Assembly: GCA_963695555.1 (NCBI GenBank)
Contig: CAVOGR010000001.1
Coordinates: 384,001 to 448,000 of the forward strand
Length of the DNA: 64,000 nucleotides
Reading direction: 5' to 3'
DNA from: an uncultured Gemmatimonadales bacterium
Lineage (GTDB): Bacteria > Gemmatimonadota > Gemmatimonadetes > Gemmatimonadales > GWC2-71-9
Of this stretch, positions 1-64,000 are shown piece by piece. The position numbers were made by a program, and so were the translations under genes. The stretch's first letter is position 1; the number at the start of each line of letters is the position of its first letter. The notes under the pieces were generated by a model. That model saw nothing but the letters and a program-made list of their open reading frames with translations, was not told where the DNA came from and searched no databases.

Positions 1-259
1 TCCCACATGGAGTCCTGGTGCGAGCTGCAGACCTCGCCGAACCGGCGGCTGGTCTCCGGCTGGGTTGCCTGCATTTCCTGGATGATCTGGCCGAGCCCGT
101 GAGGGAAGGCAGGTGATTGCCCTCCGGTACCGTGGTGCCCAAGAGATAGTCTAAAGGATTCTTCCTCGGCTGTTCACGATCACGTCATGCACCCAGCCTC
201 AATCTTTGCGGGACAAGGGAGCCGTCTGCACTCCCTCGCGCCCAAAGGAGTCGACGCAC

Positions 260-679
260 ATGGCGCTCAGTGCATTGGATGATCGATCGATAGCGCCCGA
301 GGCCCGGCTGCTGGCCCGGGTCCTCGGGCGCTCGAGCGGCCACTGGGTCACGCTGACCGGCAACCTCAGGTCGCGATACGATCCGCTGGTCGAGAAGTGG
401 AGCTTCTCCGGTGCCAAGTACGGCTGGTCGCTCGGCCTCAAGCACAAGAAGCGGACCATCCTGTACCTGATCCCGCAGCGCGGGTACTTCTTGGTGGCAT
501 TCGTGTTGGGGAAGAAGGCGATTGCCGCCGCCCACGACAGCGACCTGCCGGGCGCCGTGATCGAGGCGATCAACGGCGGGAAACAGTACCCGGAAGGGAG
601 GGGCGTGCGGCTAGAGGTCCGGAACAGGAAGGACCTCGCCGCCGTGGAGGGGCTCGCCGCGATCAAGATGGCGAACTAG
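260..679 (+). CDS. DUF3788-like protein
   Basis: ATG at 260 follows AAGGAG. Motifs W-x-F-SG-x-KYGW, KKRTILYL and EGRGVRLEV resemble DUF3788. Confidence 0.7.
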   Translation: MALSALDDRSIAPEARLLARVLGRSSGHWVTLTGNLRSRYDPLVEKWSFSGAKYGWSLGLKHKKRTILYLIPQRGYFLVAFVLGKKAIAAAHDSDLPGAVIEAINGGKQYPEGRGVRLEVRNRKDLAAVEGLAAIKMAN

Positions 680-762
680 GGAGGGTAGGCGGGTAGGTGC
701 GTAGGTACTCCCTGACCGTATTGTCTTCCGGGGTTCCAGGTATGGTGTAGGTTTGCTGCTCG

Positions 763-1485
763 ATGAATGCGAATGCGATGGGACCCCACGGGGCCGCGCT
801 GCTCGCCTATTTCCGGGGCGACACGCAGGCCGAGCTGGTCATCCGTCGTGATGACGGTCTCGAAGACCGGCTGTCGGTGAGCCACTTCTTCCGCCAGCCC
901 GAGCAATTCTTCCCCATCGAGGTCACGGCCCTCGACTGCTGCCGGGGCCACGTGCTCGACATCGGCGCCGGCACCGGGCTCCATGGTCTGGTGCTCCAAT
1001 CGCGCGGGCACGCCGTCACCGCCATCGACGTGAGTTCCCAGGCGGTCAGCGTCATGAAGGAAACGCGGCGTTCGAGACGCCGGTGTGCCGACATCTTCGA
1101 GTTTGAGGCGGCCCCTTCGACACCCTGCTCATGCTGGGCCACGGCATCGGCATGGCCGAAGACCTGGCCGGGCTGGATCGGTTCCTGATCCATGCGCGGA
1201 ACCTGGCACCAGGCGACGGACAGATGCTGGTGCACTCGCACGACGTGCGAAAGACAGAGGACGCGCGTCACCTCGACTATCACGACGCCAACCGACGCGC
1301 CGGCCGCTACATCGGCGAGATCCGGATCCGGTTCGTGTTTCGGCAAGAGACCGGGCCCGGCGTGCGGGTGGCTGCATGTCGACCCGGACACGTTAGACCC
1401 GCCACGCCGAGCGGGCCCGGTGGGCTGTGAGACAATGGTGGAGGAGGAGAGCGGCGACTTTCTGGCTCGGCTCACGCTCCGGTGA
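763..1485 (+). pseudogene. Class I SAM-dependent methyltransferase, frameshifted
   Basis: VLDIGAGTG SAM motif. Homology continues across frames (FDTLLMLGHGIGM, then GWLHVDPDTL) with single-base indels near 1062-1082, 1107 and 1357. Confidence 0.7.
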
Positions 1486-1544
1486 TCCTGGTGCTCTGGA
1501 TCCGGCTCCTGTGGTGGTCGGTCACCTGAAGACGCACAAAGAAT

Positions 1545-1577
1545 GAGCCCCGCTCGTCATCGGTGACGGCGGGGCTC
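1545..1577. terminator. GC-rich hairpin between convergent genes
   Basis: GAGCCCCGC-TCGTCA-tcgg-TGACG-GCGGGGCTC inverted repeat. Confidence 0.6.
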
Positions 1578-1611
1578 GCAACCGAGAGTCACCCTTCGGA
1601 AGCCGCGCGTC

Positions 1612-2136
1612 TTACATCGTTGCCGGCGGCACCATGGTGTAGCCCAGCTGGGTCATCCAATCGCCGCCATCGAAGTACACATGCTCCTCGGTGACTTTCC
1701 CATCCGCGAAGCGGAGCAGCGTCATTCCCGAGATGCTGACGCTATTGCCGGTGGGCGGGATATCGCCCGGGCCGGTGTTGGTGCCGGTGAAGGTCCAGCG
1801 CACCACGGCAGCATTCGGGAGGTGGATGGTCTCGTCAGCAACCACCATGGCATCGGGGTAGGTGGTGCGGAGCTGGGCCATCACCGCCAGTTGTTCCTCG
1901 CGGGTGTTAGCGTCCATCCCCGCGCCCGAGGAGCGCCGCATCATGGTGGGTGCGAGCACGGCATCCATTCCGTCCATGTTGCCGGTGTTCCAGCCGGTGA
2001 GGAAGGCGTCGAGGACCGGCTGCTGGATCGCAGCATAGTCCGGGGTAGCGGGAGCCGCCGGCTGGCATGCCGACGCGACGAATAGGGTCAGTCCCAGGGC
2101 CAGGTACCACACGCCTCGAGTCCGATGTACTGACAT
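1612..2136 (-). CDS. SnoaL-like/ester cyclase family lipoprotein (copy 1)
   Basis: Lipobox ASAC. Ester-cyclase motif RWTFTGTNTGP..PPTG..V..SG.TLLRFADGKVTEE. AGGAG upstream. Confidence 0.8.
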   Translation of the reverse strand: MSVHRTRGVWYLALGLTLFVASACQPAAPATPDYAAIQQPVLDAFLTGWNTGNMDGMDAVLAPTMMRRSSGAGMDANTREEQLAVMAQLRTTYPDAMVVADETIHLPNAAVVRWTFTGTNTGPGDIPPTGNSVSISGMTLLRFADGKVTEEHVYFDGGDWMTQLGYTMVPPATM

Positions 2137-2268
2137 TCCACTCTCCTGTCATGTTGGGTGTAGGTTGTTGTCCACGGCCCTCGCCGCAGGTTGCACCGAC
2201 GCTAGTATAAGGGCGATCCAGTATAAGGGAAGGGCGGCGTTCTTACTGGTCAAGCACGGGGCGAACCG

Positions 2269-2739
2269 ATGAACGACACGACCTTGCGGGAGCACCTCGC
2301 CGGAATCCTCGCGGGTAAGGGCGCCCATCTCGATCTCCAAGCCGCCCTGTCCGAGTACCCGGGCTCCATTGCCGGCTCGAGAGTCCCCGGGGTGTCCCAC
2401 ACGCCTTGGCGGCTGCTCGAGCACATGCGTATCGCCCAGTGGGACATCCTGGAGTTCTCCCGCAGCATCGACCACGTGTCTCCGTCGTTTCCTGACGGCT
2501 ATTGGCCCGAGGCGGAGAGCCCTCCTACGGCGTCGGCGTGGGCGCAGTCGGTGAAGTCGTTCCTGAGCGATCTCCAGGAGATGCAGGCGCTGGTACTGGA
2601 CGCTGCGACGGATCTTTATACCCGGATTCCGTGGGGCGACGGCCAGACGGTGCTGCGGGAGGCGCTGGTGCTGGCCGATCACAACTCCTACCACCTGGGC
2701 CAGCTCATCCTGCTCGGGAAGGCGCTGGGGCGGCTCTAG
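2269..2739 (+). CDS. DinB family protein
   Basis: GAH, HTPWRLLEHMRIAQWDILEF and DHNSYHLGQ motifs. Confidence 0.85.
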   Translation: MNDTTLREHLAGILAGKGAHLDLQAALSEYPGSIAGSRVPGVSHTPWRLLEHMRIAQWDILEFSRSIDHVSPSFPDGYWPEAESPPTASAWAQSVKSFLSDLQEMQALVLDAATDLYTRIPWGDGQTVLREALVLADHNSYHLGQLILLGKALGRL

Positions 2740-2746
2740 CGGCAGC

Positions 2747-3445
2747 CTACGAAAGCGCCACGATGCCGGGCACGACGTCCCGGGGTGCGCTCCCCGATTG
2801 GAAAACGATGGCGGGACGGTCGCCCAGGAGCGTCGTGCGGTCGTCTTCCACGCGAAGCGTCGAGCCTTCCCGAAGCCCGATCACCGGCGTGGCCGGATTG
2901 GCCGCCACGAACTCGAGCAGCCGTTCCGATCGGGTCTCCCCGCCATGGTTGGGGATGCTCGCGTCGGTGAAGTGTGGGTTGATTTGGAACGGCACCAAGC
3001 CTAATGCCAGGAAGCTCGGGGGCTCGACGATCGGCATGTCGTTGGTGGTCTTGATGGTGGGGCAGGCAACGTTCGATCCGGCGCTCCACCCCACGAAAGG
3101 AACTCCGTCGCCCACCCGTTCGCGGATCGGACCGAGCAGGCGGTCCTGGTATATCCTTGCCAGGAGCTGGAACGTGTTGCCCCCGCCGACCACCACGGCC
3201 TCGGCCGCTTCGACCGCGGCACGTGGGTCGGCGGCCTGGTGAATGGAATCGACCTCGTAGCCCAACGGGCCGAACCGCTCCGCGACCTTGGCGGCGAAGT
3301 CATCGAACGAGAACCGCACGGCAGCGTAGGGTACGAAGAGGACACGCCTGATGTCCGTTCCCAGGAACGCGGAGAGCATGTCCTCCGCGTGGCCGAGGAA
3401 GGTGCCGCCGTAGTTGGTCGAGTTGCTGAGCAGCAGGAGCCGCAT
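2747..3445 (-). CDS. pepE: Dipeptidase E (peptidase S51)
   Basis: LLLLSNST start, GGGNTFQL, GWSAGSN nucleophile, TIKTTNDMPI, QINPHF, GETR..RL.EF. Confidence 0.92.
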   Translation of the reverse strand: MRLLLLSNSTNYGGTFLGHAEDMLSAFLGTDIRRVLFVPYAAVRFSFDDFAAKVAERFGPLGYEVDSIHQAADPRAAVEAAEAVVVGGGNTFQLLARIYQDRLLGPIRERVGDGVPFVGWSAGSNVACPTIKTTNDMPIVEPPSFLALGLVPFQINPHFTDASIPNHGGETRSERLLEFVAANPATPVIGLREGSTLRVEDDRTTLLGDRPAIVFQSGSAPRDVVPGIVALS

Positions 3446-3547
3446 GATTCATCTCCGGTTCGAGCAGCGTCGCCCAACTATGCCCCCGTTCGACGCCCGC
3501 CGCAACGCGCTTCCCAAACCCCGACCCCCACTCCTCCACCCTCCCCC

Positions 3548-3684
3548 CCGCTATCGGCTATCGGTCTGTACGGCGGTTGGGCGGATCGGCGGATCGAAAC
3601 CACTACCCCCTACTCCCTGCTCCCTACTCCCCTCTCCCTACTCCTCGCTCCCTACTCCCTACTTCCTACCTTCCTACTCCCTAC
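3548..3684. repeat. Degenerate short tandem repeats (GGCTATC-like, GGCGGATC-like and a CTACTCC heptamer array)
   Basis: Visible run ccctactccctgctccctactcccctctccctactcc... in intergenic DNA. Confidence 0.75.
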
Positions 3685-3694
3685 GTCACATACC

Positions 3695-3731
3695 AACGGC
3701 CCCGCCAGCGTTACCCGATGGCGGGGCCGTT
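3695..3731 (-). terminator. Hairpin downstream of ester cyclase copy 2
   Basis: AACGGCCCCGCCA...TGGCGGGGCCGTT inverted repeat. Confidence 0.65.
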
Positions 3732-3760
3732 CATGTCTGGAGTGTCGGAGCGGGTTGTTG

Positions 3761-4282
3761 CTACATGCCCGCCGGTGGTGTGATGCTATACCCCAACTGC
3801 ATGTACCAATCCGCCGCATCGAAGGCCACGTGCTCCTCGGTGATCTTGCCGTCCGCAAATCGCAGCAGCGTCAACCCCGAGAGTTTCACGCTCTTGCCGG
3901 TGGGCGGGGCATCGCCCGGGCCGGTATTGGTGCCGGTGAAGGTCCAGCGAAGTACCGCCGCGTTCGGCATGTGAATGATCTCGTCCGATACCACCTTGGC
4001 GTCGGGGTAGGCGGTGCGCAGCGTGGTCATCGCCGCCTTCAGGTCGTCCAGGTTGTCGGCGTTCATTTCCGCGCTCGAGCGCCGCATGACGTTGGCCGCC
4101 ATCGCGGCATCCAGTCCCTCCAGGTTACCGGTGCTCCACCCGGCGAGGTAGGCATCGGCCGCGGGTTGCTGGATCGCGGCGTAGTCGGGGGCTGGTGGGG
4201 CCGCGGGCTGGCAGGCCGCGACGGCCAGGGCGCCAAGCCCGAGGGCCAGCGTCCAGGTGGTGCGGGTACTGGTGATACGCAT
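3761..4282 (-). CDS. SnoaL-like/ester cyclase family lipoprotein (copy 2)
   Basis: Lipobox VAAC. Clear paralog of 1612..2136. Confidence 0.8.
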   Translation of the reverse strand: MRITSTRTTWTLALGLGALAVAACQPAAPPAPDYAAIQQPAADAYLAGWSTGNLEGLDAAMAANVMRRSSAEMNADNLDDLKAAMTTLRTAYPDAKVVSDEIIHMPNAAVLRWTFTGTNTGPGDAPPTGKSVKLSGLTLLRFADGKITEEHVAFDAADWYMQLGYSITPPAGM

Positions 4283-4603
4283 GCGTAGTCTCCCCTCTGT
4301 TGCATTTTGGTCGATTCAATGGTGGGCATGCCGCCGGGCATGCCGGCCGGGAGCCAACATAGGCCGTGGTCACGTCGAAGGGAAGGGGGCCGTGTGGCAA
4401 CCGCCCTCGCGTCCACCTCGTGGCCTTCGTGTGTCGATGGTTACGGGACGAGCTCCGGCATCGCAACCTGGCTGTGTTCAGCACCGATCTTCTTGTGAAC
4501 CTTGCGGGCCCTTCGAGAGTGAGCGCATTGTAATCCTGGCCTGGTGGTATTGGGGCCCTCGATCGTCGTGCTGAGTAGTCGAAGACCGGAGAAAGGGGCA
4601 GGG

Positions 4604-6271
4604 ATGTCTAAACGCGGCAGTCTTCCCATCGTCGGCCGTGCCGAGACCCGGCAAACGCGAACGCAGTCTGAACGCAATCCGCCGAGCATCTTCAATGACG
4701 TGATCGGTCCGGTGATGCGTGGGCCGTCGAGTTCGCATTGTGCGGCCTCGGTCCGGATCGGCCGGTTGGCGCGGGACCTGATGGACGGCCGGATTGAGCG
4801 GGTCCTGGTCGAGTTCGATCCCAACGGCTCGCTGGCCACGACCCACACGAGCCAGGGCTCGGACATGGGCTTGTTCGGCGGGTTCCTGGGCTGGGAGGCC
4901 GATGATGACCGGATGGTCGATTCCGGCCGCGCGGTACGCGAGGCGGGCATCGACGTGGAATTTGCCATTCGGAAGATTGGTGCCACCCATCCCAACACCT
5001 ACAAGCTCACGCTCTCAGGCGCCGGCGTGCGGCATACCATGACCGCCATCTCGACCGGTGGGGGTATGATCGAGGTGGGGGAGATCGATGGTATCGAGAT
5101 GTCTCTGGGGGGCGACTTCTACTACGTGCTGGTGCACACCGGCTCCGACGATGTCGCGCCGCTCATGGCCCACGTGCACGAGCGGATCACCGCGGAGCAG
5201 GTGATCCTGCACGAGGGGCCGGGCACTCGGCTGATCGAGATCCGGGCGCAGCGCTTTCCCGATGCATCTGTGCTCGACGAGTTACGCGCGCGCTTTCCCG
5301 TGACGGGTATCAACCGATTGGCCCCGGTCCTGCCGGTCCTGTCTCGTGCCGACCTCCAGGTCCCCTACCTAACCAGCGACGCGATGCTGCACTTCAACGT
5401 CGGGAAGGACCTCACCTTATGGGAACTCGGCGTTGAATACGAAATGGCCCGAGGCAATCTGGCTCGTCAGGATGTGGTGGACCGCATGCTGCACATCGTA
5501 CGGGTCCTTCGCAACTCGATCCGACAAGGGATCGAAGGTACCGAGTTTGCCGACCGGATCCTCGGGCCTCAGAGCGGGGCCTTCAAGCGGACCATGGAGG
5601 CGGGGGGATTACTCGACGGCGGGATGCTGAACCGCATGATCCTCTACGTATCGGCCATGATGGAGGTCAAGAGTGCCATGGGCGTCATCGTCGCGGCTCC
5701 GACTGCAGGGGCATGCGCGACGCTTCCAGGGGCCGTGATCGCGGCAGCCGAGGTCATGGGTCGCACCGAGGAGGACATGGCCAAAGCCATGCTCGCGGCC
5801 GGCATGATCGGCGTCTTCATCGCCGGGCACTCGAGCTTTGCGGCGGAGGTGGGCGGGTGCCAGGCGGAGACCGGGTCGGGTGCGTCGATGGCTGCGGCAG
5901 CGTTGGTCACTATGGCCGGCGGGACTGCGGAGCAAGCGGTCGGCGCCGCGTCGGTCGCGCTCCAGAACTCGCTCGGTATGATCTGCGATCCGGTGGCCAA
6001 CCGGGTGGAGGTCCCCTGTCTGGGCAAGAACGTCATGGGTGCGGCGAACGCGCTGTGTTGTGCCAACATGCTCTTGGCCGGCTACGATCCGGTGATTCCA
6101 CTCGATGAGGTCATCGACACCCACCACACCGTGGGCAACAACATTCCCTGCGAGCTGCGCTGTACCGCGCAGGGCGGCCTGTCGGTCACCCCGACGTCCA
6201 AGCGGTTGGAGGAGCGGTTGGCGGCTGGAGGCGAGGGTTCAACGATTCTTCCGCTTACGACCAAGAATTGA
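4604..6271 (+). CDS. Fe-S L-serine dehydratase, fused beta+alpha chains
   Basis: N-terminal beta-chain motif SIFNDVIGPVMRGPSSSH. C-terminal alpha-chain motifs IVAAPTAGAC, GGCQAETG and LGMICDPVANRVEVPC. Confidence 0.88.
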   Translation: MSKRGSLPIVGRAETRQTRTQSERNPPSIFNDVIGPVMRGPSSSHCAASVRIGRLARDLMDGRIERVLVEFDPNGSLATTHTSQGSDMGLFGGFLGWEADDDRMVDSGRAVREAGIDVEFAIRKIGATHPNTYKLTLSGAGVRHTMTAISTGGGMIEVGEIDGIEMSLGGDFYYVLVHTGSDDVAPLMAHVHERITAEQVILHEGPGTRLIEIRAQRFPDASVLDELRARFPVTGINRLAPVLPVLSRADLQVPYLTSDAMLHFNVGKDLTLWELGVEYEMARGNLARQDVVDRMLHIVRVLRNSIRQGIEGTEFADRILGPQSGAFKRTMEAGGLLDGGMLNRMILYVSAMMEVKSAMGVIVAAPTAGACATLPGAVIAAAEVMGRTEEDMAKAMLAAGMIGVFIAGHSSFAAEVGGCQAETGSGASMAAAALVTMAGGTAEQAVGAASVALQNSLGMICDPVANRVEVPCLGKNVMGAANALCCANMLLAGYDPVIPLDEVIDTHHTVGNNIPCELRCTAQGGLSVTPTSKRLEERLAAGGEGSTILPLTTKN

Positions 6272-6284
6272 GTGGAGATGTGAG

Positions 6285-6707
6285 ATGACTCGTTCGCTTC
6301 ATGGTCCTGCGATCCTCCTCGTGTGTCTCACGGTAATGGTTGCGTGCGGAGATAGCACCGACCCCGACCCGACGAATGGGATCGTCGGCAGCTATGTCGC
6401 CACGACTTTCACGTTGGATCAAGGCGGTCCGCTGATCGACCTCCTGAGTGCCGGCAGCTCGCTGACCCTCACCCTCACGGGTGGCGGAACCACAACCGGT
6501 ACTCTCTTCGTGCCTGCCAGCGTAGCGGGTGGAACCGACTTCCAGGCGGACATGGCCGGCGCGTATCAGGTCGTCGGGAATACGGTCACCTTTCAGCAGA
6601 ACGCGGACACGTTTGTCCGCGACGCGACCTGGTCCATCGTCGGTACCACACTCACCACCGTGTTTACGTCGGGAGAGACGATTTCAGTCATCTTGACCAA
6701 GCAGTGA
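6285..6707 (+). CDS. Hypothetical beta-rich lipoprotein
   Basis: Signal peptide with lipobox MVAC and a Thr/Gly-rich beta-strand body. Follows the serine dehydratase gene closely. Confidence 0.7.
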   Translation: MTRSLHGPAILLVCLTVMVACGDSTDPDPTNGIVGSYVATTFTLDQGGPLIDLLSAGSSLTLTLTGGGTTTGTLFVPASVAGGTDFQADMAGAYQVVGNTVTFQQNADTFVRDATWSIVGTTLTTVFTSGETISVILTKQ

Positions 6708-6767
6708 TCCCAATCTGAGGCATGCCGAGGCGTCCAGCGTCAGCGCTTGAGCGAACGAGAGGGCCCG

Positions 6768-7892
6768 CTACCGATTCTCTGGCTGGCCGGGCCGGCCTGC
6801 CGTCCCATTTCCGACTCGTTGGATCACCCAGTCAACCACGAATGACGGGTATCCCGGCGCGGCACTCCAACCACCCTCAGCATCCCTCACTGCGACACCA
6901 TGGTTGGCACCGGGGAACACCCTGATGGTCAGTAGTTCCGGGTTGCCGCTCCTCGCGAATGCCTCACGCATGGCGGTCACGCTCGCTTCCACCGGAACGA
7001 TACGGTCGGCGCCGCCGAACACGGCCAACATGGGCACGCGGAGCCGCTCGAGCACCGGCACGGGTTCGTAGGCGTTGTGCGCCGCGAACGAGAGGAGCCG
7101 CGGATGCTGCAGCAACTCATCGCGGTTACCCATCGGCGCGCCCCGATAGTAATCCGTGAACCACGGCTGGTCCTGGACCGCGTCCCAGGCTTCCTGGGCC
7201 GCCGCCCGGTCAGCACCCGTTGCGAGATAAGTCCAGACCAGTCGAATGACCCGGTTGAATTGCTGCACCTGGGCGGCCGGGGCTCCGGTGGCCTCGAACT
7301 GATTGGTCTTGTCGTAGATGTTCTGCTCCAGTGGCGACACGCCAGGGCCCGAGATGGCCACCACGAAGCCCACCTTGGTCGACTTGCTGGCGGCGAGCGG
7401 GCCGATCCACCCGCCCTGACTCCAGCCCAGTACACCGACATGGTCGCCTTGGATATCGTCTCGCTGGCCGAGCAGCTCGACCCAGGCGACGAGATCGGCT
7501 GCCGGGACCTCGAGATCGGGCGCCTCCACGTACTGGCCCCCCGACTCTCCCACGCCGCGCTTATCAAAAATCAATGCTGCCACCCCGCGCGAACGGAACT
7601 GCTCCGCCCAGCTCCGGTACCCGCGGTGGCTCCGCTCGCCGGGCTCGGAGCCATGGGTGAACACGACCGCCGGAAACGGCCCCGTGCCCTCGGGTAGAAA
7701 CAGCTCGCCGACCAGGGTGACTCCATCGACCGACGTCACCCGGAGCGTTTCGTTCCGGTCGTTGGGCGCGGCCTGCGTATGCACGTCGAGCCCGGCTGTA
7801 CCGAGTATGCCGGCAAGGACCATTGCAGCGGGGATTCGGATCACGACGAGATTCTCACGATTGATGGGGGGATGCAGATCCGGGAACGGCAC
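6768..7892 (-). CDS. Secreted alpha/beta hydrolase (S9/S15-like)
   Basis: HGSEP oxyanion region, FDKRGVG, GWSQGG nucleophile, GGADRIVP and FPGANHG. Start codon uncertain. Confidence 0.85.
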   Translation of the reverse strand: MPFPDLHPPINRENLVVIRIPAAMVLAGILGTAGLDVHTQAAPNDRNETLRVTSVDGVTLVGELFLPEGTGPFPAVVFTHGSEPGERSHRGYRSWAEQFRSRGVAALIFDKRGVGESGGQYVEAPDLEVPAADLVAWVELLGQRDDIQGDHVGVLGWSQGGWIGPLAASKSTKVGFVVAISGPGVSPLEQNIYDKTNQFEATGAPAAQVQQFNRVIRLVWTYLATGADRAAAQEAWDAVQDQPWFTDYYRGAPMGNRDELLQHPRLLSFAAHNAYEPVPVLERLRVPMLAVFGGADRIVPVEASVTAMREAFARSGNPELLTIRVFPGANHGVAVRDAEGGWSAAPGYPSFVVDWVIQRVGNGTAGRPGQPENR

Positions 7893-7962
7893 ATCGAAGA
7901 CTTAGATGGATGGGAGACCCGTAAGGTTGGAAGGCAGATCGGCTGGTGGGAGAGCACACAAC

Positions 7963-8036
7963 AATCCCCCCCACGTCGTGACCGACGGGGGGGCTTTGGG
8001 CTCCAGCAACAGGCCCGGCGCGACTCTCATTCGCGA
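7963..8036 (-). repeat. Degenerate copy of the tRNA-Arg(CCG) 3' end plus downstream hairpin (att-like scar, copy 3)
   Basis: TCCAGCAACAGGCCCGGCGCGACTC (8002-8026) matches 14734-14758 with one mismatch. The hairpin CCCC-ACGTCG-tgac-CGACG-GGGG is homologous to 14695-14727. Confidence 0.8.
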
Positions 8037-8043
8037 GTGCTGG

Positions 8044-10689
8044 CTAGAATGTCGCTGTCACGCGACTCACCACCATGCGGCCGATCGCCGGCGCGCCGAG
8101 GAACTCCACATGCCGGTTGTCAAACAGATTGTACCCGGCAAGATCGAGGACCAGATCTTGGATCCACGGTAATCGATAGCGGATGCTCGCGTCCATGACC
8201 TGGTATGCGTCAACGGTGCCCTGGTACACGCCCGACACAACGGGGAACGACGACACCGCTCGGGCCTGGATACCGAGACTCAGTCCTGCCTGTTTGTGGG
8301 TGTACTGAACCTCGACCGCTCCCTTGGTGGTGGGCCCGTTCAGCAAGTAGTCCGTGAACCGGTTCACCCTGGGGATGGAGTCGTCGCTCACCAGCGACAC
8401 GAAGGCACGTAGCCGAAGGGCGTCGGTGACCCACGACTCCACTGAGAGGTCGGCGCCGTAGAGGGTGGCACTCCCTCCCTGTCGATTGAAGATCAGGATA
8501 TCCGTTGGGTCGGTCGCCTCAACGGGGGAGATCACGCCGGCAGGAATACTGGCGAGCGTCCGCGCCAACGCATCAGCCTGCTCCGAGGACAGGCCCAGGG
8601 AGGCAAGGTAGCGCGCCACGTCGGCACCATCCAAGAATGCGTTTGGGGTTTGCACCCTCGGCGAGCTCACCAAGTTCGAGATGTGTGTTGCGTACAGGTC
8701 GACGGAGATTCGCGTGTGACCGCCGAGCACGCCGGTGTAGCCCAGCTCGACGGTATTGTTGAGTTCCCGCTCGTTGCGTCCGATGTTCTCGGGGGCCTCG
8801 GTCAGCGGATCGAACTGCTCAGTATCGACATTGAGCACGGCGAGTACGGTGCCCACCTGACCGGCGGTCGGGGCCGGCAGGTCCGGAATGCTCGGGTCCT
8901 GGGACTGGACCATGTCGAGCAGTTGATCCCATTGGCGCGTCGCGTCGGCCGGGATGAAGGCTCCTGGTCCTCCCTCTGCCGGAGGCGTGAACGGTGACCG
9001 CATGCATAAGCCGCCGGCGCAGTCTCGCGGGAAGGTGAAGCCGCGGGGACGGCCGACGGCGCGGATGTTGTACGGCAGGGCACCCAACCGACCGGCGAGG
9101 ATGTCCTGAAAGAGATCGCTCGGGTCCGGGGGACTGAACGCCCGGTTGTAGGAGAGCCTGAGCGTGTGCATGGGAGTAGGCGCAAACAGCACCGAGATCC
9201 GGGGAGAGAGCGCGACGTCGTCCAAGAAACTGTGATAGTCGACCCGGCCGGCGGTGACCGCGGTCCATTGGGTGGATAGGCGGGTCGTGGCGTGGACGTA
9301 GGTCCCGACCTCGTTCAGGTTGTCGTTCGATTCGTTGCGCCCGTGAATCGTCCCCGCGGTCCTCGGAATGGTTCGTTGAAAATCGACGCCGTATTGGATC
9401 GTGGTACGGTCGGCAACCTCGCTGGCGTACTTCACTTGTCCGGCGAACGCGCGCGAGTGATCGACGAGGCGGTTCCCGGTTCGGAGCTGGTACGTGTCGC
9501 CCGCCTCGCTCATGTTGAGAAACAGGTTCACGGACAATGGGGCGCGCTCCACGCGGCCTTGCAGGAAGGAATAGGTCCACCCTTTGACTTGCACTGCTCC
9601 AACTTCGCTGGTCAAGTCGATGACATTGACGGCGCGGGCGAGGCCCCCGGTGAGATTCACGGAGGTCGCGAGATCGGGACGCCACTCGAGTCGCGTCTCG
9701 CCGGAGAACCGTGCCACGTAGAAGTCCCGAGCCCCGATCAACAGGGTGTCGGCAGCCGCGCCGGCGTCGAGGGCGTGTTGCCGGTTGGCCTGTTCTACCG
9801 GGTCGCGATACTCCCAATCGTTTCCCCGCGTGTAGTCTGCCGACACCTTGATCCCGACACGCTGGGAGAGCAGGCGGCTGTGTCGGAACGTCCCCTGGAA
9901 CACTGAGCGTTCCCCGGCCGCGGCCGAGAGGCTGGTGCCCTGTGATTCGAAGGGAGACCGGGTCACGATGTGCAGTACCCCGCGGTCTGCGTCGGTCCGT
10001 ACAGCGCCGATCCGGGGCCGCGCATGAGCTCGATCCGCTCGATGTCATTGCTGGTGGTCGCAATGAGGTAGGGAACGTTGAAGCCGAGCGACGGGATCGA
10101 CGCGAACCGGTAGTCCGTGACGGTTCGGAGGGCCTGGGTGTTGGCGCTCCGCGCCCCCGTACCCCGTAGGTGGCCTGAATGATTCCCTTGGAGGAGATGT
10201 CGACGCCCGGGAGCTCCTTCATGTGGTCGGTGGTGGTGAACGTGACCTTTCGTTCGATGTCCTTGCGATCCACGGTGCTGATGGAGGCTTCGGCGGTGAG
10301 CAGCGTGCCCTCGGTCCGAGAATCGGACACCACGAGCGGGTCGAGCGGAGCGCGATTCGCGCCATCACGACGCGTAGCGGGGCTGTAGCCGACCCTACCT
10401 CGACGCCCTCGATCCGTACCGGCCGGTACCCAACGCGGATGACCGCGACCGTCACGGAGCCGTCGGACACGCCGGCAATGCGGAACTCTCCGCGGTGGTT
10501 CGACACCCAGCCAGTGATCCGCGCGGTGTCGCGGAATATCTGAATGGTGGCGCCGGGTAGTGGTTCGCCGGTCAGGGAATCGACGACCTGGCCTCGGAGG
10601 ATGTGGCCTTGAGCCGCCATCGGTCGCGGGACTGACAACACCAGGGTTGTGAGGAACCCCGCCACGAAGCGGGACCGGAGGGGAGCCAT
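8044..10689 (-). pseudogene. TonB-dependent receptor with carboxypeptidase-like N-terminal domain, frameshifted
   Basis: Signal peptide and G.V.DS.TGEPLPGATI. Plug motifs (ELPGV; IERIE..RGPGSALYG in a shifted frame). C-terminal NLFDNRH...VTATF. Frame switches near 10350, 10140 and 9990. Confidence 0.8.
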
Positions 10690-11096
10690 TTCATTCCTCC
10701 GAGAGCGGTGTCGCCCCGGGGAATCGCCCGAGTTAGCGGCGGACGATGAGTGCTGCGATCCTGGTCCTGTTTACCAACGCGATACCATGAGAAGCGTGAG
10801 ATTGGTGGGAAACCTTCTTCACAGACTCCGGCGCTAGGGATTTCCCTAATCCCTAGCAGAATTGTTCCGTAGGAATAGGCTGTGTGTTCTGCGATCTCGA
10901 CGACTATGCCTTCGGCCTCATCAACACTTGGAACGGTACTGTCAACCGTACACTGCTTGCTCGTGGGGAGAACGTCGAGCACAGATTCACACGGCCCGAA
11001 ATCCGAGGTGTTCCGACTTCATGGATCGCGCTTTCCGGTCGAGACCGCACACAAGTGAGGATATTTCCTTCAGCTATTGAACTGAAACAGCCGGAG

Positions 11097-11531
11097 TTAG
11101 TCGACTTCATATTGGACACTGCTGACATCATCCATCGAATCTATTGTTAGCGTCATGAACTCCACCCATTTCCGGTAGTGCTTCTTGGAAAGTTCGAATG
11201 GGTGATAGGCCACATGCGATGTCGTAACCCAAACTGGTATCTGCCCTTTCTCATCCGGATACCATACCCATACAAAGGTGCCTGTTGCCTGTACTAGCCA
11301 GGATGAGTCCTCAAAGAAACACGAGCTGTAAATATCATCATGCCCATAGTCTGACTTGCACTCAAATCCCTCATTTGACAAAGCCGTGACGATGCGGTCA
11401 GAGATCAATTCAAGGGCACCATCATTGCCCTTCTCTCCACGGTAGGTCAGCGAGAAAACCTGCCGATCACCGCTGTTACAACTCATAAGCAGGAGAAGGA
11501 GCATCATGGAGCATATGCTTCGCATGAACAT
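11097..11531 (-). CDS. Hypothetical lipoprotein (AT-richer islet cargo)
   Basis: Hydrophobic signal peptide ending in lipobox LMSC. Codon usage differs from the core genes. Confidence 0.65.
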   Translation of the reverse strand: MFMRSICSMMLLLLLMSCNSGDRQVFSLTYRGEKGNDGALELISDRIVTALSNEGFECKSDYGHDDIYSSCFFEDSSWLVQATGTFVWVWYPDEKGQIPVWVTTSHVAYHPFELSKKHYRKWVEFMTLTIDSMDDVSSVQYEVD

Positions 11532-11825
11532 CAGCCATCCTGCGTTCGGCCAATAACATTGCATGGCTATCCTGGCCTGGCCCTCAGAACATTCGGATCT
11601 CCACATAACACCTTACCCTGTGGTAGCGAGAACGCTGGGCCAGTCTCATGGGGAACTAACGCTTCTAATGGGCCACGGCAAGGCAGCAGGAGTTTGCGGG
11701 CTGTGAGACGCTTTTGCCGAAATGATCCTGCTGGCTAACGTCAAGCGGCTCGTCCGAAGAGTGGCTGTTGGGAAACGGGCGAGCCGACAGTTGCGACAAT
11801 GAGCGTTGTGGTTGCCCAGAACCCA

Positions 11826-11943
11826 AAGCCCCGCTCGTCGTGACCGACGGCGGGGCTTCTGAGTCGAGTAACGGGCCCGGCGCGACTCGAGCCGAAGGCG
11901 AGCGAGCGGCTTGCGCGCAGCTCAACGCGCGACCTCTTGCTCC
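11826..11943 (-). repeat. Copy of the tRNA-Arg(CCG) 3' half plus hairpin (att-like scar, copy 2) with a 34-nt insertion
   Basis: AACGGGCCCGGCGCGACTCGA (11870-11890) and ACGCGCGACCTCTTGCTCC (11925-11943) are identical to 14740-14779. Hairpin at 11826-11858. Confidence 0.9.
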
Positions 11944-11968
11944 TGAAGGCGAAGACTGACAGCCTCCA

Positions 11969-12169
11969 CTACCCGCAGGGGTGGGTCGGAATCTCGCAGC
12001 AATAGCATCCGTCATCACAAGTGCCCCCGCAGGTGTACGACCCATCGGAATTGCATGCAATGCCCTTGTAAACGGGGTTGGCATCCGCCGCTTGAGATGG
12101 AGACGTGAAGAGCATAGCACCGAAGGCAAGCACCATTGTTGACAATGTCGTCTTGATCCACTTTGACAT
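11969..12169 (-). CDS. Small secreted Cys-rich peptide A (66 aa, 7 Cys)
   Basis: Sec-type signal (..SPSQA-A), then ..CNSDGSYTCGGTCDDGCYCC..CG. Purine-rich RBS AGGAAAGGGTGAG. Confidence 0.8.
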   Translation of the reverse strand: MSKWIKTTLSTMVLAFGAMLFTSPSQAADANPVYKGIACNSDGSYTCGGTCDDGCYCCEIPTHPCG

Positions 12170-12251
12170 GTTGTCTCACCCTTTCCTATAGCTAGTACAT
12201 GGTCTTCGAGAGCGGCTCACCGGTTCCTTCATTGGCACCGTTAGCCGTGTC

Positions 12252-12428
12252 TCAGCAGCATGGCTCGAAGTTGCCGCACCACTTTGTGCAGTTTACTGTG
12301 CCATCAGGATTGCCGTCTCTGAGGTGGAGATCTCTAGCCGTCTCTGCGGAACTGGGAAGGGCCCTGGCACCGACTCCTGCCACGCCAACCACCAACGCTA
12401 TCACTAACCACTTGAGTTTGTTCGGCAT
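12252..12428 (-). CDS. Small secreted Cys-rich peptide B (58 aa; not in the ORF track)
   Basis: Hand translation MPNKLKWLVIALVVGVAGVGARALPSSAETARDLHLRDGNPDGTVNCTKWCGNFEPCC*. GGAGGT RBS. Motif shared with peptide A. Confidence 0.8.
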   Translation of the reverse strand: MPNKLKWLVIALVVGVAGVGARALPSSAETARDLHLRDGNPDGTVNCTKWCGNFEPCC

Positions 12429-12524
12429 TCCGCACCTCCATCGAAGATTGGGAACTCTCCAGTTCTTTCACCGAACCGGGGGATGTCGGACCCATGGACC
12501 TAGTTAGCGCGTATGACCGTAACC

Positions 12525-13091
12525 CTACTCGGCCTCGGAGTCCGGTGCTTGCCGTGCTCTGATGTGCTCAATGACTTCCGTCCCGTCCTGCGCGATGACC
12601 GAGTCGACGACTGTGCCCGCCGAATCCAACCCGAAGTACACAAGCAAAGATGGTCGTGCCACATCCGGGAAGGCATTCTCTCCAAGCGCGATAGTCGGTA
12701 GTAGCAGTTTTTCTTCTCGCAAGAATTGGCAGACAGCCGTGGTGTCGGCTGCGGGCACAACCAGTCTTGGGTGGCGTGATCTGATCGAATCATTACCTGC
12801 CATGGTCCGTAGAAGAAATCCGACGTTCTTGCAGCTCAGACAGAGTCTTGTGGTAAGGATGATGACTTCCCTTGCGCTGTCGCTGGATATGTGGTTGGTG
12901 CAAGCTGGCGCCCCTCGTGATTCACGTACTGCGCCTGCCACGAGAGGTATGGCCTCGGCCGATTGCTGCCACTTCTCAACAAAGGACGGCCGGTTCAGGT
13001 CTGCTCGACCCCAACACCCCACTAGCAGCGCCAAGAGAGACATGGCAGGGCATTGCGTCGTCAGGGACGCTCTCAGTTGGTAGGAAGCCAC
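12525..13091 (-). CDS. Putative lipoprotein with CxxC motif (thioredoxin-like?)
   Basis: LLVGC lipobox. Beta-strand followed by LCLSC and a helix. Overlaps the 3' end of the upstream gene. Confidence 0.6.
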   Translation of the reverse strand: MASYQLRASLTTQCPAMSLLALLVGCWGRADLNRPSFVEKWQQSAEAIPLVAGAVRESRGAPACTNHISSDSAREVIILTTRLCLSCKNVGFLLRTMAGNDSIRSRHPRLVVPAADTTAVCQFLREEKLLLPTIALGENAFPDVARPSLLVYFGLDSAGTVVDSVIAQDGTEVIEHIRARQAPDSEAE

Positions 13092-14165
13092 TTAGCCCGG
13101 CCGAGTGGATAGGGTTCTTCTAGGCTGTGTTCAGGATCCACCAAGGCAAACAGGACGCCGTCTCGGGCTCTGAGAATGGGGGGCGCACCCTCCAGGACGA
13201 GTTCAGCTTCTCTAGGACGCACCACGACAAGAATCATTGGATCCCCATAGTTGAGTATGCCTTTGACAAAGGGGATGATGACATTCCCGCCGTCAACACT
13301 GATGTTGGCGGCAATGTGGAACGTCTTACTCCATTCGCGGAGCCCTTCCAAACCACGGGGAGGAGTTTCCGGCACCCGAGGGGCTTCGTAGCCCGGGATC
13401 CTCAGATGCACTGAGCGAACACGACCGGTCGCAATGTCTACCATCCAGAGAGAGTCGGAGATGGTCTGGACCACATACGCGGTCTGTCCTTCTGCTCCAA
13501 GCCAGTAGCTCGTCATCGATCGCCATGTGGGATGCTGCGGCTGTTCCGGTGGCTTCATCTGCTCGCGGTCCAGGTAGCCTTCAAGAAGGGCTCCCTGTGC
13601 GTCGAAATGGTAAAGCACATCGTTTCCTCGACCAGACCCCGTGACCAGGTACGTGGCATCATCGAGGACGGCAAACCCCATGATTGGGGAGAAACCATCA
13701 AGGGCTACAGTCCTGAGGTGTCCTCCTAATGTGTCAAAGACTGAAATCCTACTTATCATCGCATCGGCAACGTGCAGGGTCCGATCAGGGCCGAAACGCG
13801 GATACCTCGGTTGGTTGAATTCCCCAGGACCGGCACCCTTTCGTCCTATTACCTTGAGCAATCTGCCATCTGAGGCGTATAGCTTGACGTTACCCTCCGA
13901 CACGTCACCTATCGCAACTCGTCCCTCTGAATCGACATCCATGCCGGACACACGAATGATTGGTGCAGATGGCGGTTGCTCCAGCCTCATCGTATCTACT
14001 GAGTTCGAAATAGTCTGTGAAGGTGCCTGTCTGAGGAACCGATCGTGCGGCCGCCTCCGGTCGCGCACCTTCCGCTTGACATGCAGAGCCAGCCATGATG
14101 GCGAGGCAGCAAGACACAATCACCTGTGTTCTCAAGCAAGACGGTGTGTTCAGACGGGCCCCCAT
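13073..14165 (-). CDS. 6-bladed beta-propeller (NHL-like) lipoprotein with one frameshift near 14000
   Basis: IGRKGAGPGEFNQP and VAD...RISVFD blade motifs. ATG 14165 has a GGAGGT RBS and lipobox GSAC in another frame, joining at TTC GAA CTC a GTA GAT. Confidence 0.75.
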
Positions 14166-14694
14166 GGACGACCTCCGAGACCAAACAAGTAAGCCAACGA
14201 TCACACGGCTAAGTGGCGGCAAACAGGATGCGTTCCGCCCATTGAAAGATTAATGAAGTGCTGAGAAGGAATCAGCCTAGGCAGCGGCTCCTGACGATTC
14301 AGCGTGCTTGTTGGTGTGCCCCCGCTCATAGTGAACGGCCCGCAGCATCGTCCATGGTATCGAGGAACGTGGCGTCAGAAGTTGCCCACCAGCAGCAACG
14401 AAGCCACCATGCGTTGCCTTCCTGCCAGCAGAAGCGTCTGGCGGCATCATAGCGCCGGGGGATCAACCGACCCTCAACTAACGCTCAACTAGCCCTCGAT
14501 TCCCTGACCTGCGCCGGAACGAATGACGCAGAGCTGTTCCCAAGGCGCTGAGCGTAATACACCAGCTGCATAGATCCCCGCTTCGTATCGTGGTTGGGGA
14601 GCGGGAAGGTGTGAAGCACTCGAAGGTCGAATCAAGAAGGCCCGGCTTATGACCATAATTGTGACCGCGTAGAATCCGATGCCGCAAAAGGCCG

Positions 14695-14727
14695 AAGCCC
14701 CACACGTCGTAACCGACGGCGGGGCTT
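14695..14727 (-). terminator. Hairpin downstream of tRNA-Arg(CCG)
   Basis: AAGCCCC-ACACGTCG-taac-CGACG-GC-GGGGCTT. Confidence 0.65.
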
Positions 14728-14741
14728 CTAGCTTCCAGCAA

Positions 14742-14815
14742 CGGGCCCGGCGCGACTCGAACGCGCGACCTCTTGCTCCGGAGGCAAGCGCTCTATCCAA
14801 CTGAGCTACGGGCCC
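14742..14815 (-). tRNA. tRNA-Arg(CCG)
   Basis: GGGCCCGTAGCTCAGTTGGATAGAGCG-CTTGC-CT-CCG-GA-GCAAG...GTTCGAGTC..CGGGCCCG cloverleaf. Confidence 0.95.
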
Positions 14816-14821
14816 AAACAT

Positions 14822-14891
14822 CGGCGGTTGGGCGGTTGGGCGGTTCGGCCGCTCCGCTCACTTGCGAACCGCCGAACCCTCGAACCGCCGA
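14822..14891. repeat. Inverted octamer tandem repeats (GGCGGTTG x3 / AACCGCCG-like x3)
   Basis: Seen directly in the tRNA spacer. Confidence 0.7.
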
Positions 14892-14930
14892 GTCGCTACT
14901 TCTAATCTCTCCTTGCTTCCTGTCTCACAG

Positions 14931-15004
14931 TCGGGGCGCCGGGATTTGAACCCGGGACCTCCTGCTCCCGAAGCAGGCGCGCTACCGGGCTGCGCTACGC
15001 CCCG
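14931..15004 (-). tRNA. tRNA-Pro(CGG)
   Basis: CGGGGCGTAGCGCAGCCCGGTAGCGCG-CCTGC-TT-CGG-GA-GCAGG...GTTCAAATC..CGCCCCGA. Confidence 0.95.
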
Positions 15005-15012
15005 GAAACAAT

Positions 15013-15152
15013 CGACTATCGGCGAAGGCCGAGGCTATCGGCTAACGGCTATCAGCTGACTGTCAGTCGGTTTGGCTATTAGCCGCTCCTACCCACTACG
15101 TCCCACATCCTACATCCTACCACCTCACTCCTCACTCCTAAACCACTCACCG
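15013..15152. repeat. Degenerate heptamer arrays (GGCTATC-like; CATCCTA/CACTCCT-like)
   Basis: Seen directly in the tRNA spacer. Confidence 0.65.
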
Positions 15153-15174
15153 CTATGCCTCTCAGCACATCTCA

Positions 15175-15248
15175 CGCGCCCTGGAGGATTCGAACCCCCA
15201 GCCTCCTGATCCGTAGTCAGACGCTCTATCCAGTTGAGCTAAGGGCGC
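15175..15248 (-). tRNA. tRNA-Arg(ACG)
   Basis: GCGCCCTTAGCTCAACTGGATAGAGCG-TCTGA-CT-ACG-GA-TCAGG...GTTCGAATC..AGGGCGCG. Confidence 0.95.
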
Positions 15249-15353
15249 TTACCTGAAACATACGCCGAGCGCGGTCCGGATGCTGGCCCGGCTCCCGGCT
15301 CAGGGGAGGGGAAATATACTGGACGGACGGGGCGGGGGAACCCCGCACCACAG

Positions 15354-17993
15354 CTAGAAATAGTGGCGGACGATGCGGCCCAGGAGACGATGGAGCGGGG
15401 TCGGGCGAACGCCGGCCCGGCGGTTTGCCGCCGCAATCCGGAAGATGATCCGCCACTGCTCGAACAGGGTGCCGTAGGCGCTCCAGAAGCTGTTCTTCGG
15501 ATCGTAGATGTTGGTGGCCTCGGAGGTGACGCCGTTCAGCTCGATGATCTTCAGGTTCCGGCCCGCCTGGAAGTCCTCGGCCGAGGGCACCCGGACGTCG
15601 TAGCGGCCCACGTAGAATCCCTGGTACCCGCGGCTCACCCTATCGATCACGTCGAGAAGCTCCGGTGTGGCGAGCGCCGTGCCGTCCGAGAACCGCGCTC
15701 CCTGGCAGTGATTGCCCAGGTCGCCAAGGGGTATCTCTTGGCCGGCCGCCGGGATGTCATCCAGCCGCGCCTCGTGGCGCCTGAGGAAGAGACTGGCCTG
15801 ACACACGGCCTGGTCGTCGTCCAGGATCAGCTCCTCGAGAGTGCGCACTCCGTCTCCCGCGACGGACTGCAGCCGCTTCCCAGTAATGGCAAAGATCTGC
15901 CCGCGCTCCTGACCAGGCTCGCGATAATAGAAGACCCCGTACTCCTCGCCCGTTACATACTCTTGCAGCAAGACGTCCCGCTTGGCTCCTGCCAGATATT
16001 CCTCGAGCTCGGCGTCGCTTCGAATCACCTCGACCCCGTCACCCCGCTCCCCCACGTCGGGCTTCAAGAGCACCGGGTACGGCAGACCCTCACGGCGCAG
16101 GAACTCGCGCGCCGTCGCCAGCCGCTCACCCAGCGACTGGGCAATCGGGAGGAACTCGGTCTTGGGCAACATGTGCTCGGCATGCGCCAACCCCCGTTGA
16201 ATGCCGATCTTGGATTCGCCCACCACACCGCCGTCGGGTAGCGCCGGGTTGGCTGCGGTGAACAGCGTGAGCGAGCGATGCCGGATGCCGAGCCAGATGA
16301 CGTAGGCCAGAGCGGGCAGGTAGAACAGCCAGGGCGGCCAGAATTCCCATCGAGCGATCCGGCGCCATGTGCCCACCAGCCGCCGCCGACCGTGATGGGT
16401 GAGGAGTCGGAGACCGACGCGGATGGCGACGAACAAGAGGATGGCGAATCCCAAGACCCAGGGCCAGGTCGGTCCGGGGAGGGGCTCGAGGATCTTGGTG
16501 GCTTCGATACCGAAGACGGCACTGGCGCCGACTAAGAGCGGCACCCACAGCGCGACAGCCAAGAGCAGCCAGGCGGCGAACACGAGGAACCGCATCCGGA
16601 GCACGCCGGCCGCGATGTAGGTGACCACCCGGGTTCCCGGAGTGAACCGGCTCAGGAAAATGATGGCTGCCCCGCGGCGCTCGAACCACCGGCGGCTCCG
16701 CTCGATGGTTGTCGGCTTGACGACCCACTTGAGCGGCGCGTGGCCCAGCGCCGGTCGGCCCAGGAACCGGCCGGCAAAATAGATCCCGAGATCTCCGACG
16801 AAGATGCCCGCCATCACGGCCAGAGTGGCCGGCAGGAACGTGATGCTTCCCCGCGCTACCAGGAGCCCCGCCCCGATTCCGGTGAGGTCCTCACTGGCCA
16901 TTGTCGCGCAGGCCAAGAGAAACAGCACGACCAGGAGCGAGAACCCCTGCGCCCCTGGTACGGATCGCGGGTTGAACGGTCTGGCTGCCTCGTGGATTCG
17001 GTCGGGGTTGGCCGTGGCACGTGCGGTGGCCGTTCCGTTGTCCACGCTGGCCACGAATTCCAGGATTGGACCCGCCACCACCTCCGGCTGCATGAAGGTC
17101 ATGAAATGATCACTCCGGATCATGGCGAGTTGGGACTGCGGTACGATGCGATGGTGTTCGCGCGCCGCGGCAGGCGGCACCAATATGTCGTTGTCCCCGT
17201 GAATGATCAGCACCGGTTCCTGCAGTTGCTCGAGGATCTGGCGCAGGGGGCGCTGGTCGGTGTCGTAGAAGTTGCGCGCGTAGGCAGTGTTCAGCCCCAT
17301 CCGGTCGAGCCGTCCGAAGTGCGGAATCCCCTCTTGCACCAAGCTGATGACCCCGAGCTGGAGCGCGTGCACGGCGTGGTTCAGGGTGTAGTCGCCGAGG
17401 AGTTCGAGCTCTTGGACACCGATCGACGACAAGAGCGTGAGCGAGCGCACTCGGTCGGGCGCGAGGCGGCTCAACTCGAGTCCCACGCCGCCCCCCATGC
17501 TGAACCCGACGACATGTACCTGGCCCACGCCGAGCGAGTCGAGGAACTGGAGCACGTAGCGGGCATGCGCCAGAATCGAATAGTCGGGAATCCAGAGATT
17601 CGATCCGCCAAAGCCCGGAAGGTCTGGAGCGAGGACTCGGTGGTCGGCGGCGAGCACATCGCCGAGCCGGCGTACCGAGCGACTGTCGCCCGGACTGCCG
17701 TGCAACAGCAGGATCGGTGGCAACGGTTTAGAGTCGTCCCGCGCGCGTGTGTCGCGGTAGGCCATGCGGACCGGACGTGGCAGAGTCTGCTCGCCATCGA
17801 CGGTGTTGACGTACAGATACGGCAGACCCTGCCACGGGACTTCATCGACGGGATACGCCAATCGCACGGCATGAGAGGCCACCAGGAGCAGGACGTATGC
17901 TCCAAGGAGCCAGGCACCCCAGCGAAGGCGCCGGGGATTCCCGTGCCCCGCGGCCGCCGCCGTGGAGCCAGCGCTGGTCGTCGTCGTGCTCAC
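15354..17993 (-). CDS. Fusion of alpha/beta hydrolase, DedA/VTT membrane domain and ATP-grasp ligase
   Basis: LLHGSPG, DLPGFG and GFSMGG (hydrolase). SED, GD..IY..GR and SRFTPGTR (DedA). WEFWP, KPDVGERG, LQEY, GRYD and IIELNGVTSE (ATP-grasp). Confidence 0.85.
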   Translation of the reverse strand: MSTTTTSAGSTAAAAGHGNPRRLRWGAWLLGAYVLLLVASHAVRLAYPVDEVPWQGLPYLYVNTVDGEQTLPRPVRMAYRDTRARDDSKPLPPILLLHGSPGDSRSVRRLGDVLAADHRVLAPDLPGFGGSNLWIPDYSILAHARYVLQFLDSLGVGQVHVVGFSMGGGVGLELSRLAPDRVRSLTLLSSIGVQELELLGDYTLNHAVHALQLGVISLVQEGIPHFGRLDRMGLNTAYARNFYDTDQRPLRQILEQLQEPVLIIHGDNDILVPPAAAREHHRIVPQSQLAMIRSDHFMTFMQPEVVAGPILEFVASVDNGTATARATANPDRIHEAARPFNPRSVPGAQGFSLLVVLFLLACATMASEDLTGIGAGLLVARGSITFLPATLAVMAGIFVGDLGIYFAGRFLGRPALGHAPLKWVVKPTTIERSRRWFERRGAAIIFLSRFTPGTRVVTYIAAGVLRMRFLVFAAWLLLAVALWVPLLVGASAVFGIEATKILEPLPGPTWPWVLGFAILLFVAIRVGLRLLTHHGRRRLVGTWRRIARWEFWPPWLFYLPALAYVIWLGIRHRSLTLFTAANPALPDGGVVGESKIGIQRGLAHAEHMLPKTEFLPIAQSLGERLATAREFLRREGLPYPVLLKPDVGERGDGVEVIRSDAELEEYLAGAKRDVLLQEYVTGEEYGVFYYREPGQERGQIFAITGKRLQSVAGDGVRTLEELILDDDQAVCQASLFLRRHEARLDDIPAAGQEIPLGDLGNHCQGARFSDGTALATPELLDVIDRVSRGYQGFYVGRYDVRVPSAEDFQAGRNLKIIELNGVTSEATNIYDPKNSFWSAYGTLFEQWRIIFRIAAANRRAGVRPTPLHRLLGRIVRHYF

Positions 17994-18000
17994 CGGTCGG

Positions 18001-18741
18001 CTAGGATGTCGGGGAAGGAGCGACCCGGCCCAAGGTCACAGGATGCTCGGCCGGCGCCGTGCAGGGCGGTCCGGGTGTGTAGCGGAAGCGGATCGTATCA
18101 GGACCGACCTCGATCCGGCTCAGGCTCTGCGTCGCGGCGTCGGGGCGGTGCATGCAGATCGAGACACTCGACCGTTCGGGCTCGTGGCTCGAATGCAAGC
18201 GCTCGAGGAGTGCGGCGCTCAGCGGTTCCTCGGCCAGGGCCCGTGCCTCAACGGCCAACCGCGATGCAACCACACGTTCCTGATCCACGGCCGAGCTGGT
18301 CAGGAGCAGTCCCGCCTTTGGTGAAGACGCGCAGGTGAGGCTCTCACGGTCCCACGCCAGCATGAGCGGTGCCGATTCGGGTTCGAAGATCCCGAGAGTG
18401 AATGGTTCGTAGCGCTCGAGGGCGAGGCGTTCCACCGCCGTGTCGACGGCTTGCTGGGTCGGTAGGTCGAGCAGCGATAGCACCAACAATCCGCGGCTCA
18501 CCCGGTCCGATGGTGGTGGCGTAGGCGTCGAGCCGTAACGGTTGGCCAGGCACGCCGTGATGCCGAACGCGTTGACGCCGATCCAGGTGCCGCCGGCCTC
18601 GCCATCCGTCGGCGCCACAAACCGCACGCCGGAGCGCTCATGCCGCCGGGGCGAGAGTGCCGGCTTTCGCGTGACGCGCTCGTCCCGGTTGAACCAGACG
18701 GAGTAGCCCGCCTCCTGAGGGAGCCACGACAGCGTGCACAC
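18001..18741 (-). CDS. NRDE/TANGO2 family protein
   Basis: GTG start gives MCTLSW..FNRDE. GGTWIGVN and SRGLLV motifs. Start overlaps the upstream TAG. Confidence 0.88.
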   Translation of the reverse strand: MCTLSWLPQEAGYSVWFNRDERVTRKPALSPRRHERSGVRFVAPTDGEAGGTWIGVNAFGITACLANRYGSTPTPPPSDRVSRGLLVLSLLDLPTQQAVDTAVERLALERYEPFTLGIFEPESAPLMLAWDRESLTCASSPKAGLLLTSSAVDQERVVASRLAVEARALAEEPLSAALLERLHSSHEPERSSVSICMHRPDAATQSLSRIEVGPDTIRFRYTPGPPCTAPAEHPVTLGRVAPSPTS

Positions 18742-19265
18742 TATGTGGTGAGCTGACGGTGGACCAGGGTGGATGGGGCGACACCGAAGCTCGCGTGCAA
18801 TTCGATCCCGCCCGCCCGGGCCAGCAGGTTGATTAGCGCGTAATGATGCACCGTGTGGCTCAGCAGGAAGGCCAATTCCCGCCGGACGGTGCAGGGCGCC
18901 CATTCCGGCGGTTGGTGAACCTGGCTCGTGGTGCGGGTGTTGACCGCGATCGTCCGATCCAGCCGGTCGGGAGAAATCTCTGTCAGTTCCCGAACCGTCG
19001 CCTCCGCCCGAGCTCGCGCCGTCGCGATGTTCGTTTCGGTCGCAGGGTCACGTTCCCGGGCGTCGTAGTCGACCCGGCCCGACTCGAGTCCGGAAAAGAA
19101 CGCCTGGTAATGATCCAGGATGTGGCGGTAGTGCGAGCCGATCGATCCGGTCCCGTCCGGGAAGGCGGGCCGTGCGTACAACTCGGCGCCCAGCCGCCCC
19201 AACGCGGCGATGCCCTGCCGCACGATCTCGACGTTGTCGTGGATGGGTGCTATGCGTGCTGCCAT
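18741..19265 (-). CDS. DinB family protein
   Basis: SIGSHYRHILDHY, DYDARER and RELAFLLSHTVHHYA motifs. GAGGAG RBS. Confidence 0.85.
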   Translation of the reverse strand: MAARIAPIHDNVEIVRQGIAALGRLGAELYARPAFPDGTGSIGSHYRHILDHYQAFFSGLESGRVDYDARERDPATETNIATARARAEATVRELTEISPDRLDRTIAVNTRTTSQVHQPPEWAPCTVRRELAFLLSHTVHHYALINLLARAGGIELHASFGVAPSTLVHRQLTT

Positions 19266-20083
19266 TGCGACTCCTCGCTCACCGCGGGCGTGACGGGGTG
19301 TGTGAGCGCGCGGTGGAGCTTCTCGGCTAACGCCTTCCGATCCCGCTCCACGATCGGGTAGGCCCCGAAGGTAACCGTGGCCTGAAAACCGGGAAGCCGG
19401 CACAACTCCGCGAAGTGCGGTCCAAATTCCATGTCTCCCCACCAACACACGGCCAGGTGCGCGGGCGGCGCGTCCGAGGGCGTCCGGTACGACACGCGTG
19501 CGTGGTGCACCGGGTAGCCGTGGCGCGCAGCCACCTCCAAGAGGGCCGGCTTGAGGGGGCGCACCTGCCGGCCGTCCGTGCTGGTGCCCTCCGGGAACAG
19601 AATCACCCCGTCACCCCGCGCCAGCGCCTCCTGGATTTGATCCGATACCCGGAGCGCATCCCGACGGCGTTCGCGATCGACGAAGATGGTCCGCATGGCA
19701 CCAGCGAAGATGCCCCACATGGGCCACGAACGGACCTCGCGTTTGGCCACGAACACACCGGGAACGACGCTCGCCAGGAGGATAATGTCTACATACGATA
19801 CATGGTTGGTAACCAAAATGAATGGCGCATCGGCCGGAGGCGCCCCCTCGAGTACACAGCGCATTCCAAGCAGGTGCGCAACCCCGCCGGCCCACCGGCG
19901 AAACGAGGCCAGCCGCCAGCGCCTGCGCGCCTCCACCGCCGGCAACAGCACGAGCGTGCCCCCGCCCCACAGTATGAACGAGAACGCGGTCCATCCCGCG
20001 ATGCCTGCCAGGCGGGCCACCTGGCGAATCCGTCCCCCATGCACGGCCACGACACCCGCGCTGGTCTCACCCGAAGAAGACAC
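19250..20083 (-). CDS. Lysophospholipid/lyso-aminolipid O-acyltransferase (PlsC/OlsA-like)
   Basis: NHVSYVD, FVAKREV, TIFVDR and FPEGTST motifs. Confidence 0.88.
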   Translation of the reverse strand: MSSSGETSAGVVAVHGGRIRQVARLAGIAGWTAFSFILWGGGTLVLLPAVEARRRWRLASFRRWAGGVAHLLGMRCVLEGAPPADAPFILVTNHVSYVDIILLASVVPGVFVAKREVRSWPMWGIFAGAMRTIFVDRERRRDALRVSDQIQEALARGDGVILFPEGTSTDGRQVRPLKPALLEVAARHGYPVHHARVSYRTPSDAPPAHLAVCWWGDMEFGPHFAELCRLPGFQATVTFGAYPIVERDRKALAEKLHRALTHPVTPAVSEESQWQHA

Positions 20084-20915
20084 GGTAGATCCGCTCGTCG
20101 AGGGCCTGGATGTCCAGCAGCACCAGATAATCGATGGTCTGGAAGCGCCGGTCGATGGCCGGTGGCCCGCAGACGCGCGCGCCGAGGTTCAAGTAGCTCT
20201 GGAACAAGGCCGGGATATGCACCTCCGGCCGCGGACCATCGCGAGTGGGATCAGGCGGGCATTCGAGCCCGTCGAGCGGTGTCACGCGGCAATCGGCATC
20301 CGCGTGCCCTTCCGCGCGCAGGAACTGATAGACCCGGTGTCCGAGATCGAGATCTTGCGACGTGAGCGAGCAGCAGCCGAAGAGATACCGCTTGTGATTC
20401 CATGTGAGGTACTGCGCCAACCCTCGCCACAAGAGCTGGAGGACTCGGCCGTTGCGGTGCGCCTTGGCGACGCATGCGCGACCGATCTCGACGGCGTCTT
20501 CGAGGATGTCGGCGGGGATGCCGCCGAGGTCGAATTCTCCCGCCGAATAGAAGCCTCCCATGGCGGCAGCCATCTGCGCTGTCTGCATGCGGTAGGTACC
20601 TACGATCGCGCCGGTGGGCTTGTGGGTGATAGCCAGATGATGGAACCGTGCATCCAACTCGTCCTCGTCCCTGCCCGTGTGGTACGATTCGGCGAACCCT
20701 TCATCCAATTCGAGATTGAACACCTCGAACCGCAGTTTGAGTATGGCCTCCAGTTCCTCCGGCGATTGGGCAAACCGGAGGGTGTACCCGCCACTAGCGT
20801 GCTCCGAGGTCGGCAGCGCCTTCTGGGCGACCGGGTATCCGGCCACACCGATGTTCACTGCCGGATCCTGACGGCGGTGCGGACTGGATTGCACGGGGAT
20901 TCGCGGTTGGGTCAT
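20067..20915 (-). CDS. GNAT N-acyltransferase, OlsB-like (N-acyl amino acid synthase family)
   Basis: LRFEVF..EL.EG, D.DE.D....HL, VGTYRM, GFYS..EFDL, EIGRACV, LLWRGL and YLFGC motifs. ATGA overlap with the upstream gene. Confidence 0.85.
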   Translation of the reverse strand: MTQPRIPVQSSPHRRQDPAVNIGVAGYPVAQKALPTSEHASGGYTLRFAQSPEELEAILKLRFEVFNLELDEGFAESYHTGRDEDELDARFHHLAITHKPTGAIVGTYRMQTAQMAAAMGGFYSAGEFDLGGIPADILEDAVEIGRACVAKAHRNGRVLQLLWRGLAQYLTWNHKRYLFGCCSLTSQDLDLGHRVYQFLRAEGHADADCRVTPLDGLECPPDPTRDGPRPEVHIPALFQSYLNLGARVCGPPAIDRRFQTIDYLVLLDIQALDERIYRVFFG

Positions 20916-21673
20916 GAGATTCGCCGATAGGAGGAACGGTCGGCGAACAAGAAGAGCTGGCCGTCGTGACGTTCGAGCCGCCCGGTCACCTCTACCGGCT
21001 CGGCGATGAGGTCGAGCAATGCCTTTCCCGACGGCCGGCCCTGGGCGTCGGCCAGCAACAGGTAGGCAACGACCCCGGCGGAACCGCGCACCACCAACAT
21101 CGGCGGGACACCACCGCTGACACAGCGGACGGCACAGGCACGATGTGGCGTCCAGGTCGCCGGGTTCATGACGCCGAGGAAACACTTGCTGTCGACGATC
21201 TCACCCTGGAGGGTCACCGTGCCGAGGACCTCCGGCTCGGGCCGCGAACCAACGGGGCTATCCTCAGGCCTGCCGGGCGCGACCGACCCCGCGGCCACCT
21301 CGATCATGGTTTGATCGTCGCGATAGATGAGTGAGCCCGCGAGTTCGGCCGGCCGGCCGTCGAGGTCGTGGACGAGCGCGTCGGCGCCGTGCTTACCCGG
21401 CGCGACGAGGTGATAGCGGGATACCGATTTGCCGGGCCGTTCGACCAGGAGCGCGGGGTAGGGGCTCGTCGCGATCAGGCCCTGAAATGCACGCGTCTGA
21501 CCGAATTCGAACGTGGCAGCGTCGAAGCCCTGCTGGCTCCCCGCCACGAGCAATGCGGCGCAGGCCCCGATCACCGCCAGGAAAGCAGTCCACCGGCCGA
21601 CGAATCGAGCGATCCCGGCAGGTGCGCGATCCGCGTATCCGATATAGAACTCATTTTGCGGATGATGGCTCAT
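20912..21673 (-). CDS. Membrane-anchored hypothetical protein with Cys/His motif
   Basis: EFYIGY N-terminus, one TM helix, GEIVDSKCFLGVM..HRACAVRCVSGG. ATGA overlaps. Confidence 0.75.
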   Translation of the reverse strand: MSHHPQNEFYIGYADRAPAGIARFVGRWTAFLAVIGACAALLVAGSQQGFDAATFEFGQTRAFQGLIATSPYPALLVERPGKSVSRYHLVAPGKHGADALVHDLDGRPAELAGSLIYRDDQTMIEVAAGSVAPGRPEDSPVGSRPEPEVLGTVTLQGEIVDSKCFLGVMNPATWTPHRACAVRCVSGGVPPMLVVRGSAGVVAYLLLADAQGRPSGKALLDLIAEPVEVTGRLERHDGQLFLFADRSSYRRIS

Positions 21674-22710
21674 GACTTGGGGAACGTTGCCGGCACGACA
21701 GGAGTTCCGGGCGGATTGGGATGAGGGTCGACGAGCACGCGTTGGCCAATCACTCGCACGTTGAACGTGGGAATCCGCTCCGTGAAGGGCGGGGGCGACT
21801 GGCCCGACTCAGGATAGTACTGATACCCGTGCCAGGGGCAGGTGATGCAACCGTCGATGATTCTGCCCTCCCCGAGGGGCCCGTTCTGGTGCTGGCACAC
21901 GTTGGAGACACAGGAAATCTTACCGTCGGTGCGGAACACCGCTACCCGCTCTCCACCAATTGCGAACACCCGCGCCCGATTCTCCGGAATCTCGCCTGCC
22001 GCGCAGACATCGACATAGCCATCGGACGTTATTGACCTGATATCGCGATCGACCCGCCGCTCTCGGACTGCGGCGGCCAGGTGGAGCCCCACCACCCCAA
22101 CCATGCCGACTCCGAGGAGCAGCGCGAGCACGGGTTGGGCCTCGGCTTGCAGGGCTCCGAACGCCACGTGACCGACCACCAACGCGTACGCTACGTACAC
22201 CAGCATGTGCAGGGCTTTCCAGACCGGCGCCGTCAGGTTGGCCAGCCAAAAATCGTGACTCGTCGCCGCCAAGAGGAATAGGATGCCGAGCGCTGCCAAG
22301 CCGAGCGGTTGGAACGGGAAGCGGGTGAGTGCGGCGTACTCGCCGTCGCCGGTGAGGACGCTCACCAGTGGATGGACGTCGCCCAGGGCATGGAACTGGA
22401 TGATGGCGAACAGGCCGTGTGCGAGGGCAAACGAGAATGTCGTGACACCGAGATGGCGGCGGTTGTAGAGCAGCGGAAGAAACCGGGGGTCGAGCCGGCT
22501 GAGTGGCCCGATGACGACGATAACGTGCAGCAGCACGATGGCCACCAATCCGAGCCCGCGGATCAGGATGGTCTCTAGAGTGGCGTCCGGCTGGAACGCG
22601 ACGGTGGCCGCGGCAAAGGTGCCGAGCACGGTGACGGCGCCGGCGAGGACGATGGCGTCGTAGATCCGCTTTTGACGGGTCCACCCGACCGCCCGGTAGC
22701 GTTCACTCAT
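21670..22710 (-). CDS. Ferric reductase-like (MsrQ-type heme b) membrane domain fused to a Rieske [2Fe-2S] domain
   Basis: RRHLGV, LAATS.D and WKALH.LVY...H motifs. Rieske CQH...CPWHG. Confidence 0.88.
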   Translation of the reverse strand: MSERYRAVGWTRQKRIYDAIVLAGAVTVLGTFAAATVAFQPDATLETILIRGLGLVAIVLLHVIVVIGPLSRLDPRFLPLLYNRRHLGVTTFSFALAHGLFAIIQFHALGDVHPLVSVLTGDGEYAALTRFPFQPLGLAALGILFLLAATSHDFWLANLTAPVWKALHMLVYVAYALVVGHVAFGALQAEAQPVLALLLGVGMVGVVGLHLAAAVRERRVDRDIRSITSDGYVDVCAAGEIPENRARVFAIGGERVAVFRTDGKISCVSNVCQHQNGPLGEGRIIDGCITCPWHGYQYYPESGQSPPPFTERIPTFNVRVIGQRVLVDPHPNPPGTPVVPATFPKS

Positions 22711-23209
22711 CGGATGGCCCCGGGCGGGGTTCAGAGACGGTCAACGCGCCGAGCACCGTGCCATGCGCCACACTATAAAGGACGAGACTGCCCTGGGTTG
22801 CCACCGCTTGGGACGGTAGCTCGAGGCGCTGGGCGCCAGCGTTCCCGATGGTGCCCAGGAAGACCGCATCCCGTGGCAGCGTTTCGGGTGCCGCACCGGT
22901 ACGGGCTGTCCAATAGACCGCGACATCCGGCTCGCGGAGTGCCTCGGTGAGTGTGAGCTCGACGCCGAGGCGCGACCGCAGCGAGTCGGACGTGAGCATG
23001 CGGAGGTGGATGTGCAGATCGACCAACTCCGCTTCGGTGCCCGCGATGGCGGTCCACGTGCTGAGGCTGGGTTGGTTGAGCACCCGAGGTACCCGATCGA
23101 CAATGGGGGCGCGCCGCTTGACGCCGATCGCCGCCACCAGCGCGAGGGGCAGGATCACGGCGAGCATCGCAAAGATCCAGAGATGGCGCCGCCGATGGGA
23201 TCGGATCAC
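22703..23209 (-). CDS. Hypothetical membrane-anchored protein
   Basis: GTGA overlap with the upstream gene. RRRHLWI followed by a TM helix; PD..VYW and LYS..H motifs. Confidence 0.7.
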   Translation of the reverse strand: MIRSHRRRHLWIFAMLAVILPLALVAAIGVKRRAPIVDRVPRVLNQPSLSTWTAIAGTEAELVDLHIHLRMLTSDSLRSRLGVELTLTEALREPDVAVYWTARTGAAPETLPRDAVFLGTIGNAGAQRLELPSQAVATQGSLVLYSVAHGTVLGALTVSEPRPGPSDE

Positions 23210-23484
23210 GGTGCGGTCTCGATCGAGTTGCCTGTCGTGGGGCGTTGATGGGCGGTGCGCTGGCTGGGTGGTTGCCTGCGGCCGCCGACCCACCGGCTGA
23301 GCAAGAGCGGCCAGAGCGCGATCGTGCCGGGGATGATCAGGATGCGGAATCCGATGGTGCCGGACCGGGCGACCGGATCGATGCGCCCGACCCCTCGGAT
23401 GACGAAGGGAATCGCGAAGATGACGCCCGCGATGGCGTAGAGGGACAGCGCCCAGACGAGTCCAGTGGCGATCGGTTGGGACAT
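23206..23484 (-). CDS. Small two-TM membrane protein
   Basis: Y...G..FA.PF...G..RIDP.A..GT.GFR.LI.PG..ALWP pattern. First gene of the coupled operon. Confidence 0.75.
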   Translation of the reverse strand: MSQPIATGLVWALSLYAIAGVIFAIPFVIRGVGRIDPVARSGTIGFRILIIPGTIALWPLLLSRWVGGRRQPPSQRTAHQRPTTGNSIETAP

Positions 23485-23511
23485 TCGCGGCCGGGGGCTG
23501 GGCGGAAAGCG

Positions 23512-23540
23512 AAAAGGACCGAGTTCGTGGCCCGGTCCTT
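23512..23540 (-). terminator. Intrinsic terminator after tRNA-Val
   Basis: Minus strand reads AAGGACCG-...-CGGTCCTT-TT. Confidence 0.6.
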
Positions 23541-23570
23541 CCCGTGCACGTGCGTGCCTTCCTTTCGCTA

Positions 23571-23644
<74 letters not shown>

Positions 23645-23651
23645 CAAAAAC

Positions 23652-23715
23652 ACGGTAGGACGATACGGTGGCAGGACGGCGCCTACTTACCGTCTTACCG
23701 CCCTACCGTCCTACC
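23652..23715. repeat. Inverted octamer tandem repeats (ACGGTAGG / TACCGTCC-like)
   Basis: Seen directly in the tRNA spacer. Confidence 0.6.
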
Positions 23716-23721
23716 TGTCAA

Positions 23722-23795
23722 TAGCGGGGGTGGGATTTGAACCCACGACCTCCGGGTTATGAGCCCGGCGAGCTACCAGACTGCTCCACCCCGCG
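23722..23795 (-). tRNA. Initiator tRNA-fMet(CAT)
   Basis: CGCGGGGTGGAGCAG. Mismatched 1:72 pair and three consecutive G-C pairs in the anticodon stem around CAT. Confidence 0.95.
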
Positions 23796-23811
23796 ATGAT
23801 TCCGATGCGAG

Positions 23812-23884
23812 AGCGGGAAACGGGACTCGAACCCGCGACCCCAACCTTGGCAAGGTTGTGCTCTACCAACTGAGCTATTCCCGC
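23812..23884 (-). tRNA. tRNA-Gly(GCC)
   Basis: GCGGGAATAGCTCAGTTGGTAGAGCA-CAACC-TT-GCC-AA-GGTTG. Confidence 0.95.
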
Positions 23885-23971
23885 ATTATCGCGGCCTGGA
23901 TTCTAGCCCATTGCCCCAGGCCGGCGCAACCGCTGATCGTGGCCCGGGCACCCGGCTCCGGGCCGCTGGAG

Positions 23972-24044
23972 TGGAGGCGAGGGGGATCGAACCCCTGACC
24001 TCGTGAATGCCATTCACGCGCTCTCCCAACTGAGCTACGCCCCC
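23972..24044 (-). tRNA. tRNA-Ala(GGC)
   Basis: GGGGGCGTAGCTCAGTTGGGAGAGCG-CGTGA-AT-GGC-AT-TCACG; G3:U70 pair. Confidence 0.95.
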
Positions 24045-24098
24045 CAGTATGTTGCCGCGCCACAATAAGTTGCGCCGCGGCAGACGGGGAAGCTAGCG

Positions 24099-24935
24099 GT
24101 GGCTTCCAAGAGTGTCAAGCAGACTTCCACCGCTCTCTTTACACCCTCTCGGGCGCGGTCTACCTTGCAAATCGTGCAACAGCTTCTGGCCGTCCGGGGC
24201 GCCGGGGTGGGTGGAGCAATCGAGCGAGTCGGCCGCGCCGCGATTGACTCCCTTCGGGCCCTGACCGATGTCCGAACGTGGGCCCCGCTGGTCGTCCCCC
24301 AGATGCGACGATTGGGGGTCGACTCGGTCCCCATCGCCATCTTCATTGCCGTCTTCACCGGCATCGTGTTGGCGCTGCTCTCCTCGTACACCTTCACGGG
24401 GGCAGTGCCGCTCTACTTCGTGGGTTCCCTGGTCGGCAAGACGATCATGATGGAGTTGGGACCCGTGCTCACGGGCATGGCGCTCGCCGGCCGGGTGGGG
24501 GCCAACATCGCTGCCGAAATCGGGACCATGCGGGTGACGGAGCAGGTCGATGCCCTGGAGACGCTCGCCTATGATACCAATGCGTTCCTCATCGTCCCGC
24601 GGGTCCTGGCCGGCGGCATCATGTTTCCCGTAGTCACGGCGTTCGCCGTGGCCATCGGCGTCACCTCGGGGTGGATCACCGCCGTCAATCTCCTCGACCT
24701 GTCGACACCGCAGTTCCTCAAGGGCCTGCGGCTCTTTTACGAGTTCAAAGACATCTGGTTCGGGCTGGTGAAGGCGGGAAGCTTCGGCCTGGCCGTGACA
24801 CTCATGGGCTGCCTGCAGGGATTGCGCGCCACCGGTGGAGCCCAGGGTGTGGGTCGCGCCGCTACTCGCGCCGTGGTCCTTGGCTGCGAGTCCATCCTGG
24901 TGCTCGACGCCTTCTGGGCGATCGTCCTGCTCTGA
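24099..24935 (+). CDS. mlaE: MlaE-family ABC permease
   Basis: ELGPVLT, GRVGA.IAAEIGTMRVTEQVDALE and GVGRAATRAVV motifs. Start uncertain. Confidence 0.9.
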   Translation: MASKSVKQTSTALFTPSRARSTLQIVQQLLAVRGAGVGGAIERVGRAAIDSLRALTDVRTWAPLVVPQMRRLGVDSVPIAIFIAVFTGIVLALLSSYTFTGAVPLYFVGSLVGKTIMMELGPVLTGMALAGRVGANIAAEIGTMRVTEQVDALETLAYDTNAFLIVPRVLAGGIMFPVVTAFAVAIGVTSGWITAVNLLDLSTPQFLKGLRLFYEFKDIWFGLVKAGSFGLAVTLMGCLQGLRATGGAQGVGRAATRAVVLGCESILVLDAFWAIVLL

Positions 24936-24945
24936 TGCGCCGGCC

Positions 24946-25716
24946 ATGATACTGTTCGACGGGGTGTCCAAGTCGTTCGGACCGCGCAAGGTGCTGGACG
25001 GGTTTTCGCTCGAGGTGCCCGACGGCCAGACCACGGTCATCGTGGGGTTCTCGGGGTCCGGCAAGAGCGTCGCGCTCAAGCATATCGTCGGGCTGTTGCG
25101 TCCGGATGAGGGGCGCGTGGTCGTCGACGGACAGGTCGTGCACGAGCTGGACCGGGATGGCCTCGCCGAGCTGCGGCGTTCGATCGGGTACGTGTTCCAG
25201 TTCGCCGCCTTATTCGACTCGATGACGGTCGAGGAGAATATCCTGCTCGGATTGGCCCGTCGCGGGCTGAGCCAGGAGGAAATCGAGGACCGGGTCACCC
25301 AGAGCCTCCGGTTGGTGGAGCTCGAGGACGCGCGCCTGCAGCTGCCCGCCGAGTTATCAGGCGGGATGCGCAAGCGGGCTGGCATTGCGCGTGCCATCGC
25401 ACTGGGGCCGCGGTACATGTTGTATGATGAGCCGACGACGGGACTCGATCCGGTCACGTCCGCCGTCATCGATCGGCTCATGATCCGCGTGCGCCAAGAA
25501 TCCGGGGCGACCGGCGTCGTGGTGACCCACGACATGCGCAGCGCCTATACCATTGGGGATCGCATTGCCATGCTCTATGAGGGCGCCATCCGACAAGTCG
25601 GCACGGTGGACGAGATCCGCGCGACCCGCGACCCTCTTGTCCGGCAGTTCATCGAGGGGCGACCCAACGCCCCGGCCGTCTCGGGGCCGGCCCCGAGAAC
25701 TGGAGTTGGGCCATGA
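24946..25716 (+). CDS. mlaF: MlaF-family ABC ATPase
   Basis: GFSGSGKS, LSGGMRKR and YDEPTTGLDP motifs. Confidence 0.9.
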   Translation: MILFDGVSKSFGPRKVLDGFSLEVPDGQTTVIVGFSGSGKSVALKHIVGLLRPDEGRVVVDGQVVHELDRDGLAELRRSIGYVFQFAALFDSMTVEENILLGLARRGLSQEEIEDRVTQSLRLVELEDARLQLPAELSGGMRKRAGIARAIALGPRYMLYDEPTTGLDPVTSAVIDRLMIRVRQESGATGVVVTHDMRSAYTIGDRIAMLYEGAIRQVGTVDEIRATRDPLVRQFIEGRPNAPAVSGPAPRTGVGP

Positions 25717-26720
25717 AGCGCACCAATGAGTTGGTGGTCGGGTCCGTGATCTTGGCCGGGCTCGTCGTGGTGATCGGCGGGGCGATCTGGCTCGGACAAC
25801 GCCGGCTCGCGGGGCAGGTGCAGATCCACACCGCCCGGTTCCGAACCGTCGGGGGACTCGGAGTCGGGGCACCGGTGACGCTTCGCGGCGTGCGGGTCGG
25901 GCGGGTCGAGGCCATTCGTCTCGGCCAAGACGAGTGGGTCGAGATGGACCTCCGGGTCGACCGCTCGGTCGATGTTCCGGCCAACCCTGGCGTCATTGCC
26001 GCTTCGGCCAGCCTGTTCGGCGAATGGGCGGCCACGATCATCACCCTCGACGCACCCCAGGAAGACCCCGCCATTCATACACTGCTCACCGAGGCCGCCG
26101 CGCCTGGCGGCGGAGTCTGGCCGGGCGCGACATTGCCGGATATCGGGAAGCTCACGGCGCAAGCCGGCCGGATCGCCAACGACATCGCGCTCCTCACCGG
26201 CAGGGTCGGCGCCATCTTCGATTCGAGTACCGTGAACGAATTGCGGAGCAGCATCCGGGACTTCGTCGATGTAGCCGACCAATTGCGCCGCTTCACACGA
26301 GGCAAGATGGCCTCGTTCGATACCATGGCACTCGACCTGAGCGGCGGATCGGCGGACTTTGCGGCGGCGGCACGCGGTGCCCGGCTCGCGGCCGAGCGGT
26401 TCGACTCGGCCACCGCGGACCGACAGCTCGCCGACATCATGAACTCGGCGCGGGGGTCGAGCGAGGACCTGCGGCGGGCGTCGGCGGATTTCCGCGCCCT
26501 CATGGAGGCGGCGCGCGCCCACGAAACCAGCCTGACGCGGGTCTTGATCGCGACCGACTCCATCATGTCCCGGCTCGAGAGCGGGTCAGGCACGCTCGGG
26601 CTCTTGGCGTCGGACTCGACGTTGTACGCGGAAGCCACGCTCACGGTGCGCACGCTCCGTGACCTGCTCGAGGACATCCAGGCCAATCCGCGGCGCTACT
26701 TCAAGTTCTCGGTATTCTAG
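25713..26720 (+). CDS. mlaD: MlaD/MCE family protein
   Basis: N-terminal TM, GL.VGAPV.LRGV.VG.V MCE motif, helical tail ending NPRRYFKFSVF. Confidence 0.85.
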   Translation: MKRTNELVVGSVILAGLVVVIGGAIWLGQRRLAGQVQIHTARFRTVGGLGVGAPVTLRGVRVGRVEAIRLGQDEWVEMDLRVDRSVDVPANPGVIAASASLFGEWAATIITLDAPQEDPAIHTLLTEAAAPGGGVWPGATLPDIGKLTAQAGRIANDIALLTGRVGAIFDSSTVNELRSSIRDFVDVADQLRRFTRGKMASFDTMALDLSGGSADFAAAARGARLAAERFDSATADRQLADIMNSARGSSEDLRRASADFRALMEAARAHETSLTRVLIATDSIMSRLESGSGTLGLLASDSTLYAEATLTVRTLRDLLEDIQANPRRYFKFSVF

Positions 26721-27200
26721 ATGGCGAAGCAGCACGTCGATCGGGAAGTCAGCGCCGGGGGCATCATCTTTCGGCGCAGTCCCGAGGAGCCTGCGCAGTT
26801 TCTGCTCATTCGGGATTCCTACCGCCACTGGGGCTTTCCCAAAGGGCATCTGGAGGACGGCGAGACGCCGGCCGAGGCGGCGCTGCGCGAGACCGCCGAA
26901 GAAACCGGACTGAACGACCTCGTCCTGCACGGCCCGATCAAGATCATCGACTGGCACTTCCGCTTTCGCGGCCGGCGGATTCACAAGTACTGTCACTTCT
27001 TCTTGTTCGAGAGCCCCGCAGCCGAATCCGACCCGCAGGTCGGCGAAGGCATCACCGCATGCCGCTGGTATCCCCTCGAGGAAGCGCTCCGCCACTTGAG
27101 CTACGACAATGCCCGGGGTGTGCTCAAGCGCGCCGGTGAAATGGCACGCACGCTCGTGGCCGTGGGTGCCGGCCGACCCAAGCGGGCTCCGACAGGCTGA
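26721..27200 (+). CDS. NUDIX hydrolase (Ap4A hydrolase-like)
   Basis: FPKGHLEDGETPAEAALRETAEETG Nudix box. Confidence 0.9.
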   Translation: MAKQHVDREVSAGGIIFRRSPEEPAQFLLIRDSYRHWGFPKGHLEDGETPAEAALRETAEETGLNDLVLHGPIKIIDWHFRFRGRRIHKYCHFFLFESPAAESDPQVGEGITACRWYPLEEALRHLSYDNARGVLKRAGEMARTLVAVGAGRPKRAPTG

Positions 27201-27202
27201 GC

Positions 27203-27973
27203 ATGCCGACCATCGCCGGGCTGCTCGCGACCCGTCGGCAGGTCCAAGCGCTGCGCCGGAGCGTTCCAAAGGGCGGTCCCCAGGTTGTCTCCTGCCGCAG
27301 CTTTCGCGCGCTCCATCGGCTCATGGACCAGCGCCTGGTCGACGCCGTCACGCTCGCCCCCACGAGTGCGAGCCTCTCGGAAGTTGCGGGGTTTCGGGAG
27401 CGGTTCCCGACCATCCCAATGATTGCATATGCGGGGTTCCGGCCCGATGACGGCGCCCTGCTGTCCGCGTGCTACCGGGCGGGGATAGCCCGAGCCCTGG
27501 TCGAAGGAGTGGACGACGCCATCCTCGGTGAGACGCTCAGTCGAACCAGCCTAACGGCGGCGCGACGGAGCGGACTGGCCGCGGCCCCGAGGCTTCTGCG
27601 CCTGACCGAGCCGCTCCAGCGAACAGTCTGGGATGTGTTGATCGAAGATGTCGAGCGGCCCATGGGGACCGACGAATTAGCCCGCCGGTTCAAGGTGAGC
27701 AGGGAGCACCTCTCACGGCAGGTCGGCGCGGGCGGAGCGCCGAATCTCAAACGATTGATGGACCTCACCCGGACGGTTTGTGCCGCTCAGCTGCTGTGCA
27801 ATCCGGGTTACGCCATCCAAACGGTCGTCCGGCTGCTCGGCTTCACATCATCCAGCCATCTGAGCCGCACGGCGCGCCGGGTGGTTGGCGTCCCGGCTGC
27901 GAAGCTCGGCGAACTCACGCCGGAAGAACTCCTGCGGCGGTTCGTGCGCGGGAAGACCCGGAGCCGGATCTAG
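27203..27973 (+). CDS. AraC-type HTH regulator with receiver-like N-terminus
   Basis: LARRFKVSREHLSR and LGFTSSSHLSR HTH motifs. Confidence 0.7.
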   Translation: MPTIAGLLATRRQVQALRRSVPKGGPQVVSCRSFRALHRLMDQRLVDAVTLAPTSASLSEVAGFRERFPTIPMIAYAGFRPDDGALLSACYRAGIARALVEGVDDAILGETLSRTSLTAARRSGLAAAPRLLRLTEPLQRTVWDVLIEDVERPMGTDELARRFKVSREHLSRQVGAGGAPNLKRLMDLTRTVCAAQLLCNPGYAIQTVVRLLGFTSSSHLSRTARRVVGVPAAKLGELTPEELLRRFVRGKTRSRI

Positions 27974-29742
27974 AGTTCTCCCACCTCGCGTTCGTACGCC
28001 GCGAAGATCTCTTCGCGGCCGATCACCCCGCGCAAATGATAGGGCCCGATCCGGTCGACCACCGGCAGCAATTGCGCGCCGCGCGCGCCCAGCCGTCGCA
28101 GTGCGGTGAGGAGATCGTCGTCGATCGTCACGCCTTCGCTGAACGGATGTGCCAGCTCGCGGATCGGGGTCGAGCCTGGAATGGTGCGGTCCGACAGGGC
28201 CCGCTTCAGGTCCTGGGACGTGAAAATCCCGACCACCCTGTTCTCGCGGTCCACCACGGGGAATTCGAGCTGTCGGCTCTGCCGCATCATGGGGATCGTC
28301 TTCTCGAGCGTTGCGTCGGCATAGATGATGGCCGGATCGGTCTTGTAGGCATCCGCCACCGTAAGCCGGCGTAACGCACCCTCGTCGGTGCCGTGACTGA
28401 ACCGTTCGCCACGCCGTGCGAGCCATTCGGTATAGATCGACTCGTGGTGGAGCGCCCGCGCTACCACGTAGGACAACGTGCCCCCGAGCATGAGGGGGAG
28501 AATCAGCCCGTAGTCGTTGGTCATCTCCATGACCATGAAGATGGCGGTGAGGGGCGCATGGGTTGCGCCGCTCACCACGGCGGTCATGCCCACCAGGCCG
28601 AACGCGATCGGCGGAATGCCGATGGCGGGAACGAGCTGCTGGAGCGCGATACCGACCGCCGCGCCAAACGTCCCGCCGATGACCAGGGCCGGTGTGAACA
28701 CGCCGCCGACTCCGCCACCAGCCAGGGTCAATCCGGTGGCGATGATCTTGGCGAAGGCCAAAACGAACAGCAGGGTCGCGGTCTGGCCCAAGGCCAGGCC
28801 GAGGTCGAGGGTCTGGTGGCCGCGGCCCCAGAGCGCGGGCTCGAATTGGCTCGACACGGTTCCGATGATCACCGCGGCCAGAACCAGCCGGGCCCATCGC
28901 GGCACCCGTTCCATCCAGTCGTGAATCCGCCACACCCCGCGGGCGTAGATCGTGGCCACGACGCCGCCCAGGATGCCGAGCAGGGCGTAGAGAAAGAGGT
29001 CGCGGGTCGGGCCGATGGAATATTCCCTGGGAATGCTGATGACCAGGTCTTCGCCGAGCCCGATGCGCGTTACCGCGGCCGCGGCCACGCTGGCTACCAC
29101 GAGCGGGGCCAGCGCCATGGTCCTGAACCCGCCGACCATTTCCTCGAGCGCAAAGAAGACGCCGGCAATCGGCGCGCCGAAGGCGCCCGAAATGCCCGCC
29201 GCCGCCCCGCAGCTGACCAGGAGCTTGAGCCGGTTGGGCCGGAACCTGAAGTAGCGCCCGATCCGGCTGCCCAGGGCGGAGCCGAGCACGGCGACCGGGC
29301 CCTCGGCACCGACCGATCCGCCGCTTCCCAGCGTGATCGCTGCGCCAACGGTCTTGATCACCACCGGTAGGGAGTGCACCACTCCGCCGCGGCGGGCCAC
29401 GGCGTGGATCACGTCGGGGATATTCTCGCCGGGTGAATCGCGGGTCCCGTAGCGGACCAGGAGGCGCACCAGCCAGAGACCGAACGCGAGGGTTGCGATG
29501 GCGCCCAGCGCAACCGGGACGCCCAGGAAACGCGGCACCTGTGCCACGCCCTGGGCCGCGAGATCAATGGTACGGTAAAAGATGAGGGTGCTGAAGCCGA
29601 CCGCGGTGCCGACCATCGCGGCGATGCCCAGCACAATGGGGCCCTCGCCGATTCCCGCCCGCAGCATCAACTGGATGACCCGGTCGCCCAGCGCACTGGT
29701 CTGGACGGCGAGGTACCGGGGGATGGGAGAGAACTCTTTCAT
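27970..29742 (-). CDS. ClC chloride channel/antiporter with CBS pair
   Basis: GENIP, GSVGAEGP and GGVFTP motifs; C-terminal CBS domains. Confidence 0.92.
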   Translation of the reverse strand: MKEFSPIPRYLAVQTSALGDRVIQLMLRAGIGEGPIVLGIAAMVGTAVGFSTLIFYRTIDLAAQGVAQVPRFLGVPVALGAIATLAFGLWLVRLLVRYGTRDSPGENIPDVIHAVARRGGVVHSLPVVIKTVGAAITLGSGGSVGAEGPVAVLGSALGSRIGRYFRFRPNRLKLLVSCGAAAGISGAFGAPIAGVFFALEEMVGGFRTMALAPLVVASVAAAAVTRIGLGEDLVISIPREYSIGPTRDLFLYALLGILGGVVATIYARGVWRIHDWMERVPRWARLVLAAVIIGTVSSQFEPALWGRGHQTLDLGLALGQTATLLFVLAFAKIIATGLTLAGGGVGGVFTPALVIGGTFGAAVGIALQQLVPAIGIPPIAFGLVGMTAVVSGATHAPLTAIFMVMEMTNDYGLILPLMLGGTLSYVVARALHHESIYTEWLARRGERFSHGTDEGALRRLTVADAYKTDPAIIYADATLEKTIPMMRQSRQLEFPVVDRENRVVGIFTSQDLKRALSDRTIPGSTPIRELAHPFSEGVTIDDDLLTALRRLGARGAQLLPVVDRIGPYHLRGVIGREEIFAAYEREVGEL

Positions 29743-29809
29743 TGGCAAGAAGATAACCGAGCCGGGCGCTACGGCAGGTCACCGCTCGTGGGTTGCTCGG
29801 CCAATCGCA

Positions 29810-29827
29810 TTGTGATAATTTTCACAA
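29810..29827. promoter_or_regulatory. Palindromic operator TTGTGA-N6-TCACAA (Rex- or CRP/FNR-family-like) upstream of atpA
   Basis: ATTGTGATAATTTTCACAAT palindrome overlapping a likely -10 region. Confidence 0.6.
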
Positions 29828-29866
29828 TCTAACCCTGAAACGCATACACCCTAGCTTCCAGAGCCT

Positions 29867-31442
<1,576 letters not shown>

Positions 31443-31450
<8 letters not shown>

Positions 31451-32321
31451 AGCCCGGCAGCTGAAGGGGCGGATCCGCTCCGTCCAGAACACGCGGAAGA
31501 TCACCCGGACGATGGAACTGGTGGCCACGTCCAAGCTCCGGCGCGCTCAGAGTCGCGTGGTCGCCGCGCGGCCGTACGCCGAGTCCCTAACCCAGGCCAT
31601 CGCCGACCTCGTGACCCCCGAGCTGGAGGAGCGCTTCCCGCTCCTGCGCCGGCCGCCCCCGCCGGATAAGGGTGGTCCGACCCGGGCTGCCGTCATTCTG
31701 CTGACCTCCAACCGGGGCCTGGCAGGCGGCTTCAATGCCAATCTGATCAGGGAAGCCCAGGCTCGGATGGAGGCGCTCGAACGGGTCCACTATACCGTCG
31801 ATCTTCACGCCATCGGCAAGAAGGGCATCGGCTATTTCAAGTACATCGGGCGGCCGCTGGCTTCCGCACGAATTGATATCGGGGACAAGCCGACGTCGGC
31901 CCACGCGGCCGAGGTGGCGGAGGGGCTGATCCGGGCGTACGCCGACGGCCAGCTTGCCCGCGTCGATTTGGTGTACGCTCACTTCGCGAGCGCTATTTCC
32001 ACGCCACCCGCCACGCTCCGCGTGCTGCCGGTGGAGCCGCCGGCAGCCCGAGCCCGCCACCCCAACTACCTGTTGAAGCCGGGGCCCGATGAGCTCCTGA
32101 GCGAGCTGTTGCCGCTCTATGTGCGGAATGTCATTTTCCGCGGCTTGGTGGAGACCGCCGCGTCGGAGCAAGGCGCTCGCCGCACGGCCATGAAGAACGC
32201 AACAGACAATGCCGGCGAGATTCTCGACGTGCTCCGGCGCACGTTCAACCGGCAACGACAAGCGCAAATCACCCAGGAAATTGCGGAGATCGTCGGCGGC
32301 GCCGCGGCGCTCGAGCAATAA
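31443..32321 (+). CDS. atpG: F1 ATP synthase gamma subunit
   Basis: [10 protein letters not shown] and [15 protein letters not shown] motifs. Confidence 0.97.
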
Positions 32322-33781
<1,460 letters not shown>

Positions 33782-33782
<1 letters not shown>

Positions 33783-34039
33783 TGCACGTCACCGTCATCT
33801 CGCCTGAGGCGTCGAAGTATGATGGACCGGCGGACGCGGTCGTCGCGCCGGCCTATGACGGGCGGGTGGGAATTCTGCCGCGGCACGCACCATTCATGAC
33901 TCTGCTGGGCACGGGACTCCTGGTCGTCCGGCAGGCCGGCACGGAGCATCGGTTTACCGTGCACGGCGGCTTTCTCCAGGTGGTCGACGACACGGTGCGC
34001 GTGGTGACGGAGCAGCTCGAAGAGGTGCTCGATGGGTAA
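33782..34039 (+). CDS. atpC: F1 ATP synthase epsilon subunit (short form)
   Basis: G.VGILPRHAP and GGFLQV motifs. Follows atpD. Confidence 0.92.
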
Positions 34040-34628
34040 GCTCCTTCTTGCCGCAGTCCTGGTGGTTGGCCTGGCCGGCACCCGCCCCGCCTGGGGTCAG
34101 TCCACCGGCACGCCGGCCTTTCTGGCGCCGTACCGGGCCGCCCGGACCAACGAACTTGGCGCGACCCTGTCCGATCCGGGCGAGGGTGTCGCCATCGAAG
34201 GCTTTTATCGGTTTGGCCGCCAGCCTCACGACTTCGGCTTCCGCGCCGGCATTCTCGATACCGATGGCACAACTGCCGGTCTCTTCGGCGTGGATTACCG
34301 AGTGCGGGTCTTGACGCACGGCGAAGACATGCCGCTAGACGGTGCCCTGGTGCTGGGCGTTGGCGCGGCCCTGTCCGATCAAGCTTCTATTGGATACATC
34401 CCGATTGGACTCAGTCTCGGCCGGCGGATCGACCTCGAGGAATCCGCCGTGAGTTTCGTCCCATATTTCGAGCCCCTGCTCACGCCGACGTTCGGTGACA
34501 GGGAAGATGTCCTGTTCTCGGTGGGGTTGGGGGTCGACATCAGGGTCAGCCAACATCTGGACTTGCGCGTCGGCGGGGCCCTCGGCGACTACGACGGGAT
34601 CTCTGTGAGCCTGGCCTGGCTCCAGTGA
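34032..34628 (+). CDS. Putative small outer-membrane beta-barrel protein
   Basis: Signal peptide, alternating beta-strands, aromatic C-terminus. Confidence 0.65.
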   Translation: MGKLLLAAVLVVGLAGTRPAWGQSTGTPAFLAPYRAARTNELGATLSDPGEGVAIEGFYRFGRQPHDFGFRAGILDTDGTTAGLFGVDYRVRVLTHGEDMPLDGALVLGVGAALSDQASIGYIPIGLSLGRRIDLEESAVSFVPYFEPLLTPTFGDREDVLFSVGLGVDIRVSQHLDLRVGGALGDYDGISVSLAWLQ

Positions 34629-34675
34629 TTTCCCAGCACCACCCACGGTCACCTACGGTTGAGGAGTACGTTTTC

Positions 34676-35332
34676 ATGAAGCGGACACGCATTGCAGCGG
34701 TTGTGATCGGCGCCCTCCTGCTGGGTTCGGGAACCGTCCACGCGCAGGTGTACGGTCTGCCGGTGTTCAACAGCGGGGTAAGCACCGGCCTCGGCATCAT
34801 GGGCGACGTCGGCTTTCCCAACGACGACTCCAATCTCAAGACCACATACGGGGCCACCGCGACCCTCGGAATCGGCCTGCTGGGGTTCTCAGCCAGCGTG
34901 GCCCGGTCCGGCATCGAGAGCTCCGACCGCGACTTCACCTCGGTCGGCGGCACGGCCAATTTCAAGGTGCTCGGCGGGCCGCTCATTCCCCTTGCCGCAA
35001 CGCTCCAGGCCGGCGTGGCCTTCGCCGAAGTTGCCGACGGGGTCAACAATTTGCGGGTGCCCATCGGACTTGGACTCACGCTCACCATCCCCAGCGTCGC
35101 GGTGGCCATCAAACCATGGCTCGCCCCCCGACTCGAGATTTCCCGGGTATACGGCGACAACGTGCTGGAGGACGACACCGATACCCGGTTCGGATTGAGC
35201 GGCGGCATCGACTTCAATCTGATCAATGGCTTGGGCTTCCGGGCTGCGGCCGACTACGTGAACGTCGATGGTGGCGCACCCACCGTCTTCAGCGTCGGCG
35301 CCGGCTACAATTTCCGGCTTCCCGGTCTCTGA
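34676..35332 (+). CDS. Putative outer-membrane beta-barrel protein
   Basis: GAGGAG RBS, signal peptide AHA/Q-like, C-terminal strand FSVGAGYNF. Confidence 0.7.
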   Translation: MKRTRIAAVVIGALLLGSGTVHAQVYGLPVFNSGVSTGLGIMGDVGFPNDDSNLKTTYGATATLGIGLLGFSASVARSGIESSDRDFTSVGGTANFKVLGGPLIPLAATLQAGVAFAEVADGVNNLRVPIGLGLTLTIPSVAVAIKPWLAPRLEISRVYGDNVLEDDTDTRFGLSGGIDFNLINGLGFRAAADYVNVDGGAPTVFSVGAGYNFRLPGL

Positions 35333-35378
35333 CGGGAAGGGCATCGCGCCGCGCCGCGGATCGATTATCATTGACGCC

Positions 35379-35771
35379 ATGATTAGCGATTCCCAGGCCC
35401 CCTCCTGGCGCCGCGCGAAGCGCGCCCTTGCCGCTCTCGTCCTTGCGATGTCGCTGAGCGGTTGTGCCGTCCATTTCGACGCATCCCAGCTCGGCGTCCC
35501 CGTCACCATGGCGTCACCCGCCGGCCAACCGGCTACCGGCGAAGCGTTCCGCGTGACATCGCGCGCCACGTTCGGGTTCTTCGGATTGGTCAGCTTGTCA
35601 CAGCCCTCGATCGAGAGAGCCTTGGCCGCCCAGTTGCTGGACGGGCAGGGCGTTGCGGACTTGAAGATCAAAGTGCGAAGCCGCTGGAGCGATATTCTGA
35701 TATCCGCCATCACACTCGGCCTGATCGTCCCGCGTGCCGTGACCTATGAAGGGGTCATCGTTCCGCGCTGA
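35379..35771 (+). CDS. Small lipoprotein (Bor/TRL-like)
   Basis: LSGC lipobox; ITLGLIVPR.V..EG C-terminus. Confidence 0.6.
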   Translation: MISDSQAPSWRRAKRALAALVLAMSLSGCAVHFDASQLGVPVTMASPAGQPATGEAFRVTSRATFGFFGLVSLSQPSIERALAAQLLDGQGVADLKIKVRSRWSDILISAITLGLIVPRAVTYEGVIVPR

Positions 35772-37098
35772 GCGGCAAGCGGTCCCTCGCTAAGCCGGAC
35801 CCCGTCATGGCGCGATCGATGAGATCCACCGTCCGCTCGGCCGCGCCGAGCTCCCGATCGATCACCTGCCGGGCAAGCTGGCCCTCGGCATCCCTCGCCG
35901 CGGCGTCAGTGAGCCACTCCGCCCAAATCGTCGCCAGTTGATCGGCTGCACGAGTCGGAACCTCCGACGCGACCGGGTGCCCCGCGCCCGCCCGCTCCAG
36001 CAGCCGGGCATCCCGGCTCTCCCGCCACCTCGGCCCGAAGGCAACCGGTAGCCCCCAGGCCGCCGGCTCGAGGACGGAATGGAGGCCGGCGCGCCGGAAG
36101 CCGCCACCCACGTATGCCATGCTTCCAGCTCCGTAGAGTGTGGCCAGGATTCCGACCCGGTCGACGACGATCAACTCGTCAGGCGACCCTTCGAGCGAGC
36201 TCAATCGGACCGGGGGAGCGAGACCGAGTCGTACTGCGCGGGAGTCGAGGTGTCGGAGGTGCCCGTCGGTCGGCTCGTGCGGGACAAGGATCAGTCGGAC
36301 CCCTCGATGTTCCCGCCGAATGCGCCGAAAGGCGGACAGAAGGACGTGCTCGTCGCTTCCCCACGTCGACCCGGCGACCATGGTTGGAGCGCCGTCGCCC
36401 ATCCTGAGCAGCGGCTCGTCCGGAGGAACTGCGCGCACCTTCCGGTCCACGCTGTCCATGCGCGGATCGCCCGTCGGGTGGATCGCTCGACGCGGAACCC
36501 CAAGGCGGACCAGGCGCTCACCGTCCTCAGCGGCGATAACGCCCGCGGCCTCGACGACCGCGTACCCAGGCTGGAGCAGCCCGCGTGCCGGCCAGCGAAG
36601 GCGGCCGCTGCCGGGGCGAACCGTACCCGCGGCCAACAACACCTTGATTCCACGGGCAGCAGCCCGGGTTGCGAGTTCAGGCCAGAGATCGAGTTTGGTG
36701 AATACGAGGGCACTCGGAGACAACGCGGCGATCACGCGTTCGACGTCTGCAGGTACATCATACGGAAGATAGTCGCGCACGTCGACGGGAAGACGCGTTG
36801 CCCATGGCGCGGCGGAGGGACTGAAATAGGTATAGGCAACCTGCCACTCCGGATGGCGCTCGGAGAACGCGGTGATCACGCTCTCGGCTTGCAGGCCCTC
36901 ACCGACCGACGGGGCGTGAAACCAAACCAGGGGCCGGCCCGTCTCTCTGTTCTGTCGAGCCCAACCCTCCAGCCGCGCGACGAGGCCGGTCCGGTCCTCG
37001 TGTCCGCGGCGGAGCTTGGGAACGAAGAGCCCAGCGGCGGGAACGAGGCGCGATGCCACGTAGGCGCCCGCGCGATACCATGGTGACGTGTGCGGCAT
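35755..37098 (-). CDS. waaA: Kdo transferase
   Basis: WFHAPSVGE, YLPYD, GDPR.D, AGSTW and AYVGGGF...HSVLEPAA motifs. Confidence 0.88.
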   Translation of the reverse strand: MPHTSPWYRAGAYVASRLVPAAGLFVPKLRRGHEDRTGLVARLEGWARQNRETGRPLVWFHAPSVGEGLQAESVITAFSERHPEWQVAYTYFSPSAAPWATRLPVDVRDYLPYDVPADVERVIAALSPSALVFTKLDLWPELATRAAARGIKVLLAAGTVRPGSGRLRWPARGLLQPGYAVVEAAGVIAAEDGERLVRLGVPRRAIHPTGDPRMDSVDRKVRAVPPDEPLLRMGDGAPTMVAGSTWGSDEHVLLSAFRRIRREHRGVRLILVPHEPTDGHLRHLDSRAVRLGLAPPVRLSSLEGSPDELIVVDRVGILATLYGAGSMAYVGGGFRRAGLHSVLEPAAWGLPVAFGPRWRESRDARLLERAGAGHPVASEVPTRAADQLATIWAEWLTDAAARDAEGQLARQVIDRELGAAERTVDLIDRAMTGSGLARDRLPLSAER

Positions 37099-37181
37099 GA
37101 ACGGGAAATGTGGCCGGTGGTCCGGAACGGCGTCAATGGCGCCGGAATATTTGTGAGAGGAACTCAGACGCCGATGACAAC

Positions 37182-37913
37182 ATGAAGGCAACCGCCACGT
37201 CGTACTGGAAGCTCACGCGAGCGCCGCGCTATAGCCTCACGTTTGCCTTGCCGCTCCTCCTCGCGTACGAGGCGTTGGCGGTTCTGCTTTCCGGCGACGG
37301 CCTCACCGGGGTCCGCAACGGGGCGGACGTCCTGCTCAAGAGCCTCTTTGTCACCTTCGGTGGCCGCGGCGGGTTGATCACCTTCGGTGTCGTGCTGGTA
37401 GGTGCTGGCGCTGTTCTGGTGTGGCGGGATATTCGGAAGTCCGGGTGGCCGAAGGGCACGGTGCTGCTCGGCATGACGGGCGAGTCGGTTGGCTACGCCC
37501 TGGCCTTCGGGAGCGTCGCCGCCGTGCTTACCGGGCTCCTGCTCAGCGGCATTCCGGGGCTTTCACTGGTGCAATTTTCGCGATTCGATCTCCCCACCCA
37601 GCTGATGATCTCCCTCGGTGCCGGGCTCTATGAGGAGCTGCTCTTCCGGGTCATCCTGGTGTCGGGGCTGGCGGTGTTCGGCCGCGTTGTCGTGGGGTGG
37701 TCGTCCCGCGGGGCGGCGGTGTTCGCCGTCCTGGTCGGAGCCCTGGTCTTTTCCTGGTTTCACTACATCGGGCCGTACGGCGACCCGTTCGCTCTCGGCT
37801 CCTTTACCTTCCGTGCCATAGCCGGGGTACTCTTTAGCGGGCTCTACCTCCTGCGAGGATTCGGCGTCACGGCCTGGACCCACGCCTTGTACGACGTGTT
37901 CCTCGCCCTCTGA
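37182..37913 (+). CDS. CPBP family intramembrane glutamic endopeptidase
   Basis: YEELLFR, FS.FHY and HALYD motifs. Confidence 0.85.
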   Translation: MKATATSYWKLTRAPRYSLTFALPLLLAYEALAVLLSGDGLTGVRNGADVLLKSLFVTFGGRGGLITFGVVLVGAGAVLVWRDIRKSGWPKGTVLLGMTGESVGYALAFGSVAAVLTGLLLSGIPGLSLVQFSRFDLPTQLMISLGAGLYEELLFRVILVSGLAVFGRVVVGWSSRGAAVFAVLVGALVFSWFHYIGPYGDPFALGSFTFRAIAGVLFSGLYLLRGFGVTAWTHALYDVFLAL

Positions 37914-37931
37914 GCGATCTCCCTTCGTTCG

Positions 37932-38597
37932 TTACTCGGGCTTGGTCTTGGCCGCGTAGACCGAGTCGAGAATCTGGCGGAAGGTCTCGACGGGATAGGC
38001 GCCGACCAGCAACCCGCCCTCGATATAGAAGGTCGGCGTGCTGTTCGCGCCCGAGCGGGCGGCTCCCATGGCATCGGCCTCCACAATCGGTCGGGAGGTC
38101 TTCCGTTGAACACACGAAGTGAGGGCGACCCGATCCGCGCCGACCGAATCCCCCAGCGCGAGCATGAACGCTCCAGGTTCCTTGAGCGGTGCCCAGGTCT
38201 CCTGGTACTTGAAGAGGAGGTCGTGCACCGGCCAGAATTTGCCTTGCCGGGCCGCGCACATCGCAACTTCTGCTGCCGGCGCCGCGTTCGGGTGCATCGG
38301 CAGGGGAAAATTCACAAAGACCCACCGGACCTTGCCCGTGTCGATGTATTCCCGCTCGAGTAGAGGGTATGTCTCCATTGCATGTCGCTTGCAGTACGGA
38401 CATTGAAAGTCCGACATCTCGTACACGGTAACAGGCGCCGTTGGGCTGCCCTTCGACCGCGAGGCCAGCGGGTCGTCCTGGCCAACGACCGCGGAGACCG
38501 GTCGGCGGGTGCTTTCCGCTTCCTCGGCGGGCCAGAGGAAGGCGGAAACAGCGAACACGGACAATGCGCCGACGAGCATGCTCTTCTTCACGTTCAT
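37932..38597 (-). CDS. DsbA family thioredoxin-fold protein
   Basis: DFQCPYC, FPLPMHPNA and STPTF motifs. Confidence 0.88.
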   Translation of the reverse strand: MNVKKSMLVGALSVFAVSAFLWPAEEAESTRRPVSAVVGQDDPLASRSKGSPTAPVTVYEMSDFQCPYCKRHAMETYPLLEREYIDTGKVRWVFVNFPLPMHPNAAPAAEVAMCAARQGKFWPVHDLLFKYQETWAPLKEPGAFMLALGDSVGADRVALTSCVQRKTSRPIVEADAMGAARSGANSTPTFYIEGGLLVGAYPVETFRQILDSVYAAKTKPE

Positions 38598-38632
38598 GGG
38601 TTCTGCCTTTGGGGGAAGGGGCGGTGAGCGGC

Positions 38633-39391
38633 TCAGTACTTGGGTCGCCGCTGCCCGCTGCGAGGATCGAGGACGATCGTGTCCTGCGTGACGGGAATGT
38701 TCCAATACCACTCGGCGTTGGGGTCGTGCGCGTCCCAGGACCGCACGTAGATCCACCAGCGCCCCGGCGTCAATCGCAAGGTGGCCCACCCACCGGCCTC
38801 GGTCGTATCGCTGGCAGGCTCACGCATCGAGGCGTTGGCCAGGTTCTGAACCAAGGTATCGTAGCCGCCGTAGATGCTATCTTCCCAGGCGCGGACGTCC
38901 GTTCTCAGGCTCTCGATCGGGCCGGAGAGCTCTCGCCGCGCCCGGGCCAACCGGTCGCTGGCGGCCTTGCTTGCGCGATCGGCCTCCGCAACCGAATCGG
39001 TGACCACAGTGAAGCGCCGATACAGGCTCTGGTATTCGGGAGCGGAGCGGGCGATCGTGTCGAGGGTGGCGCGAATGGCCGTCAGGGTGTCGTGAAACGC
39101 CTGGCCTCGCGCGGTGGCCACGGCGTACACCGCGAAGGGCTTCCGGTACTGGGCGAACAGGTCGTCCAGGGCGGCGGTATGCGGGCGCGGTTGACCGGCC
39201 CTGGCCTCCAGACTCGCGAGCACGCTGTCCCGGTTGTACGGCAGGGCCACGATGGGAAGGTCCACCGCTGGAGCCAGCGCGGAATCGGCACCGGGTATCA
39301 AGACTTGGACCGCCACGTCGCGCGGACCGCCACAGGCCGAACACACCAGAACGGCTGGGATGAGAAAGCTGCTCTTGAGTTGCACGATCAC
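38633..39391 (-). CDS. Hypothetical lipoprotein with coiled-coil middle
   Basis: SAC lipobox, LPYNRDS, helical centre, W-rich beta C-terminus. Confidence 0.7.
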   Translation of the reverse strand: MIVQLKSSFLIPAVLVCSACGGPRDVAVQVLIPGADSALAPAVDLPIVALPYNRDSVLASLEARAGQPRPHTAALDDLFAQYRKPFAVYAVATARGQAFHDTLTAIRATLDTIARSAPEYQSLYRRFTVVTDSVAEADRASKAASDRLARARRELSGPIESLRTDVRAWEDSIYGGYDTLVQNLANASMREPASDTTEAGGWATLRLTPGRWWIYVRSWDAHDPNAEWYWNIPVTQDTIVLDPRSGQRRPKY

Positions 39392-39406
39392 CCTTTGGGC
39401 TGCACA

Positions 39407-39927
39407 GTGAGAGCCACGTTGAGTCGCAGAAAGCTAATCGCCCTCAGCATTCTCCTCCAACTCGTGCCGCGTGCCTCGGCATTGGCGCAGCGTTCGGGGA
39501 TCGAGCAGTTGTTTCCGGCCGGGCCGACTGGCTACGTGACCGATGTGGCGGGGGTGCTGGATCCGGCCAGTACCCGTGACATCGAAGGCCGCATCGCAGC
39601 ATTGAAATCCACGACCGGCGCGGAGATCGCGGTCGTGACGCTTCCCACGATCGGGGACTACGCCGGTCGATGTCGCGGTCACCGTTGGGCGGGCCCGGGC
39701 GTGGGGGCCAAGGCGGTCATCGGCGGGCGTTACAGGATGAACTGGAAGGCACCGAGAATCGCATCGCCGTGGCTCGCACGGATTACAACGAATCCGTAGG
39801 GCAAGTGAACGCGTTCATTCGGACTTTTCCCTACAACCTCACCACCATGATCTCGAGGCAGCGCACCCCGCGGGAGTACTTCGAGGCCAGTCCGGGAGCT
39901 GCCGAAGCACCGCGGGTGGAGTTCTAA
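39407..39927 (+). pseudogene. Chimeric remnant: TPM-domain N-terminus joined to LemA C-terminus
   Basis: GYVTDVAGVL..EIAVVTLPTI (TPM), then LQDELEGTENRIAVARTDYNE..FP (LemA), with frameshifts. Confidence 0.75.
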
Positions 39928-39930
39928 CAC

Positions 39931-39960
39931 AAAGCCCCTCCCGATTGCTCGGAAGGGGCT
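39931..39960. terminator. Hairpin between convergent genes
   Basis: AGCCCCT-CCCGA-ttgc-TCGGA-AGGGGCT. Confidence 0.6.
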
Positions 39961-39984
39961 CCTCTCCAGCACGCTCCGGCTTGC

Positions 39985-40908
39985 CTAGTCGGTGACCATG
40001 TCCGGCAAGACATACTTGAGCGGGTTCACGGCCTGACCATTCACGTGCACCTCGTAATGGAGGTGCGGCGCAGTCGCGAGCCCAGATTTTCCAACCAGCG
40101 CGATCAAGTCTCCCCGGACGACCCGCTGCCCCTCGTGCACCAGCAGCTTGGATGCGTGGGCGAACCGGGTTTCCACGCCAAAGCCATGACTGATGATCAC
40201 GATCTTGCCGTACCCGGTCTTCTCGCCGGCATAGGTGACCACGCCGGCTGCTGGCGCCTCGATGGGCGTTCCGGTCGGCGCAGTGACGTCGATACCGACG
40301 TGGGGCCGCGCAACATTGAGAATCGGGTGCAGTCTACTGGACGAATAGTGACTCGTGAGCCAGCCCACGGTCGGCAGGATCGACGGGGTGGCTTCCAATC
40401 GCTTCTTGTGGGATCCGAGGCTGTCCACCGCGTCGGCGAAGGAGTTGGCCAACAAGTTCGCCCGGCGAATCAGACCGTCCAGATCGACCCGGACCAGGTC
40501 GGCTTGCCGACCCAGCACACCCATTTCGGCCGTTGGCGACGGCTCGGTTGCTCGGGGGCCGCCGATACCGGCCGCTTGGACTTGGGGATCGAGTGGATCG
40601 AGGTTGGCCAAGACGCGGATCTGATCGTCGCGCTCTGCGATCTGTTGCAGCGTGTCGGCCAGGTCGGTGAGCCGGCCATGTACCCGCCCGATTTCCGCGG
40701 CCAGGGCTTGATTCTCGGCCTCGAGCCGGTCGGCTCGGGCCAGGTCGAACGACCGGGTGACGGTCGCGAAGCCGAGGGCCAAGACCACCATCACGGCCGC
40801 CGCGACGAATGCGCCCGCGAGTTTGAGCGCCGACGTCGAGACCTCGAGATTCCTCGAAATGCCCGATCCGTGGGGAACGATTACGAATGTCCAACGCCGC
40901 TGGGCCAT
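39985..40908 (-). CDS. M23 family metallopeptidase
   Basis: HVGID and PHLHYEV motifs; N-terminal TM and coiled coil. Confidence 0.9.
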   Translation of the reverse strand: MAQRRWTFVIVPHGSGISRNLEVSTSALKLAGAFVAAAVMVVLALGFATVTRSFDLARADRLEAENQALAAEIGRVHGRLTDLADTLQQIAERDDQIRVLANLDPLDPQVQAAGIGGPRATEPSPTAEMGVLGRQADLVRVDLDGLIRRANLLANSFADAVDSLGSHKKRLEATPSILPTVGWLTSHYSSSRLHPILNVARPHVGIDVTAPTGTPIEAPAAGVVTYAGEKTGYGKIVIISHGFGVETRFAHASKLLVHEGQRVVRGDLIALVGKSGLATAPHLHYEVHVNGQAVNPLKYVLPDMVTD

Positions 40909-41063
40909 CAAGAGTCCGCCAGGCTAGATCTGCTTGGTTGAGTCTGCAGGTTCTGGGCCCAAGGTGGGCTCCGCCGGTCCTCGCTCGGGGTGGAGTATCA
41001 CCCGATGCAACTTGTGTGTCAAGGCGAGGCCCACCCCGTATAACTCTTGTACTGTCAAATACT

Positions 41064-42575
41064 TTAGCCCTGAGTTTCCTTGGGGAATAGGACCTCAACC
41101 CGCCGGGTTGGGCTGCCCTCAACCGGTGGGGCGGTGCCGGACCCCCAGGTTCGCTTCGCCCCCCCGGTCTGGCCGAGCCCCTCCCAGAGCCGGGCCGTCT
41201 TGGCAGGCATGAAGGGGTCAGTCATGAGTGCCAGGCGATACAGGCATCTTGCAAGGGTCCCAAGGGTGGCATCGAGGTCCGAGTCCTTGCCCTCCTTGGC
41301 GAGCGTCCAGGGCGCTACTTCGACGATGTACTGGTTGGCTCGGGCCACGAGGGTCCACGCCGCCTCCAACCCGCCCCGGAGGTCGAGGGCGTCCATCCGA
41401 GCTCGGTAGCGCTCGAGCACATCGAGCCCGGCCTGATCGAGCGACGTGCCGTTCGGGGACGGCGGCACGATGCCCCCGCGATACTTATCGAGCATGGCCA
41501 GCGTTCGGGAGACGAGGTTGCCGAGTCCGTCCGCGAGGTCGGCTACGTAGCGCTCGTCGAACCGGTCCCAGGTGAAGTTGCCGTCCGCTTCGAAGCCAAC
41601 CTCCCGGAGCAGAAAGTACCTGAGCGCATCGGTGCCGTGGCGCTCCATAGCCGACTCCAGCGACACGGCCGTCCCCGCGGTCTTCGACATTTTGGCGCCT
41701 TCCCACTGGATGTAGCCGTGCGCCCAGATCTGTCGCGGCAGGGGCAGGCCCGCGCTCGCGAGCATCGCGGGCCAGACCACGCAGTGAAACCGGGTGATGC
41801 CTTTGCCGATGACGTGGAGCTCGGCCGGCCACAGTCGCTGGTACCCGGAGTCGGGAAAGCCGGTTGCGGAGAGGTAGTTGATGAGCGCGTCGAACCACAC
41901 GTACACCGTGTGATCCGGATCGCCGGGGAAGGGAATTCCCCAGGGAAAGCGGGCCCGGGAGATGGAGATATCCTGCAGCCCGTCCTCGAGGAGCCGGATG
42001 ATCTCGTTGCGCCGGATCGCGGGCTCGACCAGAAACTCTCCGGACTGGATCAGCTGCAGCATCGAGTCGCCGTAGCGGCTCAACCGGAAGAAGTGGTTTT
42101 CCTCTTTTTTTGCCGCGAGCTCGAGCGAGGGATGTTCGAGACAACGCCCGTCGGCGATTTGGCTGTCCTGTTTGAACTCCTCGCACCCGCTGCAGTAGAG
42201 TCCCTCGTAGGTGTCGACGAAGAGATCGTTGGGGTTGTGCGTGCGAATCTGAGTGAGAAGCGCTTCGACGGCGCGCTTGTGCCGCGGCTCCGTGGTCCGG
42301 ATCCAGTCGTCGTAGCTGCAGTCGAGTCGGTGGTAGAGATCGGCAAATCGGTCCGCCATGCGGTCCACCCACGCCTGGGGCGACACGCCGTTGGCCTCCG
42401 CCGCCTGGACCACGCTTTGGGAATGCTCGTCCATTCCCATCACGAAGTGCACGTCGTCGCCACGGAGTCTCCGGTACCGGGCAATGGCATCCGTCCCGAC
42501 CTTCTCCAGAGCCTGGCCCAGGTGGGGATCGCCGTTGGCGTAATCGATGGCGGTCGTGACGTAGAACTTAGTCAC
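41064..42575 (-). CDS. metG: Methionyl-tRNA synthetase (short form)
   Basis: FYVTTAIDYANG.PHLG, YVWFDAL.NY and KMSKT motifs. Confidence 0.93.
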   Translation of the reverse strand: MTKFYVTTAIDYANGDPHLGQALEKVGTDAIARYRRLRGDDVHFVMGMDEHSQSVVQAAEANGVSPQAWVDRMADRFADLYHRLDCSYDDWIRTTEPRHKRAVEALLTQIRTHNPNDLFVDTYEGLYCSGCEEFKQDSQIADGRCLEHPSLELAAKKEENHFFRLSRYGDSMLQLIQSGEFLVEPAIRRNEIIRLLEDGLQDISISRARFPWGIPFPGDPDHTVYVWFDALINYLSATGFPDSGYQRLWPAELHVIGKGITRFHCVVWPAMLASAGLPLPRQIWAHGYIQWEGAKMSKTAGTAVSLESAMERHGTDALRYFLLREVGFEADGNFTWDRFDERYVADLADGLGNLVSRTLAMLDKYRGGIVPPSPNGTSLDQAGLDVLERYRARMDALDLRGGLEAAWTLVARANQYIVEVAPWTLAKEGKDSDLDATLGTLARCLYRLALMTDPFMPAKTARLWEGLGQTGGAKRTWGSGTAPPVEGSPTRRVEVLFPKETQG

Positions 42576-43641
42576 TCTTGCTCCCGTCCCCCGGGGTGGA
42601 GCCGGGTGGTTTCCTGCCCCGGCGCCGCCCGCGTCCTCGCCCTCGTCCCCGCCGGCGTCCTTTCGGTGCTTCGTGGGGTGGCGTCGCTTCGGACGGCCGT
42701 TCGGCGGGCGCTTCGGCCGCTCGAGGCGCCGACGGCGCGGGAGCCGGGGCCACCGCCGCCGCCGCCGGACCGGCACCGGTCGTCGGGTGTGCCCGCGCGC
42801 GCTCGATTTCCTCCTGGAGCGCGACCAGCGGCACGATCCGCGGCCCTTGGTCGGCGCTTCGGAGGAACACCCGCTCGCGGAAGATGTCGACCGCGACGAC
42901 CCGCTCCTTGCCGCGCTCGGTCGCGAGGTCCTTTCCTTCTTTGGGGAAGCGCTTCCGGGTCGTGACGTAGAAGTCGTGCTCGTACTTGAGACAGCACAGC
43001 AAACGGCCGCAGCCGCCTGATATTTGGGACGGATTCAGCGCCAGGTGCTGGTCCTTGGCCAGGCTCAGACTCACCGGTGAGAGCTCGGGCAACCAAGTCG
43101 AGCAACAGTACTCGCGGCCACAGCGCCCGATGCCCGTCAACCGGGCGGCTTCGTCCCGGACGCCGATCTGTCGGAGGTCGATGCGGGTCCGGAACTGCGC
43201 GGCCAAGTCGCGAACCAGCGCGCGAAAGTCGACGCGATGCTCCGCCGTGAAGAAGATGCTGAGCTTGCGGCGGTCCCACTGCCATTCTGCATCGCTGACC
43301 TTCATGGTCAGATTGTGACTGCGCACCCGTTCGATGACCCTGCGGCGGATGTCCTCTTCGATGCGTCTAAGCTCGTTGGCGGTCTTGATGTCTTGCTGGC
43401 TGGCGCGACGAAGGACGTTCCGGGGGTCGGCCGCGGGCTTGGCTCCGATGTCGCACCCGCTGCAGCCATCACCGCATTTCTTGAGCGCCACGTCGCCGAC
43501 GGCGCTGACCCAACCGAAGTCGCGGCCGCGCTCCACCTCGACGATGACCCCCTCCTTGAGCCGGAGGGGGTCGTCCGCCGCTGGCCAGACGAAGAAGTCC
43601 CGGCGGGTGCCCTTGAAGCGGACTTCGACGGTCTGGGGCAT
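42568..43641 (-). CDS. ricT: PSP1/RicT domain protein
   Basis: RVDFRALVRDLA, RQIGVRDEA, CGREYCC and SGGCGRLLCCLKYE motifs. Confidence 0.88.
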   Translation of the reverse strand: MPQTVEVRFKGTRRDFFVWPAADDPLRLKEGVIVEVERGRDFGWVSAVGDVALKKCGDGCSGCDIGAKPAADPRNVLRRASQQDIKTANELRRIEEDIRRRVIERVRSHNLTMKVSDAEWQWDRRKLSIFFTAEHRVDFRALVRDLAAQFRTRIDLRQIGVRDEAARLTGIGRCGREYCCSTWLPELSPVSLSLAKDQHLALNPSQISGGCGRLLCCLKYEHDFYVTTRKRFPKEGKDLATERGKERVVAVDIFRERVFLRSADQGPRIVPLVALQEEIERARAHPTTGAGPAAAAVAPAPAPSAPRAAEAPAERPSEATPPHEAPKGRRRGRGRGRGRRRGRKPPGSTPGDGSKSD

Positions 43642-44606
43642 CAGCTCTCGCTGAACGCGCCGATCGCTGCGTATTTGCTGGCCCGTCGGCGCACGAGCTT
43701 ATCGGGACGGGTGCGTCTGAGCTCGGTGACGTGGCGGATGAGCGCCTCGCGCACGGCTTCCTCCGTCGCCTCCGGATCGGTGTGGGCCCCGCCCGTCGGC
43801 TCGGCGATGATCTCGTCGATGACGCCGAGTCGAAGCAAGTCGTCGCCGGTGAGTTTCAAGGCCGAAGCCGCCCGTTCGCGCTGGGCCGCGTCATTCCACA
43901 AGATGGCGGCGCACCCCTCGGGCGAGATGACGGAATACACCGAGTTCTCGAGCATCAAGATCCGGTCGGCCACCCCTAGAGCCAGGGCACCGCCGGAGCC
44001 GCCCTCGCCGATCACCACACAGATGGATGGAGTCGGCAGCGCCGCCATCTCCAAGATGCTCCGGGCCAGCGCCTCGGATTGCCCGCGCTCCTCGGCTCCC
44101 AGGCCGGGGTAGGCGCCGGGCGTGTCCACCAAGGTGATGACCGGGGCGGAAAACTTCGCGGCGAGCTTCATCAGGCGCAGCGCCTTGCGGTAGCCCTCGG
44201 GATGTGGCATACCGAAGTTCCGCTTCAAGTTCTCTTTGGTGTCCCGGCCCTTCTGGTGCCCGATCACCATCACCGTATCGCCCGTCAACCTGGCCCACCC
44301 GCCCACAATGGCCAGGTCATCGCGATAGGTCCGGTCACCATGGAGCTCGATGAAGTCAGTAAAGATGGTGCTCAGGTAATCGAGCGTGTACGGCCGGCGG
44401 GGGTGCCGGGCAACTTGGACGCGTTGCATCGGAGAGAGCCCGCTGTAAATCTCGTCACGCAGGGCATACAGCTTCTTCTCCAACTGATCCACTTGCTCGG
44501 CCACGTCGATGTGGCGCTCGGTTCCGACGCGCGTGAGGTCCTCGATTTCCCGCTCGAGTTCGACCAGCGGCTTCTCGAATTCCAGCGTGTACAGCGACGA
44601 AGCCAT
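43641..44606 (-). CDS. accA: Acetyl-CoA carboxylase carboxyltransferase alpha
   Basis: [20 protein letters not shown] and [10 protein letters not shown] motifs. Confidence 0.97.
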
Positions 44607-44607
44607 A

Positions 44608-47600
44608 TCAGCCAGCCTTCACGATGTGGACCGCTTCCACGCCGAAGAGATCGCGGAGCGCATGGATCAAGTCTTCCTCTGGAGTGACGCGGAGCCGCCG
44701 TGACCGCAATCGGAGCGATTCCCCGTTCCCGTCACTCCACTCAATATAGACCGGCCCCGGTCCCGGATGCGCCGCCATGAGCGCGACGGCCTGGTGCACC
44801 GCCTCAGGGTGTGGCGCTTCGGGGGTTCTCCACCGCAGCGTGACGCCGACCGCGCCGGAGGTGCGCAGATCCTCGAGTGGTCTGGCGCCCTCTACCACGA
44901 ACGGCGCGCTGTCTTCTCCACGGTCCCGGGCACTGTAGCCACCGACGAGGAGCATGGCCGCGTCCTGGACCACGACCTGATTCAGTTTGGCCCAGGTGTC
45001 CGGAAACACGATGGCCTCCGCCGTACCGTGAAAGTCCTCCAACGTGAGGCGGGCGTACTCCTTGCCGGTCTTCTTCGAGATCTGGCGCTTGACGACCGTG
45101 ACGATCGCCGCAATCGAGACTTGATGCTCGCTCCATTGGCCCAGCGTAGCCGCGGTGCGCGTGCCGAACAGCTCCACCTCATGGCGGAAGTTCTCGAGCG
45201 GATGGCCGGAAATGAAGAATCCCAGCACTTCTTTTTCTTTCGTCAGCCGCTCGGCCTCCTCCCATGCGGGGATGTCGGGCAGCGCATGCTGGATGGGAGC
45301 AGCGCGTGCCGATCCCTCGCCGAACAGCGATGCCTGCCCCACCTCGCGCTCCTGCTGGAGCAGCTGGGCCTCGGCGAGGGCGGTCTCGCTCGCGGCGAGC
45401 AATTGAGCCCGGTGCCCACCGAGGGTATCGCAGGCGCCGGCCGCGATCAGCGATTCGAGCACCCGCTTGTTGCATTGCCTCACATCGATGCGGCCGATGA
45501 AATCCCGGAGCGACGTGAACGCGCCGCCGCCCCCGCGACCCTCGATGATCGAGGTAATTGCCCCCTGACCGACATTCCGCACCGCCCCGAGGCCGAACCG
45601 GATCCGCTGGGTGCCCACCACCGTGAACTTGAAGCCTGATTCGTTGACGTCCGGCGGCAACACCTCGAGATCCATGTCGCGCGCGGCGTTGATGTATTGG
45701 ACCACCTTATCGGTGTTGCCGATTTCCGAGGACAAGAGCGCGGCCATGAATTCCGCCGGGTAATGCGTTTTGAGCCAGGCGGTTTGGTACGAGAGCATCG
45801 AGTACGCGACCGAGTGTGACTTGTTGAAGCCGTATCGGCCGAACGTTTCGATCTGGCTGGCCATGTCGTCCATCAGCTTGCGCGTGTGCCCCTGTTCCAC
45901 CCCCCGTTTCACGAATCGCCCGAGCTCCTTACGAATGAGGGCGGGAATCTTCTTCCCGACCGCCTTGCGGAGCACGTCGGCTTCCGCCAGGCTGAACCCC
46001 GCGAGGATGTTGGCGATGCGCATGACCTGTTCTTGGTACGTGATGACGCCGTAGGTCGGCTCGAGCACTTCCCGGAGCGTCTCGTGCGGGTACGTCACCT
46101 CCTCGTGGCCCAGCTTGCGGCGGATGAACACCGTATGCATCCCGGTGTCCAACGGCCCCGGGCGCATGAGCGCGTTGCACGCCACGAGATCGTCGAATCG
46201 ATCGCACTTCATGCTGCGGAGCATGTCCGTCGCCAGCGGCGACTCGAATTGGAAGACGCCTGCCGTCTGCCCCCGTCGGAGCAAGTCGTAGACGTCGGCA
46301 TCATCCACCGGGAGCTTCCCGATCGCGATACGCTCACCATGGCGTTGTTCGATCATCTGCACCGCGTCGTGGATGACGGTGAGCGTCTTGAGGCCGAGGA
46401 GGTCCATCTTCAGCATCCCGGCCTTCTCCAGCCCCAGCATGTCGTACTGCGTGATGATGGCGTCCTCGCCGCCGGTACTCTGGCCGGCGCCCTTGGTGGG
46501 CGTGGTACAGACGGGGACGTACTCATGGAGAGGGCCAGGCGCGATGACGATACCGGCCGCGTGGACACTCGCGTGGCGGGCAATGCCCTCGATGCGCGCA
46601 CCGAGATCGACCAGCCGACGGTACACCTCGCCGCGCGAGGTGAGGCCACGCAGCTCCTTGACCTTCTTCACCGCCTCCGGGATGGTGAGACTGTACGCCG
46701 GGCCGGACGGGATCAACTTGGTGATCTTGTCGGCCTCGGCGGGTGGCAGCTTGAGGACGCGCGCGACGTCCTTGATGGCCGCCCGAGCCTTGAGCGTCCC
46801 GAAGGTGATGATCTGGCCGACGCTGTCCCGGCCGTACCGTTGACGGACATACTCGATGACCTCGCCGCGCCGCTCGAAGCAAAAGTCCACGTCGATGTCC
46901 GGCATCGAGATCCGTTCGGGGTTCAGGAACCGCTCGAACAGGAGATCGAACCGGAGCGGGTCCACGTCCGTGATGCCCAACGCATAGGCCACGAGTGAGC
47001 CCGCGGCCGAGCCGCGGCCCGGTCCTACCGGTATGCCACGCTCGCGCGCGGCCGCAATGATGTCTTGGACGATCAGGAAATACCCGGCGTATCCCGAGGC
47101 ATTGATGACGCCGAGTTCGTAGCGGAGGCGCTCCTCCACGGCAGGCGCCGCCGGTGAGCCATAGCGGTCCGCCGCGCCGCGGGTGGCGAGATGGGCGAGG
47201 AGATCTTCGTCCGATGCGAATTCGGCCGGCCGCGGAAACTGCGGAACCAAGTACTGCTTTTCAAAAGTGAATTCGCAGAGATTCGCGATGTCCTGCGTGT
47301 TTGCCAGGGTCTCAGGATGGTCCGGAAAAAGCGCCTGCATTTCCGATTCGGATTTGACGTACGACTCCTGTCCGGTAAACCGGAATCGGTTGGGATCGTC
47401 GAGGTCGCTCCCGGTGCCGATGGCGAGAAGCACGTCGTGGGCCTCTGCATCCTCGCGCCGCAAGTAGTGCGCGTCGTTCGTCGCGACCACGCCGATACCG
47501 AGTTCGTCGCCCAATTGCAACATGCCCGCCGCGACGACATCCTCGTCGGGAATCCCGTGCTTCTGGATTTCCAACCAAAAACCGTTCGGCCCGAAGGTCT

Positions 47601-48093
47601 GCGCGAACCATCGGGCCGAGTCTCTCGCCTTGTCGTACGCGCCCTGGCGCAGGTACAACGCAACCTCGCCCGACAGGCACGCGGCCAGGCACACGAGTCC
47701 GTCTGCGTGCTTGGCCAGCACCTCCCGGTCGATCCGGGGGCGGCGGTAGAATCCTTCCAGGTAGCCGATCGACGTGAGGCGAACCAGGTTGTGATAGCCG
47801 ACCTTGTTCTTGGCCAGAAGGACCAAGTGGCTGTAGGGGGCTGGGGCCCAGGGCGGCTTCTGCTGCTCGCGGCGGGAGCCGAACGCGACATACGCCTCGC
47901 AGCCCAGAATCGGCCGGATCTGCTTCGCCTTGGCCGCCTCGTAAAAGGTCCAGGCGGCGTGCATGTTGCCATGGTCGGTGATGGCGAGACTGTCCATCCC
48001 CAGCTGCTTGACGTGATCGACCAGGTCATGGACCCGGTTCGCCCCGTCGAGCAGGGAATACTCGCTATGGGTATGGAGGTGGACGAACGCCAT
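44608..48093 (-). CDS. dnaE: DNA polymerase III alpha subunit
   Basis: [15 protein letters not shown] (PHP), [16 protein letters not shown] and YGFNKSH motifs. No intein seen. Confidence 0.97.
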
Positions 48094-48148
48094 GGGTTAC
48101 CCGCCGCCCGGGCCGCCGCGGTGCCCCTCGCCTTGGCATGGTTGCTGC

Positions 48149-48271
48149 GCCGGCAGGGGCGGGGCCTGGGGTACCGAAGAAGGACATCCCTCCCGGTGAG
48201 GCCGACGTAAAACCTCGCTGTCGGGCCCGGGAGGGTCAGGAAATCACGGTCACTGAATCAAGCTACCCGGC
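48149..48271 (-). ncRNA. Candidate structured RNA in the dnaE 5' region
   Basis: Nested stems GCCGG/CCGGC, ACCG/CGGT, CCCTCCCGG/CCGGGAGGG and CCGAC/GTCGG, preceded by a TTGCAA-N16-TATTGT promoter-like sequence. Confidence 0.35.
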
Positions 48272-48357
48272 CACAATACGATTGTCAAAAGGCGTTGCAA
48301 TACCATATCTTGCGGCGTTCGGCCGCGTTCCCAGCCTCCCACCTCGGAGCCCTCGTC

Positions 48358-50061
48358 GTGAAGCGTCTGTCCCTCGTGATTGTCCTGCCGGCCGCCTGGC
48401 TGGCCGCCTGCGGCGGAGCCGATCCCGTCGCTCCACCGCCACCGCCCCCCGCCTTGAATTGTGCCACCACGCCCGCCTCTGCCCTGGCGGCCGGGGCCCA
48501 CGTCCTGGTCGACCCGCTCACCTCCGGCGGCTGCCTCAAGCTTCCCTCGGCCGGCGTCGGCGGTGCGGAGCACCTGGTGGTGGCGGTATCGACCGCCGGC
48601 ACTGAGACTCCGGCGGGTATCAGCGAGGCCTACACCCTGACGGGGCAGCCCGCGGCAGGGGTGGCAACGGCTGCCCGTGGGGCGCTGCCCTCGCCGGCCC
48701 TCCGGGCGTTCCGACCTTCGCTTCCGGCCGATCGATTCCACCTGAGCCTCAGGCAGCGCGAGCGAGAACTGGCACGCGACCCCCGCGCCCAGTTCTCGAG
48801 GGGAGCGGTCAGCACCGCGCTTTCGGTGCCGCCGCCCGTCGGCGATCAGCGGGATTTCCAGGTGTGTGCGGAGACGTCGTGCAGCAGCTTCATCACCGTC
48901 ACGGCCACCGCCAAGTACGTCGGCCCGAGGGGCGCCATCTACCTGGATGACACGGTACCGGCCGGCGGCCTCACCCAGGCGGACATCGATTCACTGGGGA
49001 TGTTGTTCGACGGCGGCGCGGTCAACATGTACACCATCGACAGCACCGCCTTCGGTGCCGAATCGGACCTCGACACCAACAACGTTGCCATCATCCTCCT
49101 GACCGACGCGGTGAACGCGTTGAGCGGTAACTGCAATTCCACCGGCAGCGTCATCCTGGGCTTCTTCTTCGGCCTGGATCTCTTCCCCGGCATGGCCAAC
49201 TCGAATGGGGGGGAGGTCTTCTACGGGTTCGTTCCCGACCCTGCCAACCCGTCCTGCACGGTGAGCAAGAACTTCGTCGCATCCATTCTTCCGCCGACAT
49301 TCATTCATGAATTCCACCACATGATCAGTTTCAACCAACGGGTGCTGGTGCGCTCGGGACAAGCGGAAGACACCTGGCTCAACGAGGCACTGTCGCACTT
49401 CGCTGAGGAACTCGGTGGGAGGCTGTTGCCGGACGGTTTCGCCCTCGGGACCGCTCCCGACCGATTCTCTCAGTTTTTGACCGGCAATGTGAGCAATGCG
49501 TACGACTATTTGGAAGATCCGGAAGCGACCTTTCTGATTACGCCGGGGAATTCCACGGGGACGCTCAAGGAGCGGGGCGCCAACTGGCTGTTCATCCGCT
49601 GGATTGCCGATCACTTCGATTCCGACCCCAACGGCGCCAACCTGACGCGCGCCCTGGTCCAGACGACCCGTGCCGGATCGGCCAACGTCGCGGCCGCGAC
49701 GGGGGTCGCGTTCTCGACGCTCGTTCCAGAATGGCAGCTCGCCAACTATTTGGACAATCTCACGGGCTTCACGCCGCAGAGCACGCGGCTGCAATACGAG
49801 AGCTGGAACTTCCGGAGCACCTTCGCCTCGCTCAATCAACAGGCGCCCGGCACCTTCCCGCGGCCCTATCCGCTGGTGCCCGACCAGAGTGCGAACGGGA
49901 CCTACACGCGCACCGGGACCCTGCGGAGCGGCAGCGGACGGCACATTGTGGTCACGCAAAGCGCGTCCGCTGATTCTCTGGAACTTCGCTTGAGGAATGG
50001 CGCGGGTGCCCCCCTGTCTTCGACCATCGCCGCGCGCTATGGAGTGGTGCGCATTCGCTGA
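48358..50061 (+). CDS. Lipoprotein zinc metallopeptidase-like protein
   Basis: LAAC lipobox; HEFHH and WLNEALSH motifs. Confidence 0.75.
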   Translation: MKRLSLVIVLPAAWLAACGGADPVAPPPPPPALNCATTPASALAAGAHVLVDPLTSGGCLKLPSAGVGGAEHLVVAVSTAGTETPAGISEAYTLTGQPAAGVATAARGALPSPALRAFRPSLPADRFHLSLRQRERELARDPRAQFSRGAVSTALSVPPPVGDQRDFQVCAETSCSSFITVTATAKYVGPRGAIYLDDTVPAGGLTQADIDSLGMLFDGGAVNMYTIDSTAFGAESDLDTNNVAIILLTDAVNALSGNCNSTGSVILGFFFGLDLFPGMANSNGGEVFYGFVPDPANPSCTVSKNFVASILPPTFIHEFHHMISFNQRVLVRSGQAEDTWLNEALSHFAEELGGRLLPDGFALGTAPDRFSQFLTGNVSNAYDYLEDPEATFLITPGNSTGTLKERGANWLFIRWIADHFDSDPNGANLTRALVQTTRAGSANVAAATGVAFSTLVPEWQLANYLDNLTGFTPQSTRLQYESWNFRSTFASLNQQAPGTFPRPYPLVPDQSANGTYTRTGTLRSGSGRHIVVTQSASADSLELRLRNGAGAPLSSTIAARYGVVRIR

Positions 50062-50131
50062 CGCGAGTTTTCCACGTCAGGCTCCGCGGGTCGAGCGGAG
50101 ACGGCCCCACCCCACGCGCTCGGCGCGACTG

Positions 50132-51001
50132 GTGCGGGCCGCCGCGTTCGCCGGCCTCGTGCTGCTACCTGCGTGGCTCCCGGCCCAGACGGCTCCCGCT
50201 CCGCTGATCCTGCGGCTCCCCGGCTCCGTGCGGAGCGCGGGCATGGCCGGGGCAAGCGTGGCCGTGGTGGGCTTTGCCGGGAGCATCTTCGTGAACCCCA
50301 CCGGCATCGCGACCATCGGCTCGTTGAGTGCCGAGGGCGCGTATGAGCACCACCCGGATCGCTCCACCTTCGGCGCGGCCGCCCTCGCGGTCCGGCTCGG
50401 GCAATTCGACTTTGGCGCGGGCTACGGACGGCTCAGACTCCGTGATACCGCCGCGGTTCCATTGAACGACCTGTGGGTGGCCTCAGCGGTCTATCGATTC
50501 GGCCTCACGGCAGTCGGCGCCTCGCTCAAGTACCTGACGGTCGAGGACAGCGCGGGGACGCTGAGCCAGGGGGTGACGAGTGATGTCGGTTTGACCGTGG
50601 CCGTCTTCGACATCATGGCGCTGGCCGTGAGCGTGCAGAATCTCGGCCGAGATGCCGTTTCCGGTCCGCTCCTGACGCTGCCCACGACGACGCATCTGGG
50701 CTTTACCTTGAATTTCGTCGATCCACAATCGACGGTTCGGTTGTTGGGAACGCTCGAGGGTGTCTGGACGGAAGGAGAGCGCGGCCGCACCGTGTGGGGG
50801 CTGGAGACCGGCGTCGTCCTGGGTGGGGTAGGGCTCGTGGGACGGCTGGGCAACGGAGCCCAACCAAGCGGGACGGGATTCTCGCGATGGGCCTACGGCG
50901 CGGGGGTCGAGTTGGGGCGGCTCCACCTCGATTGGGCCTATCAGGACCAGAGCGTGTTCGGCGCCGGGCTCCATCGGTTCGGCGCCCGGTGGACCCCATG
51001 A
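50132..51001 (+). CDS. PorV/PorQ-like outer-membrane barrel protein
   Basis: L.LP.SVRSAGMAGA..A......F.NP.G N-terminal motif and beta-strands. Start uncertain. Confidence 0.6.
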   Translation: MRAAAFAGLVLLPAWLPAQTAPAPLILRLPGSVRSAGMAGASVAVVGFAGSIFVNPTGIATIGSLSAEGAYEHHPDRSTFGAAALAVRLGQFDFGAGYGRLRLRDTAAVPLNDLWVASAVYRFGLTAVGASLKYLTVEDSAGTLSQGVTSDVGLTVAVFDIMALAVSVQNLGRDAVSGPLLTLPTTTHLGFTLNFVDPQSTVRLLGTLEGVWTEGERGRTVWGLETGVVLGGVGLVGRLGNGAQPSGTGFSRWAYGAGVELGRLHLDWAYQDQSVFGAGLHRFGARWTP

Positions 51002-52131
51002 GACGACGGAGGAAAGCGGCGATGATCTTTCTCGTGTTGGTTGGTGCACTCTTCGTGGGGTACGGCACCGCGTACGTGGTGAGCGACGACGTCCGCTACC
51101 TCACGCGGGCCGGCTTCGAGGAAACGCGGATTCTCCAGGCTCGACAACCCATCGAGCGCCTCATCCGCGATTCGAGCATCGCGTCCGACACGCGCGCCTC
51201 CCTCTCGCTCGTGCTCGAGAGTCGTGACTACGCCGCCGCACTGGGGCTCGAGGCGAAGAAGACCTATACGACCTTCGCCGACGTGGGGCGAGATACGTTG
51301 CTTATGGTGCTGTCGGCCTCGCCCAAGGACTGCCTCTGCCCGCACACCTGGAAGTATCCGATCGTCGGGCGCGTGCCGTACAAAGGATTCTTCGATTTCG
51401 ACATGGCGAGGGACGCAGCCGAAGAAATGGAACGCCGGGGCTACGACACCTATCTCCGGCCGTCCGCGGCATTCTCGACGCTGGGCTGGTTCAACGATCC
51501 CTTGCTCTCCACGGCGCTCGAGCGCGACTCCACCGAGTTGTCGGCTCTCGTGTTTCATGAGATTGCCCACAACACCTTGTACGTGAAGAGCGCCACACCG
51601 TTCAACGAGAGCTTCGCGCAAATGGTTGGATACCGCGCGGCGCAGTCTTTCTACCGGAGCCGGGGCGACTCGGCCCGGGCGGAACGCGCGGCTGGCCGCT
51701 GGCACGATGAGGTCCTGCTGTCGGGTTACTACTACGAGCTCAGTCGGCGGCTCGATTCGATCTACGGGAGTGGCGCCGACTCCACCGCCCTCGATGCCGG
51801 ACGTTCAGAAGTGGCCCGATGGGCCCGCGAGCAACTCCAGGACTCCCTCGCGCCGAGGTTCCGCACCTATCGTATCGGCCCACTCACTGAACGCCCCATC
51901 AACAACGCCCGGATCATCGCCGCGCGGATCTACCGCACGAGACTCGATCTCTTCGAGGCCTGGTTCCAACAACAGGGTCAGGATATCGCGGACGCGGTTC
52001 GCCAACTCGAGGTGCTCGAATCGGGTGCGATCGGCGACGAGGCGTATCAGCGATTGGAGCGGGCGCTCGACTCTACGGCCGCTCGTGGGTCTCCAGTAAT
52101 TCCTGATACACGGCCAAGTCCCCAGCGCTGA
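50998..52131 (+). CDS. Putative aminopeptidase (DUF2265-like)
   Basis: [30 protein letters not shown] and FNESFA motifs. ATGA overlap. Confidence 0.85.
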
Positions 52132-52591
52132 AGCACACGAACCGGACGAGTTCGAACCCGCTGCGTGGCCGAACGAGCCGCTGGGTGGTGTCGACCGCGA
52201 TGGCTGCGGCCTGGCGGATGGGATACCCGTAGGCACCGGTGCCGATCGACGGCAACGCGATGCTGCGGACGCCGTGCTGAAGGGCGAGGTCGAGGACGCT
52301 CTCGTAGCAGCGGCGCAAGAGATCCGGTTCGCCATTGGTGCCACCCGACCACACCGGCCCCACCGTGTGAATCACGTAGCGGGCCGGGAGCCGGAACCCG
52401 GCGGTGAGCCGCGCCTCGCCCGTGGGGCAGCCTCCGAGCTTGGCGCACGCGGCGCGCAGTTCCGGACCCGCCGCGCGGTGGATGGCTCCATCGACCCCGC
52501 CGCCTCCCAGGAGCGTGGTGTTGGCGGCGTTGACGATGGCATCGACCGTCTCACGGGTGATATCGCCCTGTATCGCTTCGATATGCGCCAT
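52073..52591 (-). CDS. Macro domain O-acetyl-ADP-ribose deacetylase (YmdB-like)
   Basis: [27 protein letters not shown] and [10 protein letters not shown] motifs. Confidence 0.92.
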
Positions 52592-52750
52592 GGTCTGCTC
52601 GCCTCCGAGGACCGGGTATTCGAGTATACGGCCCGCAGGCCCCTGAGCCAACGGACCGAATGCCCCGGGCGTGAGGCTCGCGCCGGGGCCGATTCGGTGT
52701 AGTTTTCCTCTCACTACCGTATCAAAACCTTCCGCTTTTGGTGACCCTTC

Positions 52751-54121
52751 ATGGATGCAACATTCGTCGAGCGTGAGCGGGATCGCATGCTCAAAGAACT
52801 GTCCGAATTCCTCGCCATTCCGAGCATCAGCACGTTGCCGTCCCACGCGGCCGACTGCCGCCGCGCGGCAAGCTGGGCTGCGACCGAGCTCAGGACCTTG
52901 GGATGTCCCGTGGTTGAGATCATCGAGAACAAGGGCAACCCCATTGTGTGGGCGGAGAGCCCGAAAGTGCCGGGGAAGCCGACGATCCTGATTTACGGTC
53001 ACTACGACGTGCAGCCGCCCGATCCATTGAACGAGTGGCACTCACCCCCGTTCGAACCGACGGTGCGCGATGGCAAGCTGTACGCCCGGGGCGCAGTCGA
53101 CGACAAGGGACAGGTGTACTGTCTGTTCAAGGCGTACGAGGCCGCGCGCGACGTCAACCGAAATCCTCCGCTGAACGTCCATTGGATCCTCGAGGGAGAA
53201 GAAGAGTGCGGCGGTGAGGCCATCGAGCATCTGCTCAAGGCCCAGCCCGAGCGTACCGCAGTCGATGCCGTGCTGGTCTGCGACGCAGGGTACTACGCGC
53301 CGGGCATCCCCGCCGTCTATACGGCGCTTCGAGGGATGTGTTACGCCGAGATCTCAGTTCGGACCGCGCTCAGCGATCTCCACTCCGGTCTCTACGGCGG
53401 TGCCGTGCCGAACGCGCTCGAGACCTTGGTCCGCCTGTTATCCCAGCTCAAGGACGACTCAGGGAAGATCAACGTTCCCCGGCTCTACAAATCGGTGATT
53501 CCGCCGACCAAAGCCGAGCTCAAAGCCTGGAAGAGCCTGCCCTTCAAGAAGAAACATTTCATGGAGAAAGAGACCACCACGAAAACCCTCACCGGGCTCA
53601 AGGAATATTCGGTGTTCGAGCGGCTCTGGGCGCTGCCGACCTTCGACATTCACGGCATCATGGGGGGATTCACCGGCGAGGGCGCCAAGACCGTCATTCC
53701 AGCCCAGGCTACCGCCAAGGTCAGCCTCCGCCTGGTACCCGGACTCGAATACGGGAAGGTCTTAAAGCAGCTGGACACGGCCGTCCAGCGCCTGGCTCCG
53801 TCGTGGGCGGAGGTGAGTGTGCGCGCGATCCACGGGGCCGATCCGGTGCAGATCGACGTCTCAGCGCCCGCCTTCGCGGTGTTGGATCAAGCTTTCGAAG
53901 AAGTGGTTGGCCGGAAGTCGGTCGCGGTACGCTCAGGCGGCTCGATTCCGGTGGTGTCTCAACTGGGCGCCCGGGGAGCGCCGGTGCTGCTCACGGGGGT
54001 CGGCCTGCCGGACGACGGCCTCCACGCACCAAACGAGAAGATCGACCTGGATCAGGTGTGGGACGGTATCAACGTGTTCGGCCGCTTCTTCGAGCTCCTG
54101 GCGGAACGCGGAGCGGCCTAA
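52751..54121 (+). CDS. M20 family dipeptidase
   Basis: [22 protein letters not shown] and HAPNE motifs. Confidence 0.92.
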
Positions 54122-54675
54122 GGCGAGTAGCTCTCTTCCTCCCGATCGCCCTCGCCTCCCGCCTCGGGCGGGGGCCCGTAGCGCGCCGCGAGATCGTCCA
54201 CCCCAATCACGGCGCGCACCGAGGCAATGATGCCCGCTACCACGTCGTCGGCCCAGTAGGCGTCGGGCCGTTCCGCCGCCGGCAATGCCGCGGCGCAGCT
54301 CTCCAGATACTGGATGGAGGTCGTGACCCACTCGCTCTGGGCCGTTGGGACGGTGGCCCAGGACCCAGTTGAGCGCAGTTCCAGTTCGGCAAGCGCTTCG
54401 AGGTGTTCTTCGATGCCGCCAATCACTGGCCGGCTCCTGAGCTGCCCCGCGACCGACTCCAACATCGTTCTGCGCTCCGCCTGCTGGGGCTCCGGCAACG
54501 GAACGAGGTAATGCCGCTGGTCCGCCACCATCTCGGCGAGCCGGACACATACCGCGCGGATCGCCGGCGTGAGCGAGGCCGGCGCCTCTCTGGCCCAACT
54601 CGACGCGGCCTGCAGAATCTGCGTGACCGTCCCCTCGGCCGAGTTCATGGTGCCGGATTCCGAAGTCTCGCGCAT
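54118..54675 (-). CDS. Hypothetical all-alpha protein
   Basis: Host-like codon usage; lies downstream of lipB. Start uncertain (54675 or 54648). Confidence 0.6.
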   Translation of the reverse strand: MRETSESGTMNSAEGTVTQILQAASSWAREAPASLTPAIRAVCVRLAEMVADQRHYLVPLPEPQQAERRTMLESVAGQLRSRPVIGGIEEHLEALAELELRSTGSWATVPTAQSEWVTTSIQYLESCAAALPAAERPDAYWADDVVAGIIASVRAVIGVDDLAARYGPPPEAGGEGDREEESYSP

Positions 54676-54715
54676 GACACGGAGGATGAGGGGATCTGGC
54701 CCGAAAGGCAACGGT

Positions 54716-55456
54716 TCATCCCACCCCCGTGTGGTTGGCCGGTGACGGCTCCTGGAAACGCCCTTCGATCCCACCCAGCTCTGCCGCATCGGCCTCCAGC
54801 GGCGACAGCCCGAACGCCCGTGCCATCGAGCCGGCCACGACCGATTCGGTCTCCTGCCACAGTGTGGTCGGACTGTCGCTCCACGCCAGTTCGTGTGCCA
54901 GTGACGTCATCACGACATCCTTGATGCCGCAGGGGACGATCAGGTCGAAGGCGTCGAGCCTCGTGGTCACGTTCAGTGCGAAGCCATGGAAGGTGACCCA
55001 CTGCTTCACGTGGACGCCGATGCTCGCGATCTTGCGGCCCTCGACCCACACTCCGGTCAACCCTTCCACTCGGTCTCCGGCAACGCCAAGGATCTCCAAG
55101 GCGTCGATCAACCCAGCTTCCAAGGTGCGCAGATACCAATGGAGATCGGGCCGGTGTGCCTGGAGATCGAGGATCGGGTAACCCACCAGTTGACCTGGGC
55201 CGTGATAGGTCACATCGCCGCCGCGCTCGACTTCGTGGACGGCGATACCCCGCGCCGCGAGATCAGACGGCGCTGTGGGGAGGCTGTCCGGTTTGGTCCC
55301 GCGTCCGAGCGTCACCACCGGCTGGTGCTCCACCAGGAGCAACAGGTCCTGCCGGAGATGACCCGCGAGGCGGGCTCGACACAGCGCTCGTTGAAGGTGC
55401 AGAACCTGGGCGAAGTCCCGGCGGCCGAGGCGGTAGATCGCGAGCGGCTCAGCCAT
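54716..55456 (-). CDS. lipB: Octanoyltransferase
   Basis: RGGDVTYHGPGQLVGYP, KIASIG, HGFALNV and IVPCGI motifs. Confidence 0.95.
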   Translation of the reverse strand: MAEPLAIYRLGRRDFAQVLHLQRALCRARLAGHLRQDLLLLVEHQPVVTLGRGTKPDSLPTAPSDLAARGIAVHEVERGGDVTYHGPGQLVGYPILDLQAHRPDLHWYLRTLEAGLIDALEILGVAGDRVEGLTGVWVEGRKIASIGVHVKQWVTFHGFALNVTTRLDAFDLIVPCGIKDVVMTSLAHELAWSDSPTTLWQETESVVAGSMARAFGLSPLEADAAELGGIEGRFQEPSPANHTGVG

Positions 55457-55907
55457 GGCGCCGTCCCCATCGGGCGACCTGTCGTCCGAAGACGGCGCAT
55501 CCGACACCAGAGAGGACGACCAGTCCGACCAGACCCGGCGGTCCGAGCAGCCGGTGGGCGGGAATCGCGAGCAACATGGCAACGAGTGTCGCGAACGCGC
55601 TGACCATGGCAAGAGTACCACGCCGGTAGGCCGAGCCGATTGGCTGGAGGAGGCTCCAGGTCACACCCGCCGCAGCGGCGGCCCCGAGGAACGTGCCTCC
55701 GACCAGGACCGTGAAGGCCGGTCCGCTCGTATCGGGCACGTCGCTGGGGGGCTTCCCGGCCTGCAGCGTCACCACGACCCAGAGCGACGCGCCGATGATG
55801 GCGATACCCAGCAGAATGGCGAGTCCGAGGGTGGACGCGACCAATCCGACGAGGCCTCGGCCCCTGGGCTCACCCACGGGACCGGCCGGATTCGGGTCAG
55901 TTGGCAT
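55449..55907 (-). CDS. Hypothetical four-TM membrane protein
   Basis: Four hydrophobic segments; overlaps the lipB start. Confidence 0.65.
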   Translation of the reverse strand: MPTDPNPAGPVGEPRGRGLVGLVASTLGLAILLGIAIIGASLWVVVTLQAGKPPSDVPDTSGPAFTVLVGGTFLGAAAAAGVTWSLLQPIGSAYRRGTLAMVSAFATLVAMLLAIPAHRLLGPPGLVGLVVLSGVGCAVFGRQVARWGRRHG

Positions 55908-55932
55908 GGGGGGGAAGATAGCGGGGGCGCAA

Positions 55933-55970
55933 ATGCCCCGGCCCTCCCAGTGACGGGAGGGCCGGGGCAT
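55933..55970 (-). terminator. Perfect 16-bp hairpin after lpdA
   Basis: ATGCCCCGGCCCTCCC-agtgac-GGGAGGGCCGGGGCAT. Confidence 0.7.
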
Positions 55971-55998
55971 GGGTACGGGGTAATCTCTGCCCGTCGCG

Positions 55999-57396
55999 CT
56001 ACATGTGCATGACCCGTCCCATGGAATCGAGGGCCGCTTCGGCGATCGCCTCGGACAGGGTGGGGTGGGCGTGGATGGCGAGGTCCACCTCCTCCACCGT
56101 GTACTCGTTTTCCCGGGCGACGACGAGTTCGTGAATCATCTCGGAGGCATCGCTCCCGACGATGTGTGCCCCGAGTATCTCACCATACTTGGCGCCCCGG
56201 ATGATCTTCACGAATCCCTCCGTGTGCCCCGACGTGCGGGCGCGGCCGTTTGCGCTGAAGGGAAAGCGGCCGACCTGATACGCGAGGCCTTGCTCCTTGC
56301 AGGCATCTTCCGTCAGGCCGATGCTCGCCACCTCGGGATGGCAATACGTGACGCTCGGCACGTTGTCGTAGGTGATGGGCGACGGTGCGTGGCCGGCGAT
56401 GCGCTCCGCTGCATTGACTCCTTCGCGGCTCCCCTTGTGCGCCAACATCGGCGGGCCCGCGACATCCCCGATGGCATATACACCAGGGGCTGTAGTCTCG
56501 AGGGTGTCCCGTGACACCTTGATGAAGCCCTGCTTGGTCAGCTCGACCCCGGCTTCCTTCAAGCCGAGGTCTTCGGTGTTGACCGCCCGCCCGGCAGCCA
56601 TCAGGACCTTTTCCACTTCGATTTCCTGCTGTGTGCCGCCGGCATCGAACGTGAGCGTGACGCTTGTCTTGTGGACGGCCGCCGACCTGACCGACGCGCC
56701 GGCATGCACCGCGATCTTTCGCTTCTTGAAGCTCTTGGTCAGCGCGTCCGAGCAGTCGCCGTCCTCGAGCGGCAGGATGCGCGGCAAGGCCTCGATGAGC
56801 GTGACCGCGGTGCCGAACGCGTTGAAGATGTCGGCAAACTCACATCCGACCGCCCCCGCCCCGACGATGGCCATTGAGGCCGGCGCCTGTTCGAGGAACA
56901 GCGCCTCATCCGAACTGATGATGGTCTTGCCATTGAGGTCGAGGCCGATCTGCGGCAGACCCTTGACCCGAGACCCGGTGGCGAGGACTACCGCTTTGCT
57001 AGCGACGATTTCTTCAGCGCCCACTCGGACCCGCTTTCCGGGCAGGAGGAAGCCGGTGCCGGGGATCACCGTCACCTTGTGCTTCTTCATGAGGAATTCG
57101 ACGCCCTTGGAATTCTGCGTGGACACCTGGCGCGAGCGCTTCATGGCGACACCGAAATCGGTCGTGACGGAGCCGGTGTCGATTCCGAGCGCCTTGGCAT
57201 CGTGCGTGATGGTATTCGCCATCAGCGCGCTGTACAGCAGCGCCTTGGTGGGAATGCATCCGATGTTGACACAAACACCGCCCAGCTTGTCCTTCTCCAC
57301 CACCGCGGTCGAGAGCCCGAGCTGCGACGCTCGAATGGCGCAGACATAACCGGCGGGTCCGCCGCCGAGCACGATCACATCGAACTGTTTGGCCAC
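55999..57396 (-). CDS. lpdA: Dihydrolipoamide dehydrogenase
   Basis: GGGPAG, GGVCVNIGCIPTK and HAHPTLSE motifs. Confidence 0.96.
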   Translation of the reverse strand: MAKQFDVIVLGGGPAGYVCAIRASQLGLSTAVVEKDKLGGVCVNIGCIPTKALLYSALMANTITHDAKALGIDTGSVTTDFGVAMKRSRQVSTQNSKGVEFLMKKHKVTVIPGTGFLLPGKRVRVGAEEIVASKAVVLATGSRVKGLPQIGLDLNGKTIISSDEALFLEQAPASMAIVGAGAVGCEFADIFNAFGTAVTLIEALPRILPLEDGDCSDALTKSFKKRKIAVHAGASVRSAAVHKTSVTLTFDAGGTQQEIEVEKVLMAAGRAVNTEDLGLKEAGVELTKQGFIKVSRDTLETTAPGVYAIGDVAGPPMLAHKGSREGVNAAERIAGHAPSPITYDNVPSVTYCHPEVASIGLTEDACKEQGLAYQVGRFPFSANGRARTSGHTEGFVKIIRGAKYGEILGAHIVGSDASEMIHELVVARENEYTVEEVDLAIHAHPTLSEAIAEAALDSMGRVMHM

Positions 57397-57520
57397 GGGT
57401 ATCCCTCGCGTAGAATACGGTACTCATCCTACCCCAACACACCTGCCGCTCCCAACCCTGTCCGCTGCTGAAGCCGCGACTCGGCATCTGTCGCTGAAGC
57501 GACTCGACACCCCCTCACGC

Positions 57521-57544
57521 ACTACTCCCTACTCCCTACTCCCT
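57521..57544. repeat. CTACTCC heptamer x3
   Basis: actactccctactccctactccct, the same unit as at 3600-3684. Confidence 0.65.
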
Positions 57545-57545
57545 C

Positions 57546-58793
57546 TCACCACACCATCGCCAGCGGATTCTCCAGCAGCACGGTCAGGGTCTGGAGAAAT
57601 TGAGCTCCGGTTGCGCCATCGATCACGCGATGATCGCACGACATCGTCACGCGCATGCGCCGGCCGACCGCCACCTGGCCCGCCACGACCACCGGCTTCT
57701 CGATGATACTTCCCACGGCCAGAATCCCGCCTTCGGGCGGGTTGATCACCGCCGTGAACTGGTCGATGTCGAACATGCCGAGGTTCGAAACGGAGAATGT
57801 GGCGCCGGTATACTCCTCGGGGGTGAGCTTCCTGGCGCGGGCACGATCGGCTAAGTCTCGCGTTTCGCTCGAGATCTCGCGCAGCGACTTGTGATCCGCA
57901 TGGCGGATGACCGGCGTGATCAGCCCATCTTCCACAGCGACCGCCACCCCGACATGGACTTCGTGCCACAGCCGGATATGGTCGCCTTGCCACCACGCGT
58001 TGCACGACGGATGCTGACGCAGGGCCAAGGCGGTGGCCTTGAGGATGATGTCGTTGAACGAAACCTTGCCCTCGGGGCCAAGCGCTTTGAGCGCCTCCCG
58101 AGCCTCCCAGGCCCGGTCCATCTCGACTTCCGTCGTGAGGTAGAACGTCGGGATGGGACCGATCGATTGTGCCAACCGGGTGGCGATGGCCTTCCGGATC
58201 ATGGTGAGCGGCACATCGGTGAACCCGGCGCTGGGATACGCGGCCTTTGCGCCTGGTGTCGCCGCCGGCTGGCGGTCCAGATCTCGCTTGACGATTCGCC
58301 CCTCGGGGCCTGAGCCCCGTATGGCAGCGAGGTCGAGCCCTCGTTCGGTCGCGATGCGGCGCGCCAGTGGCGAGGCCTTGATCCGCTGGCCGGGCGCCGC
58401 CATCGGTGGGCTGACAGGCGCGCGGGTCTCGGGAGCGGGAGAAACCTCGGCCTGCGGCATCGGCGCAGGAGGAGGAGCGGCAGGGGCGACGGCTTCGGGT
58501 TGCTTCGGCGGTGGCTTGGGCCCGGCGCCGTCCACGAGTGCCGCGATATCCTCGCCCGGCTCGCCGATGATGCCCACCAGGTCGGCGACCGGCACGGTGG
58601 TGCCGGCCGCGATCACCTGTTTCAACAGCACGCCGTCGGCGCGCGCGACCAATTCCATCACGGCCTTGTCCGTTTCGACCTCCGCGAGGACGTCCCCCGT
58701 GGTGACCGACTCGCCTTCCCGCTTCTTCCATTCGACGAGGCGTCCCTCTTCCATCGTGGGCGAGAGCGCCTCCATGACGATTTTGGTAGCCAT
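57546..58793 (-). CDS. pdhC: Pyruvate dehydrogenase E2
   Basis: LSPTMEEG, ETDKA lipoyl site and DHRVIDGA motif. Confidence 0.94.
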   Translation of the reverse strand: MATKIVMEALSPTMEEGRLVEWKKREGESVTTGDVLAEVETDKAVMELVARADGVLLKQVIAAGTTVPVADLVGIIGEPGEDIAALVDGAGPKPPPKQPEAVAPAAPPPAPMPQAEVSPAPETRAPVSPPMAAPGQRIKASPLARRIATERGLDLAAIRGSGPEGRIVKRDLDRQPAATPGAKAAYPSAGFTDVPLTMIRKAIATRLAQSIGPIPTFYLTTEVEMDRAWEAREALKALGPEGKVSFNDIILKATALALRQHPSCNAWWQGDHIRLWHEVHVGVAVAVEDGLITPVIRHADHKSLREISSETRDLADRARARKLTPEEYTGATFSVSNLGMFDIDQFTAVINPPEGGILAVGSIIEKPVVVAGQVAVGRRMRVTMSCDHRVIDGATGAQFLQTLTVLLENPLAMVW

Positions 58794-58795
58794 GG

Positions 58796-59776
58796 CTATT
58801 CGCGGTAGAGGACGGTCTTGACCGCCGCGACGACCTGTGCCGGGTCGGCCTTCGCTGCCCGCTCGAGGGCCTTGTTGTATGGCATGGGGACGTCGGCTCC
58901 CGTGACGCGCAAGAGCGGGGCGTCGAGGTGATCGAAGGCCTCGCGCTGGATGGTGTCCACCACCTGGGCGCCCACGCCGGCGAAGGGCCATCCCTCTTCG
59001 ACCACCACGCAGCGGTTGGTTTTGACGACCGACCGCAGCACGGTTTCGGTATCCATCGGCCGGATGGTGCGAAGATCGACGACTTCCGCCGAGATGTTCT
59101 CCTCGGCCAGCTGCTCGGCAGCCTTGAGAGCCACGCCAACCGTCTTCGAGTGGCAGACCAGGGTCACGTCGTCTCCGGCGCGCTTGATATCCGCCACGCC
59201 GATCGGGATGGTGTAGTCTCCATCCGGGACGTCGCCTTTCAGGTTGTAGAGCATCTCCCCTTCGATGAACACGACGGGATCGTCGTCCCGGATGGCGCTC
59301 TTCAACAAGCCTTTGGCGTCGGCCGGCGTTGCTGGCATGACGACCTTGAGCCCGGGAATGTGGGCATACCAGGATTCGAATGCCTGGGAATGCTGAGCGG
59401 CGAGCTGGAGTGCGGCACCGCCCGGGCCCCGAAACACGATCGGCACCCCCACTTGGCCACCGGACATGTACCGCATCTTGGCGGCGCTGTTCACGATCTG
59501 GTCGATGGCGAGCAAGGCGAAATTGAACGTCATCATCTCGATGACCGGCCGGAGCCCGACCATGGCGGCTCCAACTCCGACGCCGGCGAAGCCGAGTTCG
59601 GCGATCGGTGTGTCCACCACACGCATGGACCCGAATTCTTTGAGCAGCCCGCGGGATACCTTGTACGCGCCGTCGTACTCCGCCACTTCTTCTCCCATGA
59701 GGAAGACGCGATCATCGCGCTGCATCTCCTCGCGGAGTGCTTGGTTGAGGGCGTCGCGGTAGGTCAACGTCTGCAT
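58796..59776 (-). CDS. pdhB: Pyruvate dehydrogenase E1 beta
   Basis: [19 protein letters not shown] and AAQHSQ motifs. Confidence 0.94.
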
Positions 59777-60795
59777 CACGCGGGCTCGGCGTAGACGTCG
59801 GTGTACAGGGCGCTCGGGTCGGGGTCGGGTGCCGAATCGGCAAAGGCGATCGCATCGTCGATTTCCGCCACCACCTCGGCATCCAGCGCCGTGAACTCCT
59901 CGTCGGTGATGAAGCCTTCCGTCGTCATGTATGCGTGCAGCACGCCGATCGGATCGCGTTGGCGGTATTCTTCGACCTCTTCCTTGGTGCGATAGGTCCC
60001 GTGCGCGGCATCCGACATGGAATGCCCCACGTACCGGTAGGTCCGCGCTTCGAGCAGGCTTGGCCCCACGCCGCGACGCGCTCGCTCGACCGCCCGGTCC
60101 ATGGCATCCTTCACGGCACGCATATCCTGCCCATCGACCACTTCGGTTTCCATCGCGTAGGAGTACGCACGGTGCGAGATATCCATAATGGCGCTGGCAC
60201 GCGCCAGGGCCGTGCCCATGCCGTATCCGTTGTTCTCGACCACGAACACGGCCGGGAGTTTCCAGAGCGATGCCATGTTCAGCGATTCGTGGAACGAGCC
60301 GATGTTGACCGCTGCCTCGCCGAAGAGGCACACGCTCACCTGGTCGGTCTTGCGGTACTTGCATGCGAAGGCGATGCCCGCCGCGATGGGAATGTGGCCG
60401 CCGACGATGCCGTGCCCACCGAGGAGCCGGCGCTCGGCATCGAAGAGATGCATCGACCCACCCTTGCCGCCTGACCCTCCTGCCGCCTTGCCGAACAACT
60501 CGGCCATCACTGCACGCGGCGTCATCCCGCGCGCCAGGGCATGCCCGTGGTCGCGGTAGGAAACGGTGATGTAGTCGTCATCGCGCAGCGCGGCCATGCA
60601 GCCCACGGCGACCGCCTCTTGGCCGATATAGAGATGAAGGAACCCGCCGATCTTTCCGAGCGTATAGGCTTCGCCCGCCTTCTCCTCGAAATGTCGGATC
60701 ACCAACATTTGCCGGAGCCAGGACCGGCACTCCTCCGCCGTGACACGGGCTCCTGCCTTTGGCTTCTCTTGCTTGCGCGCCGTCGTCCGTGCCAT
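59776..60795 (-). CDS. pdhA: Pyruvate dehydrogenase E1 alpha
   Basis: [24 protein letters not shown] ThDP motif and GHSMSD. Confidence 0.94.
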
Positions 60796-61716
60796 TCAGC
60801 CGACCTTCGCCTTGGCCTTGTCGACCTGTTCCCACGCGTGATAGGACGAGCGGGTCAGGGGGCTTGCCTCGACATGCCGGAAGCCGATGCTATGCCCGAT
60901 GTCTCGCAGCTCGGCGAATTCGTCCGGCGTGTAGTATCGGGCGATCGGCAAGTGCCCATCGGACGGCCTGAGATACTGCCCGAGAGTGAGGATGTTGACA
61001 TCACTCCGCCGGAGATCGTGCATGCAGGTCACGACCTCGTCCCATTCCTCGCCCATGCCCAGGATGATGCCCGACTTGGTCAGCGCGTCGGGCCCTCCCA
61101 TGCGACGCGCCGATTCGAGCAGGGTGAGGGCGCGCCGGTAATTGCCGCCCGGGCGGGCAAGGCGGTAGAGGCGCTCGGCGGTCTCGAGATTGTGGTTGAG
61201 AATATCCGGTGCTGCATCCATGACGATCTGGAGCGCACGCTCGGATCCTTTGAAATCGGGAATGAGAACCTCGACCGAGGCCTCCGGCAGCCGTGCCCGA
61301 ATCTCACGCACGCATGCGGCAAAGGCCTCGGCGCCGCCGTTGGGCAGATCGTCACGATCGACCGATGTGATGACGACGTGCTGTAACCCCATTGCGGCCA
61401 CGGCCTCCGCCAGCCGAGCGGGCTCGGCCGCGTCGAACGGCGCCGGTGTTCCGTGCGCTACCGCGCAGTACGCGCAATTCCGGGTGCAGACGTCGCCCAG
61501 AATCATGAACGTCGCCGCCTTGTGCTCCCAGCATTCCCCGATGTTGGGACAGCGCGCTTCCTCGCAGACCGTATGTAACTGGTGCTCGCGCATGAGCGCC
61601 TTGATGTCGGCGTAGTTGCGGCCGCCGGGCGCTTTCACCTTGAGCCAGCCCGGCTTGCGTGGCGGGCTGCTCGAGGGTTGCGGTACGCGGGTCAGGTGAA
61701 CCAGCGGAAGCGCCAC
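60796..61716 (-). CDS. lipA: Lipoyl synthase
   Basis: CEEARCPNIGEC, CTRNCAYC and RSSYHA motifs. Confidence 0.97.
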   Translation of the reverse strand: MALPLVHLTRVPQPSSSPPRKPGWLKVKAPGGRNYADIKALMREHQLHTVCEEARCPNIGECWEHKAATFMILGDVCTRNCAYCAVAHGTPAPFDAAEPARLAEAVAAMGLQHVVITSVDRDDLPNGGAEAFAACVREIRARLPEASVEVLIPDFKGSERALQIVMDAAPDILNHNLETAERLYRLARPGGNYRRALTLLESARRMGGPDALTKSGIILGMGEEWDEVVTCMHDLRRSDVNILTLGQYLRPSDGHLPIARYYTPDEFAELRDIGHSIGFRHVEASPLTRSSYHAWEQVDKAKAKVG

Positions 61717-61792
61717 TGCAGTGAACCTCCGGGGTGGCGGGTGAGGGCAATCCGGTCGGGCAAGATAGCCGTCCCGTCAGAGGGGCGGAAGG

Positions 61793-62977
61793 TTATGGCT
61801 CGGCCAGGAGCCGCTCGACCGTCGCGTGAAATTCCTGCACCAAGCGGGTGTGCTGCGCCCCGGTCGCCGGGCCGTAGAACCCGGCGTGCACCTGGCGTAC
61901 CTTCCCGTCACGACCCAGGAAGATTGCGGTCGGGAACGCGGTGAATCCGCGCAACTGCGGCAGCGATTCGGCGGCGAGCTCGGTATCGTTGATGCCGGCG
62001 AGCAGGATCGGGAACGTGATGCCGAACTTGTCGCGATAGCGTTCGACCAGCGCCCCGTCGATTGCGGGGTCTCCGGTTACCTCATACGCCAATCCCACGA
62101 TCTCGAGCCCGCGATCGTGGTAGGTATCGTAGAGCTCCTGCAGCAGCGGGGCGGCGTCGTGACAGGTCGGGCACCAGGTGCCCAAGACATCGACCAGCAC
62201 GACCTTGTGCCGGAACCGCTCATCGGTGTTCGACACGATTCGACCGGAGATGTCGGGGAACGAAAACGTGAACGGTGCCGTGGTGTCGGCCGCCGTCACC
62301 TCGGTCGGCGGTGTCAGGTGCGGTGTGCTTCCGGATCGGATCGCCGTCCACGGCGTCTGAGTACGGAGCCCGGCGTGAAAGATCCCCCGAAGGGTATCGC
62401 CGGTGACACGGCCGGTGAGCATGTACACGAACGACCCGTCGAAGTGCGACATTGCGAAGCTGTCCGCATCGACCATTCCCCAAAAGAGCCCGTAGTCGCC
62501 CGAGTTCGAGATGATCGTTCCCTCGAGACCGGTGGCTGCATCACGGAACTCGAATACCCGCGGACTCTCGCGGCCGTCAGCCCGGTAGGTTGCGTCCCAC
62601 CGGCCGACCAGCTCCGCCGGCGGCTGTGTCACCGGCCACGTGCCGGGTGACGCGCGAAACGGGATCGTCCGCGGGCCCCGGCTGCCCACGTTGTGGTAGG
62701 CGCCGATGAGCGAGTCTCCGCGGCGAACGGCCGTGATGGCGGCGGCGTAGTCGGCGATTTCGAATCGCACCGTGTCGCCCCGTACCAGAACGCCCGAGAG
62801 CAGGTTGCAGTTCGATCCGTTGCACAGCTCGCCTTCGTAGCCAGCGTCTGCCCGCTCGATCCGGAGCGAAAAGCGGAGCGGCCCGCCCGCCAGATCCAAG
62901 GCCGCCCGCCAGGAGCCTTCCCAGGCCGGCCCCGCGGATGTCCAGAGGGCAATGACGGACAAGAGCGCCTGGATCAT
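61793..62977 (-). CDS. TlpA-family disulfide reductase with N-terminal beta domains
   Basis: Signal peptide; GTWCPTC and AFPT motifs. ATGA overlap. Confidence 0.85.
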   Translation of the reverse strand: MIQALLSVIALWTSAGPAWEGSWRAALDLAGGPLRFSLRIERADAGYEGELCNGSNCNLLSGVLVRGDTVRFEIADYAAAITAVRRGDSLIGAYHNVGSRGPRTIPFRASPGTWPVTQPPAELVGRWDATYRADGRESPRVFEFRDAATGLEGTIISNSGDYGLFWGMVDADSFAMSHFDGSFVYMLTGRVTGDTLRGIFHAGLRTQTPWTAIRSGSTPHLTPPTEVTAADTTAPFTFSFPDISGRIVSNTDERFRHKVVLVDVLGTWCPTCHDAAPLLQELYDTYHDRGLEIVGLAYEVTGDPAIDGALVERYRDKFGITFPILLAGINDTELAAESLPQLRGFTAFPTAIFLGRDGKVRQVHAGFYGPATGAQHTRLVQEFHATVERLLAEP

Positions 62978-63861
62978 GGGGCGTTTGGTGGTGACAGCTG
63001 GAGTCCGCCTCCGGAGTAACGCTCGCCCGCGGTTACGGCAGCCGGTATGGCGTTTCCCGACCACGGGATGGGGCACGGGTAGACCGAGCTGTACGCGCAG
63101 AAAGGATTCCGAGCCCGATTGAAGTCCAGGATGTAGCGGCCGTCGTTCGTGGGCTGCAGCGAGATGAAGCGACCTGCGGGATACGTGCCCTGGTCGTTGG
63201 TCTCGTCTCGGAAGTAAATCTCCAACTCGGATTCCTCGGTTCCCGGGTCGGGCACCCGTCGAACCGTGAGATCGGTGCCACCAGGCCCAAGTGGCACCCG
63301 GAAGGTGCCGGCCTCCGCGGCCTCCACTTCCACCCCGTCCACGGCCAGCACGCGAACTGCCCGCGCCTTCGCCGGCGGCGCGAGGGTGCCAGTGAACACC
63401 AGGCTCGAATCGTATGGGTAATAGGAAAGCGGCTTGGGCTTGGTCGTCGAATCGTAGACGGTCACGACCGTGCGGCCTCGGGCGCCGCTCAACACCATCC
63501 GGTAGGCGCCAAGCGCCACGAGGCGGTTCCGTGGCAGGGAACGGCGTCCGGCCGGTCCTCGGAGTCTCACCACCCGTCCGTCTTCCAGCGTGTGCGCCTC
63601 GAGCCCAGGCAGAGGTACGTCGCTCTCGGCGGGTCCGAGCACCACCTGCCGGTCGAGCCGGAACTGCGCCAGGGCCGCCATGGGCGAGTTGGGAGCGGTC
63701 TCCACCCACGCCTGGTAGGCAGCCCGTTCCCGTTCCACCGTCACGCGAGCCTGCGCCCCGACATTGTCTCCGCCGGCAAGCCACGCCGACAGACAAAGGG
63801 CAGCGGTAAGCGTCAGCCTGCCGACGTCCCCCCGACCGGCCGGCATCGTATCTATGGTCAT
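62974..63861 (-). CDS. DUF1684 family protein
   Basis: FRDETN...TYPAGRF and LDFNRARNPFCAYS....CP.P..N motifs. Confidence 0.85.
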   Translation of the reverse strand: MTIDTMPAGRGDVGRLTLTAALCLSAWLAGGDNVGAQARVTVERERAAYQAWVETAPNSPMAALAQFRLDRQVVLGPAESDVPLPGLEAHTLEDGRVVRLRGPAGRRSLPRNRLVALGAYRMVLSGARGRTVVTVYDSTTKPKPLSYYPYDSSLVFTGTLAPPAKARAVRVLAVDGVEVEAAEAGTFRVPLGPGGTDLTVRRVPDPGTEESELEIYFRDETNDQGTYPAGRFISLQPTNDGRYILDFNRARNPFCAYSSVYPCPIPWSGNAIPAAVTAGERYSGGGLQLSPPNAP

Positions 63862-63955
63862 AGGTTGTTTATTATCAATCATTTACAGATAAACGAAACT
63901 TTTTGAAACGTTGAGCCGTACTGCGGATCGACGGCATACCTCGGAGGAAGATACC

Positions 63956-64000
63956 ATGTTACGGAATCTGGTCGGATACGCGGTGTTCGCAGTGGTCGCG
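63956..64000 (+). CDS. 5' end of a small membrane protein (truncated by the window)
   Basis: GGAGG RBS followed by MLRNLVGYAVFAVVA. Confidence 0.55.
   Translation, partial: MLRNLVGYAVFAVVA

Follow-up and report, generated by a model that had tools for sequence, protein, structure and literature searches.

An operon of nine translationally coupled genes

The window, the 64,000-nt stretch of DNA from a Gemmatimonadales bacterium analyzed here, contains nine open reading frames that together occupy 8131 nt (15354-23484) of its minus strand (Table 1). With the junctions read using start codons that abut the preceding stop codon, g1 and g2 meet at a GTGA sequence, a 4-nt overlap in which the GTG of g2 at 23209 overlaps the stop codon of g1. 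Genes g2 and g3 overlap by 8 nt (ATGAGTGA), the g3/g4 and g4/g5 junctions are both ATGA, g5 and g6 overlap by 17 nt, g6 and g7 overlap by 16 nt, g7 and g8 overlap by 1 nt in TAGTG, and g8 and g9 are separated by 7 nt, the sole gap among the eight junctions. The arrangement that the preliminary description gave for these genes, with GTGA, ATGA, and TAGTG junctions, short overlaps, and one 7-nt gap, is therefore borne out at all eight junctions. The start codon chosen for g8 yields the N terminus M-C-T-L-S-W, which is common to the aligned homologs and supports the g7/g8 junction. The nine genes form a genuine, tightly packed, and translationally coupled operon in this bacterium, and because the arrangement recurs in other phyla it is not due to chance. 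Contigs from an estuary metatranscriptome that are 97-99% identical to the operon cover parts of g9, g7, g6, g5, g4, g3, and g1, and span the g7/g6, g6/g5, and g4/g3 junctions. These contigs are weak evidence that the operon is expressed, as contigs from RNA libraries can derive from DNA.

Table 1 Genes of the operon and their Pfam matches.
Gene	Position	Strand	Encoded protein	Pfam match
g1	23206..23484	-	92-aa small membrane protein, two hydrophobic segments; first operon gene	
g2	22703..23209	-	168-aa single-pass membrane protein, hydrophobic segment at residues 12-30	
g3	21670..22710	-	Ferric-reductase-type transmembrane heme b domain and C-terminal Rieske [2Fe-2S] domain	PF01794 Ferric_reduct, 48.7 bits (residues 53-178); PF00355 Rieske, 65.1 bits (residues 233-304)
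g4	20912..21673	-	253-aa membrane-anchored protein of an unannotated family; N-terminal TM helix, two β-barrel (OB-like) domains, Cys3-His motif	
g5	20067..20915	-	OlsB-like N-acyltransferase (GNAT, Acetyltransf_5)	PF13444, 96.5 bits
g6	19250..20083	-	OlsA-like lyso-aminolipid O-acyltransferase (PlsC/LPLAT family)	PF01553, 84.2 bits
g7	18741..19265	-	DinB_2-family four-helix metal-binding protein	PF12867, 35.1 bits
g8	18001..18741	-	TANGO2/NRDE-family protein with N-terminal Cys (Ntn-type)	PF05742, 45.7 bits
g9	15354..17993	-	879-aa membrane protein: hydrophobic helix, α/β-hydrolase, DedA/VTT, divergent ATP-grasp ligase domain	Abhydrolase_1, 111.9 bits; VTT, 64.1 bits

Domains and conserved residues of the encoded proteins

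The domain labels assigned previously from the sequence all hold in searches of Pfam and NCBIfam and, for the ATP-grasp domain, in a profile search of the PDB, and alignments show catalytic residues kept in every enzyme of the set. The product of g5 is the single PF13444 match in the host genome, which is 87% complete, and matches two NCBIfam OlsB models over its full length with 124.8 and 111.6 bits (cut-offs 350 and 320). The g6 protein scores 148.8 and 119.4 bits against NCBIfam OlsA models (cut-off 300), and its HX4D residues H94 and D99 are kept in at least 95% of 22 sequences. Because both proteins score far below the equivalog cut-offs, ornithine is not established as the head group.

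In g9, an N-terminal hydrophobic helix is followed by the hydrolase (residues ~60-340), DedA/VTT (~348-531), and ATP-grasp (~570-879) domains, with an AlphaFold2 model at a pLDDT of 81.4. The hydrolase triad S165, D269, and H296 is invariant among 18 sequences, as are K644, E818, and N820. The C-terminal domain falls under every Pfam ATP-grasp cut-off, with RimK the best match (17.6 vs 21). Its profile nevertheless retrieves solved structures in the PDB, led by 7ta5 ('glutathione synthase'; E 3.8e-8) and followed by GshAB, cyanophycin synthase, Ddl, and RimK; these carboxylate-amine ligases are its nearest solved ATP-grasp relatives. The N-terminal arginine cluster of g9 favors a periplasmic location for the hydrolase, whereas the charges on its loops favor a cytoplasmic one, as does comparison with Escherichia coli YqjA, whose topology is N-in. 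At least 687 relatives of g9 occur in one-genome-per-species contigs, and the ATP-grasp family comprises 1600 cluster representatives at E<=1e-30. Split forms include the ATP-grasp domain alone and DedA::ATP-grasp, and three neighboring genes of Paracoccus denitrificans PD1222 encode the parts of g9 separately.

Proteins g7 and g8 are also well conserved at characteristic positions, with H48, H137, H140, and H141 of g7 kept in at least 95% of 48 sequences and C2 and N18-R19-D20-E21 of g8 kept in at least 95% of 39. Among the N termini listed, g8 homologs begin (M/V)-C-T-x-(S/T)-W, with one exception that is cut by a contig end. Of 27 strong g8 matches in the Gemmatimonadota sample, 24 are in genomes with the g9 ATP-grasp domain; three genomes of this phylum, two of which were looked at, have g8-like genes in a different setting.

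Within the putative redox proteins, g1, g2, and g4 have no family match in Pfam or NCBIfam. Hydrophobic 19-mers of g1 lie at residues 11-29 and 44-62, and Y16, G20, D36, G45, F46, R47, W58, and P59 are kept in at least 95% of 21 sequences. The g3 protein has weak NCBIfam matches to MsrQ and MamZ and keeps H86, H98, H152, H168, H181, and the Rieske ligands C272-x-H274...C291-x-x-H294 in at least 95% of 24 sequences. In g4, K163, C164, H177, C180, C184, G187, and G188 are invariant among 25 sequences, and the AlphaFold2 model (pLDDT 88.3, pTM 0.77) has a helix at residues 19-46 and mostly β strands thereafter. Fold matches to this model are weak (SSB by Foldseek, E 1.3e-4, TM 0.21; the NlpE C-terminal domain as best VIA match, Z 7.6). 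A g4 profile recovers 3175 proteins at E<=1e-10; among the 120 matches listed, none has a Pfam domain and the source names given are all 'hypothetical protein'.

Recurrence of the gene set in other genomes

Linkage was counted for g5-g8 in 62 g9-related loci with a flank of 3.2 kb or longer and for g1-g4 in 55 loci with one of 6 kb or longer. Directly upstream of g9, g5 is found in 53/62 loci, g6 in 48/62, g7 in 40/62, and g8 in 34/62, with all four present in 30/62 and none in six. These loci span Gemmatimonadota, Acidobacteriota, Planctomycetota (Rohdeia mirabilis Pla163), KSB1, and other groups. Co-occurrence elsewhere, which the preliminary description had named as a test of its proposal, is thus strong in both the locus and genome surveys and extends to several phyla. 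All nine genes are recognizable in only one of the 55 loci, plus a locus from the same genus; Longimicrobiales-type loci lack g7 and g8, and many loci have no redox genes nearby. The earlier idea of a nine-gene pathway unit consequently survives in part: recurrent linkage with the OlsB-/OlsA-like pair is confirmed, but the gene set is modular rather than fixed, with a core (g5-g9), a redox module (g1, g3, and g4), and the variable g2.

The redox module adjoins the core in about 23-25 of the 55 loci. Homologs of g1 lie upstream of g3 in 23/55, and in 13 of those 23 the gap between g1 and g3 is at least 448 nt, leaving room for a positional equivalent of g2. As tblastn recognizes g2 itself in only 3/55 loci, it is a variable, poorly conserved component. 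Where g4 is not adjacent to the core it was located elsewhere in the same genome in four of five cases, and in the four strong unlinked loci of these five a g3-type gene, encoding a ferric reductase domain (FRD) and a Rieske domain, lies directly upstream of it. One genome (L092) encodes g3 and g4 as a single ORF, and the core and redox modules remain near each other after rearrangement in L058, L060, L074, and L097-L099. Across three phylum samples, 31/32, 11/11, and 10/14 g4-positive genomes have the g9 ATP-grasp domain, leaving one, zero, and four genomes with g4 alone, the last four being Planctomycetota. Five Rhizobium plasmids encode a g4 relative (31-33% identity); on the one looked at, a Rieske-domain gene precedes it, and the 16.7 kb viewed contains no annotated gene of the g9 type. 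While g4 is therefore not strictly dependent on g9, adjacency, phyletic tracking, the g3-g4 fusion, and FRD-Rieske pairing place the redox module in the same system.

In a set of 41 relatives, g9, g5, and g4 all occur in the same 11 genomes and were not found in the remaining 30. Among 251 Gemmatimonadota genomes, 32 have the g9 ATP-grasp domain, of which 32 also have g5 and 31 have g4, although these phyletic tallies overstate the support because related genomes are not independent. Genes resembling g5 also occur without g9, in eight genomes of one Gemmatimonadota genus and in five Acidobacteriota genomes.

A proposed aminolipid pathway and its alternatives

We favor, with a probability of roughly 0.55, a model in which the operon directs biosynthesis and tailoring of an acyloxyacyl amino-acid membrane lipid, combining OlsB/OlsA-type synthesis, head-group ligation by ATP-grasp, translocation by DedA, and further tailoring. 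What the analysis shows directly is the order of the genes and their translational coupling, the intact state of the catalytic motifs, and the linkage and phyletic coupling of the genes across phyla. By the logic of its family, g5 would attach a 3-hydroxyacyl chain to the nitrogen of an amino acid; g6, following OlsA, would then add a second chain by esterification. Because the nearest structural relatives of the ATP-grasp domain extend a free carboxylate with an amine, we infer that this domain activates a carboxylate. In the cytoplasm it could form an acyl-phosphate, most likely on the free α-carboxylate of the lipid head group, and then ligate an amino acid or amine to produce an extended dipeptide-like or amide head group. 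The fused DedA domain may shift the lipid between leaflets and the fused serine hydrolase may edit or recycle an ester or amide, with g7 and g8 as putative accessory tailoring or editing enzymes. Together with the variable g2, g1, g3, and g4 could form a transmembrane electron-transfer unit, in which electrons would flow from the cytoplasmic Rieske cluster to two b hemes and on to the periplasmic Cys3-His protein g4. As the presence of this unit tracks g9, it probably oxidizes or reduces the same product on the outer side of the membrane. The earlier proposal that the extra ligase, flippase-type, Ntn-type, and redox genes act on the aminolipid thus holds at the level of domain labels, from which we only infer substrates, product (for example a dipeptide lipid), and roles in oxidation, export, or recycling.

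It is possible, but unlikely, that the DedA/ATP-grasp/DinB/NRDE core and the redox unit are a general envelope-lipid module acting on another lipid, such as a polyprenyl-phosphate-linked intermediate or a glycerophospholipid head group, with OlsB/OlsA adjacency reflecting shared regulation and not a shared substrate. Replicons of Salinivibrio, Paracoccus, Azospirillum, and Komagataeibacter carry a g9-type module with no adjoining OlsB/OlsA genes; that of Salinivibrio consists of VTT, ATP-grasp, DinB, and NRDE, and in Salinivibrio kushneri the g7-type DinB gene likewise comes after the ATP-grasp gene. Locus L097 combines g1, g3, g4, DinB, and DedA::ATP-grasp in a genome with no g5 match at E<=1e-20; in all, such a match is absent at this threshold from four of 17 ATP-grasp-positive Acidobacteriota genomes, and the best NCBIfam DedA-type match of g9 is the undecaprenyl-phosphate transporter UptA (64.2 bits, under the cut-off of 250). 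However, genomes lacking a g5 match may rely on synthases of the OlsF or OlsH type, g5 is not only directly upstream of g9 in most loci but often translationally coupled to it, every ATP-grasp-positive Gemmatimonadota genome has g5, and linkage outlasts changes in gene order (ATP-grasp, g5, g6 in L101; ATP-grasp, g5 in Variovorax). A role in turnover is highly improbable; in this reading the serine hydrolase and Cys-Ntn TANGO2-like amidase would break down aminolipids or N-acyl amino acids, whose parts the remaining genes would salvage. The nucleophiles of both hydrolase-type proteins are intact (S165-D269-H296 for g9, Cys2 for g8), and some Ntn cysteine hydrolases, such as acid ceramidase and bile-salt hydrolase, cleave N-acyl amides. 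Nevertheless, the operon encodes the two acyltransferases of biosynthesis together with an ATP-consuming ligase domain whose ATP and Mg residues are intact. Many forms, either DedA::ATP-grasp or ATP-grasp alone, do without the hydrolase domain, and Longimicrobiales-type clusters lack g7 and g8.

We give very little credence to a released product that would be an N-acyl amino acid or short lipopeptide with a signaling, surfactant, or siderophore-like function and not a structural membrane lipid, with DedA in export and the redox unit in metal chemistry. PF13444 does include N-acyl amino acid synthases (PMC11631085), g5 weakly matches an exosortase-associated acyltransferase family in NCBIfam (31.8 bits), and FRD proteins are classically metal reductases (PMC3591440). 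Against this, the top g5 matches are the two OlsB models, aligned along their whole length, an OlsA-type O-acyltransferase, a maker of two-chain lipids, is linked in 48/62 loci, and the conserved set has no transporter, NRPS, or TonB-type uptake gene. Synthesis of plain ornithine lipid alone, with the other seven genes as unrelated neighbors, is disfavored and extremely improbable: one Gemmatimonadota genus has a g5/g6-like pair on its own, and the two genes can thus function in the absence of the others, but g9, g7, g8, and g4 are linked across phyla and phyletically coupled to the pair, and stop and start codons overlap throughout.

Our search, including the portions covered of two recent aminolipid reviews, found no paper describing such an operon or pathway, in agreement with the preliminary remark that no characterized pathway is known to have the full gene set. 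The operon probably makes a modified membrane lipid that is still undescribed. ATP-dependent transfer of taurine to the carboxyl group of ornithine lipid is known biochemically while its gene is unknown (PMC12971839), and this orphan ligation provides a precedent for the kind of activity proposed for g9.

Layout and conservation of the operon

Nine genes, numbered g1 to g9 in the order of transcription, form an operon that is real, conserved and modular. They encode two small membrane proteins (g1, g2), a ferric reductase-Rieske protein (g3), a Cys3-His protein (g4), OlsB-like and OlsA-like acyltransferases (g5, g6), a DinB_2 protein (g7), a TANGO2/NRDE protein (g8) and a hydrolase::DedA::ATP-grasp fusion (g9). 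When read from whichever start codon abuts the upstream stop, the junctions are GTGA (g1/g2), an 8-nt overlap (g2/g3), ATGA (g3/g4 and again g4/g5), overlaps of 17 nt (g5/g6) and 16 nt (g6/g7), TAGTG (g7/g8) and a 7-nt gap (g8/g9). The start chosen for g8 yields Met-Cys-Thr-Leu-Ser-Trp, the N-terminus common to its aligned homologues. With these junctions and this N-terminus, the preliminary description of nine translationally coupled genes proves correct in detail. The source genome is 3.57 Mb in size and 87% complete, and Gemmatimonadales is the label carried by the close protein relatives.

Coordinates of the operon, neighbouring features of the window and compared loci
Feature	Position	Strand	Description
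Operon g1-g9	15354-23484	minus	filled by nine ORFs
tRNA array upstream of operon	23571-24044	minus (operon strand)	Ala-Gly-Met-Val
tRNA array downstream of operon	14741-15248	minus (operon strand)	Arg-Pro-Arg
480-aa ORF and MlaD-domain gene	24093-25535; 25713-26720	minus; plus	
Low-G+C stretch	~10900-14200		G+C 0.54-0.57 vs ~0.65
L010	G002:C7:262333-265720		same-genus locus
L092	G041:C3:701457-705161	ORF 1447-3288 minus	613 aa; FRD, Rieske and g4-like region in one ORF
L094	G093:C1:4421000-4439000		bare g5-like/g6-like pair
L105	NC_008688.1 419462-438379		Paracoccus denitrificans PD1222 plasmid 1
L109	NZ_CP007050.1 27157-43903		Rhizobium leguminosarum bv. trifolii WSM1689 plasmid

A terminator-like hairpin separates tRNA-Val from g1. 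A scan of 14600-24300 gave five terminator-like sites, a number that equals that in shuffled sequences; the promoter scan of the same interval found no sigma-70-like promoter. Contigs assembled from a single estuary metatranscriptome match the window at 97-99% identity, span parts of g9, g7, g6, g5, g4, g3 and g1 and cross three gene junctions. They would fit polycistronic transcription in a close relative, with the caveat that such libraries may include DNA and that contigs give no transcript ends.

Both tRNA flanks recur in the same-genus locus L010 and the upstream array recurs in locus L012, while such flanks are absent from ten other loci, one of which has a lone distant tRNA-Met. We asked whether insertion of an island into a tRNA array could account for the operon and rejected this idea: the flanks are common only to L010 and L012, and the G+C content is no different from the surroundings. 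The contig of L012 is labelled Acidimicrobiia yet has a Gemmatimonadales-like gene set, and may therefore be mis-binned. Elsewhere in the window, the low-G+C stretch adjoining tRNA-Arg contains small ORFs without Pfam families, apart from one weak beta-propeller match, and could be a small islet of acquired DNA. A 480-aa ORF, likewise without a Pfam family, is found immediately upstream of the Ala-Gly-Met-Val array, beside a gene for an MlaD-domain protein.

The three-domain form of g9 is nearly always full-length among the 120 clusters listed, mostly at ~50% identity. At least 687 g9 relatives occur in one-genome-per-species contigs, and the best 80 of these loci come from Gemmatimonadota, Acidobacteriota, Planctomycetota (including the cultured Rohdeia mirabilis Pla163), KSB1 and others. 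We compared the nine window proteins with these 80 loci by tblastn. Directly upstream of g9 and on the same strand, in the 62 loci whose flank is 3.2 kb or longer, g5 was recognised in 53, g6 in 48, g7 in 40 and g8 in 34. All four were present in 30 of the 62, g5 and g6 alone in 12 (mostly Longimicrobiales), and none of g5-g8 in six. For g1 to g4, counted at any place in the 55 loci whose flank is 6 kb or longer, g4 was found in 25, g3 and g1 in 23 each, and g2 in three. One locus, L068, has all nine genes recognisable by tblastn and six have every gene except g2, with 13 of 23 loci having space enough for a g2-like gene. In rearranged loci (L058, L060, L074 and L097-L101) the modules still lie within a few kilobases of one another. 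In L010, which comes from a long-contig MAG, the g8 and g9 homologues are split into frames that overlap and contain in-frame stops, and g7 gives only a partial match, which points to pseudogenes or assembly indel errors.

Acyltransferases, DinB and TANGO2 proteins and the ATP-grasp fusion

The g5 protein, a GNAT, matches PF13444 (Acetyltransf_5) with 96.5 bits against a cut-off of 22.4 and is the only PF13444 gene product in the genome. The g6 protein is of the PlsC type (PF01553, 84.2 bits), with H94 and D99 of the HX4D motif conserved in at least 95% of 22 sequences. The best family match of each protein covers the full length of the model, OlsB for g5 and OlsA for g6. Their scores are far below the NCBIfam equivalog cut-offs (g5, NF052554 124.8 vs 350 and NF052555 111.6 vs 320; g6, NF052553 148.8 vs 300 and NF052552 119.4 vs 300), so the family match does not fix the head-group amino acid. 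Adjacent genes for a PF13444 N-acyltransferase and a PlsC-type HX4D O-acyltransferase are what the operon shares with the two-step OlsB/OlsA route to ornithine lipid and its GluB and GlsB/GlsA relatives (PMC11631085, PMC12971839). Here, in contrast, seven more genes share the operon with the pair, none of them a described modifier; the modifiers named in the review are OlsC, OlsD, OlsE and OlsG. In section 7 of the aminolipid review, the orders listed with OlsB homologues include neither Gemmatimonadales nor Longimicrobiales.

Both g7 and g8 exceed their Pfam cut-offs. The g7 protein matches DinB_2 (PF12867, 35.1 bits vs 24.8), with a histidine cluster (H48, H137, H140 and H141) conserved in at least 95% of 48 sequences, and g8 matches TANGO2/NRDE (PF05742, 45.7 bits vs 22.6), with C2 and N18-R19-D20-E21 conserved in at least 95% of 39 sequences. 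We know of no established reaction in bacteria for either family. The two genes form a pair that stays linked to the ATP-grasp gene in lineages ranging from Gemmatimonadota to Vibrionaceae.

The 879-residue g9 protein combines a serine alpha/beta-hydrolase, a DedA/VTT domain and a C-terminal ATP-grasp-like domain, with all motifs intact. In the hydrolase (PF00561, 111.9 bits) the triad S165 (in GFSMGG), D269 and H296 is invariant, and the matches listed by a Foldseek search with the whole g9 model were alpha/beta-hydrolases, led by esterases and dehalogenases at E ~1e-10, with nothing on the other two domains. The DedA/VTT domain (PF09335, 64.1 bits vs 33.9) covers residues 376-490 and does not reach the UptA equivalog (64.2 vs 250). 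A survey of DedA subfamilies makes no mention of hydrolase or ATP-grasp fusions.

The C-terminal domain scores under every Pfam ATP-grasp cut-off (RimK 17.6 vs 21; ATP-grasp_4 17.2 vs 27), and some of its homologues carry a precomputed PF08443 or PF07478 assignment. A profile of the domain nevertheless matches PDB entries 7ta5 (E 3.8e-8, profile positions 68-256), 3ln6 (6.3e-7) and 7wac (1.1e-6), and the best solved relatives are the G domain of cyanophycin synthetase, GshF/GshAB, D-Ala-D-Ala ligase (Ddl) and RimK (E 3.8e-8 to 4e-5). K644, E818 and N820 show no variation among 18 sequences and align with VVKP and IEIN of 7ta5; we take K644 to be the ATP-binding lysine and E818-x-N820 to be the Mg-binding E-x-N. 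The domain has in common with the solved ligases a P-loop-like 'KPxxGxxG' strand and an E-x-N Mg site, but differs in being membrane-tethered, usually DedA-fused and a family of its own below the Pfam cut-offs. The 11 Lys/Arg residues in the loop at 406-455 and an Arg-rich segment after the last hydrophobic helix suggest that the ATP-grasp domain is cytoplasmic, in agreement with its need for ATP. Indications for the side of the hydrolase conflict: helix parity, combined with the N-in arrangement that a preprint gives for E. coli YqjA (10.1101/2021.10.18.464800), places it in the cytoplasm, whereas an Arg cluster before the first helix indicates the opposite.

About 1600 50%-identity cluster representatives belong to the ATP-grasp domain family at E<=1e-30. 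In the best 150 of these, 69 are at least 780 aa long, 58 are 480-779 aa and 23 are shorter than 480 aa, and split forms occur on replicons of cultured Proteobacteria. In Paracoccus denitrificans PD1222, ATP-grasp, alpha/beta-hydrolase and VTT are three adjacent genes (L105), with the ATP-grasp 'hypothetical protein' and the hydrolase on one strand and the VTT gene on the other; no OlsB or OlsA gene is nearby within this plasmid interval. Salinivibrio kushneri has the row VTT, ATP-grasp, DinB and NRDE, Azospirillum lipoferum 4B has a VTT::ATP-grasp fusion, and a Variovorax plasmid has an ATP-grasp gene followed by an OlsB-like gene. Plasmids of Komagataeibacter (Acetobacteraceae) carry a lone ATP-grasp homologue (34.5% identity) among transposases.

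The redox genes and their distribution

The g3 protein has a ferric-reductase-type haem-b membrane domain (PF01794, 48.7 vs a cut-off of 28) and a C-terminal Rieske domain (PF00355, 65.1 vs a cut-off of 20.3). The haem-ligand histidines and the Rieske CxH...CxxH motif (C272, H274, C291 and H294) are conserved, and the six helices and charged N-terminus suggest a cytoplasmic Rieske domain. In a survey of the FRD superfamily, FRD-Rieske is architecture model M4, which the survey's listing leaves without an assigned function (PMC3591440). MsrQ and MamZ models in NCBIfam match g3 weakly, and the MsrQ equivalog is missed (NF003831, 38.8 vs 130). Like MsrQ/YedZ-type proteins, g3 has the six-helix dihaem-b domain associated with transmembrane electron transfer to a partner on the opposite side. 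It differs in its partner and donor: the donor is the fused Rieske cluster, and the neighbour is no MsrP-type molybdoenzyme but g4, a Cys3-His tandem beta-barrel protein with an OB-like fold.

No Pfam or NCBIfam family matched g4, and the Protein Atlas returned only unnamed 'hypothetical protein' clusters for it; the family comprises at least 3175 proteins. In an alignment of 25 homologues, K163, C164, H177, C180, C184, G187 and G188 are invariant. The AlphaFold2 model (pLDDT 88.3) has one TM helix followed by two beta-barrels, and fold searches gave only generic OB-fold/beta-barrel matches (Foldseek TM ~0.2; VIA Z <= 7.6); because these scores are within the tool's range for models with no true match, we draw no function from them. 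The charge distribution and a g3-g4 fusion suggest that the barrels are periplasmic. This fusion, found in L092, probably recurs, as g4 matches in several other genomes fall within open frames of 600-730 aa. Neither g1 (92 aa, two hydrophobic segments) nor g2 (168 aa, one) matched a Pfam or NCBIfam family.

Across 41 relatives, a tally that takes in one unpublished genome (negative), strong matches to g9 occur together with g5 and g4 in the same 11 genomes, and the three were not found in the other 30. Samples of three phyla were searched with identical queries; because related genomes are not independent, the counts describe a pattern and carry no statistical test.

Occurrence of the g9-type ATP-grasp gene and g4 in three phylum samples (numbers of genomes)
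Phylum	Sampled	ATP-grasp+	g4+	Both	ATP-grasp only	g4 only
Gemmatimonadota	251	32	32	31	1	1
Acidobacteriota	151	17	11	11	6	0
Planctomycetota	151	18	14	10	8	4

The single Gemmatimonadota genome with g4 only is a fragmented assembly. Where g4 is not adjacent to g9, it was located elsewhere in the genome in four of five cases tested, each time behind an FRD-Rieske gene, to which it is fused in one case. Strong matches to g8 number 27 in Gemmatimonadota, 24 of them in ATP-grasp-positive genomes. A distant g4 relative occurs on five Rhizobium plasmids. In one of these (L109) a small protein, a Rieske-domain protein and a g4-like protein are encoded in a row beside TetR and sigma/anti-sigma genes, with no DedA, ATP-grasp or other g9-type gene annotated in the 16.7 kb of the locus; distant relatives of the redox unit are therefore able to work alone.

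A proposed aminolipid tailoring system and its alternatives

The best-supported interpretation of the operon is an aminolipid synthesis-and-tailoring system, whose gene content is observed and whose reactions are proposed by analogy. In this system g5 and g6 would build a two-chain N-acyl amino-acid lipid. By analogy with the closest solved enzymes, which lengthen their substrates at a C-terminal carboxylate, the ATP-grasp domain of g9 could then couple an amine or amino acid to a carboxylate, the simplest candidate being the free one on the head group. The DedA domain may move the lipid across the membrane, the hydrolase, DinB and TANGO2 proteins might edit or tailor it, and the FRD-Rieske/g4 unit would give or take electrons at the outer face. 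The design of g9 recalls MprF, an aminoacyl-phosphatidylglycerol synthase fused to a flippase, which uses aminoacyl-tRNA. As in MprF, a head-group-modifying enzyme would in g9 be joined to a lipid-translocating membrane domain, but the folds differ, with g9 having an ATP-grasp ligase and a DedA/VTT membrane domain, and we use the comparison as a working analogy and not as evidence of membership.

The modifications of ornithine lipids covered in the reviews' overviews are hydroxylation, N-methylation and taurine transfer (2024 and 2026; PMC11631085, PMC12971839). The last of these forms cerilipin in an acetic acid bacterium, through ATP-dependent transfer of taurine to the carboxyl group of ornithine lipid, and the 2026 review's account leaves the gene for this transferase unassigned since enzyme work in the 1970s (PMC12971839). 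Amide ligation at the expense of ATP on a free aminolipid carboxylate is the type of reaction that would be expected of the g9 ATP-grasp domain, fused as it is to a lipid-handling domain and encoded next to olsB/olsA-like genes. ATP-grasp homologues also occur in Komagataeibacter, one of the Acetobacteraceae; a link of these or of g9 to taurine transfer is conjectural. In the most far-reaching reading, hydrolase::DedA::ATP-grasp may be an ATP-dependent, cerilipin-type extender of the aminolipid head-group carboxyl, and FRD-Rieske/g4 a dedicated transmembrane conduit that redox-modifies the head group periplasmically. We hold this specific reading tentatively, at a probability of roughly 0.3.

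The main rival to the aminolipid interpretation as a whole is that the DedA/ATP-grasp/DinB/NRDE core acts on a different lipid, because the core is also found without OlsB-like genes. The distribution of g5 bears on the same question. In Gemmatimonadota, g5 is present in 41 genomes, comprising all 32 with the ATP-grasp gene, one more, and eight of one genus; in Acidobacteriota it is present in 18, with 13 of the 18 inside the ATP-grasp set. The genus with eight genomes belongs to another family of the same order. Its g5-like and g6-like genes (50% and 36% identity; L094) form a pair without the accessory genes, a natural 'minus-tailoring' comparison. Cultured carriers (Rohdeia mirabilis Pla163, Paracoccus denitrificans PD1222, Salinivibrio kushneri and Azospirillum lipoferum 4B) make the aminolipid hypothesis directly testable, and P. 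denitrificans PD1222 is a tractable model organism.

We found no description of this gene set in full-text literature searches and regard the operon as a known aminolipid pathway in a new form, with enzymes of unassigned function. It joins standard synthases to large unannotated families (ATP-grasp and g4) and also encodes a bacterial homologue of TANGO2 and a new pair of membrane redox proteins. It offers candidates both for an orphan enzymatic activity and for the function of TANGO2 in bacteria. Aminolipids are major phosphorus-free membrane lipids, for which the review's overview describes few modifications (PMC12971839). If the proposed chemistry is true, the operon would define an undescribed class of aminolipids, peptide-extended and redox-tailored, that is widespread among bacteria of soil and sediment; it would also provide a concrete lipid substrate for bacterial TANGO2 and DinB proteins. 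Were the product abundant in Gemmatimonadota and Acidobacteriota, it would also bear on how environmental lipidomes are read.
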